A stretch of 64,000 nt of DNA from Ostreococcus lucimarinus (Eukaryota), in the NCBI GenBank assembly GCA_000092065.1, contig CP000598.1. The stretch is one strand, 5' to 3'. The notes under the pieces are model-generated. The model had not been told where the DNA came from. It did not search any database and saw only the letters and a program-made list of their open reading frames with translations. This document shows positions 1-64,000 of this stretch, piece after piece. The position numbers and the translations under genes are program-made. How positions within the stretch are numbered: the first letter of the stretch is position 1; each line of letters starts with the position of its first letter.

Positions 1-321
1 ATCGCAACATCGCTCGCCTTGAGTTCGGCGTTCGTGGCGTTGAGCGCGTCCAGTCTGCTCGTCATCACGGCACTCAACTCTACTTCCGTGGCGTTCAGAG
101 CGTTCACGCGCGATTCTAAAGCCGCATGCGTCGACTCCACGGTATCAACTCGACTCGAAATGCCCACGCTCGAAGACGCGCCGCAGTACACGTCGCCGTC
201 GACGCGCACCTTTTGTGTCTTCAAGACGATTTCGGCGTCCGTCCCAACGCTCTCCACGTACACGTCGCCGTCGTCGTTGGCGACCGTGACGCGCTTCAGC
301 GTTGAATCGTGCGCCACGGGC
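1..321 (-). CDS. Partial CDS running off the window start; protein fragment with DGDVY repeats and a heptad-like tail
   Basis: Reverse translation is open: ..QPVAHDSTLKRVTVANDDGDVYVESVGTDAEIVLKTQKVRVDGDVYCGASSSVGISSRVDTVESTHAALESRVNALNATEVELSAVMTSRLDALNATNAELKASDVA. A possible CAG acceptor lies near 322. Absent from the ORF track because no stop lies inside the window. Confidence 0.35.
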
Positions 322-800
322 TGCGCGGGGCGTCGAAAAGCAAAGAACGCGGTCAGTCGACTCGGGTCGGGCGGTCGGGGCGGGGAGCGAGAGATCGTTC
401 GTTCGTTTGACGACGGTCGGTGGCGCCACGCACCCAGCGTTGTGCGCGCACGACGATCATCGCCGCGGCGAAAACGCTCGCGAACGCGCGGATCGATCGC
501 GCCGCGCGCGGCGTTCGACGCGAGGGGCGTCGACGGCGTCGTCGGGCATCGTTCGCGGGGGGACGAAAGACGCTGTGAGGGTTTCGCCGCGCGATCCACG
601 TCGACGCGAAAGAAGCGCGCCGTGCGCGATCGCGCGGCGTCGAACGCATAGCGGACGTACGACGCGCGCTTCGGCGGCGCGCGCGATGATCAGAGACGTC
701 GCGCGCTTCGGCGACGCGCGTGCGGGCGCGGTGGCAGGAGCGGAGAAGAACGGCGCCACCGTCCGTCAGATTCGCAAAGACTGCGTACCGTGAACGCACG

Positions 801-875
801 TCGCGATTTCCCGCGCCGCGCGTCGCGCGTCGTCGGGTGCTGTGGACCGACCCCGCGGTTTTGTGCGAAATGAAA
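801..875. repeat. GC-rich ~75-bp repeat, second copy at 28351-28428
   Basis: tttcccgcgccgcgcgtcgcgcgtcgtcgggtgctg.gg.accgaccccgcggttttgtgcgaaatgaaa is shared almost exactly by both sites. Confidence 0.8.
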
Positions 876-1205
876 CGCGAATGAAATCGGCGCGGACGTG
901 ATTCGGATGCGGTGGCGTTACGTTCTGTTCCGATCCGCGTGCGCACGCACTTTTGTCACGTACTCACGCACATTTGTGTGGCATGTGATTACTCATGTGT
1001 GAAAAAAACGTTCCGAACCGTTCCGCACGGTTGTTCGAGGGTCGTCATCGGCGGAGAACGACGACAAAATTAAGGGGTATAAAGATTAGCGAATATGTAA
1101 ATGTAAGGAGTAACCATGGGCTCCAACGTTAATCGCCTCGAAATGCTTTCCGTTATCGATGACTTGCATGAAAAGTATCAACATTTACACCATAAATCGA
1201 AGCTC

Positions 1206-1362
1206 TAAACCCTAAACATAGTTTTCGTTTTTTTTGCTCAGGTTTCGCCAGGCACGTGTCAAAAATTGGCAAATTCTGAAACTCGTTTTTTGCTAGGGTT
1301 TAGCTTTAACGTCTCCGAACGCTCCGACGGGGAGGCGATGACGCCGCCGCCACTCGTCGACG
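1206..1362 (+). promoter_or_regulatory. Telo-box 5' module, copy A (upstream of the giant DUF285 gene)
   Basis: CCCTAAA repeats at 1206-1217. Core gtgtcaaaaa..ttctgaaactcg.tttttgctAGGGTTTAGc at 1256-1304. gccactcgtcgacg at 1349-1362. The same ordered blocks occur at 14937-15065, 18010-18176 and 19759-19946. Confidence 0.6.
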
Positions 1363-1838
1363 CCTCCGTCCGCGGTCGTTCGCGTCGACATAGTTCAAGT
1401 GGTACCCTTGGACGACGGGCCCACCCGTGCGCACCCACGGGTGGGTGAAGTGCGTTTCCGTGGCGCGCCGTCGCCGTTCGGTCCTTCGCGGGCGACCGTA
1501 GCGCAACCGGGCGATCTCCGTGCGGGCGGCGCGACGCGACGCCGGTGCACGCATCGCAAGGGGCACACGCCGGGGGCACGGCGCCATTCGCGGCGAACGG
1601 TACGCCACCACACACGTTCGCAGCGGCGGACGGCATGCGTGGGCGGGTTGGAGGCAACGTTGTATTGAAAATTGCGTACAGCACTGTTGGGCAGACCGGC
1701 TCGTTGAAGCAGCATACGGATCTACGAGCGAAAGCATTTTCTCCGTCGAATATCATAGGGAAACAGCATGATAGATCAGTTGCACGGTCGAATCACAGTG
1801 CTCGAGCATCCTTCAGTTATCATACGTTGAAGGTGAAA

Positions 1839-4800
1839 ATGATTTTAACACTCGTATCCATCGCTATATCCATGGGAAATACACTTGCGAGTGGTAGCAT
1901 AGCGCTCACCGACGCAACGTTTTCTACTGCGATCGCTAGTTGCCTCGAGGAGGCAGCGTCGGATGGCCTGTGTACTTCTTACGGCTTTGCAAGTGGGTTC
2001 GGAGCGATGCCTGATTGGGACACGGGCAATGTCACGAACATGGGTAGTGCATTTTCGTCTAAATACTACTTCAATGCATCCATCGGGAACTGGAACACGT
2101 CGCGAGTGACGTATATGGGTTCCATGTTTCAGTCTGCGTATTCGTTTAATCAGGACATCGGGAACTGGAACACGTCGCAGGTGACGAACATGTATTCCAT
2201 GTTTCAGTCTGCGAATTCGTTTAATCAGGACATCGGGAACTGGAACACGGCGCGAGTGACGTATATGGGTTCCATGTTTCAGTATGCATCTTCGTTTGAT
2301 CAGGACATCGGGGGCTGGAACACGTCGCAGGTGACGAACATGTATTCCATGTTTCAGTATGCGTCTTCGTTTGATCAGGATATCGGGAACTGGAACACGT
2401 CGCGAGTGACGTATATGTATTCCATGTTTCAGGGCGCATCTGCGTTTGATCAGGACATCGGGGGCTGGAACACGTCGCGAGTGACCAATATGGGTTCCAT
2501 GTTTCAGTATGCATCTTCGTTTGATCAGGACATCACAAACTGGAACACGTCGCGAGTGACCAATATGGGTTCCATGTTTCAGTATGCATCTTCGTTTGAT
2601 CAGGACATCACAAACTGGAACACGGCGCGAGTAACGTACATGACCAACATTTTCCAAAACGCGACGGCGTTTCAGGCGAAATATACATGTTCGACCGTTC
2701 AATCTGGACCCATCGCATCGTGTTCGCAGTGCGTTGCAAACTGTGCCGCTTGTAGTAACACTGCGTCGGGTGTTTGTAGTGTTTGCATGACTGGGTACAC
2801 ATTAGACGGAGGAATGTGTGCGGCACCCGCTGCGGCGCTCACCGACGCAACGTTTTCTACTGCGATCGCTAGTTGCCTCGAGGAGGCAGCGTCGGATGGC
2901 CTGTGTACTTCTTACGGCTTTGCAAGTGGGTTCGGAGCGATGCCTGATTGGGACACGGGCAATGTCACGAACATGGGTAGTGCATTTTCGTCTAAATACT
3001 ACTTCAATGCATCCATCGGGAACTGGAACACGTCGCGAGTGACGTATATGGGTTCCATGTTTCAGTCTGCGTATTCGTTTAATCAGGACATCGGGAACTG
3101 GAACACGTCGCAGGTGACGAACATGTATTCCATGTTTCAGTCTGCGAATTCGTTTAATCAGGACATCGGGAACTGGAACACGGCGCGAGTGACGTATATG
3201 GGTTCCATGTTTCAGTATGCATCTTCGTTTGATCAGGACATCGGGGGCTGGAACACGTCGCAGGTGACGAACATGTATTCCATGTTTCAGTATGCGTCTT
3301 CGTTTGATCAGGATATCGGGAACTGGAACACGTCGCGAGTGACGTATATGTATTCCATGTTTCAGGGCGCATCTGCGTTTGATCAGGACATCGGGGGCTG
3401 GAACACGTCGCGAGTGACCAATATGGGTTCCATGTTTCAGTATGCATCTTCGTTTGATCAGGACATCACAAACTGGAACACGTCGCGAGTGACCAATATG
3501 GGTTCCATGTTTCAGTATGCATCTTCGTTTGATCAGGACATCACAAACTGGAACACGGCGCGAGTAACGTACATGACCAACATTTTCCAAAACGCGACGG
3601 CGTTTCAGGCGAAATATACATGTTCGACCGTTCAATCTGGACCCATCGCATCGTGTCGATCGGGGTCACCATTTCAGAATTCGACCGAGTTGAAGCTTGC
3701 GGTCGACAGCTGTTTACTCGCGGATCCAACAGGAAATTGTGATTGCAGAAGTTCTCTGGTCGACTGCCGGGCGGCGAGCGGCGATTCAATATCGAAATGG
3801 GATACACGCTTCGTAACGAATATGAGCTCCTTGTTTGCAGGATCAGATCAATTTAACGCAGATTTAGGTGCTTGGAACACAAGTGCCGTTACTTCGATGT
3901 CGCACATGTTTCATGGAGCCGCTGCGTTCAACAAAGACATTAGTGGTACGTATAATGCGAATATCTTCGCGTGGGACGTGAGCGGCGTGACGGACATGAC
4001 TCGAATGTTCGAAGGCGCTAATAGTTTCGCTCAGGACATCAGCTCGTGGAACGTGGTGAACGTCGCGAGCATGGACAGTATGTTTTCGGGCGCAAACGCG
4101 TTCAACGCGCCCATCGGCAGTTGGAACACAGACGGCGTGACAAACATGTTTCAGATGTTCCACTCAGCACATGTGTTCGATCAACCAATCGGAAGCTGGA
4201 ACACGGAACGGGTGACGAGCATGCAGTGCATGTTCATGTATGCGCGTGAATTCAATCAGGATATCAGCTCCTGGAACACGGTCAACGTGGTAAATATGTG
4301 GGATATGTTTAATAGTGCGGATGCGTTCAACCAGAACATTGGGTTATGGAACACAGAGGAGGTGACGGATATGAGATACATGTTCTATAACGCGGGTGCG
4401 TTCAACCAGCCCATAGGGTCGTGGAACACCGCCAATGTCACGACCATGCGATCTATGTTTCAGGGCGCATCTGCGTTTAATCAGGACATCGGAAACTGGA
4501 ACACGACTTCTGTCACGGACATGTACAGCATGTTTGGTAGCGCGACGGCGTTCAATCAGAACATCACGGGATGGCACACGCCGAATACTGGTATTACTTG
4601 CGATTCATCGCAAACGGCGTGTGGTGATACAGGGTGTTTTGACATCGGTAATTGTGCTGCTGCGATGTTTTCCGGTGCGACAGCTTGGTTAGCGAGGTAT
4701 GCTCGCATGGATGGGAATGCGTCGAGCACCGATGGACCTCCGTCTCAGTGGGTCGGCCCGACACCATTTTTGAGTCGAGACGCTTTAGTCGCGGCGGTTG

Positions 4801-7800
4801 ATAATTGCTTGACCGAGGACGAGACGGGAAGTTGCGATTGCTCTGATTACGACGTCGATTGTGGCGCCGCCGTAAAGCTGCCGATCACGGAATGGGACGT
4901 GAGCCTCATCGTGGATATGAACGAGCTATTTAAGGCTCGAGCAGCTTTCAATCAACCGGTTGGTGTTTGGAACACTAGTAGCGTGACGGATATGAGCGGC
5001 ATGTTTGAGAGCGCATCCGCGTTTAACCAGCCCGTTGGTAACTGGAACACGGGTAGTGTGACGGACATGAGCGGCATGTTTGAGAGCGCATCCGCGTTTA
5101 ACCAGCCCATTGGTAACTGGGCCACGGGCAGTGTGGCGGATATGAGCGGGATGTTTGAGAGCGCATCTGAATTCAATCAGAATATTAGTAGCTGGTCAGT
5201 CGCTTCTGTGGTGAACATGCAATCCATGTTTTCCTCTGCTTCATCCTTCGAGCAAGACATCACTGGATGGATTTCAACTAGTGTCACGACGGACATGGCG
5301 ACGGACATGTTTCTCTCTGCGACAGCTTGGCTGCGAACATTCGCACGCACAGATGGCGAAGACACCCCCCATGGTCCACCATCCGATTGGGGCGAACCGT
5401 GTGGCAATGGGTGGTACGATGAGAAAGTTCAGGGGGAGAAGGAGGATGACTTTTGTGAGCCAAAAGTGAACGGGATTGAAGTGAAAGGATGTGCAGATGA
5501 CTGCAAAGTAAAAACGAACTGGAAGTGCGACAATGTCGACTTGCTACGCCCCGGTGATGACTTCGACAGCTACAATTGTACGTGCGACAACCCGGTGGGC
5601 ACGTATGCATCACCTAATCTTGATAATGATTGTGCTCGCACAGATTGCGTTTATGTCGAACGGTGTCTCGCTAACGGCCTAGGCTGTGCGCCCGGTGCCG
5701 GTGGAATGTGGGACGTGGGACGTGGAACGTGGGACGCGGTGAACGCATGCGGCAAGTGCTTGAGGGCCGCTGATATTGCCGAGCTCCCACTCAACGAACG
5801 AAGTAGGCACAACAAGGCTGGCTATTACAAGACTGGGCAGACGTGCACGGCTTGTCCTGCGACATCAGCCGCGGGACTTTTCGCTGCGGCTGCGGTTGTC
5901 GTCGTCCTCGCTTTTTGTGGTTTCAAAGCCTCTCAATTGATGGGCGCTCAAGCGACGAACAATTTGAAGAAAATTGTCGAGTCGCTGCAGTTCTTCTCTC
6001 TTTCGCTCAGTATGAGTATCAAGTGGCCTGGGCCCGTACTCAATCTCGGTAAATATTTGGAAGCTTTCACGTTCAGCATTGAGTTTCTACGACCCCAATG
6101 CGTCGCTGCGGGGCTGGATTGGCTCAATATATTTTTGTCCTCGGTGTTTGTCGTTCCCGCTCTCATCTTCATAATCATCGTCGTGAACAATAGACGGGCG
6201 AGGCACCGTTACAAAACAACGGTGCGCGCGATCGACAGTGAACGACACGAGGATGGCGAAACGGTCTACTGGATCGAGAAACCAGGGTTCCTGTGGGGTA
6301 CGCGGAGAGCTTACGAGTCCAAGGGCGGAGATAAGATTGTTCGTGAGTTGCAGCGCCAGTATCGGTTTCGAGCCGCGCTTCGATCTTTCGGCGTACTGTC
6401 ACTGACCATCCTGTACCTTCCCATCGTGCGTATGTGCCTTCAGTCATACGATTGCATAAAGATAGACGGCGTGGATGGGCTTCGATTGGAGCATGACATA
6501 GATATCCTCTGTGAAAGCGAAGGGCACGTGATCATCCAGGCCGCCGCCGCGGTGATGTTGGCCATTGTCGGTATCGGCATGCCAATTTACGTCGTTATGC
6601 AAGTTCGTAAGATCCGTTTGAGTGGTAAACTGGATGATCCGCAGACTATCGACTCGTATGGTCCGTTCTACGACGTCTACCGGCGCGAGGAGCTCACACA
6701 TGATCACAAATTGGAGATTGCGAGGATTCGACAAACCGCGGTCGAGTCGTCCTCATTTCGACGAGGCGAAGGCACGAGCGACGAACGTCCTTTCGATGCA
6801 GCAACTGATGATATTGCAGAAGAAATCGCAAATGAAGTCAGGGTCGACACGGAAGAAGATTCAAGCGACGTCGATCGTGTTGACGTCGAGGACGATAGTG
6901 GCACTCCACCACCTCAGAAAGTTTCATCCGGTCTCGGTAAGCTCGCTCGGGCGTTAACGATGACGAAGTCTGCTTTAGGCCGGACGACGTCAGCGAAAGC
7001 GCGCGAACGGGCACATCGAATGCACTGGAAGGACAGGTTCGCGCTTCACTACCTGGCCGTTGAACTAGTGCAGAAGAGTTGCGTCATTTTGACGACGTCT
7101 CCGATAGTGGCCGAAACCGCGGTGAGCGGTTGGGCTCTGGTTGTCGTACACTGGTTTACCGGCGCCTTCGTCTACGTGTGTCAGCCTTGGCGCATCATGA
7201 CGCTCGGCTTCGGCAAATACAAGGTGCGAAATTGCTTGAACAAAGTCGAGTCCTTGGCTGGATTTTTGCAGGGCGTGGGACCGTTCTTGGCAATGATCTT
7301 CCCTGTTCAGAGAAACGAGTTCGGTGAGGTGAAGCAAACTGTGACACTCTCAGCCATAACTGTCCTGCTGACCATCATAATCACCGGGCTGCTTTCTATT
7401 CGTATCATTGTTTTCGTCGGCGAACGCGTCGCCGTCAAACGAAAGAAGATGGATATCGACAAGGATCCCGAGAAATGCATGCAAAATGTTCACAAACAAC
7501 TGGTCAAGCTCGCAACCAACAGAGCGATTGTGAGCATGTTTGCTTTCAAGGCAGATTTCGACATTAAGCGCCGTAAAGCACGCGCGAGGCTGGAAGATAC
7601 TCGCCAAGCGATGTTATCGCGCATCGATATCTTGAAGTCACAACAGACCGACGAGGACCATTCCGATAAAATTACCGCGTTGTACGAAGTGGCGAATGAA
7701 ATGGCACACATCGTGAATACGATCGTACCCCAAGCACCGCCAACAGGTCCAAACGCAGAAGGGTGTATCGAATTGCTGGATGAACAACTGGCATCAATTC

Positions 7801-9368
7801 TCAAGGACGTCGACGTCCGAGCGCAGGCGAACGCGTTAGACGCTCCGAATTCTGCGGCGGTACATATCGTGATGAAGGTCCACGCGTTCGATACAATCAT
7901 ATGTCGACTTGACGAACATTTGCTCGAATTCGCGGCGGCAGAACGTGTGAGTGAGCTCGCCGAGCTGGGTCGAAGACACGCTGAATTACGACATACGCGA
8001 CGTTGTGTCGCGATAGGTTTCGGCGACGCAGAGCTTCGAGCTACTTTCGATGCGCTAAGATCGTGCATCGAGGCACTCCGCCATGCCGTTGAGAACGACG
8101 ACTTCGAAGCTGTATTCACAACTTTCAATGGTGGGAAGGAGATCATTGATTCTCACTTACGATGGTGTCGGGATCAATGTGAATTGTTCAAGAGCGCCGA
8201 GGACGAGCACCCCGATTTCCTCGAGGACGAGCCTCCACTGACGACCGAGTTTTTCAAGGCGACAGTCAAGGTGATACAATCCCATGAAAAGCAACTGTCT
8301 AAATTTAAATCGGAATGTATTCGTAACTGGCCCCCGCTTTTCAAGAACTTTGGCCGCGTCAAGTACATACAAGGCTTTGCTGAGCAACTTCAGAATCAAC
8401 TCCATCTCGATCTCAATGAAAGCACGCCGGAGGAGGCCAAGGCTGTTTTCGATCAGGTGTTGGCCTTCACAGATGGCTTCGCGCTTTGGTGCGGCGATTT
8501 AGTGGCACAGGTCGAAGGCTCAGATGTCTTCATCTTGTTTGAGCCAATCGCCCGCGCGATGGTGGAAAGCTTGAAAGCCATCAGAGCAGACGCTGAGTCG
8601 CAAAGTGCACTCGCGAGGCAAGCATTGAGTACGATAGATTATGTGGTGACGCAACGGGCGTTGGCCGCAACGACGCGGTCGGGCTTGCAGACAGCACTCG
8701 CGGATGGTACGTCTGCGCTTGAAGACCAGCTCGCCGCAGAAATTGCAGACATGGACGCTGCGAAGATTTCTCGAGAGACTACTTTCGAGACCGAAAAGAT
8801 GCGCACCGAGGAAGCTTTGAATACATTAGAGCAAGAGTTGGACGGTAGGCGAGCGGTTTTAGAGGACGACATTCGATCGCAACAGGACACTATCGCGCGG
8901 CTACAAAACTTGAAACGGGAAGAGGCCGCGGCATCGAGCTCTATAAACCCGTTGAAATGGGAGCGTTTCAGTCGAAGCACTGAGCTCGCCGAAGCTGTAA
9001 GTGCACTCCGTATGAGCAAACAAAACTTGAAGAATGAAGAGCTTGCAAATGAGAAGGCCCGCGGGGATGCGCGTAAGGCGGTTCATTCGTTGGAACGGGG
9101 CCTGAAAAAGGACCTGGTCGAATGTGACGTCCGAGCAAAGAAAATCCGAGACGATGTGGCAAAGGAGCTGAAGAAACAAACTATGGATGCTCAGAGGAAG
9201 ACACCCGAAGATGCTAAAGCCCATAAGGCTAGTCTGGCTTCCAGGCGCGCGGTGTTCCAGCAACAACGCGCCGCCGCTAAACTCATCGCGAGCGAAAGTA
9301 GAGAAGCTACGCGAATTCAAGCACAGCTTGCATACTACATGCGAAATTTAAAGGCGCGCGAATCGTGA
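1839..9368 (+). CDS. Giant surface-type protein: DUF285 (PF03382, BspA-type LRR) repeat ectodomain, Cys-rich stalk, multi-pass membrane region, long coiled-coil tail
   Basis: Uninterrupted ORF (track 1545..9368, non-ATG start). The in-frame ATG at 1839 precedes the signal-like peptide [19 protein letters not shown]. About 35 repeats of F..A..FNQDI..WNT..VT.M..MF fall in four blocks, each with a Cys cap (..AVDSCL..G.C..). Roughly six hydrophobic helices lie between 5860 and 7440, followed by an acidic linker and a heptad-rich tail. Confidence 0.85.
1902..3655 (+). repeat. Internal tandem duplication, period 933 bp (1902-2722 = 2835-3655)
   Basis: The two 821-bp arms read identically base for base wherever I compared them. 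Antisense ORFs at 1845..2702 and 2802..3635 have identical peptides. The arms are separated by a 112-bp Cys-rich linker ([25 protein letters not shown]). Confidence 0.9.
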
Positions 9369-9499
9369 TATAACGGTCGACTACGAGGAATACACGCATA
9401 GTCGAAACATGAGCACCCTGTCGCAGAAGGAGCTGAGTTTCCGCTTCGTTACGGATGAGATTGTGCGAGAAGACATGCCACATTCAAATTCGGGGCGAT

Positions 9500-9703
9500 G
9501 GCTCACAAATCAGGCAAGAGAAGACAGGTGCACGTGCAAACTCTCAGCGGAACGAGTTGGTCGTCTCGAAGATCTCGGTGTTTGGTGAGACCAAGCCGAC
9601 GCACAGGAGGAGCACTTCGATGCCTGGAGGTACAGAAGATGTAACTCATCTTAAGCGTACGACTATTCAGACCTTGGGGGTTCCGCTTAAGATTTCTTCG
9701 GAA
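9500..9703. repeat. Diverged 3'-flank module, paralogous to 21905-22140
   Basis: Alignable by eye at roughly three quarters identity: gacaggtgc..gcaaa..ggaagagcacttcg.tgcctg.gggtacagaagatgta..aagaccttgggg.ttc..gcttaagatttc. Confidence 0.7.
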
Positions 9704-10190
9704 TGGAATCTCTGAACGCAAGGCGTGGATGTACATTAAACCATGAACGAGGCGGGCCACGGTTCGATTTTTTGGATTACAAGTGTAGGTCTACTTTTAC
9801 GTTTCGTGGACTCTGCTTGAGTCGGCCGATGTCACCATGTCAGTCAGGTGCTTCGAGTGCACTAGAGACGTGACCGCCCATACACAGGACGTCGAGCTCG
9901 GCGTGCCTGATTTCACGACTCGGCGACCATGGTTTGAAACCGAAATGACCATCGGCTTCAGGCCCAGGCGCGGCCGCAATGCTACTTTAAACTTAATATT
10001 TTTTTTTTGAAAAAAGAGTAGTAAGAGTAATAAAAATAAACTTTTTTTTGTTTGAGTTGGGGCACCCCAACATGATAAAACCGCACATCGCGGCGAGCCG
10101 CGCGACGACGATCACTTCGGTCACATTTCCAGTCAGTGATTCTCGTCGTGTGATTCATCGTGTTTGACGTCGACGTTGATGTACCACATG
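9704..10190. mobile_element. 487-bp insertion flanked by 16-bp direct repeats (small non-autonomous element, type unknown)
   Basis: taagatttcttcggaa (9688-9703) and taagatctcttcagaa (10191-10206) flank it. The paralogous site at 22125-22140 has one copy and no insert. The first ~315 bp recur at 16396-16703. There is an internal T-run/A-run at 10008-10016. Confidence 0.6.
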
Positions 10191-10227
10191 TAAGATCTCT
10201 TCAGAACCAATCGTGTGAGTGAAGTGT

Positions 10228-10725
10228 TCAGGCCAAGTCGCGTAACTCATCTAGCGTAAATTGATACTTGTCGAGACTGCGCTTTGAAGGCAGCGTGCCA
10301 CGCGCTCGAGCATTCTTGAGGCACGTCTTACGCAGTATTCTTTTCGCGTGCTGCTTGTAATAATTGAGTTGTCTGTAGTTACCATCGCCGCCGTCACGCT
10401 TCGGCGTATATTGGGCTCTGCTGTAGGCTTGACTCTCGTCCACGTTCTCGTGACACGCGTGTTTCTGGCTGCGTCCAGCAGCTCGGGAGTTGAATAAGCC
10501 GTCGCGCTTCTCTCTCATGTATGCACTTTTACGTTGATGGAGCTCTCCAGCTGGAATGTCCTTTTCGAGAACTCTCACGTCCGCGTCGCCAAACGTGAAG
10601 ATTGGATGTCGTGCGTATTTATGCGAGGCAAGGCGCGCTCTGAGCGAACCTGTCGTCGATCCGATGTACGTTTTGTCACATTTCGCATTATCGCTAAACA
10701 TTTCGTACACGCACCCCGTAGGCAT
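10228..10725 (-). CDS. GIY-YIG family nuclease-like protein (copy 1)
   Basis: ATG verified. N-terminus MPTGCVYEMFSDNAKCDKTYIGSTTGSLRARLASHK fits the GIY-(10-11 aa)-YIG motif plus the conserved Arg, with downstream E and N residues (AYMREK, FNSR). Basic C-terminal tail. Confidence 0.6.
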   Translation of the reverse strand: MPTGCVYEMFSDNAKCDKTYIGSTTGSLRARLASHKYARHPIFTFGDADVRVLEKDIPAGELHQRKSAYMREKRDGLFNSRAAGRSQKHACHENVDESQAYSRAQYTPKRDGGDGNYRQLNYYKQHAKRILRKTCLKNARARGTLPSKRSLDKYQFTLDELRDLA

Positions 10726-10894
10726 TTGTCCTGGTTACCTATCCATCCCTAAGAAAATATTGTTGCCTCCTCCTGCGGTTTGCAGTCACATTCGAGAGAC
10801 CATAGGTACTCGTGTCGCTGCGTGGGGTGCAAGGTCCGGGGTGTAGATATCGAACCGCCTGATTTCACACCTGGACGTTCGTGATCCGACGAGA

Positions 10895-11085
10895 CCTGAC
10901 GAAATGACGAACTTGTTTTGTCGTCCCCAAATTCGTCAGCCCGTCGTTCGGTCACACTTTGTGTGTACCAATGATGAAAATGACGAAATGTTAAAATATT
11001 TTAATGTTTATTTTTATTTTAGATCTATGACAAGCAACAGTGTAGACCTTTATGAAAACAGTTCGTCATTCGTCATTTCGTCAGG
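10895..11085. repeat. Inverted repeat around an AT-rich spacer (also at 22837-23027)
   Basis: cctgacgaaatgacgaac (10895-10912) is the reverse complement of gttcgtcat(tcgtcat)ttcgtcagg (11061-11085). The arms resemble an internal piece of the 9704-10020 element (cctgatttcac, caaaccatggtc). Confidence 0.7.
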
Positions 11086-11150
11086 ATCCAAACCATGGTC
11101 TTTTCGGTGTCTTGTTGAGTCTTCATATTGCAAATGTACGAATCACAAAA

Positions 11151-11669
11151 TTAGTATGAACACCAGACGACCGCCGGCGCGAGCTCCGTCTCCCCCGTGT
11201 ACCCATTGTTCTTCAGCCACTCGAAGCACCCGTCGCGGTCAATTTCCCAATAGACGCCCTTCTCGTCCCTACCTTGCCTCAGGTGGTCCTCTTCCATTGG
11301 GATCCTGTGGCCCTTTTCCTTCTTGAAGAAGTCCTTGAGCTTATTGCCGACCTTCGTCGCGCTATCTTGTCCACGCGCAGCCGCTGGCAACCACGTCTGG
11401 TATTCGATGAAGATGTCACTGTTGCGGATTTTATTTCCAACCCACTTCTCAGGGAATTCAACAGTGACGCAATGCTCAAACCATCGAGTGAACTTGGGCA
11501 TGCAGCCACGCTTCATTTCCGAATACGCGTCGGTCGTAGGTCTCGTGCGCTCCACATGATAACCGGTACGGAGAAGTTTATATTTATTAATTAAAGACTC
11601 GCGCGTGTTGGCGCTAAATGATTTTATTGCTGCCGAGAGACTCAAGTTTGGCCGTCGTTTGAGTCGCAT
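11151..11669 (-). CDS. Hypothetical protein (copy 1); weak resemblance to the C-terminal region of D5/P4-type primase-helicases
   Basis: The track ORF 11151..11726 starts at TTG; the first ATG is at 11669 (MRLKRRPNLSL..). The segment FTRWFEHCV..IFIEYQTWL..KVGNKLKDFFKK..GVYWEIDRDGCFEWLKNNGY is the basis for the tentative similarity. Function is unverified. Confidence 0.45.
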   Translation of the reverse strand: MRLKRRPNLSLSAAIKSFSANTRESLINKYKLLRTGYHVERTRPTTDAYSEMKRGCMPKFTRWFEHCVTVEFPEKWVGNKIRNSDIFIEYQTWLPAAARGQDSATKVGNKLKDFFKKEKGHRIPMEEDHLRQGRDEKGVYWEIDRDGCFEWLKNNGYTGETELAPAVVWCSY

Positions 11670-11746
11670 CGATGGGTCGCGCCCGCCGATATAACGCCGG
11701 CGTTTCGGACACGATCTTGAAAACAAGCACTGGTTGACTTGATTGA

Positions 11747-14272
11747 TTAGGAAACCTTATCCGTGCCTTTTACGCTGAGCCCGGTCATGGACGGCTTCGT
11801 CGGCATGGTGAACGCGGTGTAGTCCGCCGCCGTGGGCACCGTGATGCTCGTGTCGTACGACATCCCGGAGCACGCCGACGCATCGGCGGGAGCAAGCATT
11901 TCGACACCACTTTCGAGTTTCAAGACGTACCGGTCGCCAGTCGATGGTTGTTTGAACGTGGTGCCATCGGGGATCAGGACATCCGGACGGCGATGGTAAC
12001 CATTGTTGTCGTCGCACTCCTCGTTGCCATACTGGTCGACCTCGGGCGCCGCGCGCGAACCAGTCATCGGATTGAAGCAAATGAACGGCGCGTCGCCCAA
12101 CCAACCGCCTTCGTAACGCACGTTGAGATTCACCCCGGAGTAGTCGGTACCGGATGGAGAGCGCAGCAACACGGCGTCCGTGGGTATCTTGCCTTGAAGC
12201 TGGAGAGGCGCATCCATGAACTTCTTTGACGCGGAGTCCGAAGGATCTTCGAGCCACGCCATGCCCTCCCAATTGCTTGAGCTCCACTCGTAGTGCACAT
12301 CCAATTTGTTGGGTTCCTCGCAAACGTCGGTAGTGGCGGTGCAACTCAAAGTGTCGAGGTTCGCAGGTGTAGCTTCGAAGAGAACCATATGAACTTCTCC
12401 CGAGTCAAAGAATGAGTTGGTTGGGTCCATTACGACTTCAGCGCCGAGGGTGCCGGAAACGTCTTCCTTCAACGAGCCGGTATCTTTGTCGAAGACGTAC
12501 TTTTTATAAGTGCTTCGAGCGTCGTTGTATCCGTTCGGCGAGCCGTAGAACTGGCTGTCGTGACTGCTCGCACTCGATAGCTTCGTCTGGTCGATACACC
12601 GCTCGCCGCACGTGAGTGCGAGGTGGCTGCTGAGCGACCCAGGGGGGACGGTTTGCGCGTCAGACACTTTGAAGTGCGTCAGGTTAAGCAAACTCGCAGA
12701 GCCTCGGCCGAAGATGCTTCCCCAGCAGCGTATGATTTGGTTGTCAATGTCAGCCATCGTGAGCGCACGCGGAGTCGTGATTGAGTTCGTGTTCAGCGAT
12801 CCACCGTTCCAAGTTCGCTTCGACGACAACACGAGTGCGTTCGCGTCGGAGTCATACCTGAACTTGACCTCAACTTCTGCAGCGTTAGTGTCATCCCAGA
12901 ACCAGCCTGTGATCGTCGCCCCTTGGTAGTCGCTTGCGCTTCGCACCGTCGCCGTGAACTTGTACAACACCCCGCGTGAGACTTTGAGCCTCTTGTTCAC
13001 GTTCAGTATCGGATCATCCCAATCGACAATTTCCTCTACTACGTTCCCGTCGGTGAACGCGGTTTGAGCGATAGTCTTCTCGGCGGTACTGAGCGCGGTG
13101 TCGGAAATGTAGTCGTAATCGGAAATGTAGAGATTGCCCGGATAGTGCAGATCAGCATTATACGTCTTGCCGTCGCTGCCTGTAGCCTGAAGATGCACGT
13201 AGCTTTGAAGGTTCACCTTCGCCCCGTTGCTGTCGTACGCGCCGTAGCGCTCACCGAAGAACGATCTGTTCTCGAGTTCATCGCAGAATGACTGCCCGTA
13301 CGCCTTCGTCTTGACGAGCGTAGCGGTAGTCACCAATTGACCCGCTTGTGTCGAACCATTATCAAAGTCGATGGTCTGGAAAGAGGCCTTCGTGATGTCG
13401 TTTTCTGCGCGCGATTTAGCACCCGCGGTGAATGAATTGCTGCCTCGTGTCACCTCTTCCCACCACGTGACCCCGGTCGCCGTGCAATCCGAATCCGCGT
13501 CGGTGGTTTCGCACTCGCGACGAACCACACCTTTGATGCGTTGGGACGCGGTCGAGCCAGTCGGCGATTGGTACGTAAAGGTAAAGTTTTTCACCAAGAT
13601 TTTGTCAGACTTGATGGCGACGTCATCGCGCTTGACGATCATTTCCGTGTCGATGTTCGGCATTTCTGGGGTATCGCTGAGGGCTACCCAGACGTTCGTC
13701 TTGAAATCACGGGTATCGCTCGCGTCGTCGATGTCTGGGCCCGTGGCGTTGACGACCCAACGGTACGTAACCTTACCCTTGATTCGGTCGCCGTCGCTGT
13801 TGTCACAGTGGAAAGGATCGATCTCAGCGATGTATGGGCCAGTGTTCAGGTTCGCCGTCCAGTTCACCGAGGCGACGTAGCAAAGAACCATGTTTGGTAT
13901 CTGGAAAATTTCGGTACTTACAGCGTCGACGAACGTCTCCGCCGGCGGCGCCGTGGCGTAGTCGGACGTCGAAGAGAACGAAGACACTTCGAGAGGCGTC
14001 ACCTCGACGAGCGAACGACCATCGATTCGAGACGAACCAGAAGACGTCGTCGAAACACCCTCTGACGGGATCATGGTGACTTTACGCGGCGTCAACGCCG
14101 CCTTGAGCGCGTTCGTCTTCGCCGCGCCCGACAGCCCGCTGACGGTGGTCGGGGTCGGGGCCGGGGCCGGGGTCGCGTCGTCATCCCTGAGCCCGATGCC
14201 GAGGCCGGTGCCAAGGGCGACCACCACGGCGGCGACACCAACGATCGCGATCGCAACGCCACGTCTCACCAT
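11747..14272 (-). CDS. 841-aa membrane-anchored protein with a large Cys-containing extracellular-type domain, unknown family (copy 1)
   Basis: ATG verified. N-terminal anchor MVRRGVAIAIVGVAAVVVALGTGLGIGL, a PAPAPTPTT linker, then a long uninterrupted ORF with a non-repetitive, protein-like sequence. Confidence 0.75.
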   Translation of the reverse strand: MVRRGVAIAIVGVAAVVVALGTGLGIGLRDDDATPAPAPTPTTVSGLSGAAKTNALKAALTPRKVTMIPSEGVSTTSSGSSRIDGRSLVEVTPLEVSSFSSTSDYATAPPAETFVDAVSTEIFQIPNMVLCYVASVNWTANLNTGPYIAEIDPFHCDNSDGDRIKGKVTYRWVVNATGPDIDDASDTRDFKTNVWVALSDTPEMPNIDTEMIVKRDDVAIKSDKILVKNFTFTYQSPTGSTASQRIKGVVRRECETTDADSDCTATGVTWWEEVTRGSNSFTAGAKSRAENDITKASFQTIDFDNGSTQAGQLVTTATLVKTKAYGQSFCDELENRSFFGERYGAYDSNGAKVNLQSYVHLQATGSDGKTYNADLHYPGNLYISDYDYISDTALSTAEKTIAQTAFTDGNVVEEIVDWDDPILNVNKRLKVSRGVLYKFTATVRSASDYQGATITGWFWDDTNAAEVEVKFRYDSDANALVLSSKRTWNGGSLNTNSITTPRALTMADIDNQIIRCWGSIFGRGSASLLNLTHFKVSDAQTVPPGSLSSHLALTCGERCIDQTKLSSASSHDSQFYGSPNGYNDARSTYKKYVFDKDTGSLKEDVSGTLGAEVVMDPTNSFFDSGEVHMVLFEATPANLDTLSCTATTDVCEEPNKLDVHYEWSSSNWEGMAWLEDPSDSASKKFMDAPLQLQGKIPTDAVLLRSPSGTDYSGVNLNVRYEGGWLGDAPFICFNPMTGSRAAPEVDQYGNEECDDNNGYHRRPDVLIPDGTTFKQPSTGDRYVLKLESGVEMLAPADASACSGMSYDTSITVPTAADYTAFTMPTKPSMTGLSVKGTDKVS

Positions 14273-14409
14273 CGTCGCGCGTTGAAATGCGGCGACGACA
14301 AGTGGCGACGGTGACGCGATCTGCCCGCACGCAATTCAATTCCTTCGGGTCACCTTATCTTTTGGAGCCCCCGGAAACGCGACTGTTTACCAATACGATG
14401 GTTCCCGGG

Positions 14410-14685
14410 TATTGATTACTGGGCCTGTTGGCGCCCCGCGGGTGTGTGTGTGCCAGCCCGTAGGGTTTAAGGTTTAGGATCCGAAATATGGAGCCTCGCT
14501 ATTAAGCCGGGGATCCTCCGCGGGCACGCGCCCCCGCGGGCGTGTGTGTTTTCGCGGTCGGTCGGACGGGAAGCCTGTTGGCGCCCCACGGGTTTGTGTG
14601 TCGGTCCTTAGCGTTTGGGGTTTAGTATCGGACATACGGAGCCTCACTATTTAGCGGTATGACCACATATATTAATTGATTTATA
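14410..14685. repeat. Degenerate telomere-like / subtelomere-like block (1.5 units); related block at 17466-17640
   Basis: Shared unit: ggggatcctccgc..ccgcgggcgtgtg..ttcgcggtcggtcggacg..ccgttggcgccccgcgggtttgtgtg..agggtttag.ggttaggatcggacatatggagcctcactatttagc. Confidence 0.8.
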
Positions 14686-14759
14686 CCATTCATCCCGCGC
14701 ATAAAATCGGGTAGATTACTGTACAGTAATCTACCCGACTTTATGCGCGGGATGAATGG
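14686..14759. repeat. 74-bp near-perfect palindrome (36 of 37 arm positions pair)
   Basis: ccattcatcccgcgcataaaatcgggtagattactgta|tacagtaatctacccgactttatgcgcgggatgaatgg; centre ctgtacag. Weaker arm similarity extends about 25 bp on each side. Confidence 0.9.
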
Positions 14760-14936
14760 CATAAATCCCATAGTATATGGGGACCGGACCGGCGGGACGT
14801 GTGATTTTTTACCGTAGGGGTCATGATTGGTCGTTCGGGGGTACTCGTATGAAATAATGAAACACCATACTTTTATTTACATTTTGGTTTATTAAAAAAA
14901 CCCGTACGTGCATTTACTACAGAATTGACCACTTTT

Positions 14937-15065
14937 CGCGCGGGTTTCACCAGAAAGCTTCAAAAATCGTGCCTTTTCTAAAACTCAATTTTCGCTAGGG
15001 TTTAGCGCCCCCGGTTTTCCGAGGATGCGGGCAGATCTCGCCGTCGGCGCCACTCGTCGACGACC
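14937..15065 (+). promoter_or_regulatory. Telo-box 5' module, copy B
   Basis: AGGGTTTAG at 14997-15005, gccactcgtcgacg at 15049-15062, upstream ATG at 15025, main ATG at 15066 in the context gaccATGG. Confidence 0.6.
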
Positions 15066-16181
15066 ATGGCCTCCCCGTCGCTCGATGCCGTGCGTTGGAG
15101 CGAATACCGGGCGCTCATGCAAGCGTGGGAAGCGTTTAACCCACACAGGGAGCTCCTGCGTCGGTTTTTACAGAAGCAATCGCACACGGAGCAGTGCCCA
15201 CCCGGCGTCCCGTACGTACCAGATCTGCCGGAGCCGGAGTACTTCGCCGTGAAGAGACGAATCGAGGCCGGGGAAACCGTTCCATGTCCTGGATTCTTAC
15301 GCGAACGCGACAACCGGCGCAATCAATGCCGCTGCGGGGCTCCACTCAGAGTTGATGACACTGGCAATATCTCCTGCACTTCCAAAATTCCCCGTCATGA
15401 GAACTATGGTCCTGTACCTCGTTGCTGTTGCTGGGCCGAAGAAGAGCACGCTCGTAACCAACGACATGACATGCCGCCGTATATTTTAAGGCCGCCACCC
15501 ATAGTGTCCCCCCCTCAAGTACCACCGTCGTCTCAAGTGCTCTTGAGCTTTTTGGAGGGGGTCAGGCCAAGCATGAACGCCAACTACCTGCGATGCGTTC
15601 AAGACATAGACGAAGAGCTCGCTCGTCTGAATGAGCAGCTTGCGGACAACAGCATTTCAACGACGAGGCGTGAAGCGATTCAACAGCATATAGTGAGCGA
15701 ACGCTCCAAACTTGAGGCCAAAGACACACAGTTACAAGATTTTTTTAACACGACGACCGCACTGGCAGAATCCGTGCACACGTTCGAGCACAGAGTGGCA
15801 GAGAAATACCAGAAAGCTGTGGATGCATACATTAAAGCGCAACTGGATGAAGTGGTCGTACCTCCGGATAGTAGAGGGAATCCAAAGTTTAAGGACTCAG
15901 TCGATGGCATCGACAGAGAGTTGGCCAAGTTAGAATCAGAAAATGGAGGCATCTCCAACGACAGCGCTCGCGCTCGCGTCGCCTCCAAACGTAAGAGCGT
16001 GGAAGAGTGTGAATCAGAGCACAAGCGCCTCAAAACCACTTCGGTTGAGTACAACTTGTCTATTTTGAAAGGGAGTTTGGAAAAAGACAAATCTATGTCT
16101 GCTGAAGACAAAAGACGCTGGGAATGCGTCATAAACGCCGTCGGGTTGTTACGAGCAAACGATGCACCAAGAACGCCGTAG
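15066..16181 (+). CDS. Coiled-coil protein of unknown function, paralogue of 18177..19220
   Basis: ATG verified. Shared block NYLRCVQDIDEELARLNEQLADNSISTTRREAIQQHIVSERSKLEAKDTQL versus NYLRTVERIDKNIQVLEAQLQDENISETRRSVIPQHIEDTRAKLKEQDNSL. Confidence 0.7.
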   Translation: MASPSLDAVRWSEYRALMQAWEAFNPHRELLRRFLQKQSHTEQCPPGVPYVPDLPEPEYFAVKRRIEAGETVPCPGFLRERDNRRNQCRCGAPLRVDDTGNISCTSKIPRHENYGPVPRCCCWAEEEHARNQRHDMPPYILRPPPIVSPPQVPPSSQVLLSFLEGVRPSMNANYLRCVQDIDEELARLNEQLADNSISTTRREAIQQHIVSERSKLEAKDTQLQDFFNTTTALAESVHTFEHRVAEKYQKAVDAYIKAQLDEVVVPPDSRGNPKFKDSVDGIDRELAKLESENGGISNDSARARVASKRKSVEECESEHKRLKTTSVEYNLSILKGSLEKDKSMSAEDKRRWECVINAVGLLRANDAPRTP

Positions 16182-16186
16182 CAACA

Positions 16187-16245
16187 GTATGGGCAAACAG
16201 TTAGGCGTTCTCCATGGCCTCCATTCGCGCGACCAGAGCGTTGAC
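16187..16245. repeat. 58-bp junction module, second copy at 20768-20825
   Basis: gtatgggcaaacagttag...ttctcca..gcctccattcgcgcgaccagagcgttga. It lies 5 nt after the TAG of 15066..16181 here, but inside the ORF at 20768. Confidence 0.8.
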
Positions 16246-16395
16246 GCGCTCTTCGAGTTCGTCGATGCGGCGTTGTTTAGCGTCGTTCGCGCTCTCTACA
16301 TCGGCGCGACATAGAATAACGATAATCTATATCTGCTATATCTGCTTAATATTCTGCTTAAGATTTCGGCACCCTCGCTTAAGATCTCTTCAGAA

Positions 16396-16703
16396 TGGAA
16401 TCTCTGAATGCAAGGCGTGGATGTACATTAAACCATGAACGGACCACGGTTCGATTTTTTTTATTACAAGTGTAGGTCTACTTTTACGTTTGGTGGACTC
16501 CGCTTGAGTCGGCCGATGTCACCGTGTCAGGTGTTCAGAGTGCACTAGAGACGTGACCGCCGATACACAGGGCGTCGAGCTCGGCGTGCCTGATTTCACG
16601 ACTCGGCGACCATGATTTGAAACCGAAATGACCATCGGCTTCAGGCCCAGGCGCGGCCGCAATGCTACTTTAAACTTAATATTTTTTTTTTGAAAAAAGA
16701 GTA
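16396..16703. mobile_element. Second copy of the 9704-10020 element core
   Basis: It starts immediately after cttaagatctcttcagaa (16378-16395), the same sequence as the flanking repeat at 9688-9703. It is collinear up to the T-run/A-run gaaaaaagagta, and no matching right-hand repeat is seen. Confidence 0.6.
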
Positions 16704-16756
16704 CTATAGTACTTTTGGTGTTTAAACGTGTTCGTGATATGATTGATAGTCCGTGA

Positions 16757-17407
16757 TTATACGTCGACTTTTGCGGGCGCCTGTTGGACGTAGATGACTT
16801 GCGGCTGCTGCGGCCGCGTCGCCACGGCGGTGGCGATGAGCTGGTCGCGTCGGTACGCGAAGCACCCGCACCGCCCACAGTAGCAGCACGAGACGATGAG
16901 CAACGTCAGGCCGACGACGGTACCAATGATGATGCCCGCGATCGCGCCACCGTCTGGTTTACAGCAGTCGTCACCGCAGCATACGTTTTGGCCGCCCGTG
17001 TACATACTGCACCATTTACCGCCTTTTTTGTGGAGTGGTGGGCACCCGTGGGCGCCGTCCCAGCATTTGGCTCCATTGGCAACTTCCGTGGCGATTTCTG
17101 TTCCACACGAGGTGTAACTGGAAATTGTGTCCGTACACTTGGACGGGCACGATTGGTCGATCGAGTTGCCATACGGTGGCGGTCCCGCGCTGCACCCGAA
17201 ACAGTCTGAGCACACACCGACCGTCACGCCGTTGTAGGTCCCGGTGTTGTAACAGAACTCTTCGCTCGATGCCCAGGGGTTCGCGCTCGCGTAGCCGCTC
17301 GAAACAACGCAGTCGGTGTGGGTTGAACACGTGTCGCCCGCGTCCGCGCGCGCGGTGTGCGCGACGGCGAGGCCGAAAACGAACGGTACGAGGAGGTTCT
17401 TAAACAT
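16757..17407 (-). CDS. Cys-rich type I membrane protein (signal peptide, Cys-rich ectodomain, one TM helix, short tail)
   Basis: ATG at 17407 gives MFKNLLVPFVFGLAVAHTARA. Many Cys residues (CCGDDCC). TM helix AIAGIIIGTVVGLTLLIVSCCYC. The track ORF extends to 17464 from a non-ATG start. Confidence 0.6.
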   Translation of the reverse strand: MFKNLLVPFVFGLAVAHTARADAGDTCSTHTDCVVSSGYASANPWASSEEFCYNTGTYNGVTVGVCSDCFGCSAGPPPYGNSIDQSCPSKCTDTISSYTSCGTEIATEVANGAKCWDGAHGCPPLHKKGGKWCSMYTGGQNVCCGDDCCKPDGGAIAGIIIGTVVGLTLLIVSCCYCGRCGCFAYRRDQLIATAVATRPQQPQVIYVQQAPAKVDV

Positions 17408-17465
17408 CTTTGGCGTGGGTTTATCTCGCAAAAGGATTTCAGCGAGGCTTGAGGTGCGCCGCAAA

Positions 17466-17640
17466 GTGAGGCCCGGAGATCCGGGGATCCTCCGCAGCCC
17501 CGCGGGCGTGTGCCTGGCGTGTGCCCTTCGCGGTCGGTCGGACGAGGGGCCCGTTGGCGCCCCGCGGGTTTGTGTGCCAGCCCCAGGGTTTAGGGGTTAG
17601 GATCGGACATATGGAACCTCACTAATTAGCCGCATGACCT
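17466..17640. repeat. Degenerate telomere-like block, homologous to 14515-14685
   Basis: See 14410-14685. Contains cagccccagggtttaggggttaggatcggacatatggaacctcactaattagc. Confidence 0.8.
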
Positions 17641-17838
17641 CATACATTAAGTTATTTATATCTAGTCATCGCGCGAAATGGCGTGGGTAAATTACCGTAC
17701 TAGGGTTTCCGTAAATAAAATACGTACCGAAAATAATGAATTAATTTACACGGGCGTGCCACGACGTCGTCGCACGCGCTCGTGAAAATTTGGTTGACGG
17801 CTTGGATTCGAGATTTTGGGGAGGTAAAATTCGGCCAA

Positions 17839-17880
17839 ATCCCGCGCATATATTACTGTACAGTAATCAAAGCGCGGGAT
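17839..17880. repeat. 42-bp palindrome related to 14686-14759
   Basis: atcccgcgcatatattactgta|cagtaatcaaagcgcgggat; same ctgtacag centre and same atcccgcgc/gcgcgggat arm ends. Confidence 0.85.
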
Positions 17881-18009
17881 GTGGCCAAAGTCTTTGGGTC
17901 ACAGCCCCTCACTTTGGGGGCTGCAGTGACGGGATGTGGGAATTTTACCGTATGGGTCGTGACTCGTCGTTGGGGGTACTACTATGAAATCCCATAATTC
18001 TATTGTACA

Positions 18010-18176
18010 TAGGGTTTAGAAATTAGGGTTTAGACGTCAAAAATCGCTCGGGTTCCATCAGAAACGTGTCAAAAACGGGCCTTTTCTGAAACTCGATTTT
18101 TGCTAGGGTTTAGCGCCCCCGGTTTTCCGAGGATGCGGGCAGAGCTCGCCGTCGGAGCCACTCGTCGCCGCACACG
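18010..18176 (+). promoter_or_regulatory. Telo-box 5' module, copy C
   Basis: tagggtttagaaattagggtttagac at 18010-18035, core with AGGGTTTAG at 18105-18113, and a 15-codon uORF (18133-18180) whose TGA overlaps the main ATG (ATGA). Confidence 0.6.
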
Positions 18177-19220
18177 ATGACCGATTCAGTCGCGCACGCC
18201 TCACCGACATGGAGAACGTACTCATTAAACCCGTCGCTGCAACCGGACTGGATGAACGGCACGGCGGAGGTAGAGGCGGTCAAAACAGCGGAGGATGATC
18301 TCGAGCGCTCGTACAAGAACAAGCCGTTCTTCAAGGACGCAAGCTACGAGGCATTCGCCAGACAACGAGACGAGTATGACAAACCGACGCCCGACGGCCT
18401 CGAGGAGTTCAAGCGCATCTTACGGTCGAATTATCTTCGCACCGTAGAGCGCATCGATAAAAATATCCAAGTTCTGGAAGCCCAGCTACAAGACGAGAAT
18501 ATCTCTGAAACGCGACGGTCGGTTATCCCGCAGCACATCGAGGACACTCGTGCGAAATTAAAAGAGCAAGACAATTCATTGAACGCGCTGTGCGCCGATG
18601 TGGATGCGGTTATCGCAGATTTGAAAGGCTTGCCCGATAAAATTGCCGACATTAAAGAGCGCGCCTCTGAACAACTTCAGCGACACAAAAGAAAAAGGAC
18701 TAATGCATCTTTGGAACGCAACCTCGAGGAGTTGAGCGATGCGTTGCGCAGCTACGAGGCGAAAAAAGAACAGGAGAGGCTCACCCTTTGTGAACACCAA
18801 ATTCGCCAACAGAATCTGCCATTGTCCCAGTATGTTCGCTACTCAGGGGGAGGAGTTATCGACGTTGTTCATCCTGTGGGTGTCATCGGCTGCGATGGTA
18901 GTAACCTCAGCGTTGATGGTCGTGGTGGTCGTGGTGGTCGTGGTGGTCGTGGTGGTCGTGGTGATCGTGTTCTTTCGGTTAATCGTCAACGTTACTTTGA
19001 AGTGCCACAATGGCGGCCTGAATGGGGACCTGAGAAGCAATTTTGTGCGTGCAAGAGCTTCCAAGAATGGTACAAAGTCGACGCCGGAGACCTTCTTTAC
19101 AGCGCGCTTCGTGGCGTAGAGGGCGCGCTAAAGGCGCTCAGTGGTTCGGGAGATGACACCTCTTCGCTTCGACGGCGCTTGGGCGATGCCAATTTGGACG
19201 AGGCAAGCACAGGGAGTTAA
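18177..19220 (+). CDS. Coiled-coil protein with an RGG repeat, paralogue of 15066..16181
   Basis: ATG verified. Shares the NYLR..ID...L..QL.D..IS.TRR block. DGRGGRGGRGGRGGRGDR is encoded by a GGTCGT-type microsatellite. Confidence 0.7.
   Translation: MTDSVAHASPTWRTYSLNPSLQPDWMNGTAEVEAVKTAEDDLERSYKNKPFFKDASYEAFARQRDEYDKPTPDGLEEFKRILRSNYLRTVERIDKNIQVLEAQLQDENISETRRSVIPQHIEDTRAKLKEQDNSLNALCADVDAVIADLKGLPDKIADIKERASEQLQRHKRKRTNASLERNLEELSDALRSYEAKKEQERLTLCEHQIRQQNLPLSQYVRYSGGGVIDVVHPVGVIGCDGSNLSVDGRGGRGGRGGRGGRGDRVLSVNRQRYFEVPQWRPEWGPEKQFCACKSFQEWYKVDAGDLLYSALRGVEGALKALSGSGDDTSSLRRRLGDANLDEASTGS
18918..18968 (+). repeat. In-frame hexanucleotide microsatellite (ggtcgt/ggtggt) encoding the RGG box
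   Basis: ggtcgtggtggtcgtggtggtcgtggtggtcgtggtggtcgtggtgatcgt read directly. Confidence 0.9.
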
Positions 19221-19276
19221 TATATGTGGACGTATATTTTGTTGTCCACGAATGGCGCGATATAGAATAACGATAT

Positions 19277-19504
19277 CTAGCCGCTCTCCACCGCCTCCAG
19301 TCTCGACACAATGTCACTGAGCTCACTGCGGAGTTCGTCGATTTGCTGATCTCTCGATGCAACGGCGGCCTCTAAATCGGCGATTTGAGCGTCGTGCTGT
19401 TGCTGTATGCGGTCAACTTCCTGTAATGCTGCGGTTGAGAGCGTTGAAATTGCCGATTCTTGGAGGTGCTTGAAATCGGTAACAACCTCACCGTAGACGA
19501 ACAA
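19277..19504 (-). CDS. Coiled-coil ORF fragment without an ATG (possible exon or relic)
   Basis: ..LQEVDRIQQQHDAQIADLEAAVASRDQQIDELRSELSDIVSRLEAVESG*. The track start is TTG and the frame stays open upstream into repeat 19507-19740. Confidence 0.3.
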   Translation of the reverse strand: MFVYGEVVTDFKHLQESAISTLSTAALQEVDRIQQQHDAQIADLEAAVASRDQQIDELRSELSDIVSRLEAVESG

Positions 19505-19506
19505 TC

Positions 19507-19740
19507 CGCGCCGCGCGCGCGCCAGTCCGGTGCGGGGTCGACCGAACTAGCCGTTGGTCGTAGTTTCCGACCGTTTGAATTTGAATTCGCTGCGCGCGCG
19601 GCGCTTGAAGACGACCGTTGGGGCCCAACGAGCATGTAAATCTTTGAGGCAGTTTTCGCCGCGCATGACGCGACGTGGTGTGCGTCGGAGTACGTCTCCG
19701 GCCGTCTCGACGGCGCGGAAAGGTTGCAAGAAGTCTCCTC
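19507..19740. repeat. Repeat Y, copy 1 (copy 2 at 62007-62240, same orientation)
   Basis: Shared: cgcgccgcgcgcgcg, ccgaccgttt.aatttgaattc, gtctccg.ccgt.tcgacggc.cggaaaggttg.aagaag.ct.ctc. Confidence 0.75.
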
Positions 19741-19758
19741 GACGCATTACATTAAATC

Positions 19759-19946
19759 TAGGGTTTAGAAATTAGGGTTTAGACATCAAAAATCGCCGAG
19801 GTTCCATCAGAAAGTTGTCAAAAACGTGGCTTTTCTAAAACTCGATTTTTACTAGGGTTTAGCGACCTCCGGTTTTTCGGCGGAGGAATTGCGTGCGGGC
19901 AGATCTCGTCGTTGTCGCCACTCGTCGACGCGGCGATGCTCTCAAC
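19759..19946 (+). promoter_or_regulatory. Telo-box 5' module, copy D
   Basis: tagggtttagaaattagggtttagac at 19759-19784, core AGGGTTTAG at 19853-19861, gccactcgtcgacg at 19917-19930. The upstream ATG of copies B and C is GTG here. Confidence 0.6.
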
Positions 19947-20767
19947 ATGGCAAAGGTGAAGATAATGCTAATATTGTCGATGGTGTTGATACTGCGCATG
20001 CCGAGCGCACTCGCAGGCGCACTCACACACGCACTCCTCCGTGTGGGTGGTCCACGTGTAAGGCAAGCTGTCGAAAAAGGGATGAAACAAGGCATTATGG
20101 ATTCGTTTCCAGGAGGCGTCCAGGACCTCCTCGCATACTTGCACCGCCACAGAGAGGACGAAATCAAACAGGAGTTTGGGTGCATGGCGCTCATGATCAT
20201 GTGCCGGGAAAACACTGAGAACAGACGCATCGCCGGAGAGCAGGGCGCGATCCAGGCCGTCGTGAACGCCTTGAACCGCCACAGAGAGAACAAGGAAGTG
20301 CAGAGGGACGGACACATGGCGCTCGTGATCATGTGCGAGGACAACACCGAGAACAGACGCATCGCCGGAGAGCAGGGCGCGATCCAGGCCGTCGTGGACG
20401 CCTTGAACCGCCACAGAGGGAACAGGGAAGTGCAGAGGGACGGACAACTGGCGCTCGCGATCATGTGCAAGGACAACACTGAGAACAGACGCATCGCCGG
20501 AGAGCAGGGCGCGATCCAGACCGTCGTGGACGCCTTGAACCGCCACAGAGGGAACAGGGAAGTGCAGAGGGACGGACAACTGGCGCTCGCGATCATGTGC
20601 AAGGACAACACTGAGAACAGACGCATCGCCGGAGAGCAGGGCGCGATCCAGACCGTCGTGGACGCCTTGAACCGCCACAGAGGGAACAAGGAAGTCCAGG
20701 CGAACGGGCACATGGCGCTCGCGAGCATGTGCATTAACAACACTGAGAACAGACGCATCGTAGACGC
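19947..20767 (+). CDS. ARM/HEAT-like repeat protein, probable exon 1 (the ORF itself continues to the stop at 20825)
   Basis: ATG at 19947 (MAKVKIMLILSMVLILRMPSALAG). About 4.5 tandem 44-aa units NTENRRIAGEQGAIQAVVDALNRHRGNREVQRDGQLALAIMCKD, which match the armadillo-repeat pattern. Confidence 0.6.
20110..20760 (+). repeat. 132-bp (44-codon) tandem repeat array inside the ARM-like gene
   Basis: Unit starts (aacac.gagaac) are at 20211, 20343, 20475, 20607 and 20739. Units 20343-20474 and 20475-20606 differ at 2 nt. Confidence 0.9.
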
Positions 20768-20817
20768 GTATGGGCAAACAGTTAGTTATTCTCCACAGCC
20801 TCCATTCGCGCGACCAG
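20768..20817 (+). other. Candidate 50-nt GT-AG intron joining the ARM ORF to the downstream ORF
   Basis: GTATGG donor at 20768 and CAG acceptor at 20815-20817. Removing it restores the frame (..RRIVDA|ALKDSGRSDDAQINALY..). Hypothesis only. Confidence 0.3.
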
Positions 20818-21832
20818 AGCGTTGAAGGACAGCGGGCGCAGTGATGATGCGCAAATAAACGCACTGTACGCGATTGCAAACGAGATGGCGCACGCTGTGA
20901 ACATGATCTCGATTCAAGGTGTCGCTGAAGGCCCGGGCGTTGAAGAACGAGTAAAACACACACAAGATTTCCTACAGCAACTTTTGTCGGACGTCGACAT
21001 CAAACTTGAGATCGAAGAAAAGCAAAACGCCGAGGCTCTGCGTGTGGTATTGCGAGTGCACGCGTATGGTCGTGCCATGAAAATTATCGAGGATCACATG
21101 CTAGAATATGCGCGCGCTGAACAAGTGGAGGAGCTGGCCGTGCTCGGACAAGAATCTGCGGCACTGTTAGAAGAACAAAACCTCCTTTCCATGGGTTTTG
21201 GCGTCAAGGAGCTGAATATGTCGATACTGGCAATCGACGCGGAGCATTTCACTGTGCACCTAGAGAAAGCTACTTCCCTGGACGAAGTCGGCAGTGCTGT
21301 GGCCATTCTCAACGCCGTCAATTCCATTGCAGTCCGTCATCTCGAGTGGAGAGATGCGAGCGTTGCAACTTTTAGCCACCTTGAAACCGAAGAGTCCATT
21401 GGTATTGAAGTCAAAATCAACAGGGACGTACTATATTCTGCTGCGATGCTTCTGAAAGATCACGAATCCCAGCTGAACCAAGAACTGGCGAGGCGCGCGC
21501 GCGAATGGAAGCTTCTGTTTAAGAATTTTGGAAAAGTGAAATTCAACCAGACGCTTGAAGAAATGGTTCAGGTGGAGCTCACCTCGCCTGAAGGCGCGGA
21601 CGCTGATTTAACACGCCGTGCTAAAAAATTTGTGGATTGGTGCGTGGAATCTTCACAGCAGCTGAGCCGAGGGGAGTTTAACCAGCGTCTTCCTGGGATT
21701 ACGGAAACGGCATATATCAGCCTAAAATCCCTCGCACAGAAGTCTGCCAGTTCGCTCGTTAAGATCGCACAAAAAACAGCTGCATCGAGGCGTAGCAAAA
21801 CAAAGACGTCAATATTCGGGTTTGCGCGCTAA
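20818..21832 (+). CDS. Domain paralogous to residues encoded at ~7640-8520 of the giant gene; probable exon 2 of the ARM gene, or a 5'-truncated relic
   Basis: INALYAIANEMAHAVNMI vs [53 protein letters not shown] vs [46 protein letters not shown] vs [11 protein letters not shown]. There is no ATG at its 5' end. Confidence 0.5.
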
Positions 21833-21904
21833 ATCCGCCAACCGAACGCCAGAATTGTTATGTTACGCTCGATGATAACATGGTTGGGTTGGGGCAAATG
21901 CCCA

Positions 21905-22124
21905 CAAATCAGCGTCAGGCGAAGGAAGACAGGTGCGTCTGCAAATTCCAAATTCTCGGCAGAACAAGTTCGTCGACTGGAAGAGCTCGGCCGGTTTGGA
22001 GACAAACCCGCCATATTGGAAGAGCACTTCGCTGCCTGAGGGTACAGAAGATGTAGCTAATCAGAAGCGTGCGACCGTTAAGACCTTGGGGATTCGACTC
22101 GCTTAAGATTTCGGCACCCTCGCT
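21905..22124. repeat. 3'-flank module, copy 2 (see 9500-9703)
   Basis: Collinear with 9500-9703 and carries the uninterrupted target sequence cttaagatttctccagaa at its right end. Confidence 0.7.
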
Positions 22125-22161
22125 TAAGATTTCTCCAGAACGAATCGTGTGAGTGAAGTGG

Positions 22162-22659
22162 TCAAGCCAAGCCACGCAACTCATCTACCGTAAATTGATA
22201 CTTGTCGAGACTGCGCTTCGAAGGCAGCGTGCCGCGCGCTCGAGCATTCTTGAGGCACGTCTTACGCAGTATTCTTTTCGCTTGCTGCTTGTAATAACTG
22301 AGTTGTCTGTAGTTACCATCGCCGCCGACCCGCTTCGGCGTATATTGAGCTCTGCTGTAGGCCGGACTCCCGTCCACGTTCTCGTGGCACGCGTGTTTCT
22401 GGCTGCGTCCAGCAACTCGGGAGTTGAATAAGCCGTCGCGCTTCTCTCTCATGTAGGCACTTTTACGTTGATGGAGCTCTCCAGCTGGAATGTCCTTTTC
22501 GAGAACTCTCACGTCCGCGTCGCCAAACTTGAAGATTGGATGTCGTGCGTATTTATGCGAGGCAAGGCGCGCTCTGAGCGAACCTGTCGTCGATCCGATG
22601 TACGTCTTGTTACATTTCGCATTATCGCTAAACATTTCGTACACGCATCCCGACGGCAT
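22162..22659 (-). CDS. GIY-YIG family nuclease-like protein (copy 2)
   Basis: Same 165-aa ORF as copy 1 with about 9 aa substitutions (for example CDK/CNK, FTF/FKF, DES/DGS). The frame is intact. Confidence 0.6.
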   Translation of the reverse strand: MPSGCVYEMFSDNAKCNKTYIGSTTGSLRARLASHKYARHPIFKFGDADVRVLEKDIPAGELHQRKSAYMREKRDGLFNSRVAGRSQKHACHENVDGSPAYSRAQYTPKRVGGDGNYRQLSYYKQQAKRILRKTCLKNARARGTLPSKRSLDKYQFTVDELRGLA

Positions 22660-23092
22660 TTGTCCTGATTACCTATCCATCCCTAAGAAAATATTGTTGC
22701 CAAAAGTGCTCCTCCTGTGGTTTGCAGTCACATTCGAGAGACCATAGGTACTCGTGTCGCTGCGTGGGGTGCAAGGTCCGGGGTGTAGATATCGAACCGC
22801 CTGATTTCACACCTGGACGTTCGTGATCCGACGAGACCTGACGAAATGACGAACTTGTTTTGTCGTCCCCAAATTCGTCAGCCCGTCGTTCGGTCACACT
22901 TTGTGTGTACCAATGATGAAAATGACGAAATGTTAAAATATTTTAATGTTTATTTTTATTTTAGATCTATGACAAGCAACAGTGTAGACCTTTATGAAAA
23001 CAGTTCGTCATTCGTCATTTCGTCAGGATCCAAACCATGGTCTTTTCGGTGTCTTGTTGAGTCTTCATATTGCAAATGTACGAATCACAAAA

Positions 23093-23611
23093 TTAGTATG
23101 AACACCAGACGACCGCCGGCGCGAGCTCCGTCTCCCCCGTGTACCCATTGTTCTTCAGCCACTCGAAGCACCCGTCGCGGTCAATTTCCCAATAGACGCC
23201 CTTCTCGTCCCTACCTTGCCTCAGGTGGTCCTCTTCCATTGGGATCCTGTGGCCCTTTTCCTTCTTGAAGAAGTCCTTGAGCTTATTGCCGACCTTCGTC
23301 GCGCTATCTTGGCCACGCGCAGCCGCTGGCAACCACGCCTGGTATTCGATGAAGATGTCACTGTTGCGGATTTTATTTCCAACCCACTTCTCAGGGAATT
23401 CAACAGTGACGCAATGCTCAAACCATCGAGTGAACTTGGGCATGCATCCACGCTTCATTTCCGAATACGCGTCGGTCGTAGGTCTCGTGCGCTCCACATG
23501 ATAACCGGTACGGAGAAGTTTATATTTATTAATTAAAGACTCGCGCGTGTTGGCGCTAAATGATTTTATTGCTGCCGAGAGACTCAAGTTTGGCCGTCGT
23601 TTGAGTCGCAT
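23093..23611 (-). CDS. Hypothetical protein (copy 2 of 11151..11669)
   Basis: Identical to copy 1 except for one substitution (EYQTWL to EYQAWL). Confidence 0.45.
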   Translation of the reverse strand: MRLKRRPNLSLSAAIKSFSANTRESLINKYKLLRTGYHVERTRPTTDAYSEMKRGCMPKFTRWFEHCVTVEFPEKWVGNKIRNSDIFIEYQAWLPAAARGQDSATKVGNKLKDFFKKEKGHRIPMEEDHLRQGRDEKGVYWEIDRDGCFEWLKNNGYTGETELAPAVVWCSY

Positions 23612-23688
23612 CGATGGGTCGCGCCCGCCGATATAACGCCGGCGTTTCGGACACGATCTTGAAAACAAGCACTGGTTGACTTGATTGA

Positions 23689-26220
23689 TTAGGAAACCTT
23701 ATCCGTGCCTTTTACGCTGAGCCCGGTCATGGACGGCTTCGTCGGCATGGTGAACGCGGTGTAGTCCGCCGCCGTGGGCACCGTGATGCTCGTGTCGTAC
23801 GACATCCCGGAGCACGCCGACGCATCGGCGGGAGCAAGCATTTCGACACCACTTTCGAGTTTCAAGACGTACCGGTCGCCAGTCGATGGTTGTTTGAACG
23901 TGGTGCCATCGGGGATCAGGACATCCGGACGGCGATGGTAACCATTGTTGTCGTCGCACTCCTCGTTGCCATACTGGTCGACCTCGGGCGCCGCGCGCGA
24001 ACCAGTCATCGGATTGAAGCAAATGAACGGCGCGTCGCCCAACCAACCGCCTTCGTAACGCACGTTGAGATTCACCCCGGAGTAGTCGGTACCGGATGGA
24101 GAGCGCAGCAACACGGCGTCCGTGGGTATCTTGCCTTGAAGCTGGAGAGGCGCATCCATGAACTTCTTTGACGCGGAGTCCGAAGGATCTTCGAGCCACG
24201 CCATGCCCTCCCAATTGCTTGAGCTCCACTCGTAGTGCACATCCAATTTGTTGGGTTCCTCGCAAACGTCGGTAGTGGCGGTGCAACTCAAAGTGTCGAG
24301 GTTCGCAGGTGTAGCTTCGAAGAGAACCATATGAACTTCTCCCGAGTCAAAGAATGAGTTGGTTGGGTCCATTACGACTTCAGCGCCGAGGGTGCCGGAA
24401 ACGTCTTCCTTCAACGAGCCGGTATCTTTGTCGAAGACGTACTTTTTATAAGTGCTTCGAGCGTCGTTGTATCCGTTCGGCGAGCCGTAGAACTGGCTGT
24501 CGTGACTGCTCGCACTCGATAGCTTCGTCTGGTCGATACACCGCTCGCCGCACGTGAGTGCGAGGTGGCTGCTGAGCGACCCAGGGGGGACGGTTTGCGC
24601 GTCAGACACTTTGAAGTGCGTCAGGTTAAGCAAACTCGCAGAGCCTCGGCCGAAGATGCTTCCCCAGCAGCGTATGATTTGGTTGTCAATGTCAGCCATC
24701 GTGAGCGCACGCGGAGTCGTGATTGAGTTCGTGTTCAGCGATCCACCGTTCCAAGTTCGCTTCGACGACAACACGAGTGCGTTCGCGTCGGAGTCATACC
24801 TGAACTTGACCTCAACTTCTGCAGCGTTAGTGTCATCCCAGAACCAGCCTGTGATCGTCGCCCCTTGGTAGTCGCTTGCGCTTCGCACCGTCGCCGTGAA
24901 CTTGTACAACACCCCGCGTGAGACTTTGAGCCTCTTGTTCACGTTCAGTATCGGATCATCCCAATCGACAATTTCCTCTACTACGTTCCCGTCGGTGAAC
25001 GCGGTTTGAGCGATAGTCTTCTCGGCGGTACTGAGCGCGGTGTCGGAAATGTAGTCGTAATCGGAAATGTAGAGATTGCCCGGATAGTGCAGATCAGCAT
25101 TATACGTCTTGCCGTCGCTGCCTGTAGCCTGAAGATGCACGTAGCTTTGAAGGTTCACCTTCGCCCCGTTGCTGTCGTACGCGCCGTAGCGCTCACCGAA
25201 GAACGATCTGTTCTCGAGTTCATCGCAGAATGACTGCCCGTACGCCTTCGTCTTGACGAGCGTAGCGGTAGTCACCAATTGACCCGCTTGTGTCGAACCA
25301 TTATCAAAGTCGATGGTCTGGAAAGAGGCCTTCGTGATGTCGTTTTCTGCGCGCGATTTAGCACCCGCGGTGAATGAATTGCTGCCTCGTGTCACCTCTT
25401 CCCACCACGTGACCCCGGTCGCCGTGCAATCCGAATCCGCGTCGGTGGTTTCGCACTCGCGACGAACCACACCTTTGATGCGTTGGGACGCGGTCGAGCC
25501 AGTCGGCGATTGGTACGTAAAGGTAAAGTTTTTCACCAAGATTTTGTCAGACTTGATGGCGACGTCATCGCGCTTGACGATCATTTCCGTGTCGATGTTC
25601 GGCATTTCTGGGGTATCGCTGAGGGCTACCCAGACGTTCGTCTTGAAATCACGGGTATCGCTCGCGTCGTCGATGTCTGGGCCCGTGGCGTTGACGACCC
25701 AACGGTACGTAACCTTACCCTTGATTCGGTCGCCGTCGCTGTTGTCACAGTGGAAAGGATCGATCTCAGCGATGTATGGGCCAGTGTTCAGGTTCGCCGT
25801 CCAGTTCACCGAGGCGACGTAGCAAAGAACCATGTTTGGTATCTGGAAAATTTCGGTACTTACAGCGTCGACGAACGTCTCCGCCGGCGGCGCCGTGGCG
25901 TAGTCGGACGTCGAAGAGAACGAAGACACTTCGAGAGGCGTCACCTCGACGAGCGAACGACCATCGATTCGAGACGAACCAGAAGACGTCGTCGAAACAC
26001 CCTCTGACGGGATCATGGTGACTTTACGCGGCGTCAACGCCGCCTTGAGCGCGTTCGTCTTCGCCGCGCCCGACAGCCCGCTGACGGTGGTCGGGGTCGG
26101 GGCCGGGGCCGGGGCCGGGGTCGCGTCGTCATCCCTGAGCCCGATGCCGAGGCCGGTGCCAAGGGCGACCACCACGGCGGCGACACCAACGATCGCGATC
26201 GCAACGCCACGTCTCACCAT
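23689..26220 (-). CDS. 843-aa membrane-anchored protein (copy 2 of 11747..14272)
   Basis: Identical peptide apart from one extra PA dipeptide in the linker (APAPAPTPTT). Confidence 0.75.
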   Translation of the reverse strand: MVRRGVAIAIVGVAAVVVALGTGLGIGLRDDDATPAPAPAPTPTTVSGLSGAAKTNALKAALTPRKVTMIPSEGVSTTSSGSSRIDGRSLVEVTPLEVSSFSSTSDYATAPPAETFVDAVSTEIFQIPNMVLCYVASVNWTANLNTGPYIAEIDPFHCDNSDGDRIKGKVTYRWVVNATGPDIDDASDTRDFKTNVWVALSDTPEMPNIDTEMIVKRDDVAIKSDKILVKNFTFTYQSPTGSTASQRIKGVVRRECETTDADSDCTATGVTWWEEVTRGSNSFTAGAKSRAENDITKASFQTIDFDNGSTQAGQLVTTATLVKTKAYGQSFCDELENRSFFGERYGAYDSNGAKVNLQSYVHLQATGSDGKTYNADLHYPGNLYISDYDYISDTALSTAEKTIAQTAFTDGNVVEEIVDWDDPILNVNKRLKVSRGVLYKFTATVRSASDYQGATITGWFWDDTNAAEVEVKFRYDSDANALVLSSKRTWNGGSLNTNSITTPRALTMADIDNQIIRCWGSIFGRGSASLLNLTHFKVSDAQTVPPGSLSSHLALTCGERCIDQTKLSSASSHDSQFYGSPNGYNDARSTYKKYVFDKDTGSLKEDVSGTLGAEVVMDPTNSFFDSGEVHMVLFEATPANLDTLSCTATTDVCEEPNKLDVHYEWSSSNWEGMAWLEDPSDSASKKFMDAPLQLQGKIPTDAVLLRSPSGTDYSGVNLNVRYEGGWLGDAPFICFNPMTGSRAAPEVDQYGNEECDDNNGYHRRPDVLIPDGTTFKQPSTGDRYVLKLESGVEMLAPADASACSGMSYDTSITVPTAADYTAFTMPTKPSMTGLSVKGTDKVS

Positions 26221-27354
26221 CGTCGCGCGTTGAAATGCGGCGACGACAAGTGGCGACGGTGACGCGATCTGCCCGCACGCAATTCAATTCCTTCGGGTCA
26301 CCTTATCTTTTGGAGCCCCGGAGATGCGACTGTTTACCAATACGATGGTTCCCTTTTTTCGGTCGCGAAAGCGCGCGGTCGCCGGGTCAACCAACACCTT
26401 CATCTCCGGGGGGGATCGGAGATTGTTTTTTACGGTCGCGCGCGCGGTCGCCGCGGACGCCCCCGCCCTCGTCGACGCCGCGCTGACTGTCGCGCGCTGA
26501 CTGACACGCGCTGACCGACGCGCGCGCGATCGAACGCCGCGAGTGGGGAAAGGCGAACGCGCGACGTCGTCGCGCGCGCCCCCGCGCGTCCCGGACCGAA
26601 CCGCGCGTCGTCGTCGTCGCCGTCGCCGTCGCGCGCGTACGCTTCGGACCGCGAAAATCGTTTTTCGTCGCGGGGGGACTGCGGTGCGGGTCGTCTCACA
26701 CTTCGGGACGCCGACGATGGTGTCGTCCGGCGACGCCGACGTCGACGACGCGGTCGAACGACGCCATCGGCGCGGTCGCGGTCGCGCCGTTCGCGATCTT
26801 CTGCCGTCGTCCTCGGCGGCGCGCGCGAACACCGTCCCGCCGTTTGAAGCAACCGGTCGAGGCGCGCTCCCGAGGTGGTTTTGCAAGAGCTGTCGGAAAG
26901 CGCTCGACGTGTTTCGTGATTTCGACGGGGAGCTGAAGACGTGTCGACTGTGTTTGCGCGCGCGCAAGAAAGACGCGAAACGCAAACGCGCGCTACGGCG
27001 GGCGGACGCGAAAAGGTCGGGCGACGGCGACGGTAAAAAAGGCGCGGCTTCGTAGAGAAGCCGAACGCAGGGAACGACGACGAGTCGCGGATGCGCGCGA
27101 AACGATCGATCTTTGATTCGACACGCCTTCGGTATAGTAGTGTGTTTTGCTCTGTAGCCTCGCGTGTTGTAACTACCGTTGTACATTTACATCAATGCGT
27201 CGTCGCGTTCGCGGCGATTTTACGTCGTCGTTCGTTCGCGACGCTTCGTTGGACATGGCGCTTCGACACAGAAGAATCCGACGCGCGCACAGTCCGTGGT
27301 GTCGCGCGCACGTCATCGCACACGTCTCATTTCTTATTTCTCCGCTCCAACTCG

Positions 27355-28270
27355 CTATCCTTCTGTCATAAAGCACACCCGGTCCGCGTCCGGGACGACG
27401 TCCTTCTCGTACTCGACGTTCGCGCAGTACATGTGTATTCGAAACAGCGCGCACCCCGTGCCGCACATGCCCGCGTGCACGTGATCGCCTCGAAAAAATA
27501 CGACGGCGCCGTTCGGCACGGGCACGAAGTCCGTTGCCTTGGTCGCGTTCATGGGTATCGGCTTCGACACGATCATCGAGATCTGCTTATGGTCGGAACA
27601 CTTTCGACCGTCGAGATCCGTGTGCCAGTCTTGGCGCTTCGTCTTGCTCTCGCCCTTCGGGGAGTGGCAATAGATGACGCTCGCGCCGCGTCGGTCGCCG
27701 CTCTCCTTCAACCCGCTCAAGAGCCACCCCTTGCGCGACGCCCGCGCGCTTCAGCGCGGCGCCGCAGTACGGATGGAACCGACGCGAGGTCTCGGGCGCT
27801 TCCCCGCGCGCGTTCACGACGTGCGTCCAGCGACTCTTCGTCCACGCCCCGCCCTTCGCTTCGCGCGCGTCGGTCGAGGGTTGGCGTCGATGATTTCTCG
27901 ACGGATCGTCTTCATCCGTGCGTCCGTGAGGCACCGCTCGAACACGGCGTAGCGCTCTTTGGACGGATCGAACATGGCCGCGCCGTGTGAGGTGCACTGT
28001 TTCCCCTTGATCTCCGCCGCGCTCGCTCCCGCCGCGCGCGCGTGTCCAGACCCACGGCGTACGCGAGACGGCGCGTCGTCGCCGCGCTCGTCGGCTTCCA
28101 CGCGTTCGGGAACCTGACGTGTTTGGGTAACCCACGAACGGCGCGCGCGGCGAGCGCCTCCAGGCGCGCGCGCCGCGCGGGAACTCTTCACCGTGCGCGC
28201 GTTTCCACTCGGCGAACACGCCGAGGGCGAGCGCGACTACGCGTCGACGGTGCGTTCCGCGAGTTCGCAC
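27355..28270 (-). pseudogene. Possible Fe(II)/2OG-dioxygenase or cupin-like gene whose reading frame changes at least twice
   Basis: Protein-like pieces lie in three frames. In order: FDPSKERYAVFERCLTDARMKTIRREIIDANP; then WTKSRWTHVVNARGEAPETSRRFHPYCGAALKRAG; then WLLSGLKESGDRRGASVIYCHSPKGESKTKRQDWHTDLDG..FFRGDHVHAG. The family call is weak. Confidence 0.25.
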
Positions 28271-28350
28271 CCGCGCCGGCGACGCCTGATCGTCTCGGCG
28301 CGCGATCGTCGCGGCATGGGACGCGTTGGAGGGCGGGGGTCGGGACGCGT

Positions 28351-28428
28351 CGCGGTTTCCCGCGCCGCGCGTCGCGCGTCGTCGGGTGCTGCGGGGACCG
28401 ACCCCGCGGTTTTGTGCGAAATGAAATC
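28351..28428. repeat. Second copy of the 801-875 GC-rich repeat
   Basis: See 801-875. Confidence 0.8.
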
Positions 28429-29262
28429 GTTCGTCTAACCGTACTGCTGCGAGTAGTCTCGGTCGTTCAAGTAAAGGTGGCGCGCCCAGTGCTGGTCGGC
28501 CGGAAACACCACGCGCGAGGGGAGGGGCGGCTGAAAATTCGGTTTCTGAGGTATTCTCGAGCGCGTGGTTGTCCCTCCCGAGCGCGCGTTTCGCCGTGGA
28601 ATCGTCCTTCGTCGAGTGCTCGTCGAAGCGTGACTCACCGTCGTCCGCTGACGTGGCGTCACGAGTCGATACGCGATTTCGCGGGTCACTCTCCCCGATT
28701 CGTGAACCGCCAAACGTAAATTAATATCTTTGCGCGCGAAAAAAGATCTTTTGACAGCTGTCAAAAAGCCGTTCGAATGCGCGAACGCTCGAATGGCGCC
28801 GCGCCAGCAGTTCGCCGCGCGCGCGACGAGGCGACGAGTCGATCGACCCGATTCATTGATTTCCAAACATCTTTGATTCGCGATAAAACGCTCGCTCGCT
28901 CGCTCGCTCGCGCCATGAGTGAACCTACGGAAACGAAAACGGCGGACCCGTTGAATTGGAAGAATGAGGAAAACGTCAAGCGCTTCGTTCGACCGAGTCG
29001 CTGGTTGTCTCTCGATATCGCGGGCTACCCGGTGCGTGACACATTTCTGTCGATCGAATTTCGCTCGCGCGTCCTGCGCGAAGCGCGCGCGTAGGACGCG
29101 TTTGGGTCGAATGCACCGCGGCCCGATTTTCGAAATTATTTCGCGCGCGATGACACCTTCGTCACGAGTATCGTCGCTTCTGGCGACGTGCGCGCGCAAA
29201 GACAACGAACTGGCAAATACAAAATCCATCATCGACTGACTCGCGAATCCCGCGCGACGTAG

Positions 29263-31488
29263 ATGTTGCGCATCAACTGGGTCTCCGCCGCGCTCGCGTC
29301 CTCCCTGCTCTGGGGCTTCATCATCTGGGTGCTCGTCGACGAGACGGGATCGTCAAGCGAAGTGACGCGTTGGACGAAGTGGATCACGAGTAACTTTACG
29401 TGGCTGTACGTCGTCACGCAGGATGTCTGGTTTATCTTCATCTTGTATCTTTTGGGTACAAAGTACAAAGACGTGAAACTCGGTCGCGACGACGAAGAAC
29501 CCGCCTTTGACTATTACGAATGGTTTTCCATGATGTTTGCGTGCGGTATCGGCGTTGGTCTGTACACTTTCAGCGTCATGGAACCCATCAGCTACTACCG
29601 CGGCGTCGTGTCAAAGCTTCCGATCGTCAACGACGATCAGCGCGCGCAGCAGGCGATCACGCTCACGCTCTTCCACTGGGGCCTTCACGGTTGGATTCCG
29701 TACGTCCTCGTCGCGATGACTTTGGGCGTCGTGTGCTACCGTCACGGACGTCCGATGACTATCCGCTCCGCGTTTTATCCGCTCTTCGGCGAAAATATCA
29801 ACGGTCTCTTCGGCGACGCGATCGACGCGTTGTCCATCGCGACGACGACGTTCGGCGTGTGCACGTCCCTCGGGCTCGGCGTCACGACGATCGCGTCTAC
29901 GATGAACCGCTTGAACAGCGATGTGGATCCAAACGATGACGCCACCAAGATCCTAATCATCTGGTTGATCACTGCCGTCGCATGTACGTCGGTCATTTTG
30001 GGTTTGAAGAACGGCATCAGAAGGCTTTCCAAGATTACGTTCTCCATCGGTCTCATCTTGCTCTTTGGAATCATCGTCGCGGACAACCCTTGGTTCTTAC
30101 TCAACTCTTTCGTGCAATCGATGGGTCATTACGTGCAATGGGTCACGCAGCTCGGCTGGGACACGGACACGTGGCCCGCGTCCGAAGCCATCATGCGCGA
30201 CACGGGCGCTTGGCACTACCTCGCTTGGGGCGCCAAGGGTGAGAGCGATGCGATCGCGCGGACGCTTTCGACGCGTGGCGCCACCGCCCTGACCGACACT
30301 GAGCTTAACACCATGTGGGGCGTGCGAACCGACGACGGTTTCATGAACACGTGGACCCTCTTCTATTGGGGGTGGTGGATTTCGTGGGCCCCGTTCGTCG
30401 GCATGTTCATCGCCAGGATCTCGCGTGGTAGAACCGTCGGTGAAGTCATCAAGGGTGCATTCATCGCGCCTATTTTGTTTGGTTTCTTTTACCTCACCGT
30501 TTTGGGCTCCCTCGGAATCAAAATGGAGCGCATCGCCGAGCTCGCGTTGACGACGGCGCCGGCGGACGTCGACTGGCGAAGCGGCGACGTCAAGTGCACC
30601 ACCCTCGGGTACGCCGCTGACGGGACGCCGACCACCGCCGGATCGATTCAGCTCGCGAAAGAGGGCTACTACGCTCTGTCGTGCCGTCCGACATCGTCGC
30701 ACATCCTTGACATCGTTGAGCCTTACGGCAAATTATCGACGCTCTTTCAAGCGATGATTCTCATCGCCATCATCCTGTACTTTATCACGTCGTCGGATTC
30801 TGGATCGTACGTCGACGACTTGATCTCCGCCATGGGCTACGAAAATCCGCCAGTGTTGCAAAAGGTTTACTGGGCGTGCACCGAAGGCGCGCTCGCGCAA
30901 GCTTTGGTGACTTCCGGCGGCTTGAAAGTGGTGCAAGGCGTCTCCATCGTCTGCGGTTTGCCGTTTACGTTTGCTCTCAACTTTATGGTCGTCTCTCTCT
31001 GGCGCGCGCTGAAGGATGAATTCAACGACGAGGCGCAACAAAAAACTCGCAAGGGGTTCAATACGTGCATGCTGGACGTCCTCGAAGGGTACGAGCCGGA
31101 AACCGCAGGCGCGAACGCGCCGGATCGCAAAACGCGCGTCGTCGCCGCATTGAAAAATTTCATCTACCCGTTCGACGCGATTCGCAAGGCGAAGATCGCC
31201 GTGGGGACGGATGAAAAATTTGCCTCCATCAACGCCGCCGTGGTCACTGGCGTGCTGTGGACTGCGATCGGTCTCCTCGCGTCCACGAAAGCCGGCGCGG
31301 GCGCGCACTCCGTGGCGTGGCTCTTCTACCTCATCTTGATTTTCTGCATCGCGAACATTCGCCGAGAAGTTCGCGCGTCCAGAAACATTCTCGGTAACAT
31401 CATGGAGGATTACACCGCCGCTGCTTTGTATCCGCTCGCGCTCGCGCAGATGGAACACGAGGCTGAATCCGACCCGAAGCTGGCGTAG
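29263..31488 (+). CDS. BCCT-family transporter (betaine/carnitine/choline type)
   Basis: ATG verified. 741-aa multi-pass protein with FHWGLHGWIPYVLVAMTLGVVCYRHGRPMTIRSAFYPLFG and the signature-like WTLFYWGWWISWAPFVGMFIARISRGRTVGEVI. Confidence 0.9.
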   Translation: MLRINWVSAALASSLLWGFIIWVLVDETGSSSEVTRWTKWITSNFTWLYVVTQDVWFIFILYLLGTKYKDVKLGRDDEEPAFDYYEWFSMMFACGIGVGLYTFSVMEPISYYRGVVSKLPIVNDDQRAQQAITLTLFHWGLHGWIPYVLVAMTLGVVCYRHGRPMTIRSAFYPLFGENINGLFGDAIDALSIATTTFGVCTSLGLGVTTIASTMNRLNSDVDPNDDATKILIIWLITAVACTSVILGLKNGIRRLSKITFSIGLILLFGIIVADNPWFLLNSFVQSMGHYVQWVTQLGWDTDTWPASEAIMRDTGAWHYLAWGAKGESDAIARTLSTRGATALTDTELNTMWGVRTDDGFMNTWTLFYWGWWISWAPFVGMFIARISRGRTVGEVIKGAFIAPILFGFFYLTVLGSLGIKMERIAELALTTAPADVDWRSGDVKCTTLGYAADGTPTTAGSIQLAKEGYYALSCRPTSSHILDIVEPYGKLSTLFQAMILIAIILYFITSSDSGSYVDDLISAMGYENPPVLQKVYWACTEGALAQALVTSGGLKVVQGVSIVCGLPFTFALNFMVVSLWRALKDEFNDEAQQKTRKGFNTCMLDVLEGYEPETAGANAPDRKTRVVAALKNFIYPFDAIRKAKIAVGTDEKFASINAAVVTGVLWTAIGLLASTKAGAGAHSVAWLFYLILIFCIANIRREVRASRNILGNIMEDYTAAALYPLALAQMEHEAESDPKLA

Positions 31489-31844
31489 TAACGTCGACGC
31501 CGTCCAAGACTTCTTTTTTCCAAACCGTCCTTTTATTAATCGAGCTCGATGACGACGAGTCGCAGACTTTTCGTTCATCAAGAGCAATCAAATCACGTTG
31601 GGTGAGCGATCACCGTTCACGGGCCCGCGAGGCCGGTGAGCTTTTACCATCGGTTGACCTGCGTCGTCGTCACCCGTACGCGTTGGAACAAATCATACGT
31701 GTTGTGCGTGTTGTCCACCGTCGCCGCTCGAACTGCATCCAGCGTCGACGGTGCTCGTTGTTGTGTTTGACTTTATTACATTTCTCTCATCGGTCCTACG
31801 TAATACTTTGGCTGACATGAATTAATTTAATAACCACAAGAAAT

Positions 31845-32471
31845 TTACTTTACGAAACCGTCGTCGTCCGCGCGCCGCGTCCGCGCGTTCGCGTCGTTCA
31901 TCTTGAAAACACCCGCGAGATACCGATAGATGAATCCAGAGTACGGTACCACCGCTCGCCGGTCTCTCGCTCGCGACGCGTCGCCGACGGCGGTGGACGT
32001 CGTGCGACGTTCTGCGTCGGGAACGCGCATGGCCTCCGACGCGCCCGGGACGTAGTTTTCGTCGCGCGTCGTCTTCGTGTCACCGCCACGTCCGACCGAT
32101 TTCTTTGACGCCTTCACCGACTTGAGGAAATGCTTTTGCGCGTGCGATCTGATTTGCGCCGCCGTCCTCGTCCCGACGTGTGTTTCGATCCGTTTCCAGT
32201 CGCGATCGTACAACTCGAGCGCGCGTAAAAACTTGTCGTGTTCGATCCTCGTCCACGGCGCGCGCGTCTTCGTTCGCACGTACGGTTTTCGCGGTTTCTT
32301 TGAACGCATCAGCGGCGCGCGCGCCGTGGTGGCTCTCGCCCGCGCGGCTTCGTTCTCGCTCGCGATTTTTCGTACGGCGGCGTCGACGAGCGCCCGCACC
32401 GAGAGCGACGACGACGACGACGGCGACGTCGTCGCGTGTTTTTCGCTGTTTGGGCGGTCGTCGTTCGTCAT
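31845..32471 (-). CDS. Single-repeat MYB transcription factor, SHAQKYF class (CCA1/RVE-like)
   Basis: ATG verified. [45 protein letters not shown]. Confidence 0.8.
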
Positions 32472-33773
32472 CGGCGACGGCGCGTCGGCGTCTGCCGCGT
32501 GACGAACTACAAACGCCCGATGAGACTCCGAGAAGACGACGACGCGCGCGGACGCGCGTCCAATCTCCAGGGCGCGTCGTCATACAACCACTTTATATAG
32601 AATAATTCGAATTATTATACTGCCTCAAAATCAATATAATGACGACACGCATACCAGTTTACCGTAGAAATGGTAATAGCCCTTTCGCCAATCGAAGCTC
32701 GCGGGTAAGGTCGGTCGATACACACACGTCACGTTTCCTCAGGCTGAGAGCGCCACGCCTTTTGACGCGAGCGATACTGCCTTGAGCCTTTCTTCACGAG
32801 TTTCACCGTAGCGCATCGCACAAGAAAACACAAAAACTCAGCCCTGCGTAGACAGACGAGGGTGGCGCCGGAGTATGACGGCGAAACGCGCCGCACGAGT
32901 TCAACGGGTTTCTCTCCAGAGCACTGGAACGGCGCGTTTTTTGTCGCGAATCCACGCAGCCCTTCTCTACCGCCGTAAAAGGTAAGTGCTTGTTGAAAAG
33001 CCGTGATTGCTTGCTGCTGCGTTGTCGCGTCAGCCGCTTCGCGCACGTATAAGCCCGCCGCGAGCCGTGAAAGTAAACGGGTACTCCGTGATGAGCGCTG
33101 TTTTTGGAAATCGGGATCCTCGTGGCTCCCAACGTTGTTAGCGAAAGGATGGAACGTGCATTCAGACCGTCGCCGTGTTCGGCTCCCGTATATTTGCCAC
33201 GCACTCGTCGTGCGTATACTTCACCTTGTAGTAGGGGTCGTTTTGCTTGCGCTGGTTCGCAACGAAACCCCGGCCGCGACCACGTCGAGCACACGATCGT
33301 TGCCGTGATAACCTGCGATGGTTGCGCGTAAAATGCGAGCAGCGCACCGCAGCGAAGGCAGCACCGCTCAACGCGTACCGGAGAAAGGTATACGAAGCGA
33401 TCGCCGCGGGCGTCGCGAGATACGTTTGGTATCCTAGTTTGAGCGGTCTATCGGCGTCGTAGAAAACTTCCGGGGCGGGGAGTATGGAGTTCATTCAGCC
33501 AATGCTTACTCGCCGTAGTCGGTTCATCTGTCGACATGCGTGCTGTGACTCAGGATGCGCGGCAGTGGCGCGTATCGTTAGACTTGCGACGGTGTGTCTC
33601 GCCAGAAATCAAAAGCACACATTTATTGAGTCGGGATGGCGTGGTGTTGTAAGTATTTACGTGGATTTAGCTCATGGCTATTAAATGCACGCCGAGGAAG
33701 TATGCCACACATACGACGCATCGTGAGTGCGACAAATCTAACATTGCTACCGCGAGAACGTTCGAGTGTGTCT

Positions 33774-34700
33774 TCAAATCAGCGCGACGCCAGGAGACCA
33801 CGGAAAGCGTCCCGCGAATCGTCGCCGAGGACACGCGTCTAAATACGTCCAAAACGATTTGAGTGATTTCACCGTTGAGCTATATGACGCGCGTTCGTTG
33901 AACGGATCCAGTGCTTGCCCCGTCGACCCGACGTCGTTTCGACACCCGTACGGATCGCGCGCGAACGCATCGCACGCTTTCGCTTCGCGCGTCGCCAGTT
34001 CGTTTTCGTTCACCGCCGCGGTACCGATGTAGGTCATATTGCTCCAGGAATACCCCATCGCGTCGAGATGAAGCTTTTCGAACCGCGCGCGCTCGACGTG
34101 AAACCCGACGACGGTGATCTTTGAAGGAAACTTTCGAGCGAGTTGAAAGAACCGACACACGCTGAATAACGCGTGCTCGAACCCGTCGTTCGCGTGTTCT
34201 TCCGTGAACGTCCTAGACTCGACCTTCGCGTCGACGCCGAACCAATCGTTCGCCCTGGCGACTTGCCAATACGAGCTCGCCCGAGTCATCACCGCGCCGG
34301 CGTCGATTGATTTTCCTCCACTGAAAACGAGCACTGCGTGTGGGTTCCTCGCTGCCTCGCGAACACCGATCTCGATGTGTTCGACCAGCGACCGTACGTA
34401 TCCTTCCGACGACGTTTGATCGCGCTCTAAAGCCCAGTCGCCCGGGTCTTCCGCGGCTTTCGCGAAATCGCTACCCAAGTAAACCGCGCGCGCGGGAACG
34501 ACGACGAGCTCGTCCACGTCCGTCACCGCGGGCACTATCTTCTTCTCCTGTGCGCTCAGTCGCATCACCGTGTGCGTGATCGCTGCTCGCGGCGCATGAT
34601 TCGTCCTCCTGAGCGCTTCTATCGTGACGCAACACACGCACAGAAGAAACCAGAGCGAACGTTCGAGGTTAAGAATCCTCGTCGCGCGCTTCGCCCACAT
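33774..34700 (-). CDS. DUF218 (YdcF/ElyC-like) domain protein
   Basis: The first ATG is at 34700 (the track start at 34730 is GTG). AVLVFSGGKS..SSYWQVARANDWFGVDAKVESRTFTEEHANDGFEHALFSV..KITVVGFHVERARF fits the DUF218 pattern. Confidence 0.55.
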   Translation of the reverse strand: MWAKRATRILNLERSLWFLLCVCCVTIEALRRTNHAPRAAITHTVMRLSAQEKKIVPAVTDVDELVVVPARAVYLGSDFAKAAEDPGDWALERDQTSSEGYVRSLVEHIEIGVREAARNPHAVLVFSGGKSIDAGAVMTRASSYWQVARANDWFGVDAKVESRTFTEEHANDGFEHALFSVCRFFQLARKFPSKITVVGFHVERARFEKLHLDAMGYSWSNMTYIGTAAVNENELATREAKACDAFARDPYGCRNDVGSTGQALDPFNERASYSSTVKSLKSFWTYLDACPRRRFAGRFPWSPGVALI

Positions 34701-34929
34701 CCGAGCGTATCGAGTGAACGCATACGTCACGCGATCGCGGACTCGCGATGCGTACGTCGACGCGTTCGGCGCCGCGACGTCGTCGACTCGTCGGCGGACG
34801 CGCGCGCGTGTCCTTCGTCGCGCGCTGTGCAGGGCCGGAGTTTTTCACGCCCTCGGCTGCGTCAAACAAAAACCCGTCCTCCGAAACACACCGGCGTCCT
34901 CACACCGCCGCGCTCGCGGCGTCGCCTCG

Positions 34930-37266
34930 ATGCGTCTGCGCGTCGCGTCGCTCTTCTCCGGCATCGGCGGTCTCGATCTCGGGCTCGAGCGCGCCGGACA
35001 CGACGTGGTGTTGCGCGTCGAGCGCGACGCGCACTGTCGCGAGTTGCTTCGACGGCAATACCCCGACGGCGCGCTCATGGACGACGTCGCCGCCGTCATG
35101 CCGCGCGATCTCGACGGCGTCGATCTGCTCGCCGCCGGGTTCCCGTGCAACGATTGCTCGTTCGAAAACGCGGCGCGACCGGGTTTGGAACACGGCCGCG
35201 ACACGCGTCTCGTGCGACACGTCTTTCGCCTGCTTCGCGAGAGACGCGTGGAGTGGGTGCTCCTGGAGAACGTCGTCGGGCTTTTGCGTTGGCACAGGCG
35301 GCGTCGTCGGAACGAGCGCCAGGGAGAGAACACGTCGCGGTCGCGCGATGCGCGTGCGCGGCCGCCGGCGATCGATCACATCGTCACCGAATTCGAAAAA
35401 CTCGGCTACCGCTGGGCGTATCGCGTGGTCGATTTGCTCGCCTTTGGCGTGCCGCACAAGCGCCGACGCGTCTTCATCGTCGCGAGCGCGCACGGCGACC
35501 CGCGAGACGTGCTTCTGAGTCAAGACTCGCAGTGTCAAGGCCGGTGCGAGACTTTCGCGGCGCACGCGCGCGTCCACCGCCGTCGGTGTTACGACTGCTT
35601 CAACGCGCCGCCGCGCGACGCCGCGACGGTCGAAGCCGTGTCCATCGACGTCGGCGAGAACAGACGACCGCCTCTGCGCGACATTTGCCAGTGCTTGACG
35701 ACGTCGAACGGGCGGCGGACGTGCGTGGTGACGCGCGCGGCGAACGACGCGCGCGAGACGTCGACGACGCGCGCGCTCGCCGTCGAGGACGCCGAACGCC
35801 TGATGGGATTCGAGCCGGGGTACACCGCGTCGTGCTACCCGATCGCCGACGCCAACGGGCGCGCGCCGATGAGTTTCAACGTCGACGCGCAAACGCGCAA
35901 ACGGTTCGCGTTGTTGGGGCTCGCGTGCGCGGTGCCTCAGAGTGCGTGGCTCGGCGAGCGCCTGCGAAACCCGTACGCCGTCAAGTTTCCGTACGCCGCG
36001 CTGTGCGCGCCGTTCCGCCGCGCGTGTCCGGGCGGGGACGACGACGACCAGGAAGGCGCGTGGCCGCTCGCAGCGTACAACGTATTCGAGCTCGACGACG
36101 CGGACGAGCCGAGATGGAAAAGCCGCCGACGCGCGCCGAAGACGCTCTCGGAATCCCCCGTCGTGCGCGCGTTCGTGCCGCTGGGTGAGTTTTTGAAGTT
36201 TCAACGTCGCGCGCGGGACGTCGATCCCGAAACTTTGCGCACGTACGCGCGGCGACTCCGCGCGAGCGGCCACGACGACGTCGACGAGCTCGTGCGTCTC
36301 GCGTTGCTCGGCGACGAGCGACGCGATGGCAAGCGTCGGCGGATCGCGGCGCCGCACGTCGGTACTACCGTTCGTCGCGCCGAATCCGTCTGGTCGTCGA
36401 GCGACGACGAACGCGATGATTCCCGAGACGACGATGCGATGCCGACGTTCGGCGCGCGCGCGTGGGTGCGGTGGCGAGGCAAACGCGGCGACGTGGCGAC
36501 GCGTTGGCCGTGTCTCGTGCTCGACGCGGGCGAAGATGGGGTGCGAGGCGTGACGACGCATCGCCACGTGGTATTTTTCGACGCCGCGCGTTCGCACGCG
36601 CGCGTCAGATCGACGGATATCGTCGGCCGATTTGGTGGAGACGACGACGACGGCGACAATATATCAGAACGCGCGGACATCGTCGGCGCGATCGAGCGCG
36701 CGAGGGTGTGGAAACGCGACGATCGAAATCACGAGTACGACCCGATCGCGTGGTCGTTTCGCGAACCGACGGCGTGTCTCGAGTGCGCAACGTGTCGCGA
36801 AGACGCGCCGCCCGCGGTGTCGACGCCCGATCGCAGTCGCGGCGGCAACGACGGTGTGTTGTCGCGAAGTCTTCGATCGAGCTTTGCGTCGGATTCAAAA
36901 ACATCATCATCATCGAAGTGTCCGCAAGCGACGGAAATAATTCCTCGCGCGCGCCTCGGGCACGTCGGCGCGACGCTCGCGTTGCGCCGCGGCGACGCCG
37001 TCGGACGAAGACTGCGCGTGTTTTGGCCCATCGAAAACGCGTTTTTCGCGGGCACGATCGCGGCGTTCGACAAACAAACGTACACGTTTCGCGTCGATTA
37101 CGACGACGGCGACGTCGAGGTGGCGTTCAAGCCGTGGATGGAGTCGGTGTGGCCGCTGAGGGGTGAAGATGAGTTCGCGACGTGTGGGGTGAAAACCCCT
37201 CGTGCGATCACACCATTCAATCAAAACACGCCAGAAATCTGCGAAGCACCAAAGACTCACTTTTAA
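34930..37266 (+). CDS. DNA (cytosine-5) methyltransferase with C-terminal PWWP-like and Tudor-like modules
   Basis: ATG at 34930 (MRLRVASLFSGIGGLDLG, motif I). Motif IV GFPCNDCS, motif VI LLENVVGLL, motif VIII PHKRRRVFIVAS, motif X-like GLACAVPQS. PWWP-like AWVRWRGKRGDVATRWPCLVLD..VVFFD. Tudor-like RVFWPIENAFFAGTIAAFD..FRVDYDDGDVE. Confidence 0.85.
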   Translation: MRLRVASLFSGIGGLDLGLERAGHDVVLRVERDAHCRELLRRQYPDGALMDDVAAVMPRDLDGVDLLAAGFPCNDCSFENAARPGLEHGRDTRLVRHVFRLLRERRVEWVLLENVVGLLRWHRRRRRNERQGENTSRSRDARARPPAIDHIVTEFEKLGYRWAYRVVDLLAFGVPHKRRRVFIVASAHGDPRDVLLSQDSQCQGRCETFAAHARVHRRRCYDCFNAPPRDAATVEAVSIDVGENRRPPLRDICQCLTTSNGRRTCVVTRAANDARETSTTRALAVEDAERLMGFEPGYTASCYPIADANGRAPMSFNVDAQTRKRFALLGLACAVPQSAWLGERLRNPYAVKFPYAALCAPFRRACPGGDDDDQEGAWPLAAYNVFELDDADEPRWKSRRRAPKTLSESPVVRAFVPLGEFLKFQRRARDVDPETLRTYARRLRASGHDDVDELVRLALLGDERRDGKRRRIAAPHVGTTVRRAESVWSSSDDERDDSRDDDAMPTFGARAWVRWRGKRGDVATRWPCLVLDAGEDGVRGVTTHRHVVFFDAARSHARVRSTDIVGRFGGDDDDGDNISERADIVGAIERARVWKRDDRNHEYDPIAWSFREPTACLECATCREDAPPAVSTPDRSRGGNDGVLSRSLRSSFASDSKTSSSSKCPQATEIIPRARLGHVGATLALRRGDAVGRRLRVFWPIENAFFAGTIAAFDKQTYTFRVDYDDGDVEVAFKPWMESVWPLRGEDEFATCGVKTPRAITPFNQNTPEICEAPKTHF

Positions 37267-37382
37267 ACGCTTTGGTTGTGGCGTATAACCAACGATGGAG
37301 GAAACTTCAACAACACGTCAACTCTGCTCGCGCGTTGTTTTCTCAAAGCGCTTTGACGAAGACTATCTCAATGCGAAACTTG

Positions 37383-38300
37383 TCAGCAGTTGACAAAAAA
37401 TAGTTTACAAAGATTTCGCGCGCGCTCGATGACTTCCATTTCGTCGTGCGTAGCGGCGAACTCCAATTCAGGCCACGTCACTAGAGGCGCGCGCTTTCCC
37501 GCGTGCGCGTTATGATTCTTTCGTCGTTCGATGGCGCCTTTGAAATCCAAGTCTTCACACCCGATGAAATGAGAACGCGCGCATAACATTTCGAACAGTT
37601 TTGAATCGTTCGCGTCCTCAATTTTGAACCAACATTCCGCCGCTTCGTATCCAAGATTTGTGTATGTCGTCCACCACTCTAAACATTGCACGTCGTGTCG
37701 CAAAGAGTTGAAAACGCTTATGTTGACCTCAAAATCGCGACGAATGTCCTTACCAGCCATTTCAGAGTTGAAATTTGTATCAAATTGCCACTTCGTTCCT
37801 CTGCAGCTGCGTATCACTTGGAGCGGATGTCGAACGATGAGGAAAGTATTCGTGAATACTTCGATTGATCTAATGGGAAATTGTGGTGAACTCGCCAGCC
37901 AGTTTGAGCTTCCGTTCACTCCGAATGTCTCGTGACCTATGTCTACGCCAACATCGCGAAATACTTGAGATACAAAGCCGGTTCCTGAATAGCCGGCTCC
38001 GGTTATGAGAGCTGCGGACGCGATTGCGGATTTGTCGCCCACCCGTACCGGTTTTGAACGACGTCGGAACGACGTCTCGCTGAGAGCATCTTCTGAGAGA
38101 CATTGGTCTAGGCATGCGGCACAAACCGTTTCTGATGCAGTAACAAAGAACGAATCGTTCAAATTAACGTACCCCGTTAGCAATAAGGCGAGAATAGTCG
38201 ACAGAAATCCACCGACCCTGGTAAAGCGCTCTCTGACTTTGACGAGCGAATACTCGTCACGAGTGACTCGAACTTCACACGCCAGCGGCGATTCGATCAT
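37383..38300 (-). CDS. Type II membrane protein, sulfotransferase-like (tentative)
   Basis: ATG verified. Anchor FLSTILALLLTGYV. GAGYSGTGFVSQVF resembles the 5'-PSB loop and IVRHPLQVIRS resembles the 3'-PB motif of sulfotransferases. Confidence 0.4.
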   Translation of the reverse strand: MIESPLACEVRVTRDEYSLVKVRERFTRVGGFLSTILALLLTGYVNLNDSFFVTASETVCAACLDQCLSEDALSETSFRRRSKPVRVGDKSAIASAALITGAGYSGTGFVSQVFRDVGVDIGHETFGVNGSSNWLASSPQFPIRSIEVFTNTFLIVRHPLQVIRSCRGTKWQFDTNFNSEMAGKDIRRDFEVNISVFNSLRHDVQCLEWWTTYTNLGYEAAECWFKIEDANDSKLFEMLCARSHFIGCEDLDFKGAIERRKNHNAHAGKRAPLVTWPELEFAATHDEMEVIERARNLCKLFFVNC

Positions 38301-38818
38301 TTGAGATCACCACACATTGCCATAGCCATAAAATCGTCAGTGAATGACGCACACGAACGGTTCTGTGTGACTTGCACGGCTGCACGGCCCAACAGGGGCG
38401 ACGGTTCGATTGTTTTTACAGCTTCATTTATTACATACGAAAAGAGGCAGCTTTGCGTTGAGGCGACTTGAACCTAAGCTTTTCATCTCCACTAGGCCAC
38501 ACCAATGTTCGCGTCGCAGTAGACGTGCAGGACAGACATTCGAATCGGTGCAACGTCGCGCTGTGAGTGGAAAGAACGACGCGGAGTGGTACGCCTCGAT
38601 GAATCGTCACACTCTGTCTTATGATGCGCGGATTCACGCGCTGTCGGCGTTCATCGCACGAGTTCTGCTCGCACGCAAATGCGAAGGCGTACCAAAAGCT
38701 ATTTCGTGTAGCCCTTTGACAACGACTGGAGGATGGCTGTGCGACCGTTTGGCGCTCGACGCGATTTCCAATTCTGTGTCGATCACCCTAAGTAAATCGT
38801 AATCTTCTTGTGGGAACG

Positions 38819-39928
38819 TCAGGAATACGTGCTGCACAATTCTGTGACTTGTGCTTTTGCAGACGCGTCGTGAAGTGGATTCACCTTTAACCAATGCTTG
38901 CAGCGAGTACAGTAAATGTCGGTTTGGTTGTCGGTTGTTTTGGCGTTCCAATCTCGTTCCAATCTCGCGCCGATGTCCAGTTCTTCTGTATCTGAAATCG
39001 ATTCAACGAAATCTAAGAGTAAATAACATTTGTACCCTTGAAGTCGGATGATTTCCTCCATTAACTCAATCGCTCTGTGAAGACTAAAGCTCGTGCGCTC
39101 GCGATACCACACCGCGGTGTACTCAAAAAACACATTTTTCACCGTTTTCGTTCTGAAGATGCGCATGCCGGACGACAAGACGCTCAGTTCATTACCTTCC
39201 GTATCTATGGCCAATATTTCAACGTCGTCATCATTCAAAGGGATGTCATCGAGCGCGATTGACGACACGATTTTGTGTCCAGCGCCGACGCCTTCGGCGT
39301 GTGTGTGAAACGTGCCAGAGCAAGTGTTGATCGGGGTGTCGATCGCGATCGGCACATCGCTGACGTAGTTGTTATACAACGAAACCCGTCTGACGAACTG
39401 CCGTGGGTACAAGGAAAACGTTTCCTGAATGCCAGAAACACAGAGAGGCAGAGGTTCTACGGCGTACACTCGGTACCCGCTGAGCATGAAAATCACGCAG
39501 AAAAAGCATTCATGCGCTCCGATGTTTATTGTTGCACCTCTACCACGGGACACACTAGAAATCGCATTAGATTTGTATTCGACTGGCGTCGAAGCCAATA
39601 GATTGCGCAGAATTTGTTGAATTTTCAATTCGCCTCCGTTCACTGGTAACCACTCAAACGTGTCTTCCCTCTTCAGCACGATAGGGAGATTTACGTAACC
39701 GTACACTTCAGTTTTTACGTCCGCCTTGTCTTTGACGAGGGTATGCGTGTCTTCGACGCCGTTTAAGGTGATTTCGCTGATGTTGGTGTGGCGAGGCGTG
39801 AAAACGACCTCTTGTTCGGGGCTCGCTGACACGCTGTAGTTGACACCACGTCGGAGCAGCGTAGGAATAATAAAGAGCGAAAGGAGAAGCGTATGTTTCG
39901 CACGCACTGAAACTTGCAGACTCTGCAT
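38819..39928 (-). CDS. FkbM-family methyltransferase (Methyltransf_21-like) with N-terminal anchor
   Basis: ATG verified. INIGAHECFFCVIFMLSGYRVYAVEPLP and ILAIDTEGNELSVL match the FkbM motifs. Confidence 0.7.
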   Translation of the reverse strand: MQSLQVSVRAKHTLLLSLFIIPTLLRRGVNYSVSASPEQEVVFTPRHTNISEITLNGVEDTHTLVKDKADVKTEVYGYVNLPIVLKREDTFEWLPVNGGELKIQQILRNLLASTPVEYKSNAISSVSRGRGATINIGAHECFFCVIFMLSGYRVYAVEPLPLCVSGIQETFSLYPRQFVRRVSLYNNYVSDVPIAIDTPINTCSGTFHTHAEGVGAGHKIVSSIALDDIPLNDDDVEILAIDTEGNELSVLSSGMRIFRTKTVKNVFFEYTAVWYRERTSFSLHRAIELMEEIIRLQGYKCYLLLDFVESISDTEELDIGARLERDWNAKTTDNQTDIYCTRCKHWLKVNPLHDASAKAQVTELCSTYS

Positions 39929-40225
39929 GACCCAAGCGTCGTTCCGGTGAGTGACGTTCGCTGTATGTCGAGCTGTTCTATGTTAAGTCAAACTGATATG
40001 AAGCTCATCAGTTATCGCGTCCTTGAAGAAAAATCTAATAATACGTCGAATAAACCAGTCACGGCTCGTTGCGTATCGGTACTTGAAAGTGCGCGCATAT
40101 ACAAGTGTACTTTACACTTCAAAATGTTTTCAACGCCTGGAGTGATATTGCTACAAAATTCACCTACTAGATCAGCCACTCGCCTCGTTTGCGAAGCGAG
40201 AGCTTTCGCCGGTGTCTGCGAGCAT

Positions 40226-41548
40226 CTAACGCTCTCCTGGTAGTATCGTTGCGCGTTGATCTATCGCTTGCCCTGTTGGATCCCAGGAAGGGTATCTCGT
40301 CATATTCGATAAGCGCAACGCCAAGGGCGTGTAAAATTGCTCGGCGTTCTCACCGGCTTTGACGAGCTCGTCGACCCTTCTCATGCGCGCGCCATACGCG
40401 CGTACTGGATCGTTCAAACAAAACAATCGCAATTCTTGCATCGTTTGTTCACAAGTCTTATTTGTACCGCTCTTAATGTTTCCTATGAAGTCATCGAATC
40501 CACCGTATTCCGTCGCCGTCATCATTTTTAGGATATACTGAGGCGGGAAACAATAATTCGTCGCGTGGAATCCTCGACCGAGAACGTGTTCCATGCGCCC
40601 TCGAGGAAGGAGCATTTGGTCGAGGCGATTCGCTACGGTCACACCGGGATCACCGAGCGTCCACGGCATGTTACGCGCCGGAAAGTCGGATCGAAATGCG
40701 AAATTTAGGTTTCCGTACGGAAACCAAATGCCGAAATTACCCGGCAACGCCGTTTCGCAGCGCGCTGCTTTCCAAACGTCTTCCCTCGCCGGTATCTCGT
40801 CCACGTGACCAAAAATAACGAGCGTTTTCTCGTCGTAGCGTTTGGCGAGTTCCCGCGCTATGGCGCTCTCTTTCTCTGCTTCGAATTGGAAATTGACCCC
40901 GTTCGGCGCCGCGGCGCCGGCTTGCGCGTGTTTGAAAATTTCCACCTTGTCGCGAATCGATTCAAACCTCGCCGTCTGTAATAATGATTCAAGCGCGTCA
41001 AAAGTGGCTTCGCCTTTGTGCGTGACGTTCGACGTCACGGCGATAAACTTATCGACGACAGGGTGTAATTCGTACAGACGAATCTCCAACGTATCGACTT
41101 CGCCGCCGCCGAAGAGGAAAACATCCACAATATTCCTAGGTTCGTCTAAAGTTTTGCCAGCGTCGCACTCGAATTGAACGCTTGATGCGGGTTGTAATGC
41201 TATGGAGGAATCGTCATAATCTGTGGGACTCAGAGCCGACGGAAACTGCGCGCGCGTGAGCAGTTCGATCACCCGACGGTGATCGCTCGATATGCGAACC
41301 AACTCTTCACACAGATCACTCGATGGCGCTAACGGTTCATTGAACGCACGAGGCGTGTTCTCATCTGCCGTTTCGCTCACGCTCGCGTCGATCGATTCAC
41401 TCTGGTCACCTACTGTGCCGTTCACCGTGACTCCTGTGATGCGAACCAACTCTCGTGGAAAGTCGAAATCGACGTAGAGGTGCACGTACGCGTAAGTCAG
41501 CGTGACGACGACGAAAGCGACGATCTGAAACGCGCGCAGCTGTCTCAT
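40226..41548 (-). CDS. Glycosyltransferase family 17-like (GnT-III-like) type II membrane protein
   Basis: ATG verified. IVDVFLFGGGEVDTLEIRLYELHPVVDKFIAVTSNVTHKGE and VIFGHVDEIP match GT17 hallmarks. Confidence 0.7.
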   Translation of the reverse strand: MRQLRAFQIVAFVVVTLTYAYVHLYVDFDFPRELVRITGVTVNGTVGDQSESIDASVSETADENTPRAFNEPLAPSSDLCEELVRISSDHRRVIELLTRAQFPSALSPTDYDDSSIALQPASSVQFECDAGKTLDEPRNIVDVFLFGGGEVDTLEIRLYELHPVVDKFIAVTSNVTHKGEATFDALESLLQTARFESIRDKVEIFKHAQAGAAAPNGVNFQFEAEKESAIARELAKRYDEKTLVIFGHVDEIPAREDVWKAARCETALPGNFGIWFPYGNLNFAFRSDFPARNMPWTLGDPGVTVANRLDQMLLPRGRMEHVLGRGFHATNYCFPPQYILKMMTATEYGGFDDFIGNIKSGTNKTCEQTMQELRLFCLNDPVRAYGARMRRVDELVKAGENAEQFYTPLALRLSNMTRYPSWDPTGQAIDQRATILPGER

Positions 41549-41764
41549 GGTGCATGTATGTGACTTGAACCACTTAAATCGAGGACGTTACCTTCGTCGA
41601 CGGTGCGTCCTCGATCGAGCCCCCGAGTGCGGCAACGCGACCGCAGGTCCGCCACTTCGCGGCGTCAACTTGACGCGCGAGAGTCGAAGAATAAGCGCTT
41701 CACGCGTATCGATCGTTGTGTGAGGTAGTGGCTTAAACAGAAGACCAGGTGCGCTGGCAACTGA

Positions 41765-42787
41765 ATGGCTGAACTATCCACGGGGAAAGTCGAAACCGGC
41801 TTGGTGAGCCCAACGATGGGCGTTCGAACCGCCTCGCTGGCGTCGCGAAAGCATCAAGCGCTGGCGCTTTTCATCTTGACGATCCAAAACACCGCCTTGG
41901 TGCTCGTGACGAAGTTTTCGTATAGAAAATCTGCGACGCCTTACGTCGTGTCCACAGTCATCGCGAGCGCCGAGCTCGTCAAACTCGCTTTGAGCTATAT
42001 TTTGTTGGTCGCGTCCGACGGACAAAGCGCCGCCCGGGACGCGCTCCGCGAGGTGCCGTCCAACGCGACGCGGCTCGCGGTCCCATCCGTGCTGTACGTA
42101 ATACAAAACAACCTCCTTTTCGAGGGCGTGCGGTTGCTGAGCCCGACCGCATACATGGTGTGTTCGCAGAGCAAAATTCTCACGAGCACGATTTGTAGCG
42201 TCTTGCTCCTAGGAACGCGAATCACGCGTAAACAATATGTAGCGTTGTTGGTCCTCGCGTGTGGGATGATCATGGTACAGAACGAAGAAGGACGTGGACG
42301 CGATTTGCCGTCGGATAGAGCGCAGGTGAGACAAACTGTGCGAGGTATGGTCGTCGTGCTCACCGCCGCGTTTACGTCTGGCTTCGCGGGGGCGTATTTA
42401 GAGAAAATGTACAAAGAAGTGGGCGCTCAAAAGCGATCGGTATGGTTCCGCAACGCACAACTGGCGTGCTTTTCACTTCCAGTGGCGTTGATCGGATCAG
42501 TGTGGCGCGATGGAGAGCGCTTGCGCGCGAACGAAAGCGTGTTTCAAGGATACGACGGCGTCGTGTTGCTCGTCATCGCGCTACAAGCCGCCGGTGGTTT
42601 AGTCGTCGCGGCGGTGTTGCGATACGCGGGAAACGTGCTCAAGTGCTTCGCCGTGTCTATTTCTATATGTAATTGCGCCCTCGCGACGACGGTGTTTGCC
42701 AACGACGGACACAACCTGAGCGTTACGGCATCTCTCGGCATAGCGCTCGTCATCGGGTCGACGTTTCTTTATTCAAACGTAGTGTAG
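41765..42787 (+). CDS. Nucleotide-sugar transporter (CMP-sialate/UDP-galactose transporter family)
   Basis: ATG verified. About 10 hydrophobic helices; AVPSVLYVIQNNLLF and the overall layout are typical of the family. Confidence 0.8.
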   Translation: MAELSTGKVETGLVSPTMGVRTASLASRKHQALALFILTIQNTALVLVTKFSYRKSATPYVVSTVIASAELVKLALSYILLVASDGQSAARDALREVPSNATRLAVPSVLYVIQNNLLFEGVRLLSPTAYMVCSQSKILTSTICSVLLLGTRITRKQYVALLVLACGMIMVQNEEGRGRDLPSDRAQVRQTVRGMVVVLTAAFTSGFAGAYLEKMYKEVGAQKRSVWFRNAQLACFSLPVALIGSVWRDGERLRANESVFQGYDGVVLLVIALQAAGGLVVAAVLRYAGNVLKCFAVSISICNCALATTVFANDGHNLSVTASLGIALVIGSTFLYSNVV

Positions 42788-42924
42788 TGATTATATCATT
42801 CTGTGCGTTTAAACAAGAAAGATCAGGTATTTTCAAACGAGTGTAGCGGCGCGTTTTTATGCCTTCTATCTTCAAACGCGGAGCTAGAAATACCAAATCT
42901 CATCGACGCTACTAGAGTTCCTCA

Positions 42925-43761
42925 TCAGACTGATCGATATTCATCCGTAAATTCGATTTGACTACCGACTAAACTCGATGCTAGAGACCGCCGTGCTACA
43001 TCGCACGGTTCCGTTTGGCAGTAATCGCGTCGAATTGACAAACACGCCGAGTCTTCACATCGAAATATGGTACCTCGATAAACTTCGCCCGCTGCAGTGC
43101 TCAGTTTACCGACTTGGTAACTCGCAGACGCCATCTGTATTCTACACTCCGACCACGACCAACGATCGCCGCATGTATTCTCGCTCGGTGGGTGGGTACT
43201 GATACAATTTTCGTATGCATTTGCCATCGTAGCGAAACTATCCAAGGCTTCTCTCGGTATGATGGTGAACGTGTCCGTCATAAAAGAAACTTCTCGACCT
43301 GATCCAACACTATTCCCGTCCACTTCGTCGCGATAGATCACCATTCCATTGAGAACAAGATTTCTTTTAAGCCCATACCACGTCTCTCCAGGCGGCAGTC
43401 TAGCGTAATATTCTATGTCTGTCCTCGTCAGGATGAAGTGATCGAACTCAACGTCACTTCGATTTCCGTACGCTTGTACGTCTCGCAAACACTCGCGCTG
43501 TCGATAAACTTGGGGATACCCTGCAGAAACGCACCCTACCTCGCCTACGCGCCCGTGTGGTTCCACGTCGTAGACGCGCAGAGATTCTAGCGAGAACCAA
43601 GAACGTAGCTCGGTTTCGACGTCGACGTTCACGCCCTTCTTATCAAGATGTAGAAATACGTGGACTTTTCCGCCGATCAAAAGTGGAGCAAGTACGGCGT
43701 CGTATATATGATCTTGGATATCCTTGCGCACGAGAGTGCGCACCTGACCAACGATGCACAC
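42925..43761 (-). CDS. Hypothetical protein; ORF lacks an in-frame ATG near its 5' end (missing exon or 5'-truncated)
   Basis: The track start is GTG. The frame is open upstream only as KNHGRRGSSHLRVDQPGDRTADDAPKAHAPTFAV after a TGA, and the first in-frame ATG is about 130 codons in. Confidence 0.4.
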   Translation of the reverse strand: MCIVGQVRTLVRKDIQDHIYDAVLAPLLIGGKVHVFLHLDKKGVNVDVETELRSWFSLESLRVYDVEPHGRVGEVGCVSAGYPQVYRQRECLRDVQAYGNRSDVEFDHFILTRTDIEYYARLPPGETWYGLKRNLVLNGMVIYRDEVDGNSVGSGREVSFMTDTFTIIPREALDSFATMANAYENCISTHPPSENTCGDRWSWSECRIQMASASYQVGKLSTAAGEVYRGTIFRCEDSACLSIRRDYCQTEPCDVARRSLASSLVGSQIEFTDEYRSV

Positions 43762-44137
43762 CGCGAAAGTCGGCGCGTGTGCTTTCGGCGCGTCGTCTGC
43801 TGTTCGATCGCCCGGTTGGTCAACGCGCAGGTGTGAAGAACCGCGACGTCCATGGTTTTTTCACCCGAGCGGCGAGCGTTAACGCTCAGCTTCCGATCAT
43901 GAGCATTAATCCGTCGTGCGCATGCGAATGCCGTCTCAAAGTGGAGGCGTGGTATCTACATTCCGACTGGTTAAACGTGCCGCCGACTCGTAATTCGAGT
44001 CACGTATCATCGGCCTTTTTTTCTTCTCTCAGCAAGGGCGTGCAAGGCACGTCAGTCGACGACGATCGTTTTAAAAAACCGCACACTGCGCACGCGTGCA
44101 TGCCACTAAATCTCTATCTTCGAAGCCGCGCGCGCGC

Positions 44138-45181
44138 ATGGGATCGCGTAAGCAACGCGTCGCCGTTGTCCTGGCGCTCGTTGCCCTCGTCGCTGGAGGT
44201 GGACTAGTGAAACAGCTGGACACGCGCGGGTGTTCGAAAGATACTTCAGCCGCGACGGTAAGTGGCGCTTCGTCATCAGCTCAACCACGCTCGACGGGAG
44301 CTGAATCGCGAGACAATAAACGCGAGACGCCACCTATCGATGCTGTCTCCGCGACGAAGATTGATGATCGAGCTGAAAAGTACGCTATAATCGTCCCTAT
44401 GCACGCCGTCACGCAGCTCGAAGTCATGAAAACCACGTGGAAAATATTTCCACCTTGCGCTGCCGATGCGCGAGCCGCACAAATAATTGATTTGATTTTC
44501 TTATCCGACGTAGACCTCTCGTCGCTCGACGTCACAGGGGGTCACTGCTTTCAGCGAGTGTATCGCCTGCGACCGTTCATCCCGAGCTGCTACAACGTAT
44601 ACGCACAAGCACCACCGTATTGCTTCTTCACGATGATACTTCATCTCGACTTAGACCGTACGTACGACGCCATACTTCAAGTAGAAGCTGATTCCGTGCC
44701 CGTGAAATCCAATTGGTTGGACGCCGCCGTGGAAAACATATTAAAGCCGACATCGGGCGAAGTGTGGATACACGCAGCGAAAAATGAACGCGGTGGAAAC
44801 AATTTCAACGGTAATGGCGCGTACAACTTGCAAAATGACGAATTTCGTCAATTCATAATAGGTTACAGGGAATGGTTTTACACAAAGGCGGTCAACTCTG
44901 GCGACACGGCGTTCGATACAAACATGATTACGTTTGCAAAAGAAGTGGGGTCTTTCGGAAATTTCTCCAACACGCATCTGCGTGCGTCGAAAAGTCTTCG
45001 GAACTGCGATCTCATGTCCCTGACAGCGTGTCGGTCGGCGGTGGATGCGTCCACGTGGGGCGGCGCGACGCCTGAAGCTCTTTTCGTTCACAGTCACGAT
45101 CTGAAAGATCCTTCGCGAGTGAGGAGTCAAATCTTGGTGGAAATGCTTGGTAGAGACGATGGTATACGGCAATTCAAATGA
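44138..45181 (+). CDS. Type II membrane protein of unknown function (glycan-island context)
   Basis: ATG at 44138 gives MGSRKQRVAVVLALVALVAGGGLV (anchor), a Ser/Ala-rich stem, then a globular domain. No family recognised. Confidence 0.5.
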   Translation: MGSRKQRVAVVLALVALVAGGGLVKQLDTRGCSKDTSAATVSGASSSAQPRSTGAESRDNKRETPPIDAVSATKIDDRAEKYAIIVPMHAVTQLEVMKTTWKIFPPCAADARAAQIIDLIFLSDVDLSSLDVTGGHCFQRVYRLRPFIPSCYNVYAQAPPYCFFTMILHLDLDRTYDAILQVEADSVPVKSNWLDAAVENILKPTSGEVWIHAAKNERGGNNFNGNGAYNLQNDEFRQFIIGYREWFYTKAVNSGDTAFDTNMITFAKEVGSFGNFSNTHLRASKSLRNCDLMSLTACRSAVDASTWGGATPEALFVHSHDLKDPSRVRSQILVEMLGRDDGIRQFK

Positions 45182-45697
45182 GTATGCTTGCGACTATTGA
45201 GTTTTCGACATGCTGATGATTTCTTCGTACAGGGCGTCCCACGCCGCCGGAAGCGCTCGCCCGCACTTATCGAGAAGAGTGTACGGACAGCGGACACCCA
45301 TGGCAACATTATTCACGCGTATCGGACGCAGATCTGCATCAAACAAATCTTTATTCAACGCATAACGATTTACTTGCCGCTGCTGCATGGTCACTTCTAA
45401 TTGACCGATGCGTAGGACCTCCTTGAAGTTTGGAGTCTCTGTATGCAAGAACATCGTGTCGCCGCAGTCGCCCAAAACGCCAACTTCCACATAACTCTGC
45501 GCTCTCAAAATCGAGCGGACGTCCTCCTTCGGTCGCGCGATGGTGAAAATGTGAACCTATAAAACCGCGCGTGTGCGTCGTACGACGCCGAAGTGCTAGT
45601 AAATGTTGCCCACTCCGACTGCACCGGTCGTTCTCACGCGTCCATCGACGCCGATACGCGCCGCGTCGCGGTATGCGTTTATCGAAAAAGTCTGAAT

Positions 45698-45976
45698 GAC
45701 CCCCTGAAATTTCAGGGGGTCTATGAGTCACTAGACCCCCTGAAATGTCAGATACTTTCTAGACCGTCTAGAAAGTGTCTGCGAGCTATACCTTATAAAT
45801 TGTGATCAATCGGGCCTAGTGCGTCGATAAGTGATGATGATTACAAGGAGCTATCATTGATTAGTTCATTAATGAGTGTTAACTCGTCAATTAGTCATCC
45901 TAGGTTAACTAGGGGAAGCTATACTTCATATTTTACTCTTCAGATTTCTAACAGTGTCTGACATTTCCAGGGGGTC
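45698..45976. mobile_element. MITE-like element with ~21-bp terminal inverted repeats plus an abutting 24-bp perfect palindrome made of two TIR halves
   Basis: Palindrome gaccccctgaaatttcagggggtc at 45698-45721. Left TIR gaccccctgaaatgtcagata at 45734-45754. Right TIR tgtctgacatttccagggggtc at 45955-45976. GAAT lies on both outer flanks. Internal hairpin at 45749-45781. Confidence 0.6.
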
Positions 45977-46127
45977 GAATCAGTAAGATCCGTGTTCATG
46001 CCTAGAGATTTGAGCGCTCGGTGACAGCGGCAGCTTCCTGAAACGCTCCTCCAGACCCGGACGAGAGCGAGCCGTGAAGCCGTGCGCAAAAGTTCGGCGG
46101 TCGTCGATAGGTCTGGCAACGTCGGTC

Positions 46128-47060
46128 ATGCGTTGGTTGAGGGGACGTGGTGTCAAGGCGATAATGTGCGTCGCCCTTGTCGCAGGTTTCGCCAAGGTAC
46201 CAGATCTGCACGTCAATAAGTATACTATGACACAGACACTGCAAGGCGACGGCTTTGGTTCACAGTTTCAAAATATCACATCTACCGCGGCTGCTCTGCA
46301 CGTCAATAAGTGTACTATGACACAGACACTGCAAGGCGACGGCTTTGGTTCACAGTTTCAAAATATCATATCTACCGCGGTTTTCGCTCAAACCTTGAAC
46401 AAACACTTTTGCGTGACCCCTATCGAAAGCATGGAGCACAACTACGACAATCGCTCAACGTTCCTTCGAGAAGTCAGCGAACTGATTAATTTACCAGTAC
46501 TTTCAAGTCAAGAGGACATGGACATTGAAAAGTGCGAGGTTAAAAAAGGCTGGCTGGATAGCTACATAGTTCAGGAAGCAAATCAGTTGGACGTTCGTAC
46601 AAAATTGGGTAACATTCGAAAGCAGTTCTTGGGTAACAAGCGCTCGTTGTCGGAACTTCGTAAACACGCTGCCGTGCACATCAGGAGGCAGAATTCTTTT
46701 GATAATCGAAACACTGTTTCTCATGATGAAGTCGTGTGCTTTGTGATGAGGGAAATTCTCACTCAAAACAGCAATATTCAGTTTCATGTATTTAGCCAGG
46801 GCGATATTTCGGAGTTTTGGCGCTACCAGAACGATTCAAGAATCGTCCTACGTCTCGACGAACCCATCAACGTGACGTTCACTGAAATGGTTGTCGCCAA
46901 AATTTTGGTCACAGCCACGTCGTCATTTAGCTATGCAGCAGCACTTCTCTCAGAGGGTGAGATATGGGCCCCAAGACCGTTCTGGCACAACTACCCTTCC
47001 TTCTGGAAGACATATCAGCTTTCTCGTACATTGTCTAACTTTGAGACATGCCTACCATGA
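46128..47060 (+). CDS. Fucosyltransferase-like glycosyltransferase (GT11/GT23-like motifs), tentative
   Basis: ATG at 46128 (MRWLRGRGVKAIMCVALVAGFA). GDGFGSQFQNI resembles the G-x-G-N-Q-x-F-Q motif and AAVHIRRQNSFD resembles the HxRRxD motif of alpha-1,2-/NodZ-type fucosyltransferases. Confidence 0.4.
   Translation: MRWLRGRGVKAIMCVALVAGFAKVPDLHVNKYTMTQTLQGDGFGSQFQNITSTAAALHVNKCTMTQTLQGDGFGSQFQNIISTAVFAQTLNKHFCVTPIESMEHNYDNRSTFLREVSELINLPVLSSQEDMDIEKCEVKKGWLDSYIVQEANQLDVRTKLGNIRKQFLGNKRSLSELRKHAAVHIRRQNSFDNRNTVSHDEVVCFVMREILTQNSNIQFHVFSQGDISEFWRYQNDSRIVLRLDEPINVTFTEMVVAKILVTATSSFSYAAALLSEGEIWAPRPFWHNYPSFWKTYQLSRTLSNFETCLP
46206..46380 (+). repeat. In-frame 90-bp tandem duplication (2 units)
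   Basis: ctgcacgtcaataag.atactatgacacagacactgcaaggcgacggctttggttcacagtttcaaaatatca.atctaccgcgg occurs twice (starts 46206 and 46296), encoding LHVNK(Y/C)TMTQTLQGDGFGSQFQNI(T/I)STA. Confidence 0.9.
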
Positions 47061-48372
47061 TACCAGTTTTAATTGTGGGGTGTTAATGCTATCGTTTGTG
47101 AGACACACTCGAGCGCCCTGTAGACTACTCGACTCTATCGCAGTACAAGTTCAGACAACACCAGGCAGAGGGCGTAGGCTAAGCCCCTTTTGCCCGTTCC
47201 CTCTGCCGCACTCTAAGAGCCTACTGCTGTCACAATGGTGCACGCGCTAGTAAGTATATTTTTCCTTCGGGGGTAACCTAGGCGAGTTTTTCTTATTCTA
47301 AAGCTAGTTAGTCAGAGTACTTTTTTATTTTGTGATGGTGACCGAATACAGCGAACACGGTGAAGTCGTCACGTGTGCAAGTCAGTGGCAGTGGCGGGTT
47401 AATGACTTTTCTAGATGAATTCTTTAGTTTGTACAATTCATTGGACATCGATGACCATGTTGATTGGCAGATGTTTAGCACTGCATTACACGAGTACGTG
47501 TTGCTGCTTTGAAAACAATCGGTGGTGACGATTTGTGAGACGAAACAAGGAGCGTATATCTGTGACGTCAGAATACGACGATGCACGGCATAACATCTTG
47601 GAAATTGAGCGCACGTGAACTCTCTGACATAGCACTGCATCGCAAGAATCTCTTAGTCGTCGTTGAGCGTTGTAAAACACCACACGCGCGTCAGCGTACA
47701 TTGTCTGTACAAACTGTCAAATTGTGATTGCGTGAGTACTTTGACGCTCAAGTGAAATCGAAGAAAAAATCCAGGTCCAACATGTTATTCAAAACAACTT
47801 ATTCATGCGTGTAAGTGCATGCAATGGCCGAAAGAGTCAGCGTTGCGGAATCCAGTCAAAGCAAGTTCAGGCTTCCTCAAAACGTTTAACATAATTTTTT
47901 GAATTCTATTCCCGGGTCCATTGGGCGTGAGGGTCGGCGCCACGTTTGCGAAACAGTCAAAATCACGCATGTCGACGAATCATGACTCATCACGCAGTCC
48001 CTCCGCCCCAGCATGATGTTCTGAAATCTGTGACGATCTTTGACGACCGAGTGCGCCGTCGACACGTGCTGCACACCGCTGGAAATCGGTGAACGATGTT
48101 AAAACGAGTGTTGAACGCGTGATCGTCGTTTCACAAGCGCGTGCACGGGTCGTGTGCGATCGCTCGCTCATCAGATGACGCATTTCTGAAAATGGGCGAA
48201 ATAATGTGCGTGTATGTAACCAGTCACTAAAGTGCCTACCTAGGTTACGATTTTGTCAGTTTCGGATCAAAACCGATTGCTGATGGTGATCTTGATTATG
48301 AGCGCGCACAGAGCTGATTCTACCATCATAACGAATCATCCTGACACTTTCTTCACCACGAACTGTCTGTCT

Positions 48373-49581
48373 CTACAACCCCTGGCAGAGCACTTGAGCA
48401 ACATGCCGCATGTGGCGAAATCGCATGTTCAAGAATAAATCGTCGGCGCAATCATGATTCAAACCTCTTGGGAGGTATTCAAAGCCCAACGAGGTGATAA
48501 AGTCGCGAAGTTCATGCTCGCCATGCTGATCAGCGTAGCCGGTAACCACTAGCTCCGGTTGAATCCAGACAACTCGTTTCGATAGCCAATGCCGAGCCCC
48601 TTTGATAATCTCTAAGTCATGGCCCTGTGCGTCAATCTTCAACATGTCGATATATTGGACGCGGCCACCTTGAACACCTAGAGACTCTGACTTTGGAACT
48701 GACACGGACCAAGGCAGAAGGGTAAAGAAATCATGAAGATTCCAAACAGGGACCTGAATTTCATTCTGCACGTCAAACTTGACCGGTTTGTGTAAGCTTG
48801 ATGTCCCTGGATCACCAGCGGTCGCGTAAAATGTCTGCAAGTGTAGAGGAGAAGAGCCCATCGCCACACAAGATAAAAAGTAGCGTTTGCCAACTAAGTC
48901 CAACGGCACACAGAGGTCTCCTGTGGAGCAAGCACAACCCTTCAGTATGTTCTTGCAACTTGTCGGATTAGGCTCAAACGCAAAAACTGTCAGCTGATCC
49001 GGATCGGAAGTGCTGCTGAACCATAAGGCGGAGTTTGGAGCGTTGTAAGACTCACCAATAGATATTTTCACACGCCGCGTATGCCTCGGCAGTGCAATTT
49101 TTCCACGCCGCAGGTGCACTGGAAGTAAGGCACGCGTGGCGTGACGAGTGCGCGAGATATCTTTGATACGTTCGGCCCCTACGAGTGGATCACTTTTTGG
49201 TTCTTCACAGCTACTCCCAAGTGAGTCGCTGTACGATTCAGTCACAGGAAGTCCGCGTGCTGACGCAAACGCAAGGAGTACGAGCGAACCCAGCGAACCG
49301 AGCAAACAGCCCGCAACCAACCTAAATTTCATACTGAATTTCATTCTGACAGGGACTCGCACGTTCTCGTGTCGCTTAAAGCCCGTATTTTGCTCCATCT
49401 CTTCGCGGTCTAAATACTGTATAAAGTGGGTGTGTAGTACGCTCTTTTCCGTTCTTCGGCCTGGGTGTTCAGTATGCTGTTTCCGGTCTTCAGTTTCTTC
49501 ATCTCGACGGCTTCGGGGCGACCACTTTGGCCGGCGACGAGTTTGCCCTGTACCATAGGACATCGTGGCCGCACACAGCAT
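48373..49581 (-). CDS. FkbM-family methyltransferase, second member
   Basis: ATG at 49581 verified; an alternative ATG at 49344 precedes the anchor MKFSMKFRLVAGCLLGSLGSLVLLAFA. VFAFEPNP and MLKIDAQGHDLEIIKGA are FkbM motifs. Confidence 0.7.
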   Translation of the reverse strand: MLCAATMSYGTGQTRRRPKWSPRSRRDEETEDRKQHTEHPGRRTEKSVLHTHFIQYLDREEMEQNTGFKRHENVRVPVRMKFSMKFRLVAGCLLGSLGSLVLLAFASARGLPVTESYSDSLGSSCEEPKSDPLVGAERIKDISRTRHATRALLPVHLRRGKIALPRHTRRVKISIGESYNAPNSALWFSSTSDPDQLTVFAFEPNPTSCKNILKGCACSTGDLCVPLDLVGKRYFLSCVAMGSSPLHLQTFYATAGDPGTSSLHKPVKFDVQNEIQVPVWNLHDFFTLLPWSVSVPKSESLGVQGGRVQYIDMLKIDAQGHDLEIIKGARHWLSKRVVWIQPELVVTGYADQHGEHELRDFITSLGFEYLPRGLNHDCADDLFLNMRFRHMRHVAQVLCQGL

Positions 49582-49788
49582 TTCGAGGCCTATATATTAT
49601 AATATCTCTTGTTTTTGTCAGAGGCCTATTTCTCAGAAACATCGTGTCCTTATGCGAAAATGAGGTGGATTAAGAGATGCGAAATTCGAAAATAGAATCG
49701 GCGATTTATTCCGATAAGGGCCGTTTTTTCCCACATCGGAATGAATCGGGCCTTTGTATTCCGAAAAGATACTTGTCAAAATAGCGCG

Positions 49789-49806
49789 ACTCGTCACGTG
49801 ACGAGT
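49789..49806. promoter_or_regulatory. Perfect 18-bp palindrome centred on a G-box (CACGTG) in a divergent intergenic region
   Basis: actcgtcacgtgacgagt lies between the 5' ends of 48373..49581 (-) and 50081..52366 (+). Several tattccg/cggaat motifs are nearby. Confidence 0.5.
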
Positions 49807-50080
49807 TAATTTTAGGGGGTCCTATTCCGACAACGCTATTCCGGCTATCTCTTTTGAAAAACTAGCGACGCGAAATGAAGACGCGCAGTCGCCCCACTAG
49901 TGCGCGTCACTTGTTGAACTCGTTCTTCACCGAACGGGGTTTTAAAGACGTACATGTGTCCTCAGGGAACCGCATGCGGATTGTCGTCGATCTCCTTTGA
50001 CCTCGGACGCTGAGGCCTCGGACCTTAAAGTCCCCGCTTCCGACGTAAAAAGTTCTGTCAGTGCGAGTTTTAGCCACGCT

Positions 50081-52366
50081 ATGAACTGGAGACTGAGTAT
50101 GTCGGAGTCGAAGTCGTTGTTGATTCTTCTCGTTGCATATGCATTTTGCAGCTCGACTCTCTTGATTCTCAATAAAGTTGCGTTGCAGACCATAAACTCG
50201 GGTACATTTTTGCTCCTACTACAGTGCGTGTTCACTTGTATGGCTCTTGGGACTCTCGACCATTTTGGATTTACTTCGGCTATTTCGCCTCTGGAGGCAG
50301 CCGAGCGCGAGCGATTTACTGTGGTGGTTGCCCTGTTCGTGACAACTCTATTTGCCAACATGAAATGTCTACAACTCGCAAACGTCGATACCGTTATCTG
50401 TATCCGCATGACGTGTCCTTTGTTAGTGAGTTTGCTCGATTATCTCTTTCTTGGAAGGGAGCTGCCCACTCGCACTTCAACCCTAGCATTGGTTGCAACT
50501 TGTGTGAGCTTTGCCTCATTTTTACTCGTTGAACAGAACTCTTCATGGATCACAATATTTTGGCTATCATTTTGGTACTGTGCTATGGTATTTGAGACCG
50601 TATTCGTCAAGTTTGTTGTCAGTGACTCGTCGCTTTCAACAGCGGCACAGTCCTTCTATCAAAATTTACTTGCGATCCCGGTGTTGACAGTGATATGGTT
50701 TTCCACAGAGATCCCAACTAGTGTTTTTGAACAAATTTCTTTGTCTACTTCGGAATTCTCCTTGGTTCTGTCCACTTGTATTCTCGGGTTAGGGATGAGC
50801 TACTTGTCGTTTGCTGTGCGTGAACGGGTATCGGCGACGAGCTTTTCAATGCTTGGTAATACGTGCAAGTTGATAACAATTCTAACGAATTATTTACTAT
50901 GGGAAAAACATGCTACAGGTGTTGGAACTTTTGCAGTCCTTTTCTGTCTTGCATCCAGTACCTTTTATCGCCAGGCGCCGTTGCGACATCCTATTAATCA
51001 TAAGGCGCAGTCATGGTTTCCCGCCCCTTGTACCATCAAGGCTACTGAAGAAGTCAATATGAGGATCATTGCAGCTGGGTTACTCGGTATCCTGGCGCTT
51101 GGCTTGCACTTTACTTCATATTTTCGTAGTTCTGTGAACTGGAACCTTGAAGAACAAACAGGTGTTTCTGGCGTTTCAGGAAAATTATTTACTGGTGCAC
51201 AAGTGCGGCAGTATTTTCCTTCGCATGACGATCGTCCTTCCAAGAAAAATCGTTCGACCTCTTCTCCCTTCTTTTCTGATCATATGTCTTGCGAAAATTG
51301 GGCCGTTTGTACCACCATCTTCGTCGAGTCAGACGCAGTGCGTGACGTTTGTAAAATACTACCGTCGTACTGCCTACTTGTCGTCGCAGATAAGAAAGGT
51401 CCACTAGAATACTTCATCGACGGGAACTGCACGTTCGCATACTTATCTGTAGAGCAACAAGAAGACATGTTAACAGACTCAGACTTCATCACAGAAACGC
51501 CGTGGAATCACTTTGGGCGGAAAAATCTAGGGTACTTGTTTGCAATAGCGAATGGTGCGAAGATGATATGGGATTTTGATGATGACAATCAAATAATCAG
51601 TTCAAAATTTTTTCTCGATCAGGCAGGAGAGCACCAACTAGTTACAGTCGAACCAATTACTTCGATGCTGAATCCTTACCCCTTACTTGGTGCCGAAAAG
51701 TTTTCCTGGCCTCGTGGTTTTCCACTCGACGGTATAAAAAACGAGGCATCACAACCAAGCGTTGACGATCTACGAGTTTCTGTCGTCGACTTCGAACGTG
51801 TCGGAGTACTGCAATCACTGGCGAATAATGATCCAGATGTTGATGCTATTTACAGGCTTCAGAGAGACCTGCCTTTCAGCTTCAAAGGCTGGTCGAGTCC
51901 TGCAAGTGTTTTCGTTTTGCCAGGCGCTTCTTTTGCTCCCTGGAATGCTCAAGCCACCCTTTTCAGGATGCGGGATGCACTCTGGGTTTCGTATTTACCT
52001 ATCTCTATTCATGGTAGGGTATCTGATATATGGAGATCATACATAGCGCAGCGACTTTTGCGGAACGTGTGTATTCACATCGCCTTCGCTGTGGAGCCAC
52101 TTGTTGTGCAACATCGAAATCAGCATTCCTACCTTGCCGATTTCGATGCGGAGCAAGATTTGTATTACAAATCAGGTAAACTGATCGAGCTTCTTGGAGA
52201 GTGGACCGCAAAATCTTCCTTTCCTCAAGAGCAGATTGTGGAGCTCTTCAGGATTCTGTATGAACATGATTATGTTGGAATCAAAGATGTTCGAATGATC
52301 GAACTCTGGATTTCAGAGCTCAACCGAGCGGGATACATCTTTCCAAAGAGCTGCAGTGTCCGCTAG
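50081..52366 (+). CDS. Single ORF fusing a TPT/GDP-sugar-transporter-like domain to a STELLO/DUF288-like glycosyltransferase domain
   Basis: ATG at 50081 (the track start at 49997 is TTG). The N-terminal half has ~9-10 helices (LLILLVAYAFCSSTLLILNKVAL, CIRMTCPLLVSLLDYLFLGRELP). The C-terminal half has NWAVCTTIF..LLVVADKKGP..NHFGRKNLGYLFAIANGAKMIWDFDDDN. An internal ATG at 51059 precedes a second anchor (MRIIAAGLLGILALGLHF). Confidence 0.7.
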   Translation: MNWRLSMSESKSLLILLVAYAFCSSTLLILNKVALQTINSGTFLLLLQCVFTCMALGTLDHFGFTSAISPLEAAERERFTVVVALFVTTLFANMKCLQLANVDTVICIRMTCPLLVSLLDYLFLGRELPTRTSTLALVATCVSFASFLLVEQNSSWITIFWLSFWYCAMVFETVFVKFVVSDSSLSTAAQSFYQNLLAIPVLTVIWFSTEIPTSVFEQISLSTSEFSLVLSTCILGLGMSYLSFAVRERVSATSFSMLGNTCKLITILTNYLLWEKHATGVGTFAVLFCLASSTFYRQAPLRHPINHKAQSWFPAPCTIKATEEVNMRIIAAGLLGILALGLHFTSYFRSSVNWNLEEQTGVSGVSGKLFTGAQVRQYFPSHDDRPSKKNRSTSSPFFSDHMSCENWAVCTTIFVESDAVRDVCKILPSYCLLVVADKKGPLEYFIDGNCTFAYLSVEQQEDMLTDSDFITETPWNHFGRKNLGYLFAIANGAKMIWDFDDDNQIISSKFFLDQAGEHQLVTVEPITSMLNPYPLLGAEKFSWPRGFPLDGIKNEASQPSVDDLRVSVVDFERVGVLQSLANNDPDVDAIYRLQRDLPFSFKGWSSPASVFVLPGASFAPWNAQATLFRMRDALWVSYLPISIHGRVSDIWRSYIAQRLLRNVCIHIAFAVEPLVVQHRNQHSYLADFDAEQDLYYKSGKLIELLGEWTAKSSFPQEQIVELFRILYEHDYVGIKDVRMIELWISELNRAGYIFPKSCSVR

Positions 52367-52743
52367 CAAGGTTTAGGATCGGTAAAAATAAAATTACACG
52401 CGTGTCGGTATTCGTTTCGTCGCTTCCGTCGGTTGCGCGCCACCGCTGGGCATTTGAAGTTAGCACTTCTCGATCGCCACGCGCGCGTTGTGGCGTCGTC
52501 GCGACTTATTAGCACTTCCGACGGCGCGCACGTATTAGGGACGTGGAGTGGAATACATACGTAGTTTTCTAATAACGAAAGAAGGAATTCGACTCACAAA
52601 TAAAACAAGTCATGAACACAAACACTTGGACGCGATGCGATGAACCGCAACGACCGTGGACGCCGTGTGGCTCACGCGTCGTATATAGCACTTCGCTTCT
52701 CTCAACGACGACAATGAGAACCGCGGGAGCATCTACTTGTTTT

Positions 52744-53988
52744 TCACTCTGGAAACAAGGTACGCGTTTTTCTTCTCCAGTGCTTCAAGATATCGGCAAT
52801 TGTGTTTGTGATGTTTGGGTCAGGAATCCACCCCGTCAGCTCTCGTATTTTCCTATTATCTGACAAAAGTATCTTCTCATCGTAAAGCCGCTCACGTGCA
52901 CCATCAAACAGCGTCGTGATGTCTGGTCTTGTTGACAGTGAAATCGCTGTGTCTAGGATGTCCTTCATTGAAAGTGCGATGCCACTACCGATGTTGTACG
53001 ACTCTCCAGGCTCTCCAAGGTCTACAAGTTTCGTTACCACTCGTGCAGAATCGCGGAGGTCAGTTATGTCCCTTTTTGTGGTAATGCGCCCATGTCTCAC
53101 CACTGGGCTTTGCAATCCGAGCTCGATCATTGCTATCTGCCGACAAAACTCTTGAGGTGCGAGACTCTCAGTCCCACCCGCTGAAACTTGGATAAAAAAT
53201 CGAGCGGTGACGACGTGCATGCCGTGGCTGTGCACATATTGCTGAGCAAGTAGGTCTGCTGCAACCTTGCTTACTCCATAAGGAGACACGGGCGCCAATG
53301 GTGCTTCTTCAGGTATGGCCCCTTCCCACGTATCAGCAGTTTTTCCATATTCTGTGCTTGAACCAGCCAGCAGAAAGCGCGTTTTGTTGGAGAGTCCTGC
53401 AAATCGCACTGCTTCTAGCATGTTGAAGGTGCCTTTGATGTTGGTATCTAAAGTCAGCTCAGCGGAGTCATATGAAACCCCGTTGATTGCTTGTGCAGCA
53501 AAATGGAAAATAACTGTTGGGCAGATTTCTGCGACCACCTGTTTGACACGAGTTCCGTCCAGAATGTCTCCACGAACGAGCTGTATGTTGTTCAATTCGC
53601 CTGCCAAATTTGACAGGTCAGATCGGTATCGCACAAGACCGTGAACCTCATACTTTCCTTCCTGTATCAACTGTTTCACAACGTAGCTGCCTATCATTCC
53701 AGACACACCTGTCACGAGAGCTCTTGGTCTTGCAGATAGAGCACTCAAGCAAGGCGTGTAATCTTTACTCTTTGCATTAAGATTTGTAGCAAAAGAGGAT
53801 TCCTCACGGTACATATGAGTTTTTGAAGGTTGAACATTGTATCGTGAAGTAACCGGGCTTGAAAGTCCTGATTTGAATTGCACAGCCTGATATGACGGAT
53901 GTAACACAACAGCTGCTAAAACAAACGATGAAACAGCCAATATTCGTGCAGTCTTTCCCAGCGTGTGCTTGAAGCGACTGTCGCGCAT
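52744..53988 (-). CDS. Membrane-anchored NAD-dependent sugar epimerase/dehydratase (extended SDR)
   Basis: ATG verified. Anchor ILAVSSFVLAAVVLH. ALVTGVSGMIGSYVV (GxxGxxG). SPYGVSKVAADLL (YxxxK). GSSTEYG. Confidence 0.8.
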   Translation of the reverse strand: MRDSRFKHTLGKTARILAVSSFVLAAVVLHPSYQAVQFKSGLSSPVTSRYNVQPSKTHMYREESSFATNLNAKSKDYTPCLSALSARPRALVTGVSGMIGSYVVKQLIQEGKYEVHGLVRYRSDLSNLAGELNNIQLVRGDILDGTRVKQVVAEICPTVIFHFAAQAINGVSYDSAELTLDTNIKGTFNMLEAVRFAGLSNKTRFLLAGSSTEYGKTADTWEGAIPEEAPLAPVSPYGVSKVAADLLAQQYVHSHGMHVVTARFFIQVSAGGTESLAPQEFCRQIAMIELGLQSPVVRHGRITTKRDITDLRDSARVVTKLVDLGEPGESYNIGSGIALSMKDILDTAISLSTRPDITTLFDGARERLYDEKILLSDNRKIRELTGWIPDPNITNTIADILKHWRRKTRTLFPE

Positions 53989-54210
53989 AGATAGCTGTCC
54001 TTAGCAAGTGATGACTATGTTATACTTCGAAGGTGTGCGGGACAAAATTCGCGACTGCCCTTGAGCGGCACGGAATGAGTTCAACAAGTGAGGCGCGCTG
54101 GCAGGGCGACGGCGCGCGTATACGTGTCGCGTCTCTTCATTTGCCATCATTTTTTATGTACAGTACAAGGGGGCTAGTAGTACTTTAGTAAAGTAATTGT
54201 ACTAATTGTA

Positions 54211-54254
54211 GTCATGATTGGTCGTTGTGCAGCATTGAGTCATGATTCGTCGTT
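54211..54254 (+). promoter_or_regulatory. Two copies of the motif GTCATGATT(G/C)GTCGTT, also found upstream of genes at 15066 and 18177
   Basis: 54211-54226 and 54239-54254. Related copies at 14820-14835 (gtcatgattggtcgtt) and 17956-17971 (gtcgtgactcgtcgtt). All lie 206-259 bp upstream of an ATG. Confidence 0.4.
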
Positions 54255-54469
54255 TTACCCCTCCCAAACGTTGGCGGTATTTAGCCAGATCCGAATGTAC
54301 ACAGTCAGACGGTCGCTCTTGGGTCATGACTTGTCAAATGGGCTCAAAAACTCGCCCCGGCCGTGATCACCACAATGCCCTGACGCTCACTTTTTCGCTC
54401 AAAACGCTATCCTATGCCAAACGATGCCCGCACAACGGAGGACGCAGTCAAACGACTACAAACACTAGC

Positions 54470-55663
54470 ATGGCGTCCGTAGCGTCCGTTATCGCCGCCA
54501 AGCGCGCTGGCTTCATCGGTATGGGTCGTCTGGGATTGTGTACCGCCCTCAAGTTTGAGCAAGCGGGTTGGGATGTCTGTGGGTCTGACGTCTTTCCGTC
54601 GTACGTTGAAAGTATCAACGACAAGAGTCTTCGAAGCAAAGAGCCCGGAGTCGAAGAGGCTTTGCGAAAGAGCACGCGTTTGCGAGCGACTCTGAATCTC
54701 CTTGATGTCCTAGAGCATGCCGATATCGTTTTCATTCTCGTCGCGACTCCAACCAGCGCGGGCGAAGAGGCCTACGACACGACAACTCTGAGCAGGGTCT
54801 TGAGTGATATCGCTAAATTAAGGCCGACAAACAAACACATCGTGATTTGCTGCACAGTGTTGCCTGGTTACATCTCGAACATCGGTAGTTACCTTATCGA
54901 AAGTTGCACTGGATGTAGTTTGAGTTACAATCCAGAGTTCATCGCCCAGGGTGAGATCATGAAGGGCCTCAGTGAACCCGACGTGGTGCTCATAGGGGAA
55001 GGAAGCGAAGAAGCCGGTGATATTCTACAGTTTTTATACGAGACCGCGACGTCCAATGAGCCTCGGATCTGTCGCATGTCTCCGCAAAGCGCTGAGATAA
55101 TGAAACTAAGCGTAAACTGCTTTGTTACCACGAAGATCAGCTTCGCCAATATGATTGGTGACATTGCTGACGCGACGCCTGGTGCAGACAAATTCGACAT
55201 CCTTAGAGCCGTTGGTCAGGATACACGTGTCGGCCACCGGTGCATCCTTCCAGGTTACGGCTTCGGAGGTCCTTGCTTTCCACGTGATAATAGAGCACTC
55301 GGAATGTACGCACGCAAGGTTGGAATCACTCCTTCAATTTGCGACGCGACGGATGAATACAACCGACTTCACGCGGACGCCATGGTAAAGGCTCTTTTGG
55401 AACAAAAACTAGAGCATTATACCATCAGTGATGTTGCTTACAAGCCACAGTGTCCGGTGGATATTATTGAAGAGTCGCAACCACTCGAAGTGGCCAAGAG
55501 ACTTGTTCAAGCAGGCAAGCGAGTCGTTATACGCGATCGACCCGCCATCATCGAGCTCGTACGCCGCGCTTACGGGCGTATGTTTACCTACGGAGCATAC
55601 AAAGTACCTAACGAAGAACCAAATACTTCTGCTGGCAACCCGTTATCAAGCTACGCGAGGTAA
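54470..55663 (+). CDS. Nucleotide-sugar 6-dehydrogenase (UDP-glucose / UDP-ManNAc dehydrogenase family)
   Basis: ATG at 54470 verified (MASVASVIAAKRAGFIGMGRLG, Rossmann GxGxxG). NPEFIAQG. Catalytic-Cys motif GFGGPCFPRDN. Confidence 0.85.
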   Translation: MASVASVIAAKRAGFIGMGRLGLCTALKFEQAGWDVCGSDVFPSYVESINDKSLRSKEPGVEEALRKSTRLRATLNLLDVLEHADIVFILVATPTSAGEEAYDTTTLSRVLSDIAKLRPTNKHIVICCTVLPGYISNIGSYLIESCTGCSLSYNPEFIAQGEIMKGLSEPDVVLIGEGSEEAGDILQFLYETATSNEPRICRMSPQSAEIMKLSVNCFVTTKISFANMIGDIADATPGADKFDILRAVGQDTRVGHRCILPGYGFGGPCFPRDNRALGMYARKVGITPSICDATDEYNRLHADAMVKALLEQKLEHYTISDVAYKPQCPVDIIEESQPLEVAKRLVQAGKRVVIRDRPAIIELVRRAYGRMFTYGAYKVPNEEPNTSAGNPLSSYAR

Positions 55664-56440
55664 GCTCAACCATGTTCACGTTTCAACGCTGTCACCAACT
55701 CACCGCGTGTCTGATGCGCTGGTGGCCAGATCTTTTGATTTAATATCTATCCATGATATAATCACAGATCTTTCACATCTTAGCCACCGTGCTCGTCGTT
55801 TCCTCGGATCTCGCACGAAGTTGAGATAAATTTCATGTATAAATTACTCACCCTAATATCATACTGCATACACTTTAAGTGCGTCGATAAAGAGCTTTGA
55901 GGTCGTGACAACGGCTGGAATCTACGAACCTGTTTCACGCATCAAAGTCCACCATGCTTTGAACCCTGCGGTTTGTGGCGCGTGATGAGCAAGTAGCAAG
56001 TGCCACCCAAACCTGCGTTCTATGGTGCGCACGAGAGCATCCGGCATAGCCGCGAACCACGGCTCTTTTTTGTATGTGTACGATGTATATGATTTGTATG
56101 TGTATGATTTGTTCGGGCGTTTTTTCCTTCGACTAATTTTGTCATCATCATCGAAACGGAACGTTTAATTCGAGCTCTCCACATTTTAGGGCTAATTTTG
56201 GGAAAAGTGTGACTGTCCATGTATAGACACAACACCAAACTCGATTAAAAAGCTCCTCAAAAAATGTGCGGGAATTGTCTCGAGTGTGTGGCGCTTGCGA
56301 TTGTGGCACGCGTTGAAGCGACTCGCGGTACGGCACGTACGTAGTCTTGAACACGAATATATGTGAATACGATTCACGTTCGAACGCTCTTGGAGTTGCG
56401 CTTCGACATGCTACTGAAAGTAGCTTGCGATTCCGGTACT

Positions 56441-57961
56441 ATGGCTCGCCGAACGGTCATTCTGTTTGCGGTTGTGGCCGTGTTGCTTTGGAGACTGTTC
56501 TTGTTCGATATTGGTGACAGCAGATTTAAAAGTATCACACCACATCCATCACCGGAGCAAAGACGACAACAAAATCACCGAGCAAGATTTTTAGAGCTCA
56601 CACATAACGAAACCTACAAAACCGCAAATGTCGAAGAGAGGAACGATGAACATTTCAAGATGGAACGATATGAAGAATCACCTGCAAGATTACAAGCGTC
56701 AGCTAATTTGGATACACAGAGCACCCGCGTCTTGGTTTTAAGTTGGCATGGTGGTACCGCGAAAGACACAGCGATGCAACTTCATAACGCTGGAGTTCGT
56801 CGCGAAAATATCGTGTGTGGAGGCATTATTTGGTACGAGAAAGTCCTCGATTCTGCTCCTTGCGTAAGAGATCATGCATTATCTGAGGCTTTGAATCGAT
56901 TGACACAGCGTGTAAGAGGTTTTCCCATGGCTATCGATCCAGCAGACGAGAAATGGTTGGATGATTTCGCAGCTGAGGCTAGCGAGATGCTATCTACGTT
57001 CCATGTGCTCTGGGCGGACTTTCCTACCGCCCTTTGTCTTCTATTAAACAAGATTGCCCCACATAAATTGATAGTACGCACAACGCATCGTTTTGATCAC
57101 CAGGTGGCTCATTCGAAGATAAATCACACGTCATTTGTACGTAAAAGCCTCATGCGCGTTCTACGCGAGGCGCCAATACTTCTTGCTGGGAGCGAGTACG
57201 ATCGGGCATACATGAAGTTCTACACATGTCGTGAACCTGAACGTCTATTCATAACATGGCCAACACAGTATTTGGAGAGTTTGGGCGCATCGCGTACACT
57301 TACGAACGAGTCATGCTTCATCTTGTGGGGGGGGTCGAACAACGAAGGTAGTTCAAGCATATCGATTACATTTGATAGAATACGAGTCCTCGGGCGCACT
57401 ATGGAGTCACAAGTTCCCATGAAAAGTCGCCCAACGAGTTTTGCTCACGCTTCGGAATTTGCAACAGAGCAAGCCGTAGTATATTTCCCATACAGTATGC
57501 CGAGTTCCGCATTTCATGAACTTTACGCGAGTGGTGTCCCCCTTTTCGTGCCATCGTTGACTTTCATGCTCGATGAGTTTTCAAAAAACCGTGGCTATCC
57601 TCACAAAGTAGCTGGTAATGTCCCTTGTGCTTCACCATCTTTTTACGAAAACGCTGAGGCAGTGGAGTTCTGCTGTCTTGACGATACTGGGGTATGTCAT
57701 GATCCAAATTCATGCGATCCTGAAGCGCTGAAACAATGGGTATCATTAGGTGACCTTTACACCACCCCGCATGTGACGTATTTCGACAGTGCCGAGCATG
57801 CTGTGGAACTCATGAGCAACTGGATGAAGCATCCAGACCAACGGGATCGAACGATCGAGGACATGGAGTCACACAACGTTGCTAACCTTCGATGGAATGC
57901 TCGTGTCGTTCAAGCCGCAATTCGTCATGTCAAACAAAGCAGCGCGCTTGAACTGGATTGA
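56441..57961 (+). CDS. Type II membrane protein, putative GT-B-fold glycosyltransferase
   Basis: ATG at 56441 (MARRTVILFAVVAVLLWRLFLF). The C-terminal AVVYFPYSMPSSAFHELYASGVPLFVPS resembles the GT1/GT4 E-x7-E region. The assignment is weak. Confidence 0.45.
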   Translation: MARRTVILFAVVAVLLWRLFLFDIGDSRFKSITPHPSPEQRRQQNHRARFLELTHNETYKTANVEERNDEHFKMERYEESPARLQASANLDTQSTRVLVLSWHGGTAKDTAMQLHNAGVRRENIVCGGIIWYEKVLDSAPCVRDHALSEALNRLTQRVRGFPMAIDPADEKWLDDFAAEASEMLSTFHVLWADFPTALCLLLNKIAPHKLIVRTTHRFDHQVAHSKINHTSFVRKSLMRVLREAPILLAGSEYDRAYMKFYTCREPERLFITWPTQYLESLGASRTLTNESCFILWGGSNNEGSSSISITFDRIRVLGRTMESQVPMKSRPTSFAHASEFATEQAVVYFPYSMPSSAFHELYASGVPLFVPSLTFMLDEFSKNRGYPHKVAGNVPCASPSFYENAEAVEFCCLDDTGVCHDPNSCDPEALKQWVSLGDLYTTPHVTYFDSAEHAVELMSNWMKHPDQRDRTIEDMESHNVANLRWNARVVQAAIRHVKQSSALELD

Positions 57962-58094
57962 AAATGCTGGTCGATACAAAGAAGCTGTGGGGGCGATACT
58001 TTGGACATCGTATTCAATATCTTACTTGGCGTACCTCGCCATGTAGAGTCTCACGCCTAGCGTATGTACGCGAAGTGAAAATAGATTTGAGTTT

Positions 58095-58766
58095 TCATTT
58101 AGTGTAACTCGATAGCGGGTTTTCCATGGTGGTGTTCGGGATGGGCGCTACTCCCCCTGCCGTAGTATCGCATATTTCGTAATCGAACAACTGCCCGTAC
58201 GTTCCTCGCACTAAGTGAACAATCGCCACCCGGTCGAAAACTGTCACTTTCTTCCCCCGTCGCACGAGTCGTTTCGCGATTTCGAGCAGCTGGGACTCTT
58301 CGATGATATCCACAGGACAATTCGATTCATATGCGACGTAGGATACCTTACACCTATCGAGATCTAGCCAGGTAACACCGTGCCTCAAATCATCAAGTGT
58401 TTGTTCTCGGGGTTCAAGTCGCTAATATCACTCAAAAAACCGACTGAGCGCGCTTGTGTCGTACGCTTGATCTCCAGAGTCAGTGGGCGTGGCGACGAGG
58501 ATGAAGACCATATCGACGCGATCGATCACTTCACGCAGCTTTAAAGTTGCGCGCAGATGTTTGCTCGATCGAAGCGCTTCCTCGACTCTTGGCTCAGTCA
58601 AACGAAGCGTGATTTCGTTGATGCTGTCCACGTGCGCCGGAAAGACATCCGAACCAACGATATCCCAATCAGCTTGTTCACACTTGAGAGCCGTACATAG
58701 TCCGAGTCGGCCCAGACCGACGAATCTGGCGCGCGTTGTTTGCAAGATCGATCGAGTGGTAGCCAT
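58095..58766 (-). pseudogene. Internally deleted copy of the 54470..55663 dehydrogenase, inverted orientation
   Basis: N-terminal part: MATTRSILQTTRARFVGLGRLGLCTALKCEQADWDIVGSDVFP..ILVATPTDSGDQAYDTSALSR, then a stop. C-terminal part (58095-58388): VAYESNCPVDIIEESQLLEIAKRLV..NPLSSYTK. The central ~240 codons, including the catalytic Cys, are absent. Confidence 0.8.
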
Positions 58767-59010
58767 CTTCGCTCTGCGACGTTGCAACGTCAGAGACGGC
58801 GACTGGCCCAAGATCACTCCACTCTCTTAAAGCATGTCTCTTTCTGGACTTTATTATCCCTGGTACTTTGTTAGGTATATGTCGTAGGAACGCAACCGCG
58901 GACCACAGCCTCGGTGTTGACTCACCACTGCTTTCCTCTGCGTCGAAACTACCGCAACAACGCTCTTGACACGCGCACTAACATTAAGTACACCGGTCGT
59001 GAGCGACGCC

Positions 59011-59600
59011 ATGCGCGAGTCGAATGAGTTCGTGAAAACGTTTTACGATGATCGCCCTTGTAACATTCGGCTCGAAGGAATACTTTGAAGAAGTGACGCG
59101 GCGTAAATATTTCGTCGAGAACCACACTTTGGCATTCGCAAGTCTCGACGCGTACGAAAACAATCTGTTCTCGAGGTTGGTTGCGGTATAGGGACCGCGA
59201 CACAAAGTTTTACTGAAGCTGGCGCGGTTTACACAGGCATCGACGTTTCCTTGCGAAGTGTAGAACTCGCTGAGAAGCGACTCAAACTGTTCAAACTCAA
59301 TGGTGAGGTGCGCGTTGCAGATATACAGACCGATGAATTCATGCACGACCATTTTGATCCTCTTTTTAGTTTCGGAGTTCTGCATCACATCGCCGATGTA
59401 CAACCCGCCGTGAAGGATATTTCATGACTCTCAAACCGGGAGGCGAGTGCAAGCTGATGATGTACGCAAATAATTCTTGGAAAAAAACTTGGAAAAAGAC
59501 TTTCGTCGACTCGGGATTGGACCAATTTGAACCACAATCTGGAGTTCCAATCACTCACACTTACAAAGCCAGTGTCGTGCAATCATCAAGCTCGTTTGTG
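59011..59600 (+). pseudogene. Class I SAM-dependent methyltransferase (type 11-like) with several frameshifts and a truncated 3' end
   Basis: The pieces lie in four frames. In order: MRESNEFVKTFYDDRP; SKEYFEEVTRRKYFVENHTLAFASLDAYENN; SVLEVGCGIGTATQSF..SFGVLHHIADVQPAVKDIS; FMTLKPGGECKLMMYANNSWKK. It runs into the 3' end of the convergent dehydratase gene. Confidence 0.6.
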
Positions 59601-60559
59601 AAATCAAACTCGAGCGATCGTCGTCGACCGTCCGCGCTCGCCGAAGGGTGCGGGCGCAACGCAGGTGAGAATTCGCCCCAGTAGGCGCTCAAGTCGTTAT
59701 TCGAGTACCAACGCACGGTTTCCGCGAGACCGACGTCCCAGGACTTTTCTTGTCGCCATCCGAGCGCTAAAAGCTTTGAGCAATCGATGAAATATCTTCG
59801 GTCGTTGAAGGCTCGATCGCTCACGTGCTCGATGGTCGTTTCCGGGTCGCGATCGAGGAGCTTACAGACATCCCGAGCGACGGACAAGATCGTCCGCTCT
59901 TCGCGCGAGCCGATGTTATAAATCTGCGCCGTCGTCCCGCGGTGGAGAATGACATCGAACGCCGAAGACGCATCGTCAACGTGCATGTACGAACGCGTCG
60001 CGTCGCCGTCGCCGTGTATCGAAATCTTTTCCCCGCGTTTCGCGAGGATTGAAAACTTTGGAATCGCCTTCTCTGGATACTGATTCGGCCCATACACGTT
60101 GTTTCCGCGAGTGATGATGTACGGTAGTCCGTACGAGCGTCCATACGCCATGACGAGCATCTCCGCGCCCGCCTTGGTCGCGGCGTACGGGTTGGTGGGC
60201 GTCAGGAGCGACGCGTGCTCGGTGTTTGAATCCATGAGATTTTCCCCGTATACCTCATCCGTGGACACGTGCAGGAATCGTCGAATTTCGGTCTTCTGCG
60301 CTCGCACGCACGCCTCGAGTAACGCGTGCGTGCCCTCGATGTTATTCTTCGTGAACTCGTACGAGTTCCCGAAAGAGTTGTCCACGTGACTCTGCGCGGC
60401 GAAGTGCATGACGGTGTCGATGCGCTCGCTTTGCAAGACGTAACTCAATAAATCGAACGAACGCACATCGCCCTTGACGAACCGCACGTTCGCGCATTCT
60501 TTCGCGCGCTCGAGATTTTTCAAGCTCGAGCAATAGTCGAGCTTGTCCAGGATGACAAT
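59561..60559 (-). CDS. UDP/dTDP-glucose 4,6-dehydratase (RHM/RfbB-like), exon 2
   Basis: IVILDKLDYCSSLKNL..HFAAQSHVDNSF..VSTDEVYGE..PTNPYAATKAGAEMLV..GDGDATRSYMHVDD. The frame is continuous with the track ORF 59561..60523. Confidence 0.9.
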   Translation of the reverse strand: MVILDKLDYCSSLKNLERAKECANVRFVKGDVRSFDLLSYVLQSERIDTVMHFAAQSHVDNSFGNSYEFTKNNIEGTHALLEACVRAQKTEIRRFLHVSTDEVYGENLMDSNTEHASLLTPTNPYAATKAGAEMLVMAYGRSYGLPYIITRGNNVYGPNQYPEKAIPKFSILAKRGEKISIHGDGDATRSYMHVDDASSAFDVILHRGTTAQIYNIGSREERTILSVARDVCKLLDRDPETTIEHVSDRAFNDRRYFIDCSKLLALGWRQEKSWDVGLAETVRWYSNNDLSAYWGEFSPALRPHPSASADGRRRSLEFDFTNELDDCTTLAL

Positions 60560-60666
60560 CTGTCGAGCGCGACGAGTCGTTCGCGGTCAGTCGTTCGCGC
60601 GAGAGATGGGTGCAAAGTCCGTGCGTTGTTCGACGCACGCGCACGGGGTCGAAATCGTGCGCGCAC
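60560..60666 (-). other. Spliceosomal intron (107 nt, GTGCGC...CAG)
   Basis: Exon 1 ends ..HPEYT at 60667. The donor gt is at 60666-60665 and the acceptor cag at 60562-60560. Splicing gives HPEYT|IVILDKLDYC, the expected contiguous Rossmann-fold sequence. Confidence 0.85.
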
Positions 60667-60750
60667 CGTGTACTCGGGATGCCTCGACGCGAGGCGCTCG
60701 GCGACGTGCGAGCCGATGAAGCCGGCGCCACCGGTGAGAAGGATGCGCAT
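60667..60750 (-). CDS. UDP/dTDP-glucose 4,6-dehydratase, exon 1
   Basis: ATG at 60750; MRILLTGGAGFIGSHVAERLASRHPEYT (GxxGxxG). Confidence 0.85.
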
Positions 60751-61242
60751 GCGGGCGGACGGGCGTCTCGGTCGAGCGCGTCTAGATTTTCGCAGATTAT
60801 CTCGACGACATGCTCGCGAATACCGCGCGCGCCTCGAGGGCGTTCGCGAGTGCTGCGCGCGATGTCCACGCGACGCCGCGCCTTTTGACGCCACTCGCAC
60901 CGGCGCGCAGAAAACGAACGGCGGTTCGGCGGGGCGCGAAAGTGATTACTCCTTCGGGGGTAACCTAGGCGAGCTTCCCGTATTCATGTACAAATTACTC
61001 ACCCATATATCATACCTGGTATTGATCCGACACGCGTCAGAGATAACGGGGAGAATAAAACCACAGAAATTCATGTACACGCGGCACTTCGACAAAGTCT
61101 TTCGATCGTTAAAGCACTGGTGACCCCTCTACCCTCCACGTTCTGTCAGAGGCTAGTTCTGTGAGTCTCTCAGTCTGTATTCTTTTACACCGAAGGTCGC
61201 TCCGAGGACGAAACTATCTTGTGTTTATTTTTGGATCTGGTC

Positions 61243-61825
61243 TACTGCATACACTTTAAGTGCGCCGATAAAGAGCTTTGACTTCGTGACAACGGCTGTC
61301 ATCTACGAACCTGTTTCACGCATCAAAGTCCACCATGCTTTGAATCCTGTGGCTTGTGGCACGTGATGAGCAAGTGCCACCCGAACCTGCGTTCTATGGT
61401 GCGCACGAGAGCGTCCGCACGAGAGCATCCGGCATGGCCGCGAACCACGGCTCTTTTCTGGATGAAGCATCCAGACCAACGGGATCGAACGATCGAGGAC
61501 ATGGAGTCACACAACGTCGCTAACCTTCGATGGAATGTTCGTGTCGTTCAAGCCGCAATTCGTCACGTCAAACAAAGCAGCGCGCTTGAACTGGATTGAA
61601 AATGCTGGTCGATACAAAGAAGCTGTGGGGACGATACTTTGGACATCGTATTCAATATCTTACTTAGCGTACCTCGCCGTGTAGAGTCTCACGCCTAGCG
61701 TACGTACGCGAAGTGAAAATAGATTTGAGTTTTCATTTAGTGTAACTCGATAGCGGGTTTCCCATGGTGGTGTTCGGGATGGGCGCTACTCCCCCTGCCG
61801 TAGCATCGCATATTTCGTAATCGAA
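61243..61825 (+). pseudogene. Deletion derivative of 55866-58187: upstream region joined directly to the last 45 codons of the 56441..57961 gene plus its 3' flank
   Basis: 61243-61458 matches 55866-56066. 61459-61825 matches 57823-58187 (MKHPDQRDRTIEDMESHNVANLRWN.RVVQAAIRH VKQSSALELD). About 1.75 kb is missing at the junction ggctcttttc|tggatgaag. Confidence 0.85.
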
Positions 61826-61847
61826 AAGTTAACGTGCCCATCGAGTA

Positions 61848-61929
61848 CTAATCAATGATAGCTACTTGTAATCATCATCACTTATTGACGCAGGCCCGAT
61901 TGATCGCATAGTATTAGGTATAGCTCGCA
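61848..61929 (-). mobile_element. Fragment of the 45734-45976 element, inverted orientation
   Basis: ctaatcaatgatagct.cttgtaatcatcatcacttat.gacgca..ggcccgattgatc.ca is the reverse complement of 45781-45864, with a few changes. Confidence 0.7.
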
Positions 61930-62006
61930 TTTCGAAAATAATGTATGAGGGTAAAATAATGAATTTAATTAACGTCGACGTTTGTCGCGCCGTCGCGCGC
62001 CACTTC

Positions 62007-62240
62007 GCGCCGCGCGCGCGTCCGGGCGGCGCGGAGTCAACCGATGTTTCCGCGTATCGTGATATCCGACCGTTTAAGTTTGAATTCTGTGCGTGGGTGT
62101 TGACGGAACACGACCGTTGGAGCTCGATGGGCACGTTAACTTTTGGGCCAGATTCTGTCGCGTATGACGCACCCTCGCGCGCGCCGAAGCGCGTCTCCGA
62201 CCGTGTCGACGGCACGGAAAGGTTGTAAGAAGGCTTCTCA
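62007..62240. repeat. Repeat Y, copy 2
   Basis: See 19507-19740. Confidence 0.75.
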
Positions 62241-62812
62241 GCGATCTTCAGCCTCGCTGGGAGGAGCAGAGGCAACGACGGCTCCCGCTTGCGACGACGA
62301 AGACTGGCGCGCTCAAGTGGCCAAAGATGCTCGTGAGGTTGCCGTTTCTTTGCTCGCGAACAAACGTCGCCGGGAGGTTTCTGTTTCTGATACTATACTA
62401 TACTTAGGGCTAGCTCATTCAGGCGATGTGAAACGTCCGTGACGACGCGCTCATACGTAAATTCTTGCATGAATGCGCGAGCATTTGCTGTGATTTCACG
62501 CAACCTCGTTAGCGATTCGCCATCGGTGTTCGCCACAATCTTCGTTTTCTCAGCCAAATCGTGCAAATCTTCGGATATTCCGATGAAGTGTATCACATCT
62601 ACTAGCTTGTCGCTGTAAGTGATCGATTTCTAAAAAAGTTGCACGAGGTAAAAACACCCCGGCGGAGTCCTCACCCTTTACCCATACTCTTGAGTCATGA
62701 ACGGCCAAAACCGAGCTAAATTTAGCGAAGCCCGGGCGAACCACGATTCATTCCTCCGTGAAGGACGTCCGCGTGCCCGAAGATTCCGACGCCAGCATAC
62801 ATCGCGGAGTTG

Positions 62813-64000
62813 ATGGGACGGTTAAAAAGTATCCTCGTCCTCGATCGCCGAAGAGCGAGAACTCTGATCTCGTTAGTCTCGTTAGTCTCGCTAGTCTCGT
62901 TGTGTTTCGCCGCCCTGCTATCGGTGAACAAACATGCCGGTTGGCCGCGAAAAGGCGATCCTCCCACGCCCTCGTTGGACTCGATGAAAGATATCGAGTC
63001 AGAACGTTTCGACAGAACGGCCTATTCTGCTGAAATCAAAATCGCGATTGTCTTCGGTACGCGACCAGAGGCTGTGAAAATGGCTCCGGTGATTCAAGCG
63101 GTGGCCAGATCGTCGACTCTGAGTGCGATACTGATCTCCACGGGTCAACACAAACAGATGCTTGAGCAAGTTCTGCGCCAGTTCAGCTTGCAAGATAAAA
63201 TTCAACACGAGCTAGCGCTGATGAAGCCAAATCAACAGCTCGCAGAGCTCACATCGAGCGCGGTGCGCGCGGTAGACGGCGTGCTACGTTCGTCAAAACC
63301 AGACGCGGTGCTCGTGCAGGGCGATACAACGACAGCGTTTATCACGTCTTTGGCGGCGTTTTACTTGAAAATACCAGTTGGACACATCGAAGCGGGTCTT
63401 CGTACGCGTGATATCTACTCACCCTTTCCCGAAGAAGTCAATAGACAGTGTATCTCAGTTATGGCGACGTATCACTTCGCACCCACCGAACACGCGGCAA
63501 AAAATCTGTACGACGAGGGTAGACGCACGAATGTGTTTACAACCGGTAACACTGTTGTCGATGCCCTATATGCAATTTTAAAGACTGAACCGAGTGATCG
63601 AGTGATTGAGCTATCCAAAGTCGTGAAGACTGTATCCACTCTGCGCGACGTGAGGCTGTTACTTCTCACCGCTCATCGACGTGAAAACCTTGGCGAACCC
63701 ATACTCAACATCTTCACAAGCATAGAGAAGCTTCTGCAAGAATACCCTGACGTCGTCGTGATTTATCCCATTCACTTGAACCCTATGGTGAAGCACTTAG
63801 CAGAACAGCACTTCGGCGTTGATACATTCCACAGCCTTGTACAGTCGGACCACGCGCCGCCAACGACTACGCACTTACGGCGATTGCTGATAGTACCACC
63901 TCTAGACCATGCAGATTTATTATTCATGATGAAAGAGAGTTTTTTCGTCATGACAGATTCGGGAGGTATCCAAGAGGAAGCGGTCACTCTAGGAAAACCG
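62813..64000 (+). CDS. UDP-N-acetylglucosamine 2-epimerase (WecB/MnaA family), partial; runs off the window end
   Basis: The frame is open from 62762 to the window end (not in the track because there is no stop). ATG at 62813 gives the anchor ISLVSLVSLVSLLCFAALLSV; an alternative ATG is at 62984. KIAIVFGTRPEAVKMAPV, VQGDTTTAF, GHIEAGLRT, FPEE, LLTAHRREN, TDSGGIQEEA. Confidence 0.85.
   Translation, partial: MGRLKSILVLDRRRARTLISLVSLVSLVSLCFAALLSVNKHAGWPRKGDPPTPSLDSMKDIESERFDRTAYSAEIKIAIVFGTRPEAVKMAPVIQAVARSSTLSAILISTGQHKQMLEQVLRQFSLQDKIQHELALMKPNQQLAELTSSAVRAVDGVLRSSKPDAVLVQGDTTTAFITSLAAFYLKIPVGHIEAGLRTRDIYSPFPEEVNRQCISVMATYHFAPTEHAAKNLYDEGRRTNVFTTGNTVVDALYAILKTEPSDRVIELSKVVKTVSTLRDVRLLLLTAHRRENLGEPILNIFTSIEKLLQEYPDVVVIYPIHLNPMVKHLAEQHFGVDTFHSLVQSDHAPPTTTHLRRLLIVPPLDHADLLFMMKESFFVMTDSGGIQEEAVTLGKP

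Follow-up and report, generated by a model that had tools for sequence, protein, structure and literature searches.

The near-perfect palindrome that we studied in 64 kb of Ostreococcus lucimarinus DNA (the window, i.e., the whole stretch analysed) is a junction of modular arms, in which two copies of a conserved terminal motif of about 45 bp, here called T, meet head-to-head. T caps the modular regions upstream of small outlier chromosome (SOC) genes, at the end away from the gene; these regions fall into three arm classes, U, P and S. Across strains and loci, one and the same arm occurs with varying partners, and the switch between partners lies at the axis of the palindrome. The T family is low-copy, and all the copies seen are located in outlier-type upstream DNA of Ostreococcus only. 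From these sequence patterns, we lean towards a reading in which T would be a promoter cis-element with a break-prone centre, where repair may swap or homogenise the arms.

The terminal motif T and the arms that it caps

The first palindrome (14686-14759) has no spacer: its 37-nt arms, with the single mismatch that the original prediction had described (A14706 versus C14739), abut at 14722/14723, and a weaker, imperfect symmetry with 60-nt arms that are 88% complementary extends over 14663-14782. Folded as single-stranded DNA, 14686-14759 reaches −48.8 kcal/mol (z = −15.8), which predicts that this long and nearly perfect palindrome can adopt a stable hairpin or cruciform. When the window was shuffled 30 times with its dinucleotide content preserved, palindromes with no more than one mismatch had arms of 14 nt at most; chance origin is ruled out and the feature is real and non-random. 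The second palindrome (17839-17880), 42 bp long and imperfect, is composed of outer stems of 9 bp (ATCCCGCGC/GCGCGGGAT), an inner stem of 6 bp and an asymmetric, conserved 5-nt bubble; its symmetry reaches 17830-17889 at 83%, and it folds at −20.9 kcal/mol (z = −7.7). Its kinship with the first palindrome, suspected from the outset, is confirmed. The 16-mer ATTACTGTACAGTAAT is present in the window at the two palindromes only (0.02 occurrences expected). Both were also said to lie upstream of telo-box genes, with a telomere-like block on one side and the telo-box module on the other, and this is indeed their position, with the ATGs 307 nt (first) and 297 nt (second) downstream, each preceded by the identical module GCTAGGGTTTAGCGCCCCCGGTTTTCCGAGGATGCGGGCAG. 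The two upstream regions had been thought homologous throughout; they are collinear in blocks, not over their whole length. In the alignment, a non-palindromic single-arm site at 17664-17700 corresponds to the first palindrome's left arm, and the second palindrome falls inside an insertion, about 140 bp beyond that site.

Read outward from the axis, T consists of AC-N-GTAAT, a spacer of 5 or 15 nt, and GCGCGGGAT. The GCGCGGGAT box therefore starts 13 or 23 nt from the axis, two positions that differ by 10 nt, or one helical turn. The 15-nt spacer exists as three discrete subtypes, a (CCCGAYTTTAT), b (CCCCCGGGATGT) and c (CCCMCGCCATT), and subtype b has a GGGAT box at both positions. This architecture fits putative inverted binding elements around a short core, ATTAC-NGTACN-GTAAT, with phased GCGCGGGAT boxes.

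Beyond T, arms of class U have about 155-175 nt in common, containing ATAAATCAATTAATATATG, AAATAGTGAGGCTCCATATGTCCGA, a CCCTAAA block of 2 to 2.5 units and CCCGCGGGGCGCCAAC, and then continue into differing leaders and ATGs. Arms of class P go through a TTTTACCGTA box to a telo-box and leader module, common to several genes, and from there to the gene. Class S has the short spacer and leads into sequence upstream of a 392-aa gene. In addition to its two junctions, the window holds one single arm and one degenerate terminus (Table 1).

Table 1. Coordinates of the palindromes, arms and genes in the window, and junction types in the window and the collected contigs (L numbers; a number after a colon is the position in the contig)
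Feature	Position or contig	Strand	Remarks
841-aa gene XP_001422333	11747-14272	−	Transcribed away from the palindrome; ATG at 14272; shared 5' leader 14289-14337
Degenerate short-type T terminus TCCCGGGTATTGATTACTG	14403-14421	−	Outer edge of the U units
Partial second U unit	14420-14510	−	Truncated at 14509/14510
Complete U arm	14573-14722	−	Outward from axis: T terminus, ATAAATCAATTAATATATG, AAATAGTGAGGCTCC, telomere-like CTAAACCCCAAAC block, CCCGTGGGGCGCCAAC
Extended imperfect palindrome	14663-14782		Past its ends: U arm on the left, P arm on the right
Near-perfect 74-bp palindrome	14686-14759		Two T termini, spacer subtype a, head-to-head around TTACTGTACAGTAA
P arm	14723-15065	+	T terminus, GAATGGCATAAATCCCATAGTATATGGGG, TTTTACCGTAGGGGTC, telo-box promoter/leader module 14936-15062; upstream of 371-aa gene
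371-aa coiled-coil-like gene XP_001422295	15066-16181	+	Without Pfam domain; distant paralogue of 347-aa gene
217-aa Cys-rich membrane protein gene	16757-17410	−	ATG at 17410; U arm 17466-17700 upstream
U arm with single T terminus	17466-17700	−	Terminus 17664-17700, ...GGGTAAATTACCGTAC
Relic of 392-aa gene 5' end	17773-17835	−	Here fused to S terminus
Second junction, two short-spacer (S-type) T termini	17839-17880		Axis 17859/17860; extends over 17830-17889
S-type arm leading to P-type promoter sequence	17881-18176	+	TTTTACCGTATGGGTC, then telo-box/leader module 18044-18170; upstream of 347-aa gene
347-aa gene	18177-19220	+	Paralogue of 371-aa gene
U/P junctions	Window first palindrome, L035
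P/U junctions	L033, L034, L049:6680
U/U junctions	L006 type (13 contigs), L027, L030, L036, L049:9730
S/S junctions	Window second palindrome, L016:1796 type, L037, L038
P/S junction	L029
S/U junction	L031
Arm joined to unrelated DNA	L026, L024, window 17698

Towards the minus-strand 841-aa gene, the complete U arm makes up the distal part of the upstream region. The second U unit beside it, truncated in the window, is intact up to the axis in haplotypes L006 and L016, and both the L017 haplotype and the second 841-aa gene copy diverge from the window within 6 nt of the outer edge of the degenerate terminus (about 14397-14405). At the single-arm site the partner arm is absent: TAGGGTTTCCG comes after the axis and TAGGGTTT immediately after the site, at 17700. 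The counterpart of this site in L049 is a U/U junction. The 392-aa gene, of which the window keeps only a relic, follows the S arm in other strains. Telo-box modules without T also occur, at 1236-1304 and 19795-19863, so that T is not obligatory for telo-box promoters.

Arm partners among wild haplotypes

The contigs used for comparison belong to three sets. Those encoding an identical or about 99% identical 841-aa gene were fetched by protein and are therefore unbiased as to the motif; others came from one pattern scan of the JGI metagenomes; and a 595-kb long-read contig of an Ostreococcus relative was reached via a homologue of the 217-aa gene. Every TTACNGTACNGTAA site was listed with its flanks across these collected contigs. 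The metagenome scan yielded 11 contigs with about seven new junction types, each of them situated in upstream DNA of outlier type; the further copies that the original prediction had proposed to look for thus exist, at low copy number in the window and in these 11 contigs.

At the 841-aa locus, the gene-anchored contigs show four different states at one axis, with the U arm common to all of them: U/P in the window, U/U in 13 contigs from different samples (L006, L007, L016, L018-L025, L028 and L032), a variant U/U in L027, and U joined to unrelated DNA in L026. L026 and the window are 99.1% identical as far as 14729, which is 7 nt beyond the axis, and unrelated thereafter. Breakpoints at the palindrome centre that produce hybrid palindromes are found both at this locus and in L029, L031 and L033-L036, and two of the U/U junctions, L036 and L030, combine unlike spacers. 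The complementarity of the arms over their first 37 nt ranges from 13/37 in L035, where a 12-nt insertion at the centre lowers it, through 21/37 in L029 up to 36/37, the window copy being the most symmetric of the family. Short and long spacers pair in all combinations, which led us to reject a 12/23-like rule. Although repeats can give rise to chimeric metagenome contigs, the main junction types were seen again in independent samples.

Not all centres are intact. That of L035 carries the 12 additional nucleotides, that of L049:6680 has lost about 6 nt and gained 8 nt of filler, and that of L049:9730 has a 5-nt deletion; the partner arm is replaced from +2 at window position 17698, from about +8 in L026 and from +21 in L024. 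Most heterologous junctions do keep the 14-nt centre intact, in part by ascertainment, because seven of the junction types came from a scan pattern that demanded an intact centre and both GCGCGGGAT boxes, so that the conservation of centre and boxes is to be read with this in mind. Other haplotype breakpoints (14397, 14405, 14509, 14927 and 14963) lie away from any axis, and the many breakpoints of this kind imply that the region is mosaic everywhere, not at T junctions alone.

The T/T' junction would be a dedicated site-specific recombination site, comparable to lox/FRT, integron attC or the retained signal joints of V(D)J recombination (heptamer-to-heptamer), if a recombinase or domesticated transposase swapped or inverted cassettes precisely at NGTACN and so diversified the outlier chromosome. 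Eight or more arm combinations in which exchange left the 14-nt centre intact speak for this, as do the short core between inverted elements, the spacer lengths exactly one helical turn (10 nt) apart and a host chromosome known to rearrange quickly, in a programmed-looking manner, once exposed to virus. However, the ORFs scanned in the window and near the junctions include no recombinase gene, the spacers lack a short/long pairing rule, damaged centres and off-axis breakpoints are also common, and part of the intact centres reflects the scan pattern. We consider such a site very unlikely, and give as little weight to a dedicated machinery, maybe transposase-derived (Harbinger-like), that would cut NGTACN and rejoin the ends head-to-head, allowing the alga to permute actively the promoter-gene cassettes of its 'viral immunity' chromosome. 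The intact centres themselves favour a conservative (site-specific) exchange, or inheritance combined with homologous exchange, over error-prone end joining.

The spacers also bear on the unusual symmetry of the first palindrome. Five other P arms have subtype c and the U arm of the near-identical L026 has subtype b, whereas the CCE9901 palindrome in the window has subtype a on both arms; its inner 37 nt or so are therefore a symmetric patch. The simplest explanation would be that one arm was converted with the other as template, by intra-palindrome gene conversion or hairpin-templated repair.

In the reading towards which we lean, T would be a candidate protein-binding cis-element of co-regulated promoters, with its symmetric core ATTAC-NGTACN-GTAAT and its GGGAT boxes phased by 10 nt. 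Because two T copies abut, their centre might form a hairpin or cruciform and would then break preferentially. If the ends were joined to those of another broken junction, or to DNA from elsewhere, arms could be swapped together with whole promoter-gene cassettes, and this would add to the hypervariability of the outlier chromosome. Repair that copies the opposite arm would homogenise the pair, which may be why the inner 37 nt are near-perfect in CCE9901. From among the roles first put forward for the palindrome, we partly favour a putative cruciform- or hairpin-prone element, or a candidate binding site for a dimeric protein.

Transposon ends, telomeres and other identities considered

Several features of T recall the ends of cut-and-paste transposons. 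The centre ...CTG-TA-CAG... resembles two Tc1/mariner-type ends (TA + CAGT) sharing their TA, and the termini CAGTAAT, CTGTAAT and CGGTAAT have TA flanks. Inverted T copies bound every inter-axis segment, and tandem stacks of T termini occur at 14403-14421 and in L031. The GGGAT boxes are subterminal with a 10-nt phase, as is often the case in transposase-binding sites, and the outlier chromosome of O. tauri is reported to carry a Harbinger-derived nuclease. T could thus be the terminal inverted repeat of non-autonomous elements with abutting ends, a possibility that we rate as unlikely; equally doubtful are the mobility of the inter-axis segments, e.g., 14723-17700 (2978 bp, with two convergent genes), and reversed-ends or alternative transposition as the origin of the rearrangements. 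Pfam scans of 40 ORFs (window ORFs of at least 250 aa and junction-adjacent ones) detected neither a transposase or DDE domain nor a recombinase. Moreover, the copy number of the family is very low, an identical T-bounded segment was not seen in two contexts, the whole GTAC and not TA alone is kept at single-arm sites, and the 371-aa cassette, when it appears in a new context (L001), is devoid of T at its boundaries.

A common MITE can be rejected. The original prediction had conceded that the palindrome might simply join the ends of such a family, with many unrelated genomic copies; instead, in the window and the contigs collected, its copies are few and lie in outlier-type upstream DNA only. 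They have no shared outer termini: the conserved ends are the inner ones, which come together at the axis, and there is no common outward end, since U arms run into differing leaders and P and S arms into promoters. Target-site duplications are also missing at the flanks of the best-delimited U/U copy (L006, ...GGA before GCCCGTTGG and CCA... after CCAACAGGC). A PIF/Harbinger-type MITE with outer ends GGGCCTGTTGG was discarded likewise, as most U arms run on past this sequence (CCCTCGTCCGACCGACCGCG...) and the TTA/TAA duplication is absent.

It had also been suggested that the palindrome is the scar of a fold-back or breakage-fusion-bridge event next to healed telomere sequence. The symmetry of the arms, seen in the window, L006 and L016/L037, would agree with this, as would the presence of TAGGGTTT directly after the single-arm site. 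Nevertheless, the heterologous arm pairs U/P, P/S and S/U exclude a simple fold-back, and unrelated loci share the same centre and boxes. The telomere-like block, for its part, never exceeds about 1 to 2.5 repeat units and has a fixed place inside the U module, in most U arms and at all loci sampled. We give this suggestion hardly any credence. A healed telomere was rejected on similar grounds, the block consisting of 2 to 2.5 repeats inside a conserved upstream module of about 175 nt and occupying the same position in most U arms, at many loci of every kind sampled.

As for RNA, Rfam was searched at both gathering and E-value thresholds; there were no matches at gathering score, with sub-threshold hits to hairpin-shaped miRNA models only, and ARAGORN found no tRNA. 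The U unit is not convincing as a structured RNA either, as the consensus fold of 10 U arms is weak on both strands. A viral origin of the motif was dismissed after two IMG/VR scans, with the palindrome and single-arm patterns, returned 0 matches; the contig L050, clearly from a prasinovirus, likewise carries no T or U blocks.

Outlier-chromosome context and position between divergent genes

Two window proteins match exactly O. lucimarinus CCE9901 XP_001422333 and XP_001422295, both on a record of 149,386 bp. We take this CCE9901 record to be chromosome 18, the small outlier chromosome. The gene content of the window is consistent with an outlier chromosome, with a giant DUF285 ORF, glycosyltransferases, FkbM methyltransferases and sugar-nucleotide enzymes; a nucleotide-sugar transporter and a DNA C5-methyltransferase are also encoded. 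Its first 26 kb are a patchwork of segmental and tandem duplications.

The human palindromes PATRR11 and PATRR22 are the sites behind the recurrent translocation t(11;22). They resemble our element in being near-perfect, hairpin- or cruciform-capable palindromes of tens to hundreds of bp, in which exchange between loci gives hybrid palindromes that switch at the centre and in some cases carry small indels there. By contrast, the Ostreococcus element is not AT-rich, measures 74-120 bp instead of several hundred, lies at a defined promoter position with conserved boxes, and mostly keeps its hybrid centres intact. We propose that the mechanism may work like the PATRR translocation, without classifying the element as a PATRR. 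In Plasmodium, the ups classes are conserved upstream modules of the var variant gene family. As in that system, and as in symmetric bidirectional promoters, a few conserved 5' modules serve divergent, non-homologous or fast-evolving genes placed head-to-head in a hypervariable compartment; what differs is that the Ostreococcus modules end in a common terminal motif and that two of them are joined with zero spacing as a palindrome. By analogy, the feature seems to be a variant of two kinds already known, palindromes that are recombinogenic and conserved modules upstream of genes in a hypervariable compartment. Foldback elements, MITEs and reversed transposon ends (Ac/Ds, Tc1/mariner) share with it inverted termini, a TA-CAGT-like centre and an association with inversions, deletions and duplications, but here there is no transposase found, no target-site duplication and no outer end, the copy number is low and the arms lead into putative promoters.

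Within the genus, a 1,001-bp spacer with 225-bp inverted repeats has been described on the outlier chromosome and five standard chromosomes of O. mediterraneus (PMC13390643). It is, like our element, a non-coding inverted-repeat element with repeat arrays on an outlier chromosome, although it differs in size and copy distribution, in a comparison made by description only (PMC13390643). The small outlier chromosome of Mamiellales has been linked to resistance against prasinoviruses, giant dsDNA viruses that infect these algae, and rearranges extremely fast. In O. tauri and O. mediterraneus, its hypervariability involves large inverted repeats, translocations and tandem duplications, with probable end joining, and deletions and duplications have also been described. 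The literature consulted on this hypervariability names no sequence feature that directs the rearrangement, and a literature search of incomplete coverage retrieved no description of an Ostreococcus palindrome, telo-box, inverted-repeat promoter element or U/P/S modules. The T junction is a testable candidate for two roles, a regulatory element shared by co-regulated SOC genes and a preferred breakpoint for cassette shuffling, the second of which could provide a sequence-level handle on SOC hypervariability. If T were a promoter motif only, it would remain a useful marker of outlier-type promoters.

Because T caps the gene-distal ends of upstream regions, the axis lies mid-intergenic between divergent genes. 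The distance from axis to ATG is 344 nt for the 371-aa gene, about 450 for the 841-aa gene, 290 for the 217-aa gene and 318 for the 347-aa gene (about 260-450 in the family), and the same divergent geometry is repeated in L016, L031, L035, L036 and L049. Divergent genes at a consistent distance are the arrangement of a bidirectional promoter. The position of the axis at the centre of this bidirectional intergenic region, and its recurrence as a haplotype exchange point, had escaped the original prediction.

A purely regulatory palindrome, i.e., a site for a dimeric transcription factor, or else an upstream element in a bidirectional promoter, with no special fragility, would fit this fixed position between divergent genes, the several conserved sequence blocks and the block-wise co-regulation of outlier-chromosome genes documented in the literature. 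It would owe its arm diversity to paralogous promoters that undergo ordinary homologous recombination and gene conversion with one another, and its candidate sites would be an SBP-type GTAC core, homeodomain-like TAAT halves and an E2F-like TCCCGCG. We hold all of this, the palindrome's purely regulatory nature, the origin of its arm diversity and the candidate sites, to be possible and on balance unlikely. Against it, T is absent from the other telo-box promoters at 1236-1304 and 19795-19863, indels and partner replacements are concentrated a few nucleotides from the axis, and near-identical haplotypes switch sharply at the axis. In favour of a regulatory role is the conservation of promoters beyond that of coding sequences. 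The putative promoter modules of the 371-aa and 347-aa genes are 87% identical over 127 nt and their proteins 34% identical over 89 residues, so that the modules appear far better conserved than the coding sequences downstream. In L049, the U arm upstream of the Cys-rich gene is closely similar to that of the window, as judged by eye and not by alignment, and the two proteins are 53% identical.

Gene cassettes and segmental duplications

The 371-aa gene of the window (15066..16181, plus strand) recurs in a different genomic context. Window positions 14963-16254, which comprise this gene together with ~100 nt of its telo-box promoter and, on the 3' side, a module of 73 nt, are 99.8% identical to positions 1653-2944 of L001, a 64-kb ENA contig with a GC content of 61.8% across the 5.9 kb fetched, where a TatD DNase gene lies on one side of the cassette and a bestrophin gene on the other. 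A further comparison contig, L002 (52-1379), shares with L001 the 3' limit of homology to the window (16254), but its upstream homology stops at 14927 instead of 14963. These alignments suggest that promoter-gene-3' cassettes move from one to the other of two compartments, standard-GC DNA and the outlier chromosome, or else that the assembly is chimeric.

The window also contains two copies of a segmental duplication of ~4.5-5 kb (9500-14405 and 21900-26353), separated by ~12 kb. Both include the 841-aa gene, with an ORF of 843 aa in the second copy. The U units (an arm class of gene upstream regions capped by the terminal motif T) and the palindrome located upstream of this gene occur in the first copy only, and the homology of the second copy ends at 26353, adjoining the place of a degenerate short T terminus (14403-14421).

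Relics and insertions at the junctions

Of a 392-aa gene that comes after the S arm in other strains, the window keeps a relic of the initial ~60 nt (17773-17835, minus strand). The S terminus of the second palindrome is fused to it directly, and both the remainder of the gene and ~300 nt of promoter have been lost. In contig L035 (1513-1524), the axis where two T copies meet head-to-head contains a 12-nt insertion, ACAGTAATCTGT, made of a 10-nt stub of the T terminus plus GT. It looks like what a deleted inter-axis segment, or a hairpin opened off-centre, would leave behind.

Contig L016 carries an extra inverted-repeat pair (GGCTATATAGTACTTTTGGCGTTTAAACGTG...; 1610-1670 and 2500-2570), ~900 bp apart, enclosing a 107-aa ORF as well as the S|S junction; a related copy occurs downstream of the 371-aa gene (window 16700-16740). 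Nested inverted repeats are frequent in this region.

Shared leaders and telo-boxes

Several unrelated genes, encoded on both strands, have a common 5' leader, GAATTGCGTGCGGGCAGATCTCG...GCCACTCGTCGACG, ahead of their ATG, and the U arms of contigs L034 and L036 are followed by similar ...CACTCCTCGACGC leaders. This leader may be a transcription-start or 5'UTR element that outlier-chromosome genes have in common. The telo-box TAGGGTTTAG occurs nine times in the first 20 kb of the window, against 0.01 expected, and is absent from the other 44 kb. Telo-boxes are frequently paired, with a spacing of 14 nt, ~60-160 nt upstream of ATGs.

Window coordinates of the Cys-rich protein gene, leader copies and telo-boxes
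Feature	Window coordinates	Strand
217-aa Cys-rich membrane protein gene	16757-17410	minus
Shared 5' leader copies	14289-14337, 19886-19934, 26237-26285, 15026-15062, 18134-18171	
Telo-boxes TAGGGTTTAG	1205-1214, 1294-1303, 14996, 18010-18113, 19759-19862	

A host-virus gene family and repeat-bearing ORFs

At positions 5573-6307, contig L050 encodes a homologue of the 217-aa Cys-rich membrane protein (51% identity across 59% of the query). This contig has a GC content of 42%, bears PolB and a capsid gene of NCLDV (giant dsDNA virus) type, and is probably a prasinovirus. Further homologues, ~70% identical, are found on outlier-like contigs of 50-54% GC (homologue contigs: L039-L048 and L050), where neighbouring genes give weak matches of GIY-YIG or EcoRI-methylase-like type. 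The protein is a member of a gene family common to host and virus.

Other ORFs of the window contain repeats. A giant ORF (1545-9368) consists of 75-nt (25-aa) DUF285 repeats and includes exact duplications within it (1902-2201 = 2835-3134), 132-nt tandem repeats (20053-20844) encode the armadillo-like repeats of ORF 19938-20825, and a 9-nt GGTCGTGGT array (18914-18976) encodes RGG repeats within the 347-aa gene. Finally, ORF 34624-37266 of this outlier chromosome combines C5 cytosine DNA methyltransferase, mono-CXXC and Tudor-like domains.

Follow-up and report, generated by a model that had tools for sequence, protein, structure and literature searches.

Adjacent coiled-coil paralogues on the small outlier chromosome of Ostreococcus lucimarinus: a probably ancient pair behind a likely portable 5′ module

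The window analyzed here is a stretch of 64,000 nucleotides from chromosome 18 of Ostreococcus lucimarinus (CCE9901; contig CP000598.1 of 149,386 bp). [quoted passage not shown] GC content is 47–56% over most of the window, which carries sugar genes of several kinds (FkbM methyltransferases, GT17 and STELLO glycosyltransferases, a nucleotide-sugar transporter, a GDP-mannose-4,6-dehydratase-family NAD-dependent epimerase/dehydratase and a UDP-glucose dehydrogenase). Its chromosome thus has the features by which a Mamiellales SOC is recognized, namely the smallest low-GC chromosome of the genome, rich in sugar-modification and orphan genes. Two + strand genes, A (15066..16181) and B (18177..19220), are followed by an ARM-repeat ORF, and this A-B-ARM array is bracketed by the two direct copies, 98.8% identical, of a 4.2-kb segmental duplication (10191..14406 and 22125–26353). 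GIY-YIG-like endonuclease ORFs also lie near A and B.

Gene A encodes 371 aa (XP_001422295.1 / A4SA77, ‘predicted protein’), with a variable, Cys-containing N-terminal half and a nearly invariant helical C-terminal part of 215 aa, in which AF2 predicts helices at 156–193, 199–262 and 273–364 (pLDDT 76–91 for the first two). Gene B encodes 347 aa; the public gene-call collection holds no gene with an exactly matching product. For B a long helical hairpin is predicted at 72–209 (helices 72–105 and 111–209), with pLDDT >90 for aa 40–150 (91–94 across aa 50–150) and 59–87 beyond aa 150, followed by a Cys/His/Trp-rich C-terminal part of low AF2 confidence. Both products can be placed by these confidently predicted long helices over their conserved core in the long coiled-coil or helical-hairpin class, which is a structural class and not a homology family. 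The initial annotation had proposed that A and B share a central block between unrelated termini, and pairwise protein alignment bears this out. The block is a helical segment of 85–89 aa, which in A comprises a helix, the turn motif D-N-S-I-S-x-T-R-R and the start of a long helix; it spans aa 163–251 of A (15552..15818, + strand) and aa 75–163 of B (18399..18665, + strand), with 30 of 89 residues identical (34%; BLASTP, 52.8 bits, E 4e-12). It is also significant in a tblastn search against the whole window (E 5e-10), which contains no third copy, and in a profile-profile comparison of the A and B ortholog alignments (97.8% probability, E 1e-12, 83–85 columns). Outside it, the N-terminal parts score under the mean of shuffled sequences and the C-terminal parts reach a score equalled in 219 of 2000 shuffles, which is not significant; the only further likeness is a weak colinear motif, HKR(K/L)(R/K)T..S.E.NL (A 318–338, B 169–190; hhalign E 0.044). 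The hairpin core of ~85 aa (...YLR.V..ID..L..QL.D..IS.TRR..I.QHI...) most likely acts in coiled-coil dimerisation or as a scaffold.

The C-terminal third of B also contains a (GGTCGTGGT)n array (18917..18969, + strand; GGTCGTGGT five times) that encodes RGGRGGRGGRGGRG. The gain of this tract had been attributed to a hexanucleotide repeat. The gain itself is real, lineage-specific and length-polymorphic, but the unit is of 9 nt (TGGTCGTGG, 5.9 copies, 97% matches) and not of 6 nt, a reading that matches at 78% only. Five units are present in B, three in its closest relative (P0042) and one in each of four further relatives (P0043/44/46/47), and they are absent from the other aligned orthologues, including that of O. 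tauri. The five units of B fall in a segment with pLDDT <50. Since the tract is shorter or absent in every orthologue, it is more likely a neutral microsatellite than a functional RGG/RG-box, probably expanded by recent slippage within a linker that is predicted to be disordered.

The first reading had further described A and B as fast-diverging genes of unknown function, and in this respect it was right, as they match no known family and their overall dN/dS against orthologues is 0.5–0.8. In Pfam neither has a match at E≤0.01, and at E≤1 there are only scattered matches, mostly to coiled-coil or helical families; PHROGs gave matches only at E≥0.03, a PDB profile search nothing or E≥0.017, and Foldseek against PDB and BFVD no match at E≤0.001. 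Selection is uneven along the proteins, with dN/dS of 0.7–0.9 in the N-terminal half of A (aa 1–155) and the C-terminal third of B (aa 211–347), 0.27–0.49 in aa 156–371 of A and 0.24–0.49 in the helical core. The high values leave room for partial decay of both ORFs. To regard the two as decaying or chance ORFs in repetitive DNA rather than functional genes, a reading that could also draw on the absence of B from the called genes and on the missing database matches, seems to us scarcely credible, given the constraint on the core, the helices of B predicted at pLDDT >90 and the more than 50 sequence clusters, from lineages as distant as 27–41% identity, in which the ORFs stay intact and full-length.

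The similarity of A and B extends upstream of their start codons, where ~600 bp of homology had been noted at first. The homology is real, with about 500 of ~650 bp aligning at 76–89%, but it is patchy (14936–15062 with 18044–18170, 89% over 128 nt; 14507–14724 with 17481–17700, 76.5%; 14421–14509 with 17547–17632, 84%; 14793–14855 with 17930–17990, 82.5%) and it is not private to the pair. Before A, the proximal module (14936..15065, + strand) contains a telomere-like box, CTAGGGTTTAG, at 14995–15005 and a leader, TGCGGGCAGATCTCGCCGTCGGCGCCACTCGTCGACG, at 15026–15062 that ends 3 nt before the ATG. The distal region (14286..14935) belongs to a 780-bp divergent intergenic region and holds an inverted leader copy (14293–14329) for a − strand 841-aa ORF, an internal repeat (14423–14507 / 14573–14655) and a 120-nt palindrome (14663–14782); sequence from this region is repeated before other genes on two metagenome contigs (L012 and L020). 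The module before B (17481..18176, + strand) has distal patches at 17481–17700 and 17930–17990, a 60-nt palindrome at 17830–17889, telomere-like boxes at 18011, 18025 and 18103–18113 and its leader at 18134–18170. A third proximal copy (19746..19946, + strand) precedes the ARM-repeat ORF (first ATG 19947), an arrangement also found on two metagenome contigs (L017 and L021), and a fourth, more diverged copy (1231..1362, + strand) lies ~270 nt upstream of the first in-frame ATG (1635) of a giant DUF285/PARCEL ORF. The last ~37–49 nt of the module are inverted before two − strand ORFs of 841 and 843 aa (14293–14329 and 26241–26277), so that the window has four direct and two inverted-leader copies where none is expected by chance. 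Matches to the pattern TAGGGTTTAGC-N35-60-GCCACTCGTCG occur in 13 metagenome contigs, where they stand before A, before B, before the ARM ORF and before three or more further ORFs that are unrelated; with the window included, the module precedes at least seven unrelated genes, and gene A often has it on both flanks. The module carries a perfect AAACCCTA core (the reverse complement of TAGGGTTT) about 60–70 nt before the ATG; the core is present in all copies, and the B and ARM copies carry two more boxes upstream. L001, which has the A orthologue of greatest divergence, retains about 25 nt of the leader and no more. Conservation of the module does not exceed that of neighboring sequence (dS of 0.03–0.10 for the C-terminal half of A with the same partners), and its copies may be young rather than constrained. 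From its position we infer a putative promoter and 5′ UTR.

Within the block, A and B are 46% identical in nucleotides and 29% at third codon positions, the latter being roughly the value for unrelated sequence. Both types occur in distant lineages, at ~27–41% identity to their own type. Three A-type proteins (P0093, P0109 and P0115) match A over 227–259 aa (E about 2–3e-30) and B in the block only, and three B-type proteins align with the greater part of B and with A partially (P0082 and P0094 in the block, P0096 only in a marginal match elsewhere, E 0.004). By these own-type matches, A and B do not cluster apart from the homologues of other lineages as recent duplicates would, and their third codon positions are saturated, unlike the flanks (29% vs. 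76–89% upstream). The family is narrow, as a search of 1.84 billion representative proteins gave only 17 matches. Full-length orthologues of A and B exist elsewhere, often on standard chromosomes, and never beside the other type. In O. tauri a single gene separates the B orthologue from the end of chromosome 9, whose (CCCTAAA)n telomere array is 2.7 kb away, and neither A nor a module lies nearby. One A orthologue, with its module, is likewise second in line from a telomere, at 1 kb from that of a 1.28-Mb contig. Other copies sit amid housekeeping genes. The copies on L001, L004 and L029 do not lie within a few kb of a telomere array, and the window itself contains only single TTTAGGG matches and no telomere array.

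The low third-codon identity, the presence of both types in distant lineages and the separate location of orthologues point to an ancient split of A and B rather than to recent gene birth. This differs from the initial annotation, which had seen in the pair the rapid birth of a gene family inside a mosaic region. A recent local tandem duplication of the two genes with their upstream regions, followed by very rapid divergence of the coding ends, would account for their spacing of 3.1 kb on the same strand, the colinear upstream homology and the high dN/dS in a region full of segmental duplications. It would have to reconcile an upstream identity of 76–89% with a saturated block and otherwise unalignable coding sequence, A-type and B-type orthologue sets that each span several lineages, an O. 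tauri B gene that stands alone at a subtelomere and a module that also heads unrelated genes. We reject this scenario as very improbable, contradicted as it is by the saturated block, the separate orthologue sets and the shared module. A module at 76–89% identity and saturated coding sequence are therefore not of the same event; the 5′ similarity appears to be separate and young, derived from an element that would spread on its own. A and B look like fresh duplicates only through the module copy before each, and shared flanks plus a shared domain do not amount to recent gene birth at this locus.

How such a module might spread is indicated by the A cassette (14963..16254, + strand; 1292 bp), which consists of the proximal module, gene A and a 3′ module and is 99.8% identical to an insert on a metagenome contig (L025/L029). 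In that wild genome the insert lies between TatD and bestrophin genes, and a close relative has the empty site with flanks 94.5–97.6% identical. The 3′ module (16187..16254), which on the − strand gives the C-terminus of a small, S-like coiled-coil ORF (ending in IDELEERVNALVARMEAMENA and a stop), recurs as the terminal 58 nt of the ARM ORF (20768–20825) and resembles the S-ORF end after B (19277–19330); the mobile cassette has its 3′ limit at 16254. A second cassette, 1.17 kb with a distant B-type gene, is common to two otherwise unrelated contigs (L023 and L031), and another contig (L013) is a B-promoter chimera.

The inserted sequence is 1363 bp long, with TAGAA on both sides and once in the empty site, a 5-bp duplication that would also fit a transposition-like event. 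The module could in that case be the end of an unrecognized transposable element, or MITE-like or solo-LTR-like, that carries a promoter and mobilizes A and B as passengers, in line with its many dispersed copies, the 120-nt and 60-nt palindromes of the distal parts and the nearby GIY-YIG-like ORFs. The insert, however, ends at non-equivalent points in two direct module copies (on the left about 40 nt before the telomere-like box, on the right inside the box), has no terminal inverted repeats or LTRs at its ends, and homology breakpoints differ between copies. The 1.3-kb cassette contains no transposase, integrase or reverse-transcriptase ORF, its one ORF being A, which has no enzyme-family match. 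We consider a transposable element rather unlikely. The insert looks like slightly more than one period of a module-gene array, a pattern that microhomology-assisted templated repair would leave. Copying by recombination or repair may be inferred in preference to transposition.

A different carrier is suggested by the contig L023, where the B-type homologue has as neighbors a Prim-Pol/D5-like helicase, a C5 DNA methylase, a GIY-YIG-like ORF and a DUF285 protein, and which has four families in common with window positions 1–23 kb (B, the S-like ORF, the GIY-YIG-like ORF and DUF285). A, B and their neighbors might then be left over from, or carried by, a virus-like element or another large mobile one. 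But a search of 2.9 million IMG/VR viral contigs yielded no relative of either gene, viral proteins gave no structural match, no capsid or packaging gene was recognized on L023, the same B-type cassette has a different, sugar-gene context on L031, and A and B orthologues lie amid ordinary nuclear genes, so we hold a viral origin to be quite improbable.

The explanation that we favor, and which as a whole we regard as probable, builds on four demonstrated points, namely the homology, the age of the split, the distribution of the module and one insertion site known both filled and empty. In this view A and B belong to a small family, apparently confined to Ostreococcus and related marine picoalgae, and separated long ago; the parts joined to the helical core are dissimilar and fast-evolving. 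A portable cis module, and not local tandem duplication, would explain why the two genes are adjacent and have a 5′ region in common. Its core of ~95 nt (~130–170 nt of proximal homology) consists of a telomere-like box and a leader abutting the start codon; some copies continue into ~500 bp of distal repeats, and the genes headed by the module are unrelated. Ectopic recombination, gene conversion or break repair would carry copies of the module and of its single-gene cassettes from one place to another among chromosome ends, the outlier chromosome and, now and then, internal sites. A much bolder possibility, which we put forward as doubtful speculation, is that the telomere-box module is a portable regulatory and recombination handle that defines a class of ‘contingency’ cassettes of Ostreococcus. 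It would give unrelated genes common and possibly switchable expression (telomere-position-like or Polycomb-type) and, through its homology, allow copying among subtelomeres, the virus-immunity outlier chromosome and internal sites as a building principle of the SOC, with A and B as co-regulated partners that pair via the helical block. The short module motif can be used to catalogue cassettes and to test co-regulation.

Subtelomeric multigene families with conserved upstream regions include Plasmodium var genes with their ‘ups’ promoters and families of yeast and Chlamydomonas. Members of the A/B family likewise adjoin telomeres in two lineages, have conserved upstream sequence with telomere-like repeats and show likely ectopic exchange, fast protein evolution and relocation of copies. 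They differ in comprising only two paralogue types, mostly single-copy per genome as far as visible, in a module that heads unrelated genes and not one expanded family, and in the distance of the window genes from a telomere array. In trypanosomes, VSG cassettes with upstream 70-bp repeats are moved by gene conversion and bounded by conserved 5′ and 3′ elements. The A cassette resembles them, by analogy only, in the copying of a 5′ element, an ORF and a short conserved 3′ element to new sites, whereas its elements are unrelated in sequence and it has no sign of an expression site, antigenic function or programmed switching. Plant telo-box (AAACCCTA) promoter elements are described as bound by TRB proteins. 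The Ostreococcus module has the same perfect core, with a putative role in binding, chromatin or transcription start, though the box may simply be a relic of a subtelomeric origin.

A further comparison is with the other, hypervariable SOCs of Mamiellales (O. tauri chromosome 19, O. mediterraneus chromosome 12), which have the same low GC, sugar-modification genes, mosaic of segmental duplications and counterparts of SOC genes on standard chromosomes. SOC evolution has been ascribed to duplications and to translocations from standard chromosomes (PMC5082852; PMC13390643; bioRxiv 10.64898/2026.07.10.737489), and short microhomology at junctions has been reported. In contrast to the present locus, the published accounts deal with transposons, with blocks of large size and with ‘accordion’ repeats in tandem of ~2 kb, and those consulted here describe neither a short promoter-like module of single-gene cassettes nor an A/B family. 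To this picture the locus adds a concrete, sequence-defined unit (module, single gene and short 3′ element), whose copying to a new site in a wild population is demonstrated, and the presence of the module at chromosome ends in related genomes ties the mosaicism of the SOC to subtelomere-type exchange.

The two open reading frames (ORFs) at the center of this locus, A (15066-16181, + strand, 371 aa) and B (18177-19220, + strand, 347 aa), are present as the initial annotation described them, and the helical block common to both was recovered by pairwise BLASTP (A 163-251 against B 75-163, 34% identity over 89 aa, E 4e-12), by tblastn across the whole window (E 5e-10), which contains no third paralogue detectable by this search, and by comparing profiles built from the two ortholog alignments (97.8% probability, E 1e-12). 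The termini had been proposed to be unrelated, and similarity outside the block was not significant in a shuffling test, with one weak colinear second motif, HKR(K/L)(R/K)T..S.E.NL (A 318-338, B 169-190, E 0.044). In AlphaFold2 models built from the ortholog alignments (overall pLDDT 64 for A and 64 for B), the block forms helix 1, a turn that bears the IS.TRR motif, and the beginning of helix 2. The long helices of B (72-105 and 111-209) are predicted very confidently and those of A span 156-193 and 199-262. A additionally has an N-terminal half of variable sequence in which cysteines are conserved, and B a conserved, poorly predicted C-terminal segment rich in Cys, His and Trp. Searches of A, B and all family members against Pfam and PHROGs gave nothing usable, sequence-profile searches of PDB with A and B gave no match, and Foldseek comparison of the models with PDB and BFVD returned generic helical proteins only, none at E<=0.001; neither protein matched a viral fold. 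Our best guess is that A and B may be dimerizing helical scaffolds, the conserved turn and helix providing an interaction surface. A literature search with their protein accessions returned 0 papers, and no expression data for chromosome 18 of O. lucimarinus were found in the literature.

A and B are ancient paralogues, and four lines of evidence concur on this. DNA identity within the block is 46% and only 29% at third-codon positions, which is essentially random. A has 13 ortholog clusters at 74-98% identity, and B has 47 homologues, including those of O. tauri (72%) and a distant clade (40-44%). The family is narrow: when 1.84 billion representative proteins were searched exhaustively with profiles, only 17 matched. 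Three of these 17 (P0093, P0109 and P0115) align to A over about 230-260 aa, C-terminal half included, while P0082, P0094 and P0096 align to B across most of its length; each matches the opposite type over a short stretch at most, which is the block except for P0096. Since A-type and B-type proteins both occur in distant lineages, which composition and habitat suggest are other Mamiellophyceae, the two types must be older than the separation of those lineages. At no other recovered locus do an A-type and a B-type gene lie <10 kb apart. Birth by local duplication within the mosaic region, the origin first proposed for the pair, is thus contradicted by the third-codon identity, the presence of both types in distant lineages and their separate loci, and what stands of that interpretation is a fast-evolving orphan family.

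Both genes are constrained in their core and fast-evolving elsewhere, so the rapid divergence that was part of the same proposal holds. The dN/dS of A against its orthologues is 0.6-0.8 (0.7-0.9 for aa 1-155 and 0.27-0.49 for aa 156-371), whereas B as a whole has 0.34-0.52 (0.24-0.44 for the helical core and, for the most part, 0.7-0.8 for the C-terminal third). Synonymous sites are probably saturated genome-wide between O. lucimarinus and O. tauri. The dS of B between these species (O. tauri chromosome 9, L002) is only 0.34, and that of A differs by half against the same partner contigs (L008, L001 and L019), at 0.10-0.36 for the N-terminal and 0.00-0.10 for the C-terminal half. The uneven dS of A and the low dS of B hint that genes have been converted or recently exchanged between lineages. 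The RGG tract of B is confirmed, with a 9-nt unit (TGGTCGTGG x5.9, 97% matches) in place of the hexanucleotide initially read, which gives 78% matches. Five units are present in the window, three in the closest relative, one in several relatives and none in the other aligned orthologues, O. tauri included; the tract is a recent, length-variable gain.

The upstream homology of A and B consists of colinear patches totaling ~500 bp at 76-89% identity. It is not private to the pair, however, and this and the RGG unit are the two details in which the initial annotation needs amendment. The proximal ~130-170 nt also precede the ARM-repeat ORF (at 19746-19946), a more diverged copy lies before the giant DUF285/PARCEL ORF (1231-1362), and the last 37-49 nt are found inverted before the starts of both - strand 841/843-aa ORFs. 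The conserved core of this promoter-like 5' module, TTCTrAAACTCGATTTTyGCTAGGGTTTAGCG..CCGGTTTTCCGA..GGATGCGGGCAGATCTCGCCGTCGGCGCCACTCGTCGACG, ends 3-6 nt upstream of the ATG in A and B and includes an exact telomere-repeat core (TAGGGTTT = AAACCCTA); telomeres in these algae repeat TTTAGGG. A literature search turned up no work on telo-boxes in Ostreococcus. When public metagenome contigs were scanned for TAGGGTTTAGC-N35-60-GCCACTCGTCG, 13 matched, and in these the module heads orthologues of A and one of B, the ARM ORF and three or more unrelated ORFs; A frequently has a copy on either side. The A orthologues carry it, in degenerate form in the most diverged one. It is absent upstream of the B orthologues of O. 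tauri and contig L003, which argues that B gained it after the O. tauri lineage split. Given 76-89% identity in non-coding DNA against saturation in the coding DNA, the module is separate from, and younger than, the paralogue pair. AT-rich palindromes also occur at matching places upstream of A (14663-14782; arms 60+60 nt, 88% complementarity) and B (17830-17889; 30+30 nt, 83%); they may fold into hairpins or favor recombination. Scanning 14000-20200 against Rfam produced miRNA-like matches on the palindrome, all sub-threshold, which we read as chance.

Cassette movement is seen directly on a 64.5-kb metagenome contig of 62% GC, in which the same 371-aa A protein is encoded between TatD nuclease and bestrophin genes. 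The insert is 99.8% identical to window positions 14963-16254, i.e., the proximal module, A and 73 nt of 3′ flank. In a related contig (flanks 94.5% and 97.6% identical) bestrophin directly follows TatD. The empty site reads ...CATTCTAGAACCATAATCAGCC... and the filled site ...TATTCTAGAA/AATCG...(1363 bp)...GCTAGGG/TAGAACCATCAGCC..., where slashes mark the insert boundaries. The insert begins ~40 nt upstream of one module copy's telomere-like box and stops within the box of the following copy; it corresponds to slightly over a single period of a module-gene array. TAGAA flanks it on both sides. Under the reading we prefer, the A cassette (module, single gene and 3′ flank) would have been copied to this site through microhomology, during ectopic recombination or the repair of a break; a transposition-like event that duplicated 5 bp of the target is a less likely origin. 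A role for site-specific recombination at the module was rejected because homology breakpoints vary among copies.

Other loci show similar shuffling. Contig L013 (Ga0315315_10097664) is a natural chimera in which the B promoter and first seven B codons (MTDSVA.) are fused to an unrelated, Cys-rich ORF of 398 aa; behind these come 152 nt of B coding sequence, the 3′ module and a piece of S, the small coiled-coil ORF. A distant B-type gene forms a 1.17-kb cassette that is 88.5% identical on two otherwise unrelated contigs. In the window, S (19277-19740, - strand) is tail-to-tail with B and split in two by an in-frame stop, and the sequences directly 3′ of A, of B and of the ARM ORF correspond to the C-terminal end of such an ORF on the opposite strand, with short S-like fragments after A (16190-16270) and the ARM ORF (20770-20825). 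A related copy lies near 62006-62239. Contig L023 (JGI Ga0366842_150945, 18 kb, GC 49.5%) carries a distant B-type gene beside an S homologue, a GIY-YIG-like ORF 50% identical to that of the window, a DUF285 protein, a C5 DNA methylase fragment, an HHH_8 protein and a Prim-Pol/D5-like helicase. Window 1-23 kb has four of these families as well, and the contig may come from the outlier chromosome of a different alga or represent a mobile/virus-like element. A prasinovirus origin was dropped since a scan of IMG/VR viral contigs with both family profiles found no relatives of A or B.

In O. tauri the B orthologue lies second from the (CCCTAAA)n telomere of chromosome 9. On a 1.28-Mb long-read contig an A orthologue (84% identity) likewise occupies the second gene position from the telomere, and the remaining copies sit among housekeeping genes on high-GC contigs. 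The family is therefore positionally unstable, leaning to chromosome ends. [quoted passage not shown] Gene A is identical to XP_001422295.1/A4SA77 ("predicted protein", strain CCE9901), which is encoded on a contig of 149,386 bp. The immediately preceding accession, XP_001422294.1, is cited as an O. lucimarinus PARCEL protein in a study that counts one PARCEL-containing ORF on chromosome 18 (PMC2996958). The DUF285/PARCEL-type repeat ORF of the window (1545-9368, listed at 2607 aa, with 1635 as its first in-frame ATG) has an 822-bp internal duplication at 100% identity (1902-2723 = 2835-3656).

A 98.8%-identical, 4.2-kb direct segmental duplication (10191-14406 and 22125-26353) encloses the whole A-B-ARM array and is a ready substrate for unequal crossing-over. 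Each copy contains a GIY-YIG-like ORF (10234-10725 and 22168-22659; Pfam E 0.008 only) and one of the 841/843-aa orphan ORFs. Within the array, the ARM ORF (19947-20825) contains a 132-bp tandem repeat (20183-20760, 4.4 copies, 94% matches), and its C-terminus looks rearrangement-derived, as its final 58 nt are the 3′ module that follows A. A 336-aa ORF (20822-21832) overlaps it and lies directly after. Divergent from B is a Cys-rich 235-aa ORF (16757-17464, - strand) with a predicted signal peptide and membrane anchor, whose downstream flank recurs after the DUF285 ORF at 92.6% (9684-10023 = 16376-16706).

Taken together, A and B are ancient paralogues standing side by side on the SOC, each behind its own copy of a portable telomere-box module; this module stands before unrelated genes too and travels along with cassettes of a single gene. 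No description of the module-and-cassette unit or of the A/B gene family was found in the searchable literature. The general behavior, SOC mosaicism and translocations, is already known, as are the hypervariability of SOCs and their link to virus resistance (PMC5082852; PMC13390643). The 4-nt microhomology reported at an SOC translocation junction in O. mediterraneus (PMC13390643) is consistent with the microhomology-repair reading of the cassette insertion made here.

Follow-up and report, generated by a model that had tools for sequence, protein, structure and literature searches.

Gene content of the locus

All of the 64-kb stretch of DNA analyzed here (the window) belongs to the small outlier chromosome (SOC) of the green alga Ostreococcus lucimarinus, chromosome 18. 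Specifically, an exact sequence look-up matched three window ORFs to ABP00655.1, ABP00660.1 and ABP00617.1 of O. lucimarinus CCE9901 (149,386-bp contig), confirming the guess in the initial annotation that a Mamiellales outlier chromosome was involved. This SOC has been reported to be 149 kb long, with 53% GC and 78 ORFs, and to be low in GC over its entire length, and the normal genome GC of Mamiellales algae is >59% (PMC3491373). Features in and around the GC-rich island at 26353-37270 are listed in Table 1. The island had been described as carrying housekeeping-type genes, but it holds a betaine/choline-type transporter, a Myb protein, two proteins of no assigned function, a DNMT3-like methyltransferase and a pseudogene.

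Table 1. Features of the island and its borders (window positions)
Position	Strand	Feature	Details
22125..26353		Segmental duplication copy 2, 4.2 kb	Copy 1 = 10191-14406; self-blastn
23689..26220	-	843-aa predicted protein ABP00655.1	GC3 0.72; exact look-up
26543..27055	+	Possible small ORF, C-terminal CxxC...CxxC motif	ORF list; status uncertain
27355..28300	-	Frameshifted pseudogene, ~340-aa family	Weak PhyH-like (2OG-Fe(II) dioxygenase) signature
28348..28426		79-nt GC-rich repeat	Second copy 799-875
28915..31488	+	BCCT (betaine/carnitine/choline) transporter, b-type paralogue	PF02028, E=2.8e-148
31845..32471	-	Single-Myb protein (SHAQKYF/REVEILLE-like), 208 aa	Pfam PF00249; GC3 0.77
32607		Recurrent rearrangement breakpoint	Wild contigs L029, L044, L064 (blastn vs window)
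33162..33494	-	110-aa ORF, no assigned function	GC3 0.68
33774..34700	-	308-aa protein, no assigned function	GC3 0.69
34930..37266	+	DNMT3-like C5 cytosine methyltransferase (DNMT), ABP00617.1 / XP_001422300.1	GC 0.66, GC3 0.78
37383..38300	-	305-aa protein (p305), first low-GC gene rightward	GC3 0.51
38819..39928	-	FkbM-family methyltransferase ABP00660.1	GC3 0.56; exact look-up

The transporter gene (GC 0.58, GC3 0.77) comprises two exons (28915-29032 and 29263-31488) separated by an intron (29033-29262), a model backed by conservation of the upstream exon and by the O. tauri gene model XP_022840951.1; the antisense "p265" ORF over its 5′ part (28435-29232) is probably spurious. The DNMT3-like protein combines mono-CXXC and Tudor domains (Pfam PF00145, PF15626 and PF21743) with the motifs FSGIG, PCN and ENV. 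A DUF218 annotation or weak match is found on only some distant relatives of the 308-aa protein, and Pfam detected no DUF218 in the window's protein itself. The 110-aa ORF is kept in wild contigs at 91-96% amino acid identity.

Toward the left end of the island, the pseudogene carries in-frame stops and frame changes relative to its intact relatives P0541, P0542 and P0547 (340-355 aa; tblastn), the last of which has a weak PhyH match. Three-frame translation revealed that only its last 121 codons (27355-27720) still form one ORF, and the surviving pieces have a GC3 of 0.81-0.82. The possible small ORF lies in sequence of 0.64-0.74 GC with little codon periodicity and only weak Pfam matches; a 36-aa match (61%) to it was found beside a DNMT homologue in contig L023. 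Logan contig L001 begins just within the 79-nt repeat, at window position 28397.

The two copies of the duplicated block left of the island (10191-14406 and 22125-26353) are 98.8% identical over 4230 nt by self-blastn, and ABP00650.1 (11747-14272) is a paralogue of the 843-aa protein. The block ends exactly at 26353, as abruptly as first noted. On the right, the 305-aa gene is convergent with the methyltransferase gene across a 116-nt spacer, and its product contains no known domain. Typical SOC glycan/methylation genes begin with the ABP00660.1 gene. The glycan enzymes noted right of 37266 are indeed present: this flank encodes two FkbM methyltransferases, a GT17 protein, a nucleotide-sugar transporter, STELLO, a GDP-mannose-dehydratase-like protein and UDP-glucose dehydrogenase, and its glycan and FkbM genes have a GC3 of 0.44-0.59.

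Base composition and the two edges

The GC content of the island was 0.612, compared with 0.537 for positions 1-26352 and 0.499 for 37271-64000, and its CpG observed/expected ratio was 1.78 versus about 1.4 in the flanks. Likelihood segmentation placed the two strongest change-points at ~25,865-25,880 and ~37,160-37,205, with log-likelihood gains of 103 and 113, respectively. The GC-rich island is real, but it is internally uneven, with GC values of 0.66 (25881-28400), 0.57 (28401-34680) and 0.67-0.68 (34681-37160), and the description "very GC-rich" is true only within the SOC, as 61% is the normal genome level (>59%; PMC3491373). GC3 across the island genes ranged from 0.68 to 0.78, the dip region included. 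At the first, second and third codon positions, GC was 0.51, 0.45 and 0.77 in the BCCT gene and 0.69, 0.52 and 0.78 in the DNMT gene; given the similar GC3 of the two, the contrast between 0.57 and 0.68 is a first- and second-position effect. The internal dip thus stems from the amino acids of which a membrane transporter is built, with no shift in the background composition.

Island genes differed in GC3 from those of the right flank (Mann-Whitney p=0.002) and of the left flank (p=0.012), and the run of six consecutive high-GC3 genes was only modestly significant in a permutation test (p=0.018). Isolated high-GC3 genes also occur in the flanks (the 843-aa gene, 0.72; a 216-aa gene, 0.75; an ARM-repeat gene, 0.74; and an epimerase gene, 0.71). 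The GC3 of the island genes agrees with that of standard-chromosome genes of sister Ostreococcus, for which standard-context genes on the contigs gave 0.64-0.79 (mostly 0.70-0.79). Intergenic GC among the island genes (31.5-34.7 kb) is flank-like, at 0.49-0.55; the spacer directly preceding the DNMT gene (0.69) and the stretch left of the BCCT gene (0.64) are rich in GC.

The right edge is a sharp step, as had been claimed from the change in composition beyond the methyltransferase stop codon: 200-nt windows have a GC of 0.65 at 36.8-37.0 kb and of 0.45 at 37.2-37.4 kb, a drop completed within ~300 nt and ending at the stop at 37266, and gene GC3 falls from 0.78 to 0.51. The left edge is blurred. 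GC rises from 0.56 to 0.72 at ~25.9-26.1 kb and then dips to 0.58 at 26.2-26.4 kb, so that the compositional edge proposed at 26353 actually lies within the duplicated block, where the 843-aa gene carries it in its GC-rich 5′ end. The same GC-rich end is seen in copy 1 (13921-14620; GC 0.64), and the edge is weak in GC3, the adjoining 843-aa gene already being at 0.72. The initial observation of two sharp edges is partly confirmed. The GC steps are gene borders.

Relatives of the island genes

The closest relatives of the BCCT gene (86-88% identity) lie on standard chromosomes, in a context of zf-RING, PDCD2, IPT and dynein genes on contigs of up to 839 kb. A relative at 78% and the O. tauri gene, which is on a 717-kb chromosome, share a context of SpoU, DsbD, AP-mu and P450. 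The conserved first exon has travelled along with the gene. No BCCT clusters were found between 86% and 99% identity to the window gene, which suggests that the SOC copy is the sole b-type gene of the species. Its GC3 of 0.77 is not below that of its standard-chromosome relatives (0.70-0.73), so there is no evident sign that it has long been exposed to an AT-biased regional regime; the value fits either a capture of recent date or a chromosome lacking such a regime.

The other island genes are distant from their relatives (DNMT, 62%; 308-aa protein, 56%; Myb, 40-43%; pseudogene, 38-46%), a divergence that looks like long SOC residence or fast evolution rather than recent arrival. A DNMT homologue (44%) occupies a standard context in a sister lineage, between RbcX and MPC and beside Mg-chelatase, and a Myb relative (40%) adjoins RuvBL and Ala-tRNA synthetase. 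The closest relatives of the Myb and 308-aa proteins quoted above are from outside the species; one Myb relative, in contig L038, has an RVE6 domain, and one relative of the 308-aa protein lies on a 491-kb contig. Synteny, which had been suggested as a check, showed that the island genes are not collinear with standard regions of related genomes.

Rearrangement in wild contigs

In wild contigs, the island is interrupted at 32607 or 32806, beyond which come FkbM, glycosyltransferase or DUF285 genes. At 32607, a 174-nt AT-rich element (identical to window 45780-45953) abuts the break and is followed by FkbM or glycosyltransferase genes (Pfam). The order DNMT, p305, FkbM at the right junction is retained in at least nine contigs, and none of the wild contigs covers the left junction (26.3-27.0 kb). 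Some carry a different, a-type BCCT paralogue at the same locus, with a GC3 of 0.66, below that of the b-type, and in wild haplotypes the body of the BCCT gene has been swapped between the two types within sharp limits. The expectation that both breakpoints could be defined to the base did not hold: because the island is composite and is split at 32607 in wild contigs, where other SOC cargo follows, no single pair of breakpoints is definable at that resolution.

Origin of the island

The island is a gene cluster plus one decaying pseudogene with normal-genome synonymous-site composition (GC3 0.68-0.82). As the window lies wholly in the SOC, which is outlier throughout, the island edges are not boundaries between outlier and normal chromosome, as the initial annotation had proposed; they fall at gene borders, and on the left the edge and the end of the duplication are at different positions. 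We are thus dealing with a local mosaic patch of normal-genome codon composition, not with the edge of an outlier region. The best reading, and in our judgment a probable one, is that the hypervariable SOC captured standard-genome-type genes, which form a composite here. Pieces of standard chromosomes would most likely have been captured and then altered by reshuffling, deletion and paralogue exchange, all of which are known for the SOC. The patch comprises at least two blocks (~27.0-32.6 kb and ~32.8-37.3 kb), adjacent by chance in the reference strain. The chromosome assignment, the composition pattern, the gene content, the placement of relatives on standard chromosomes of sister lineages and the structural polymorphism among wild contigs are observed; how and in which direction the transfer took place, and why the composition has been retained, are parts of this account that we infer.

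Alternatively, the island genes may be old native SOC residents that keep their native composition beside low-GC glycan/FkbM neighbors of foreign or different origin, composition thus tracking ancestry instead of position on the chromosome or a recent translocation. We regard this as possible, though doubtful. The high divergence of most island genes from every relative, the gene-by-gene changes in GC3 amid flank-like intergenic GC (31.5-34.7 kb), the lack of GC3 decay in the BCCT gene and the alien origin proposed for SOC cargo (PMC3491373) are all consistent with it; however, BCCT is 86-88% identical to standard-chromosome genes of sister lineages and has kept its first exon, which points to movement off a standard chromosome, and such captures are part of published SOC dynamics (PMC5498103, PMC13390643).

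It appears improbable that this stretch undergoes more recombination or GC-biased gene conversion than the rest of the SOC and that its GC3 is thereby maintained or increased. O. tauri is reported to show GC-biased gene conversion and a GC content correlated with recombination (PMC5498103), and the sharply bounded exchange between a- and b-type BCCT would suit such a process, but intergenic sequence among the island genes (31.5-34.7 kb) shows no rise in GC, GC3 is lower in the a-type allele found at the locus, and steps at gene borders suit ancestry better than a regional process.

The original proposal of a normal-chromosome stretch between outlier regions, with the edges as outlier breakpoints, draws on the sharp GC steps and the normal-genome composition of the island; it is contradicted by the assignment of the whole window to the 149-kb SOC, by the lack of collinearity with relatives' standard regions and by wild strains that split and rejoin the island differently, and we consider it very unlikely. 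Horizontal transfer of GC-rich bacterial or viral DNA, which would account for the contrast with the flanks, has a negligible chance of being correct. In composition the island matches the standard genes of its host, and its BCCT gene contains a spliceosomal intron and is related to genes of green algae or other eukaryotes. The top-ranking relatives of the DNMT are metagenomic and green-algal proteins, with bacterial methylases only far down the list. Viral contigs yielded no relatives, and Pfam detected no transposase or integrase domains among the scanned ORFs.

Comparison with known systems

Like genomic islands acquired by horizontal transfer, the patch differs from its neighbors in base composition, but the polarity is reversed, the patch being host-like and its neighbors atypical, and the analysis revealed neither mobility genes nor foreign affinities. 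The sharp steps between ~50% and ~60% GC recall the boundaries of BOC1, the low-GC region of the Mamiellales big outlier chromosome, which separate a region of hundreds of kb from normal chromosome arms (Moreau et al. 2012, PMC3491373; bioRxiv 10.1101/2025.04.21.649811); in contrast, we describe an 11-kb patch in an all-outlier chromosome, delimited on either side by a single gene border that is blurred on the left. Motifs I, IV (PCN) and VI (ENV) and the Tudor domain of the SOC DNMT are shared with green-algal DNMT3-type (PWWP-DNMT) enzymes, and its relatives are PWWP/Tudor-DNMT proteins of Chlorophyta; unlike these, it is SOC-borne, carries a mono-CXXC unit, lacks a detectable PWWP domain and is at most 62% identical to any protein outside the species.

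The closest parallel to the proposed capture of standard-genome-type genes is provided by SOC translocations in O. tauri (chromosome 19; Blanc-Mathieu et al. 2017, PMC5498103) and in O. mediterraneus, where 25 translocation signatures total 77 kb (Bugnot et al. 2026, PMC13390643). As in those cases, the patch lies on an SOC, has standard-genome composition, includes at least one gene (BCCT) closest to standard chromosomes and, sitting among glycan/methylation cargo, is reshuffled between strains. Unlike them, its standard-chromosome relatives are known from sister lineages and not from a donor in the same genome, most of its genes are strongly diverged, and it consists of at least two blocks instead of one translocated segment; given this divergence, any capture would be old or multiple. 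SOC capture of standard-chromosome genes is thus already established in O. tauri and O. mediterraneus, and the patch described here would be a further example.

Location and GC profile of the island

The products of three ORFs in the window match annotated O. lucimarinus CCE9901 proteins exactly (ABP00655.1, ABP00617.1/XP_001422300.1, and ABP00660.1), all of which are encoded on one 149,386-bp contig. The small outlier chromosome (SOC) of this species is chromosome 18, which measures 149 kb, has a GC content of 53%, and contains 78 ORFs, with enzymes of sugar metabolism and methylation being abundant (Moreau et al. 2012, PMC3491373). Since the SOC is low in GC over its entire length, with other Mamiellales genomes exceeding 59% GC overall (PMC3491373), and since the protein matches fall on the 149-kb chromosome, the whole 64-kb window lies inside the SOC. 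Its overall GC content is 53.4%.

GC content reaches 0.612 in the island (26353-37270), compared with 0.537 to the left and 0.499 to the right. Binary likelihood segmentation placed cuts at 25,865 and 37,205 (log-likelihood gains of 103 and 113, respectively), and optimal-partition segmentation placed them at 25,880 and 37,020-37,160. At the right edge, GC in 200-nt windows falls from 0.65 (36.8-37.0 kb) to 0.45 (37.2-37.4 kb), i.e., within ~300 nt, which confirms the sharp step described in the initial annotation at the methyltransferase stop codon (37266). The left edge had been placed at 26353, where the duplicated block (98.8% identity between copies) does end exactly; however, GC already rises inside the block, from 0.56 to 0.72 within ~200 nt at 25.9-26.1 kb, before a drop to 0.58 at 26.2-26.4 kb. 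This rise corresponds to the 5′ end of the 843-aa gene, where GC-rich sequence codes for a hydrophobic N-terminus and then a short stretch rich in Ala, Pro, and Thr; copy 1 of the duplication has the same GC-rich end (13921-14620, GC 0.64). Inside the island, GC is uneven, with values of 0.66 (25.9-28.4 kb), 0.57 (28.4-34.7 kb), and 0.67-0.68 (34.7-37.2 kb). The dip to 0.57 is explained by low first and second codon positions in the gene for a betaine/carnitine/choline transporter (BCCT), a membrane protein (GC1/GC2 of 0.51/0.45 versus 0.69/0.52 in the DNMT3-like methyltransferase gene, DNMT). The repeats noted at 26.1, 26.5, and 35.7 kb are only short, GC-rich, and microsatellite-like.

Both edges had also been read as outlier-region boundaries that would allow breakpoints to be defined to the base. 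As at a boundary of the BOC1 type (the low-GC region of the big outlier chromosome), GC changes at both edges by a step rather than a gradual drift, but the high-GC stretch, instead of running on at length as ordinary chromosome collinear with other Mamiellales, extends for just ~11 kb and is flanked on either side by low-GC SOC sequence. Moreover, no synteny of the island with the standard-chromosome contexts of relatives was found. The GC steps are gene borders on a chromosome that is outlier throughout; the outlier-breakpoint interpretation does not hold, and base-level definition of such breakpoints fails with it.

Features of the window, with positions in window coordinates and GC at third codon positions (GC3)
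Feature	Position	Strand	GC3	Remarks
79-nt GC-rich repeat	799-875 and 28348-28426			copies 95% identical
Giant ORF	1635-9368	+		2577 aa; DUF285 repeats
Duplicated block	10191-14406 and 22125-26353			copies 1 and 2
ABP00655.1	23689-26220	-	0.72	843 aa; exact protein identity
Possible small CxxC...CxxC ORF	26543-27055			
Frameshifted pseudogene	27355 to ~28300	-	0.81-0.82 (surviving pieces, 27.4-28.3 kb)	in-frame stops
BCCT transporter	28915-31488	+	0.77	exon 1, 28915-29032; intron, 29033-29262; PF02028
Myb, SHAQKYF-type	31845-32471	-	0.77	208 aa; Pfam
110-aa ORF	33162-33494	-	0.68	between Myb and 308-aa genes
308-aa gene	33774-34700	-	0.69	own domain match none; DUF218 on some distant relatives
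DNMT3-like methyltransferase (ABP00617.1/XP_001422300.1)	34930-37266	+	0.78	exact protein identity; mono-CXXC and Tudor domains
305-aa ORF	37383-38300	-	0.51	
FkbM-family methyltransferase (ABP00660.1)	38819-39928	-	0.56	exact protein identity
174-nt AT-rich element	45780-45953			partial inverted copy, 61847-61929
Epimerase/dehydratase gene	59561 to ~60700	-	0.71	GC-rich patch, 59.6-61.0 kb

Codon and spacer composition

To the right of the island, GC3 falls at once, in the 305-aa and FkbM genes, and 10 of the 12 right-flank genes range from 0.44 to 0.59, the exceptions being a sugar transporter gene (0.68) and the epimerase/dehydratase gene. The contrast is weaker on the left, where the 841-/843-aa paralogues (0.72), a 216-aa gene (0.75), and an ARM-repeat gene (0.74) stand beside genes with GC3 of 0.53-0.65. 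Island GC3 differs from that of the right flank (Mann-Whitney p=0.002) and the left flank (p=0.012), and six consecutive genes have a GC3 of ≥0.68 (permutation p=0.018). Spacers from BCCT to the 308-aa ORF have a GC content of 0.49-0.55, which is no different from flank spacers (0.43-0.57); GC is high in the spacer upstream of DNMT (0.69) and in the 3-kb stretch to the left of BCCT (0.64). Sister-Ostreococcus genes in standard-chromosome contexts have GC3 values of 0.64-0.79, with all but one at ≥0.69. Island GC3 (0.68-0.82) is similar to this level, so the codon composition of the island genes is that of the normal genome, unlike that of SOC cargo.

Separately, the reading frame of the epimerase/dehydratase gene changes ~120 nt past the Rossmann motif, which reflects either a short intron or a pseudogene.

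Gene content of the island and flanks

The island had been described as carrying housekeeping-type genes, but none of its genes (the transporter, Myb, the ORFs, and DNMT) belongs to this class. Glycan enzymes had been reported to the right of it, and the genes recovered there by Pfam are those expected of SOC cargo, with two FkbM methyltransferases, GT17, a nucleotide-sugar transporter, STELLO, a GDP-mannose-dehydratase-like protein, and UDP-glucose dehydrogenase. The 305-aa ORF at the start of the right flank apparently lacks an entry in the reference annotation, in which its neighbors have consecutive UniProt accessions (A4SA90 and A4SA91), and the exact 305-aa protein occurs on at least 89 contigs from JGI, ENA, Logan, and Tara. 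In the left flank, the giant ORF contains 12 stretches matched to DUF285 and internal 75-nt periodic repeats.

At the left end of the island, GC-rich sequence (26.2-28.4 kb) lacks a long clean ORF and hosts the possible CxxC...CxxC ORF and the pseudogene. The former is zf-like and has a match next to a DNMT homologue in locus L023, but at 36 aa this match is too thin to support a conclusion. The pseudogene was recognized solely via a full HMMER scan and can be aligned over most of its length only through frame changes to intact relatives of 340-355 aa, one of which gives a weak PhyH match; Pfam and PDB sequence searches of the ORFs at 26.3-28.4 kb and of the stitched pseudogene translation returned nothing significant. 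A wild contig that covers the pseudogene (L032) keeps the remnant ORF at 82% identity, and a 98% identical remnant ORF of 119 aa is among the database matches.

DNMT displays the catalytic motifs FSGIG (I), PCN (IV), and ENV (VI) at residues 9, 72, and 113, respectively, and matches PF00145 (E=4.3e-32) over profile positions 2-165 of 324 only. No GNxV-type motif X turned up in a simple pattern search, and a PWWP profile match, which many relatives carry, is absent. In a 21-kb wild contig (L002, 11035-13375), the methyltransferase is split into two ORFs of 488 and 323 aa, the cause being a frameshift in this allele or else a misassembly.

The only Rfam matches across 25.0-38.5 kb were sub-threshold and due to chance, the tRNA scan of the window was negative, and Pfam detected neither transposase nor integrase domains in the ORFs scanned. 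The nearest relatives of the island genes are green-algal or from other eukaryotes, which, together with the lack of mobility domains in the scanned ORFs, does not fit a horizontally acquired island. A viral origin was likewise rejected, with neither DNMT nor BCCT having relatives in viral contigs in a test of low sensitivity.

Relatives of BCCT and the other island genes

BCCT matches PF02028 over its full length (E=2.8e-148, 494.8 bits) and shares its two-exon structure with the O. tauri gene model XP_022840951.1. The first exon is short and conserved (MSEPTETKTADPLNWKNEENVKRFVRPSRWLSLDIAGYP) and is kept upstream of every Ostreococcus BCCT examined, and the 230-nt intron is spliceosomal and contains a CTGAC motif. 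Because of this agreement with the O. tauri model, a 265-aa opposite-strand ORF called in metagenome annotations ("p265"), which is antisense to exon 1 and the intron and lacks codon periodicity, is probably spurious and was rejected as a gene.

In sister species, the closest relatives of BCCT are located on standard chromosomes; the window carries the b-type and O. tauri a diverged paralogue, the a-type. Relatives with 86% identity form a tandem a-type and b-type pair near one end of an 839-kb contig, flanked by genes for zf-RING, PDCD2/TSR4, IPT, and dynein heavy chain, and a relative with 88% identity has the same context. A 78% relative is found in the context BCCT, SpoU, DsbD, AP-mu, P450, and the O. 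tauri a-type gene (64%) has the SpoU, DsbD, AP-mu, P450 context on a 717-kb chromosome. The 839-kb lineage appears to be a different species, since no O. lucimarinus names occurred among the members read from its 90% protein clusters, a comparison that included conserved enzymes. In the protein search, BCCT clusters with identities to the window gene between 86% and 99% were lacking, and from this gap O. lucimarinus seems to have no b-type BCCT other than the SOC copy.

The other island genes are much more isolated than BCCT, and their links to standard chromosomes are weaker. The best DNMT relative outside the species has 62% identity, and a 44% relative lies between the genes for RbcX and a mitochondrial pyruvate carrier, near Mg-chelatase. 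Myb relatives (40-43%) adjoin RuvBL and alanyl-tRNA synthetase. The best out-of-species relative of the 308-aa protein reaches 56%, and one relative is located on a 491-kb contig.

Variation among wild haplotypes

Wild contigs from metagenome and SRA data revealed two deeply diverged BCCT paralogues at one SOC locus, the a-type in L030, L032, and L033 and the b-type in L029 and L034. Over the flanks (27049-29040 and 31550-32607), the three a-type contigs mostly share 92-99% identity with the reference, as opposed to only 41-81% over the intron and exon 2 (29033-31488), and the a-type protein at this locus shares 64% identity with the reference gene and 80% with that of O. tauri. The swap of the BCCT body is limited by the exon 1/intron junction and the last ~20 codons. 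The same a-type/b-type alternative distinguishes two O. tauri-like standard-chromosome contigs (L013 and L014; flanks, 94-98%; 5′ BCCT body, 73%), and another lineage (L020, 5739-12700) has both types in tandem, with first-exon regions 89% identical and bodies only 73-76% identical. These arrangements fit the loss of one or the other member of a tandem pair through unequal recombination.

Gene order is also variable. Four contigs (L028, L030, L031, and L033) retain the order Myb, 110-aa ORF, 308-aa gene, whereas L029, L044, and L064 are collinear with the reference up to 32607 and then continue with the 174-nt AT-rich element, followed by an FkbM or glycosyltransferase gene. In L043, a DUF285 giant-protein gene (1821 aa), a relative of the giant ORF, adjoins Myb. 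The variable interior implies that the island consists of at least two blocks, which are adjacent in some haplotypes only. The 174-nt element was rejected as a MITE, as terminal inverted repeats are absent.

The junction of DNMT, the 305-aa gene, and FkbM is kept in at least nine contigs. No wild contig spans 26.3-27.0 kb, and the left junction is thus seen in the reference only. Divergence from wild contigs amounts to 1-6% in the island, 0.2-0.6% just to the right, and 1-3.5% further right; a polymorphism step at the right boundary was rejected, given that the contigs had been picked for carrying an identical 305-aa protein and that divergence rises again rightward. The 79-nt repeat joins the GC-rich stretches at the window start and at 28.4 kb. 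The Logan short-read contig L001 starts inside this repeat, which accounts for its break at ~28.4 kb; three wild contigs span the repeat intact, and it has no other assigned role.

Discussion

Translocation of pieces of standard chromosomes to the SOC, with later rearrangement and deletion inside it, is documented for O. tauri (PMC5498103) and for O. mediterraneus, in which 25 past events totalling 77 kb have been recognized (PMC13390643). Under such a course of events, standard-chromosome pieces would have been captured by the SOC of O. lucimarinus and subsequently rearranged and deleted within it. The island fits this picture because it combines standard composition, at least one gene with a standard pedigree, a decaying pseudogene, and reshuffling among strains, and we consider it fairly probable that it represents standard-chromosome-derived genes captured on the SOC and then reshuffled.

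The main rival is that the SOC has long harbored the island genes as native genes and that their neighbors differ in composition through another origin. In its favor are the strong divergence of DNMT, Myb, and the 308-aa gene and the fact that BCCT shows no GC3 decay, and we regard it as possible, if rather unlikely. A still more doubtful suggestion is that the low GC of the SOC may not be regional at all and that standard-composition genes could persist for a long time, as their deep divergence and unchanged GC3 would indicate, through exchange between paralogues, an example being the a/b BCCT cassette, whose limits are the conserved first exon and the last codons. If true, native genes would be kept on the SOC as interchangeable alleles, and gene ancestry could be read from its GC mosaic; the two BCCT types at the same locus offer a testable case of such allele-like exchange. 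Local biased gene conversion is improbable, as the composition of the spacers between island genes gives it no support. The normal region between two outlier regions envisaged in the initial annotation is contradicted by the assignment of the chromosome to the SOC and is highly improbable, and foreign GC-rich DNA is the least credible source, the genes being eukaryotic and intron-bearing.

The island provides, at base resolution, a concrete example of the mosaic make-up of the SOC in O. lucimarinus. The gene-by-gene switch in GC3 and the ordinary GC of spacers between island genes bear on whether low GC reflects a regional effect, mutational or recombinational, or gene origin, and the result corrects a tempting misreading of GC steps as outlier-region breakpoints. 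In related species, the SOC is linked to prasinovirus resistance. What is new here is the patch itself, of which we found no published description; the SOC of O. lucimarinus, its low GC, its cargo, and the capture of standard-chromosome DNA by SOCs are already known, and the two-block variability of the island matches the SOC hypervariability already described.

Follow-up and report, generated by a model that had tools for sequence, protein, structure and literature searches.

The ChloroDNMT lineage of DNA methyltransferases, named in 2025 (Mol Biol Evol, PMC12344493), is presented in the parts of that paper that treat it as chlorophyte/charophyte-specific, as distinct from DNMT1, DNMT3, DNMT5 and DNMT6, and as often carrying a PWWP domain whose acquisition is judged to be independent of that in animal DNMT3; in the table of the same paper O. 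tauri is scored with one ChloroDNMT and with zero for every other DNMT class. In the literature, no measured activity, target sequence or histone binding was found for any ChloroDNMT. The methylation itself has been described: published data place 99.995% of O. tauri 5mC in CG context, concentrated in gene bodies, and DNMT5 has been proposed in print as the CG methyltransferase of Mamiellales. Two other described systems bear on the comparison made below. The animal enzymes DNMT3A/B likewise pair a C5 DNA methyltransferase with a PWWP reader, which in their case sits N-terminally together with an ADD domain, and the Tudor domain of Arabidopsis RDM15/PDS5C, a cohesin-associated and RdDM factor, reads H3K4me1, which in plants is a gene-body mark.

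The window (the whole stretch of Ostreococcus lucimarinus DNA analyzed here, 64,000 nucleotides) contains at 34930–37266 on the plus strand an intact, intronless open reading frame of 778 aa, which we read with moderate confidence as the outlier-chromosome (type B) paralogue of green-algal ChloroDNMT, equipped with a C-terminal reader tail. The ChloroDNMT type was already known; the present analysis establishes the integrity of the gene, its motifs and folds, its paralogy, its chromosomal setting and a breakpoint. The ATG at 34930 lines up with the N-termini of homologues in alignment, and an identical 778-aa protein is found, together with 13.5 kb of identical DNA, in the Logan assembly of SRR23274481, which is the only record of the exact protein; its 90% cluster also holds a 778-aa member from ENA. 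The features of the gene and its surroundings are as follows.

34930–37266, plus strand: complete gene, read as type B ChloroDNMT paralogue (ORF, homologue N-termini, identical Logan protein)
34930–36324, plus strand: bacterial-type C5 cytosine methyltransferase module, residues 1–465, with a C-terminal extension common to actinobacterial homologues
34954–34971, plus strand: motif I, FSGIGG, AdoMet binding
35137–35160, plus strand: motif IV, GFPCNDCS, with catalytic Cys73 and Asn in place of the bacterial Gln
35266–35274, plus strand: motif VI, ENV, with E113 and N114 invariant in the alignment
35452–35475, plus strand: motif VIII, PHKRRRVF, with R178 and R180 invariant and His in place of the bacterial Gln
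35533–35601, plus strand: Cys4 insertion in the target-recognition region, C202-x3-C206 ... C220-x2-C223 (alignments A1 and A2)
35788–35940, plus strand: motifs IX–X, DAERLMGF (35788–35811) ... LLGLACAVPQ (35911–35940), from the alignments
36325–36441, plus strand: charged linker, predicted disordered (pLDDT below 50 for residues 467–497)
36442–36714, plus strand: degenerate, shortened PWWP barrel with helices, residues 505–595
36763–36939, plus strand: mono-CXXC zinc module with disordered insert, residues 612–670, C616, C619, C622 ... C664 (PF15626)
36997–37152, plus strand: RDM15/PDS5C-type Tudor, residues 690–741, with pocket W699, F706, Y724, D726, D728, E730
37153–37266, plus strand: non-conserved C-terminal tail, residues 742–778, on strain-specific low-GC DNA (end of homology with the L007 haplotype, and GC)
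25901–37152, no strand: higher-GC island (61% GC) with the methyltransferase, a BCCT transporter, a Myb protein and unknown ORFs

In the catalytic domain, motifs I (FxGxG), IV (PC), VI (ENV) and VIII (RxR) follow one another in linear order on a methylase fold, the configuration of PF00145 C5 methyltransferases, and alignments of 18 to 55 homologues show no variation in the catalytic motif residues. The best sequence match among solved structures is to bacterial M.HhaI (E 5e-12), with DNMT3A well behind (9e-4). The domain is of bacterial descent, with its AdoMet site, Cys73, ENV and RxR intact. However, bacterial relatives keep the canonical PCQ, QxRxR and GNAV motifs, whereas both Ostreococcus paralogues have PCN, PHKRRR and, in motif X, GLACAVP in place of the canonical GN[AS]V, with Leu at a position that is Asn in nearly all C5 methyltransferases. 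Because the Leu in motif X, the Asn in motif IV and the His in motif VIII replace canonical residues, activity could be altered. The cysteines of the Cys4 insertion (C202, C206, C220, C223) are invariant or nearly so in A1 and A2 and occur in none of the bacterial homologues; bacterial enzymes of the Dcm/M.HhaI type, including Vsr-fused actinobacterial ones, have neither this insertion nor a reader tail. The insertion is specific to the eukaryotic lineage of the methyltransferase and is probably a zinc knuckle, with putative zinc binding.

The modules that follow make up the C-terminal third of the protein, which is read as its chromatin-targeting part. Of these, the Tudor domain is matched by the PTM/DIR17-type profile PF21743 above its gathering score and has a Tudor barrel, and the profile of the family C-terminal region (A3) matches the structure of the Arabidopsis RDM15/PDS5C Tudor (PDB 7DE9). 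RDM15 residues W616, Y623, Y641, D643, D645 and E647 align without gaps to W699, F706, Y724, D726, D728 and E730; all residues of the H3K4me1 and H3R2 pockets are thereby conserved, with one Tyr changed to Phe, and the three aromatics and two Asp of the H3K4me1 pocket are represented by W699, F706, Y724, D726 and D728. The hosts of the two domains differ, the algal one being a methyltransferase. The mono-CXXC module, which like the conserved Cys4 insertion had been overlooked in the earlier note, is matched by PF15626 at E 2.3e-21 (76 bits against a cut-off of 20), a narrow profile that matched one of 20 A3 members (the window protein itself), to which precomputed Pfam assignments add P0001 and the O. 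tauri protein P0004. No variation is seen in A3 at its C-x2-C-x2-C cysteines or at the distal one (C616, C619, C622 and C664); in the insert, residues 631–660 have pLDDT below 50.

The PWWP is a more equivocal case. Searched alone, the window protein gave no match to PF00855 at E ≤ 1, whereas PF00855 matched 18 of 20 relatives at the corresponding position (best E 1.4e-12), and the A3 profile compared with solved PWWP structures found NSD2 (3e-13) and DNMT3B (7e-9). In A3 the window PWWP is shortened and several conserved positions are gone; the predicted fold retains, at the same position, the five-stranded barrel and C-terminal helices, in AlphaFold models whose input alignments are rich in relatives with an intact PWWP and may therefore flatter the fold of the relic. 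By alignment with DNMT3B, two of the three aromatic cage positions are kept (W526, F549), the first is Ala, and the equivalent of DNMT3B D266 is likewise Ala, so that neither the complete cage nor the Asp is present. The earlier note had placed the ORF and catalytic motifs correctly, and its domain reading, a C5 methyltransferase followed by Royal-family readers, was essentially right. Of the two readers it named, the Tudor-like one is borne out by the Pfam match, the 7DE9 profile match and the full RDM15 pocket; the PWWP-like one stands on family position and on the A3 matches to NSD2 and DNMT3B, but the window sequence is degenerate, and the HMM check proposed there detects the Tudor (PF21743) and not the PWWP (PF00855).

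The order of these domains had also been called unusual, which it is only against animal DNMT3: chlorophyte homologues are as a rule built in the order catalytic–PWWP–CXXC–Tudor. Below E 1e-40 every homologue found comes from a chlorophyte; the same layout occurs in Mamiellophyceae, Trebouxiophyceae, Chlorophyceae and Cymbomonas, and a neighbour-joining tree sets the chlorophyte sequences apart from the bacterial outgroup. A DNMT3 with permuted domains is ruled out by the bacterial-type catalytic domain and by an order that is the family norm; the readers are C-terminal, and Pfam gave no ADD match in the window protein. A recent viral origin is unsupported, as the scan of IMG/VR returned only 3 loci, at 32–39% identity and over the catalytic domain only. 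The family agrees with ChloroDNMT as characterized in the relevant parts of PMC12344493 in being chlorophyte-restricted and bacterial-type with a PWWP often placed after the catalytic domain; those parts mention the PWWP and not a mono-CXXC or Tudor, and the table there counts one ChloroDNMT in O. tauri, whereas two were found here. Within that lineage the window gene would stand apart as an Ostreococcus-specific second paralogue, on an outlier chromosome and with a degenerate PWWP.

The two Ostreococcus paralogues form separate clades in the neighbour-joining tree (type A, bootstrap 94; type B, bootstrap 98), each with an O. tauri member. Type A, represented by O. tauri XP_003079195.2 and its relatives, is the core-chromosome ChloroDNMT and corresponds to the PWWP methyltransferase of PMC3457860 (Fig. 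2d); it has the same layout as the window gene, the Cys4 insertion, the CXXC cysteines and the Tudor, and is about 60% identical to it in the catalytic region, but its PWWP is intact (type A is among the 18 of 20 PF00855 matches) and its neighbours are housekeeping genes (CobN, PPR and RbcX at the O. mediterraneus locus), whereas type B loci adjoin glycosyltransferases. The O. tauri type B gene, ostta19g00045, taken as XP_003084365.1 from its chromosome, annotation and neighbours rather than by an identifier match, joins the window gene in the type B clade with bootstrap 100 and 58% identity overall, and is its probable orthologue. Like the window gene it lies on a small outlier chromosome beside glycosyltransferases, has a GC step after it, and encodes the mono-CXXC and the Tudor; unlike the 778-aa window protein, its product has 625–630 aa with the PWWP wholly deleted, and its downstream neighbours are non-homologous to those in the window. 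In the catalytic region the two are 67% identical, compared with 79–84% over the same columns for type A between Ostreococcus lineages; judged from these identities, type B evolves faster than the core-chromosome copy. The PWWP is deleted in type B of O. tauri, P0002 and RCC789, the CXXC is also lost in RCC789, and the Tudor is the sole reader retained in every type B lineage examined. In the reading preferred here, the type B copy arose by duplication within Ostreococcus, moved to the hypervariable 'viral immunity' chromosome, evolves faster than the core copy and is shedding reader domains.

Type B might instead be a superfluous copy on its way to losing its function while the core paralogue does the work, which we regard as unlikely, though it is the best of the alternatives. 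The faster evolution of type B, the deleted or degenerate PWWP, the CXXC gone in one lineage and the replacement of the C-terminal tail by junction sequence all fit drift, as do the 15 nonsynonymous and 10 synonymous codon differences between near-identical haplotypes, which suggest relaxed constraint. However, at least five lineages, whose divergence predates the RCC789 split, keep the reading frame intact; conservation extends to every catalytic motif residue and to the Tudor pocket; the 15 replacements all lie outside the motifs, the PWWP barrel and the Tudor; and in O. tauri the gene shows regulated transcription.

The setting of type B among the glycosylation genes of a small outlier chromosome raises a further possibility, slightly less probable than drift, that it is a virus-responsive or defence methyltransferase that might mark incoming prasinovirus DNA or shift resistance genes from one expression state to another. 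In O. tauri, transcription of the type B gene rises about 11-fold in virus-resistant lines (log2FC 3.46; Yau et al. 2016, PMC5082852), and rapid evolution with domain turnover is typical of host–parasite conflict genes. But many genes of that region rise together in resistant lines, so that the induction may be a passenger effect; the IMG/VR scan gave no close viral relatives; and a tail that reads histones suggests a substrate in host chromatin. A more far-reaching version is slightly less probable still: type B might act as an epigenetic switch that responds to viruses, its histone readers guiding de novo CG methylation by an enzyme both encoded on the hypervariable immunity chromosome and co-regulated with it, in which fast evolution and reader loss would retune the chromatin that is marked, and which would help set heritable resistant and susceptible states of the glycosylation clusters.

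The GC step at the 3' end of the gene bears on a different idea. The earlier note had put the drop in GC 4 bp past the end of the gene; it in fact starts at 37153, 113 nt before the stop and inside the ORF after the Tudor, with 67.2% GC in 34930–37152, 50.9% in 37153–37266 and 48.7% in 37267–38300, and residues 746–778 of the resulting tail have pLDDT below 50. In the L007 haplotype, 98.6% identical, all homology to the window ends exactly at base 37153 and an unrelated FkbM gene follows. Because so similar a haplotype carries a different downstream gene, the breakpoint is strain-specific. The L007 tail has no nucleotide match in the window, and tblastx gave one weak 49-aa match (41%, E 3e-4) near 163–309; in tblastn searches of the window neighbours against the type B loci L002, L003, L005 and L006 no downstream ORF was matched, leaving no conserved downstream synteny for type B, and the sole match was of the upstream ORF 26284–27186 (25 aa, E 8.5e-5, L005). 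The higher-GC island that ends at the step is flanked by DNA of 53.5% GC on the left and 50% on the right. The adjacent low-GC DNA, which had been described as full of repeats and pseudogenes, encodes intact glycosylation genes, and the large repeats lie upstream, at 1–26 kb. CpG depletion as a footprint of methylation was not found across the window, where CpG observed/expected is 1.0–1.9. The GC step is a strain-specific rearrangement breakpoint of a hypervariable chromosome, and in itself no evidence of a boundary function.

The idea attached to this step was that the enzyme reads histone marks and methylates the adjacent low-GC, repeat-rich region in cis, resulting in silencing or insulation, and we consider it improbable. 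A type B gene does stand at a GC step both in the window and in O. tauri (L002; gene 64% GC, downstream 48.5%), published work describes sharp epigenetic and TAD-like borders for outlier regions, and ostta19g00045 was put forward by Yau et al. (2016, PMC5082852) as a possible silencing methyltransferase. In the same study, however, regulation of the chromosome-19 gene was judged inconsistent with silencing by methylation, expression of the O. tauri gene rising where the region around it is switched on rather than silenced. Published methylomes show outlier regions to be less methylated, and expressed at higher levels, than the remaining genome, O. lucimarinus CpG methylation being 16.2% in SOC1 and 22.2% in standard regions; and a diffusible enzyme need not act beside its own gene. 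With the downstream genes intact, the outlier regions hypomethylated and the junction strain-specific, the proposed silencing or boundary role is unsupported. Least probable by a wide margin is that the protein, its DNA-methylase fold notwithstanding, acts on RNA (tRNA) in the manner of DNMT2 or DNMT6. We reject this because it has three chromatin/DNA reader modules, and in the relevant parts of PMC12344493 DNMT2 and DNMT6 consistently have no companion domains, while chromatin-directed enzymes gain them; its nearest sequence relatives are bacterial DNA methylases, some of them Vsr-fused.

For the type B ChloroDNMT paralogue with its reader tail, we infer histone specificity, a CG target and enzymatic activity. 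The Tudor would dock on an H3-tail lysine of low methylation state in transcribed chromatin, and its RDM15-type pocket predicts that the mark bound is H3K4me1; further contacts, to DNA, would come from the CXXC unit and from what is left of the PWWP, which is basic; and the catalytic domain would then methylate CG in accessible DNA, writing part of the gene-body, CG-only Ostreococcus methylome. In abundant marine picoalgae, ChloroDNMTs may work alongside DNMT5 as de novo enzymes or stand in for it. As a remoter possibility, if O. tauri lacks DNMT5 and the other classes, as one published table has it, the entire CG methylome of nucleosome linkers would be the joint work of its two ChloroDNMT paralogues. 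The O. tauri type B orthologue, reported as induced in virus-resistant lines, is a genetically tractable candidate for asking if DNA methylation has a part in switching to resistance.

The methyltransferase gene is a single long ORF (34624-37266, + strand) in which the ATG at 34930 opens a protein of 778 aa, whose N-terminus, MRLRVASLFSGIGG, lines up with the start of every full-length homologue; because the protein is collinear with its homologues throughout, there is no sign of introns. The identical protein, with 13,473 nt of identical DNA, occurs on a Logan assembly contig of SRR23274481. All catalytic motifs listed in an earlier note made from the sequence alone are present in the protein, whose motif set reads:

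residues 9-14, FSGIGG
residues 70-77, GFPCNDCS, with Cys73
residues 113-115, ENV
residues 175-182, PHKRRRVF
residues 287-294, DAERLMGF
residues 328-337, LLGLACAVPQ

The Ostreococcus motifs depart from the canonical forms in having PCN for PCQ, HxRxR for QxRxR and GLAC for GNAV. Bacterial homologues, some of them fused to Vsr, align over the catalytic core and C-terminal extension, to about residue 430; a Cys-x3-Cys ... Cys-x2-Cys insertion (C202, C206, C220, C223) is invariant in the algal proteins and absent from the bacterial homologues.

A C5 methyltransferase followed by PWWP-like and Tudor-like domains, as the note had described it, is indeed found, but the PWWP is degenerate and the CXXC and Cys4 modules had been overlooked. 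Pfam detects a mono-CXXC unit (residues 612-670, E 2.3e-21) and a PTM/DIR17-type Tudor (residues 703-730), which scores 28.3 bits where the cut-off is 27.2. The PWWP is shortened: the inserted loop present in relatives is missing, as are the conserved Trp of "aWv", the "PF" motif and the Asp that follows "FFG"; alignment to DNMT3B shows two of the three aromatic-cage positions retained. We call it a degenerate PWWP, with the caveat that the fold models drew on intact relatives. The pocket of the Tudor, of the type seen in RDM15 (PDS5C, an Arabidopsis Tudor protein that reads H3K4me1), is new as far as we have found.

The close homologues are all green algal (Ostreococcus, Bathycoccus, Cymbomonas, Trebouxia, Chlorella, Auxenochlorella, Coccomyxa, Dunaliella, Haematococcus and others) and have in common the order catalytic-PWWP-CXXC-Tudor. 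A 2025 Mol Biol Evol paper (PMC12344493) gives the name "ChloroDNMT" to a lineage found in chlorophytes and charophytes. The order, thought unusual, is so against DNMT3, but it is the norm for this known, independent lineage, because the green-algal homologues share it and the lineage is already published. The methyltransferase probably belongs to this named lineage, and the literature already describes its probable O. tauri orthologue. Two PWWP proteins of O. tauri, XP_003079195 among them, had been noted in a 2012 survey (PMC3457860) as putative DNA methyltransferases related to bacterial methylases. A separate metagenomic group (homologues P0022-P0037 and P0045-P0048, ~980-1030 aa) has PF00145 only and matches the query at 53-55% identity over merely 12-18% of its length; it may be another algal methyltransferase family with one conserved block in common. 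A scan of IMG/VR found no close viral relatives of the methyltransferase.

In a neighbour-joining tree (408 catalytic-region columns, 200 bootstraps) the Ostreococcus proteins fall into two clades, with Bathycoccus outside both. Type A (bootstrap 94) is the core-chromosome paralogue; among its members are O. tauri XP_003079195.2, which sits on an 835-kb contig, and the protein of O. mediterraneus, whose gene lies in DNA of uniform GC among housekeeping genes (CobN, PPR, RbcX, MPC). Type B (bootstrap 98) is the paralogue carried by the small outlier chromosome; among its members are the window protein, its 98% variant P0001, O. tauri XP_003084365.1, which adjoins glycosyltransferases, the homologue P0002 and Ostreococcus sp. 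RCC789. Catalytic-region identity is 67% between the window and O. tauri type B proteins, against 79-84% between type A proteins: type B evolves faster. The PWWP is deleted in type B of O. tauri, P0002 and RCC789, and the CXXC is also gone from RCC789; type B sheds reader domains lineage by lineage, and the Tudor is retained in all type B lineages examined. The division into two paralogues, with domains eroding in the outlier-chromosome copy, is new so far as we could find. Two haplotypes differ by 15 nonsynonymous and 10 synonymous changes, which might suggest that the gene is a decaying duplicate; we regard that reading as unlikely.

The window also holds the following features:

1545-9368, + strand, 2607-aa ORF with 13 DUF285 (BspA-like repeat) stretches; 75-nt tandem repeats, some blocks 100% identical
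10191-14371 and 22125-26319, direct segmental duplication of ~12 kb; spacing ~11,940 nt, blocks 76-100% identical
1236-1304, 14938-15006, 18046-18114 and 19795-19863, four copies of a dispersed 69-130-nt repeat family, 70-100% identical
14663-14782, perfect-junction palindrome in AT-rich DNA, two 60-nt arms, 88% complementary, no spacer
20053-20844, five tandem copies of a 132-nt unit, up to 95% identical
37383-64000, intact, dense, low-GC (45-53%) sugar-modification gene cluster

The duplication holds near-identical minus-strand ORFs of 841 aa (11747-14272) and 843 aa (23689-26220), for which no Pfam match was found; its right end (~26319) falls where the GC-rich island begins on its left side. 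The dispersed copies each end in GCTAGGGTTTAGC, holding one plant-type telomere unit (TTTAGGG), and could represent either a small mobile element or a promoter element akin to the telo-box. Overlapping ORFs on both strands contain the 132-nt copies, and the AT skew of this segment is strong (0.33). The neighbours of the methyltransferase are the DUF285 giant protein and, within 37383-64000, two FkbM methyltransferases, GT17, a nucleotide-sugar transporter, a STELLO glycosyltransferase, sugar-nucleotide dehydratases (two GDP-mannose-dehydratase/epimerase-like genes) and UDP-glucose dehydrogenase; such a gene set is the hallmark of the small outlier (viral immunity) chromosome in Mamiellales, and the neighbourhood is typical of it.

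Yau et al. (2016; PMC5082852) describe the O. tauri chromosome 19 gene ostta19g00045 as a "5-cytosine methyltransferase" with best matches in Mamiellales, close to the DUF285 "bacterial surface" gene ostta19g00660. From chromosome, annotation and neighbours, rather than from an identifier match, we infer this gene to be the orthologue of type B. Its over-transcription in virus-resistant lines (log2FC 3.46) would accord with a function that responds to virus and is linked to the immunity chromosome, a reading we consider rather improbable; the same authors discuss it as a possible silencing methyltransferase, and find that its direction of regulation misfits silencing of chromosome 19 by methylation.

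Window GC averages 53%, with an island of 61% at 25901-37152 in which the methyltransferase is the GC-richest gene (66%, GC3 78%). GC falls from 67.2% at 34930-37152 to 50.9% in the closing 113 nt of the ORF and 48.7% farther downstream; the drop, previously placed 4 bp after the gene, therefore begins inside the ORF, at 37153. The metagenomic haplotype contig L007 is collinear with 28926-37153 and 98.6% identical, and homology stops there (L007 8224/8225), one base past 37152, where the final conserved Tudor residues, KPWMESVW, come to an end. Beyond this point L007 has another FkbM-type gene, without nucleotide match anywhere in the window, and its methyltransferase terminates eight residues past the breakpoint, at 745 aa, the commonest length (8 of 15 cluster members listed; 778 aa in one). 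Window residues 742-778, which are unconserved and predicted to be disordered, are therefore junction sequence. The GC step is a breakpoint produced by structural variation on a hypervariable chromosome, and its exact coincidence with the haplotype breakpoint is new as far as we have found. The O. tauri type B gene shows a similar step (64% then 48.5%), with neighbours non-homologous to those of the window.

A silencing or boundary role beside repeats and pseudogenes had also been proposed. The downstream low-GC DNA is instead a dense array of intact glycosylation ORFs, and the large repeats (the ~12-kb duplication and the 75-nt repeats within the DUF285 gene) lie upstream. According to a 2025-26 preprint, outlier regions are insulated, TAD-like compartments that are less methylated and more highly expressed; CpG methylation in O. 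lucimarinus is given there as 22.2% in standard regions, 19.2% in the outlier region BOC1 and 16.2% in SOC1. No CpG depletion footprint was seen across the window (observed/expected 1.0-1.9); the lowest values, 1.04-1.25 against 1.4-1.9 elsewhere, fall at 46001-58000, where GC is also lowest (45-50%). With intact genes downstream, published hypomethylation, misfitting regulation of ostta19g00045 and no CpG depletion, the proposed role is unsupported; nothing in the evidence examined links the methyltransferase in cis to neighbouring DNA, and a cis-boundary factor is quite unlikely. An RNA methylase is least credible, to the point of being very improbable.

We infer as most likely a mechanism in which the Tudor would recognise a low-methylation-state H3 lysine, H3K4me1-like, the CXXC unit and basic PWWP remnant would contribute DNA contacts, and the bacterial-type catalytic domain would then methylate CG in accessible DNA of transcribed chromatin. 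H3K4me1 is a gene-body mark in plants, and in the published O. tauri methylome 5mC is 99.995% CG and accumulates mainly in gene bodies, where it shows ~180-bp periodicity; the proposed CG methylation would fit such a gene-body methylome. The enzyme may act de novo alongside DNMT5, or more broadly. Supplementary Table 1 of PMC12344493 gives O. tauri one ChloroDNMT, zero DNMT5, DNMT1 and DNMT3, and no other class, against the two ChloroDNMT paralogues found here (XP_003079195.2, XP_003084365.1). If DNMT5 is truly absent from O. tauri, the whole CG methylome would fall to the ChloroDNMTs.
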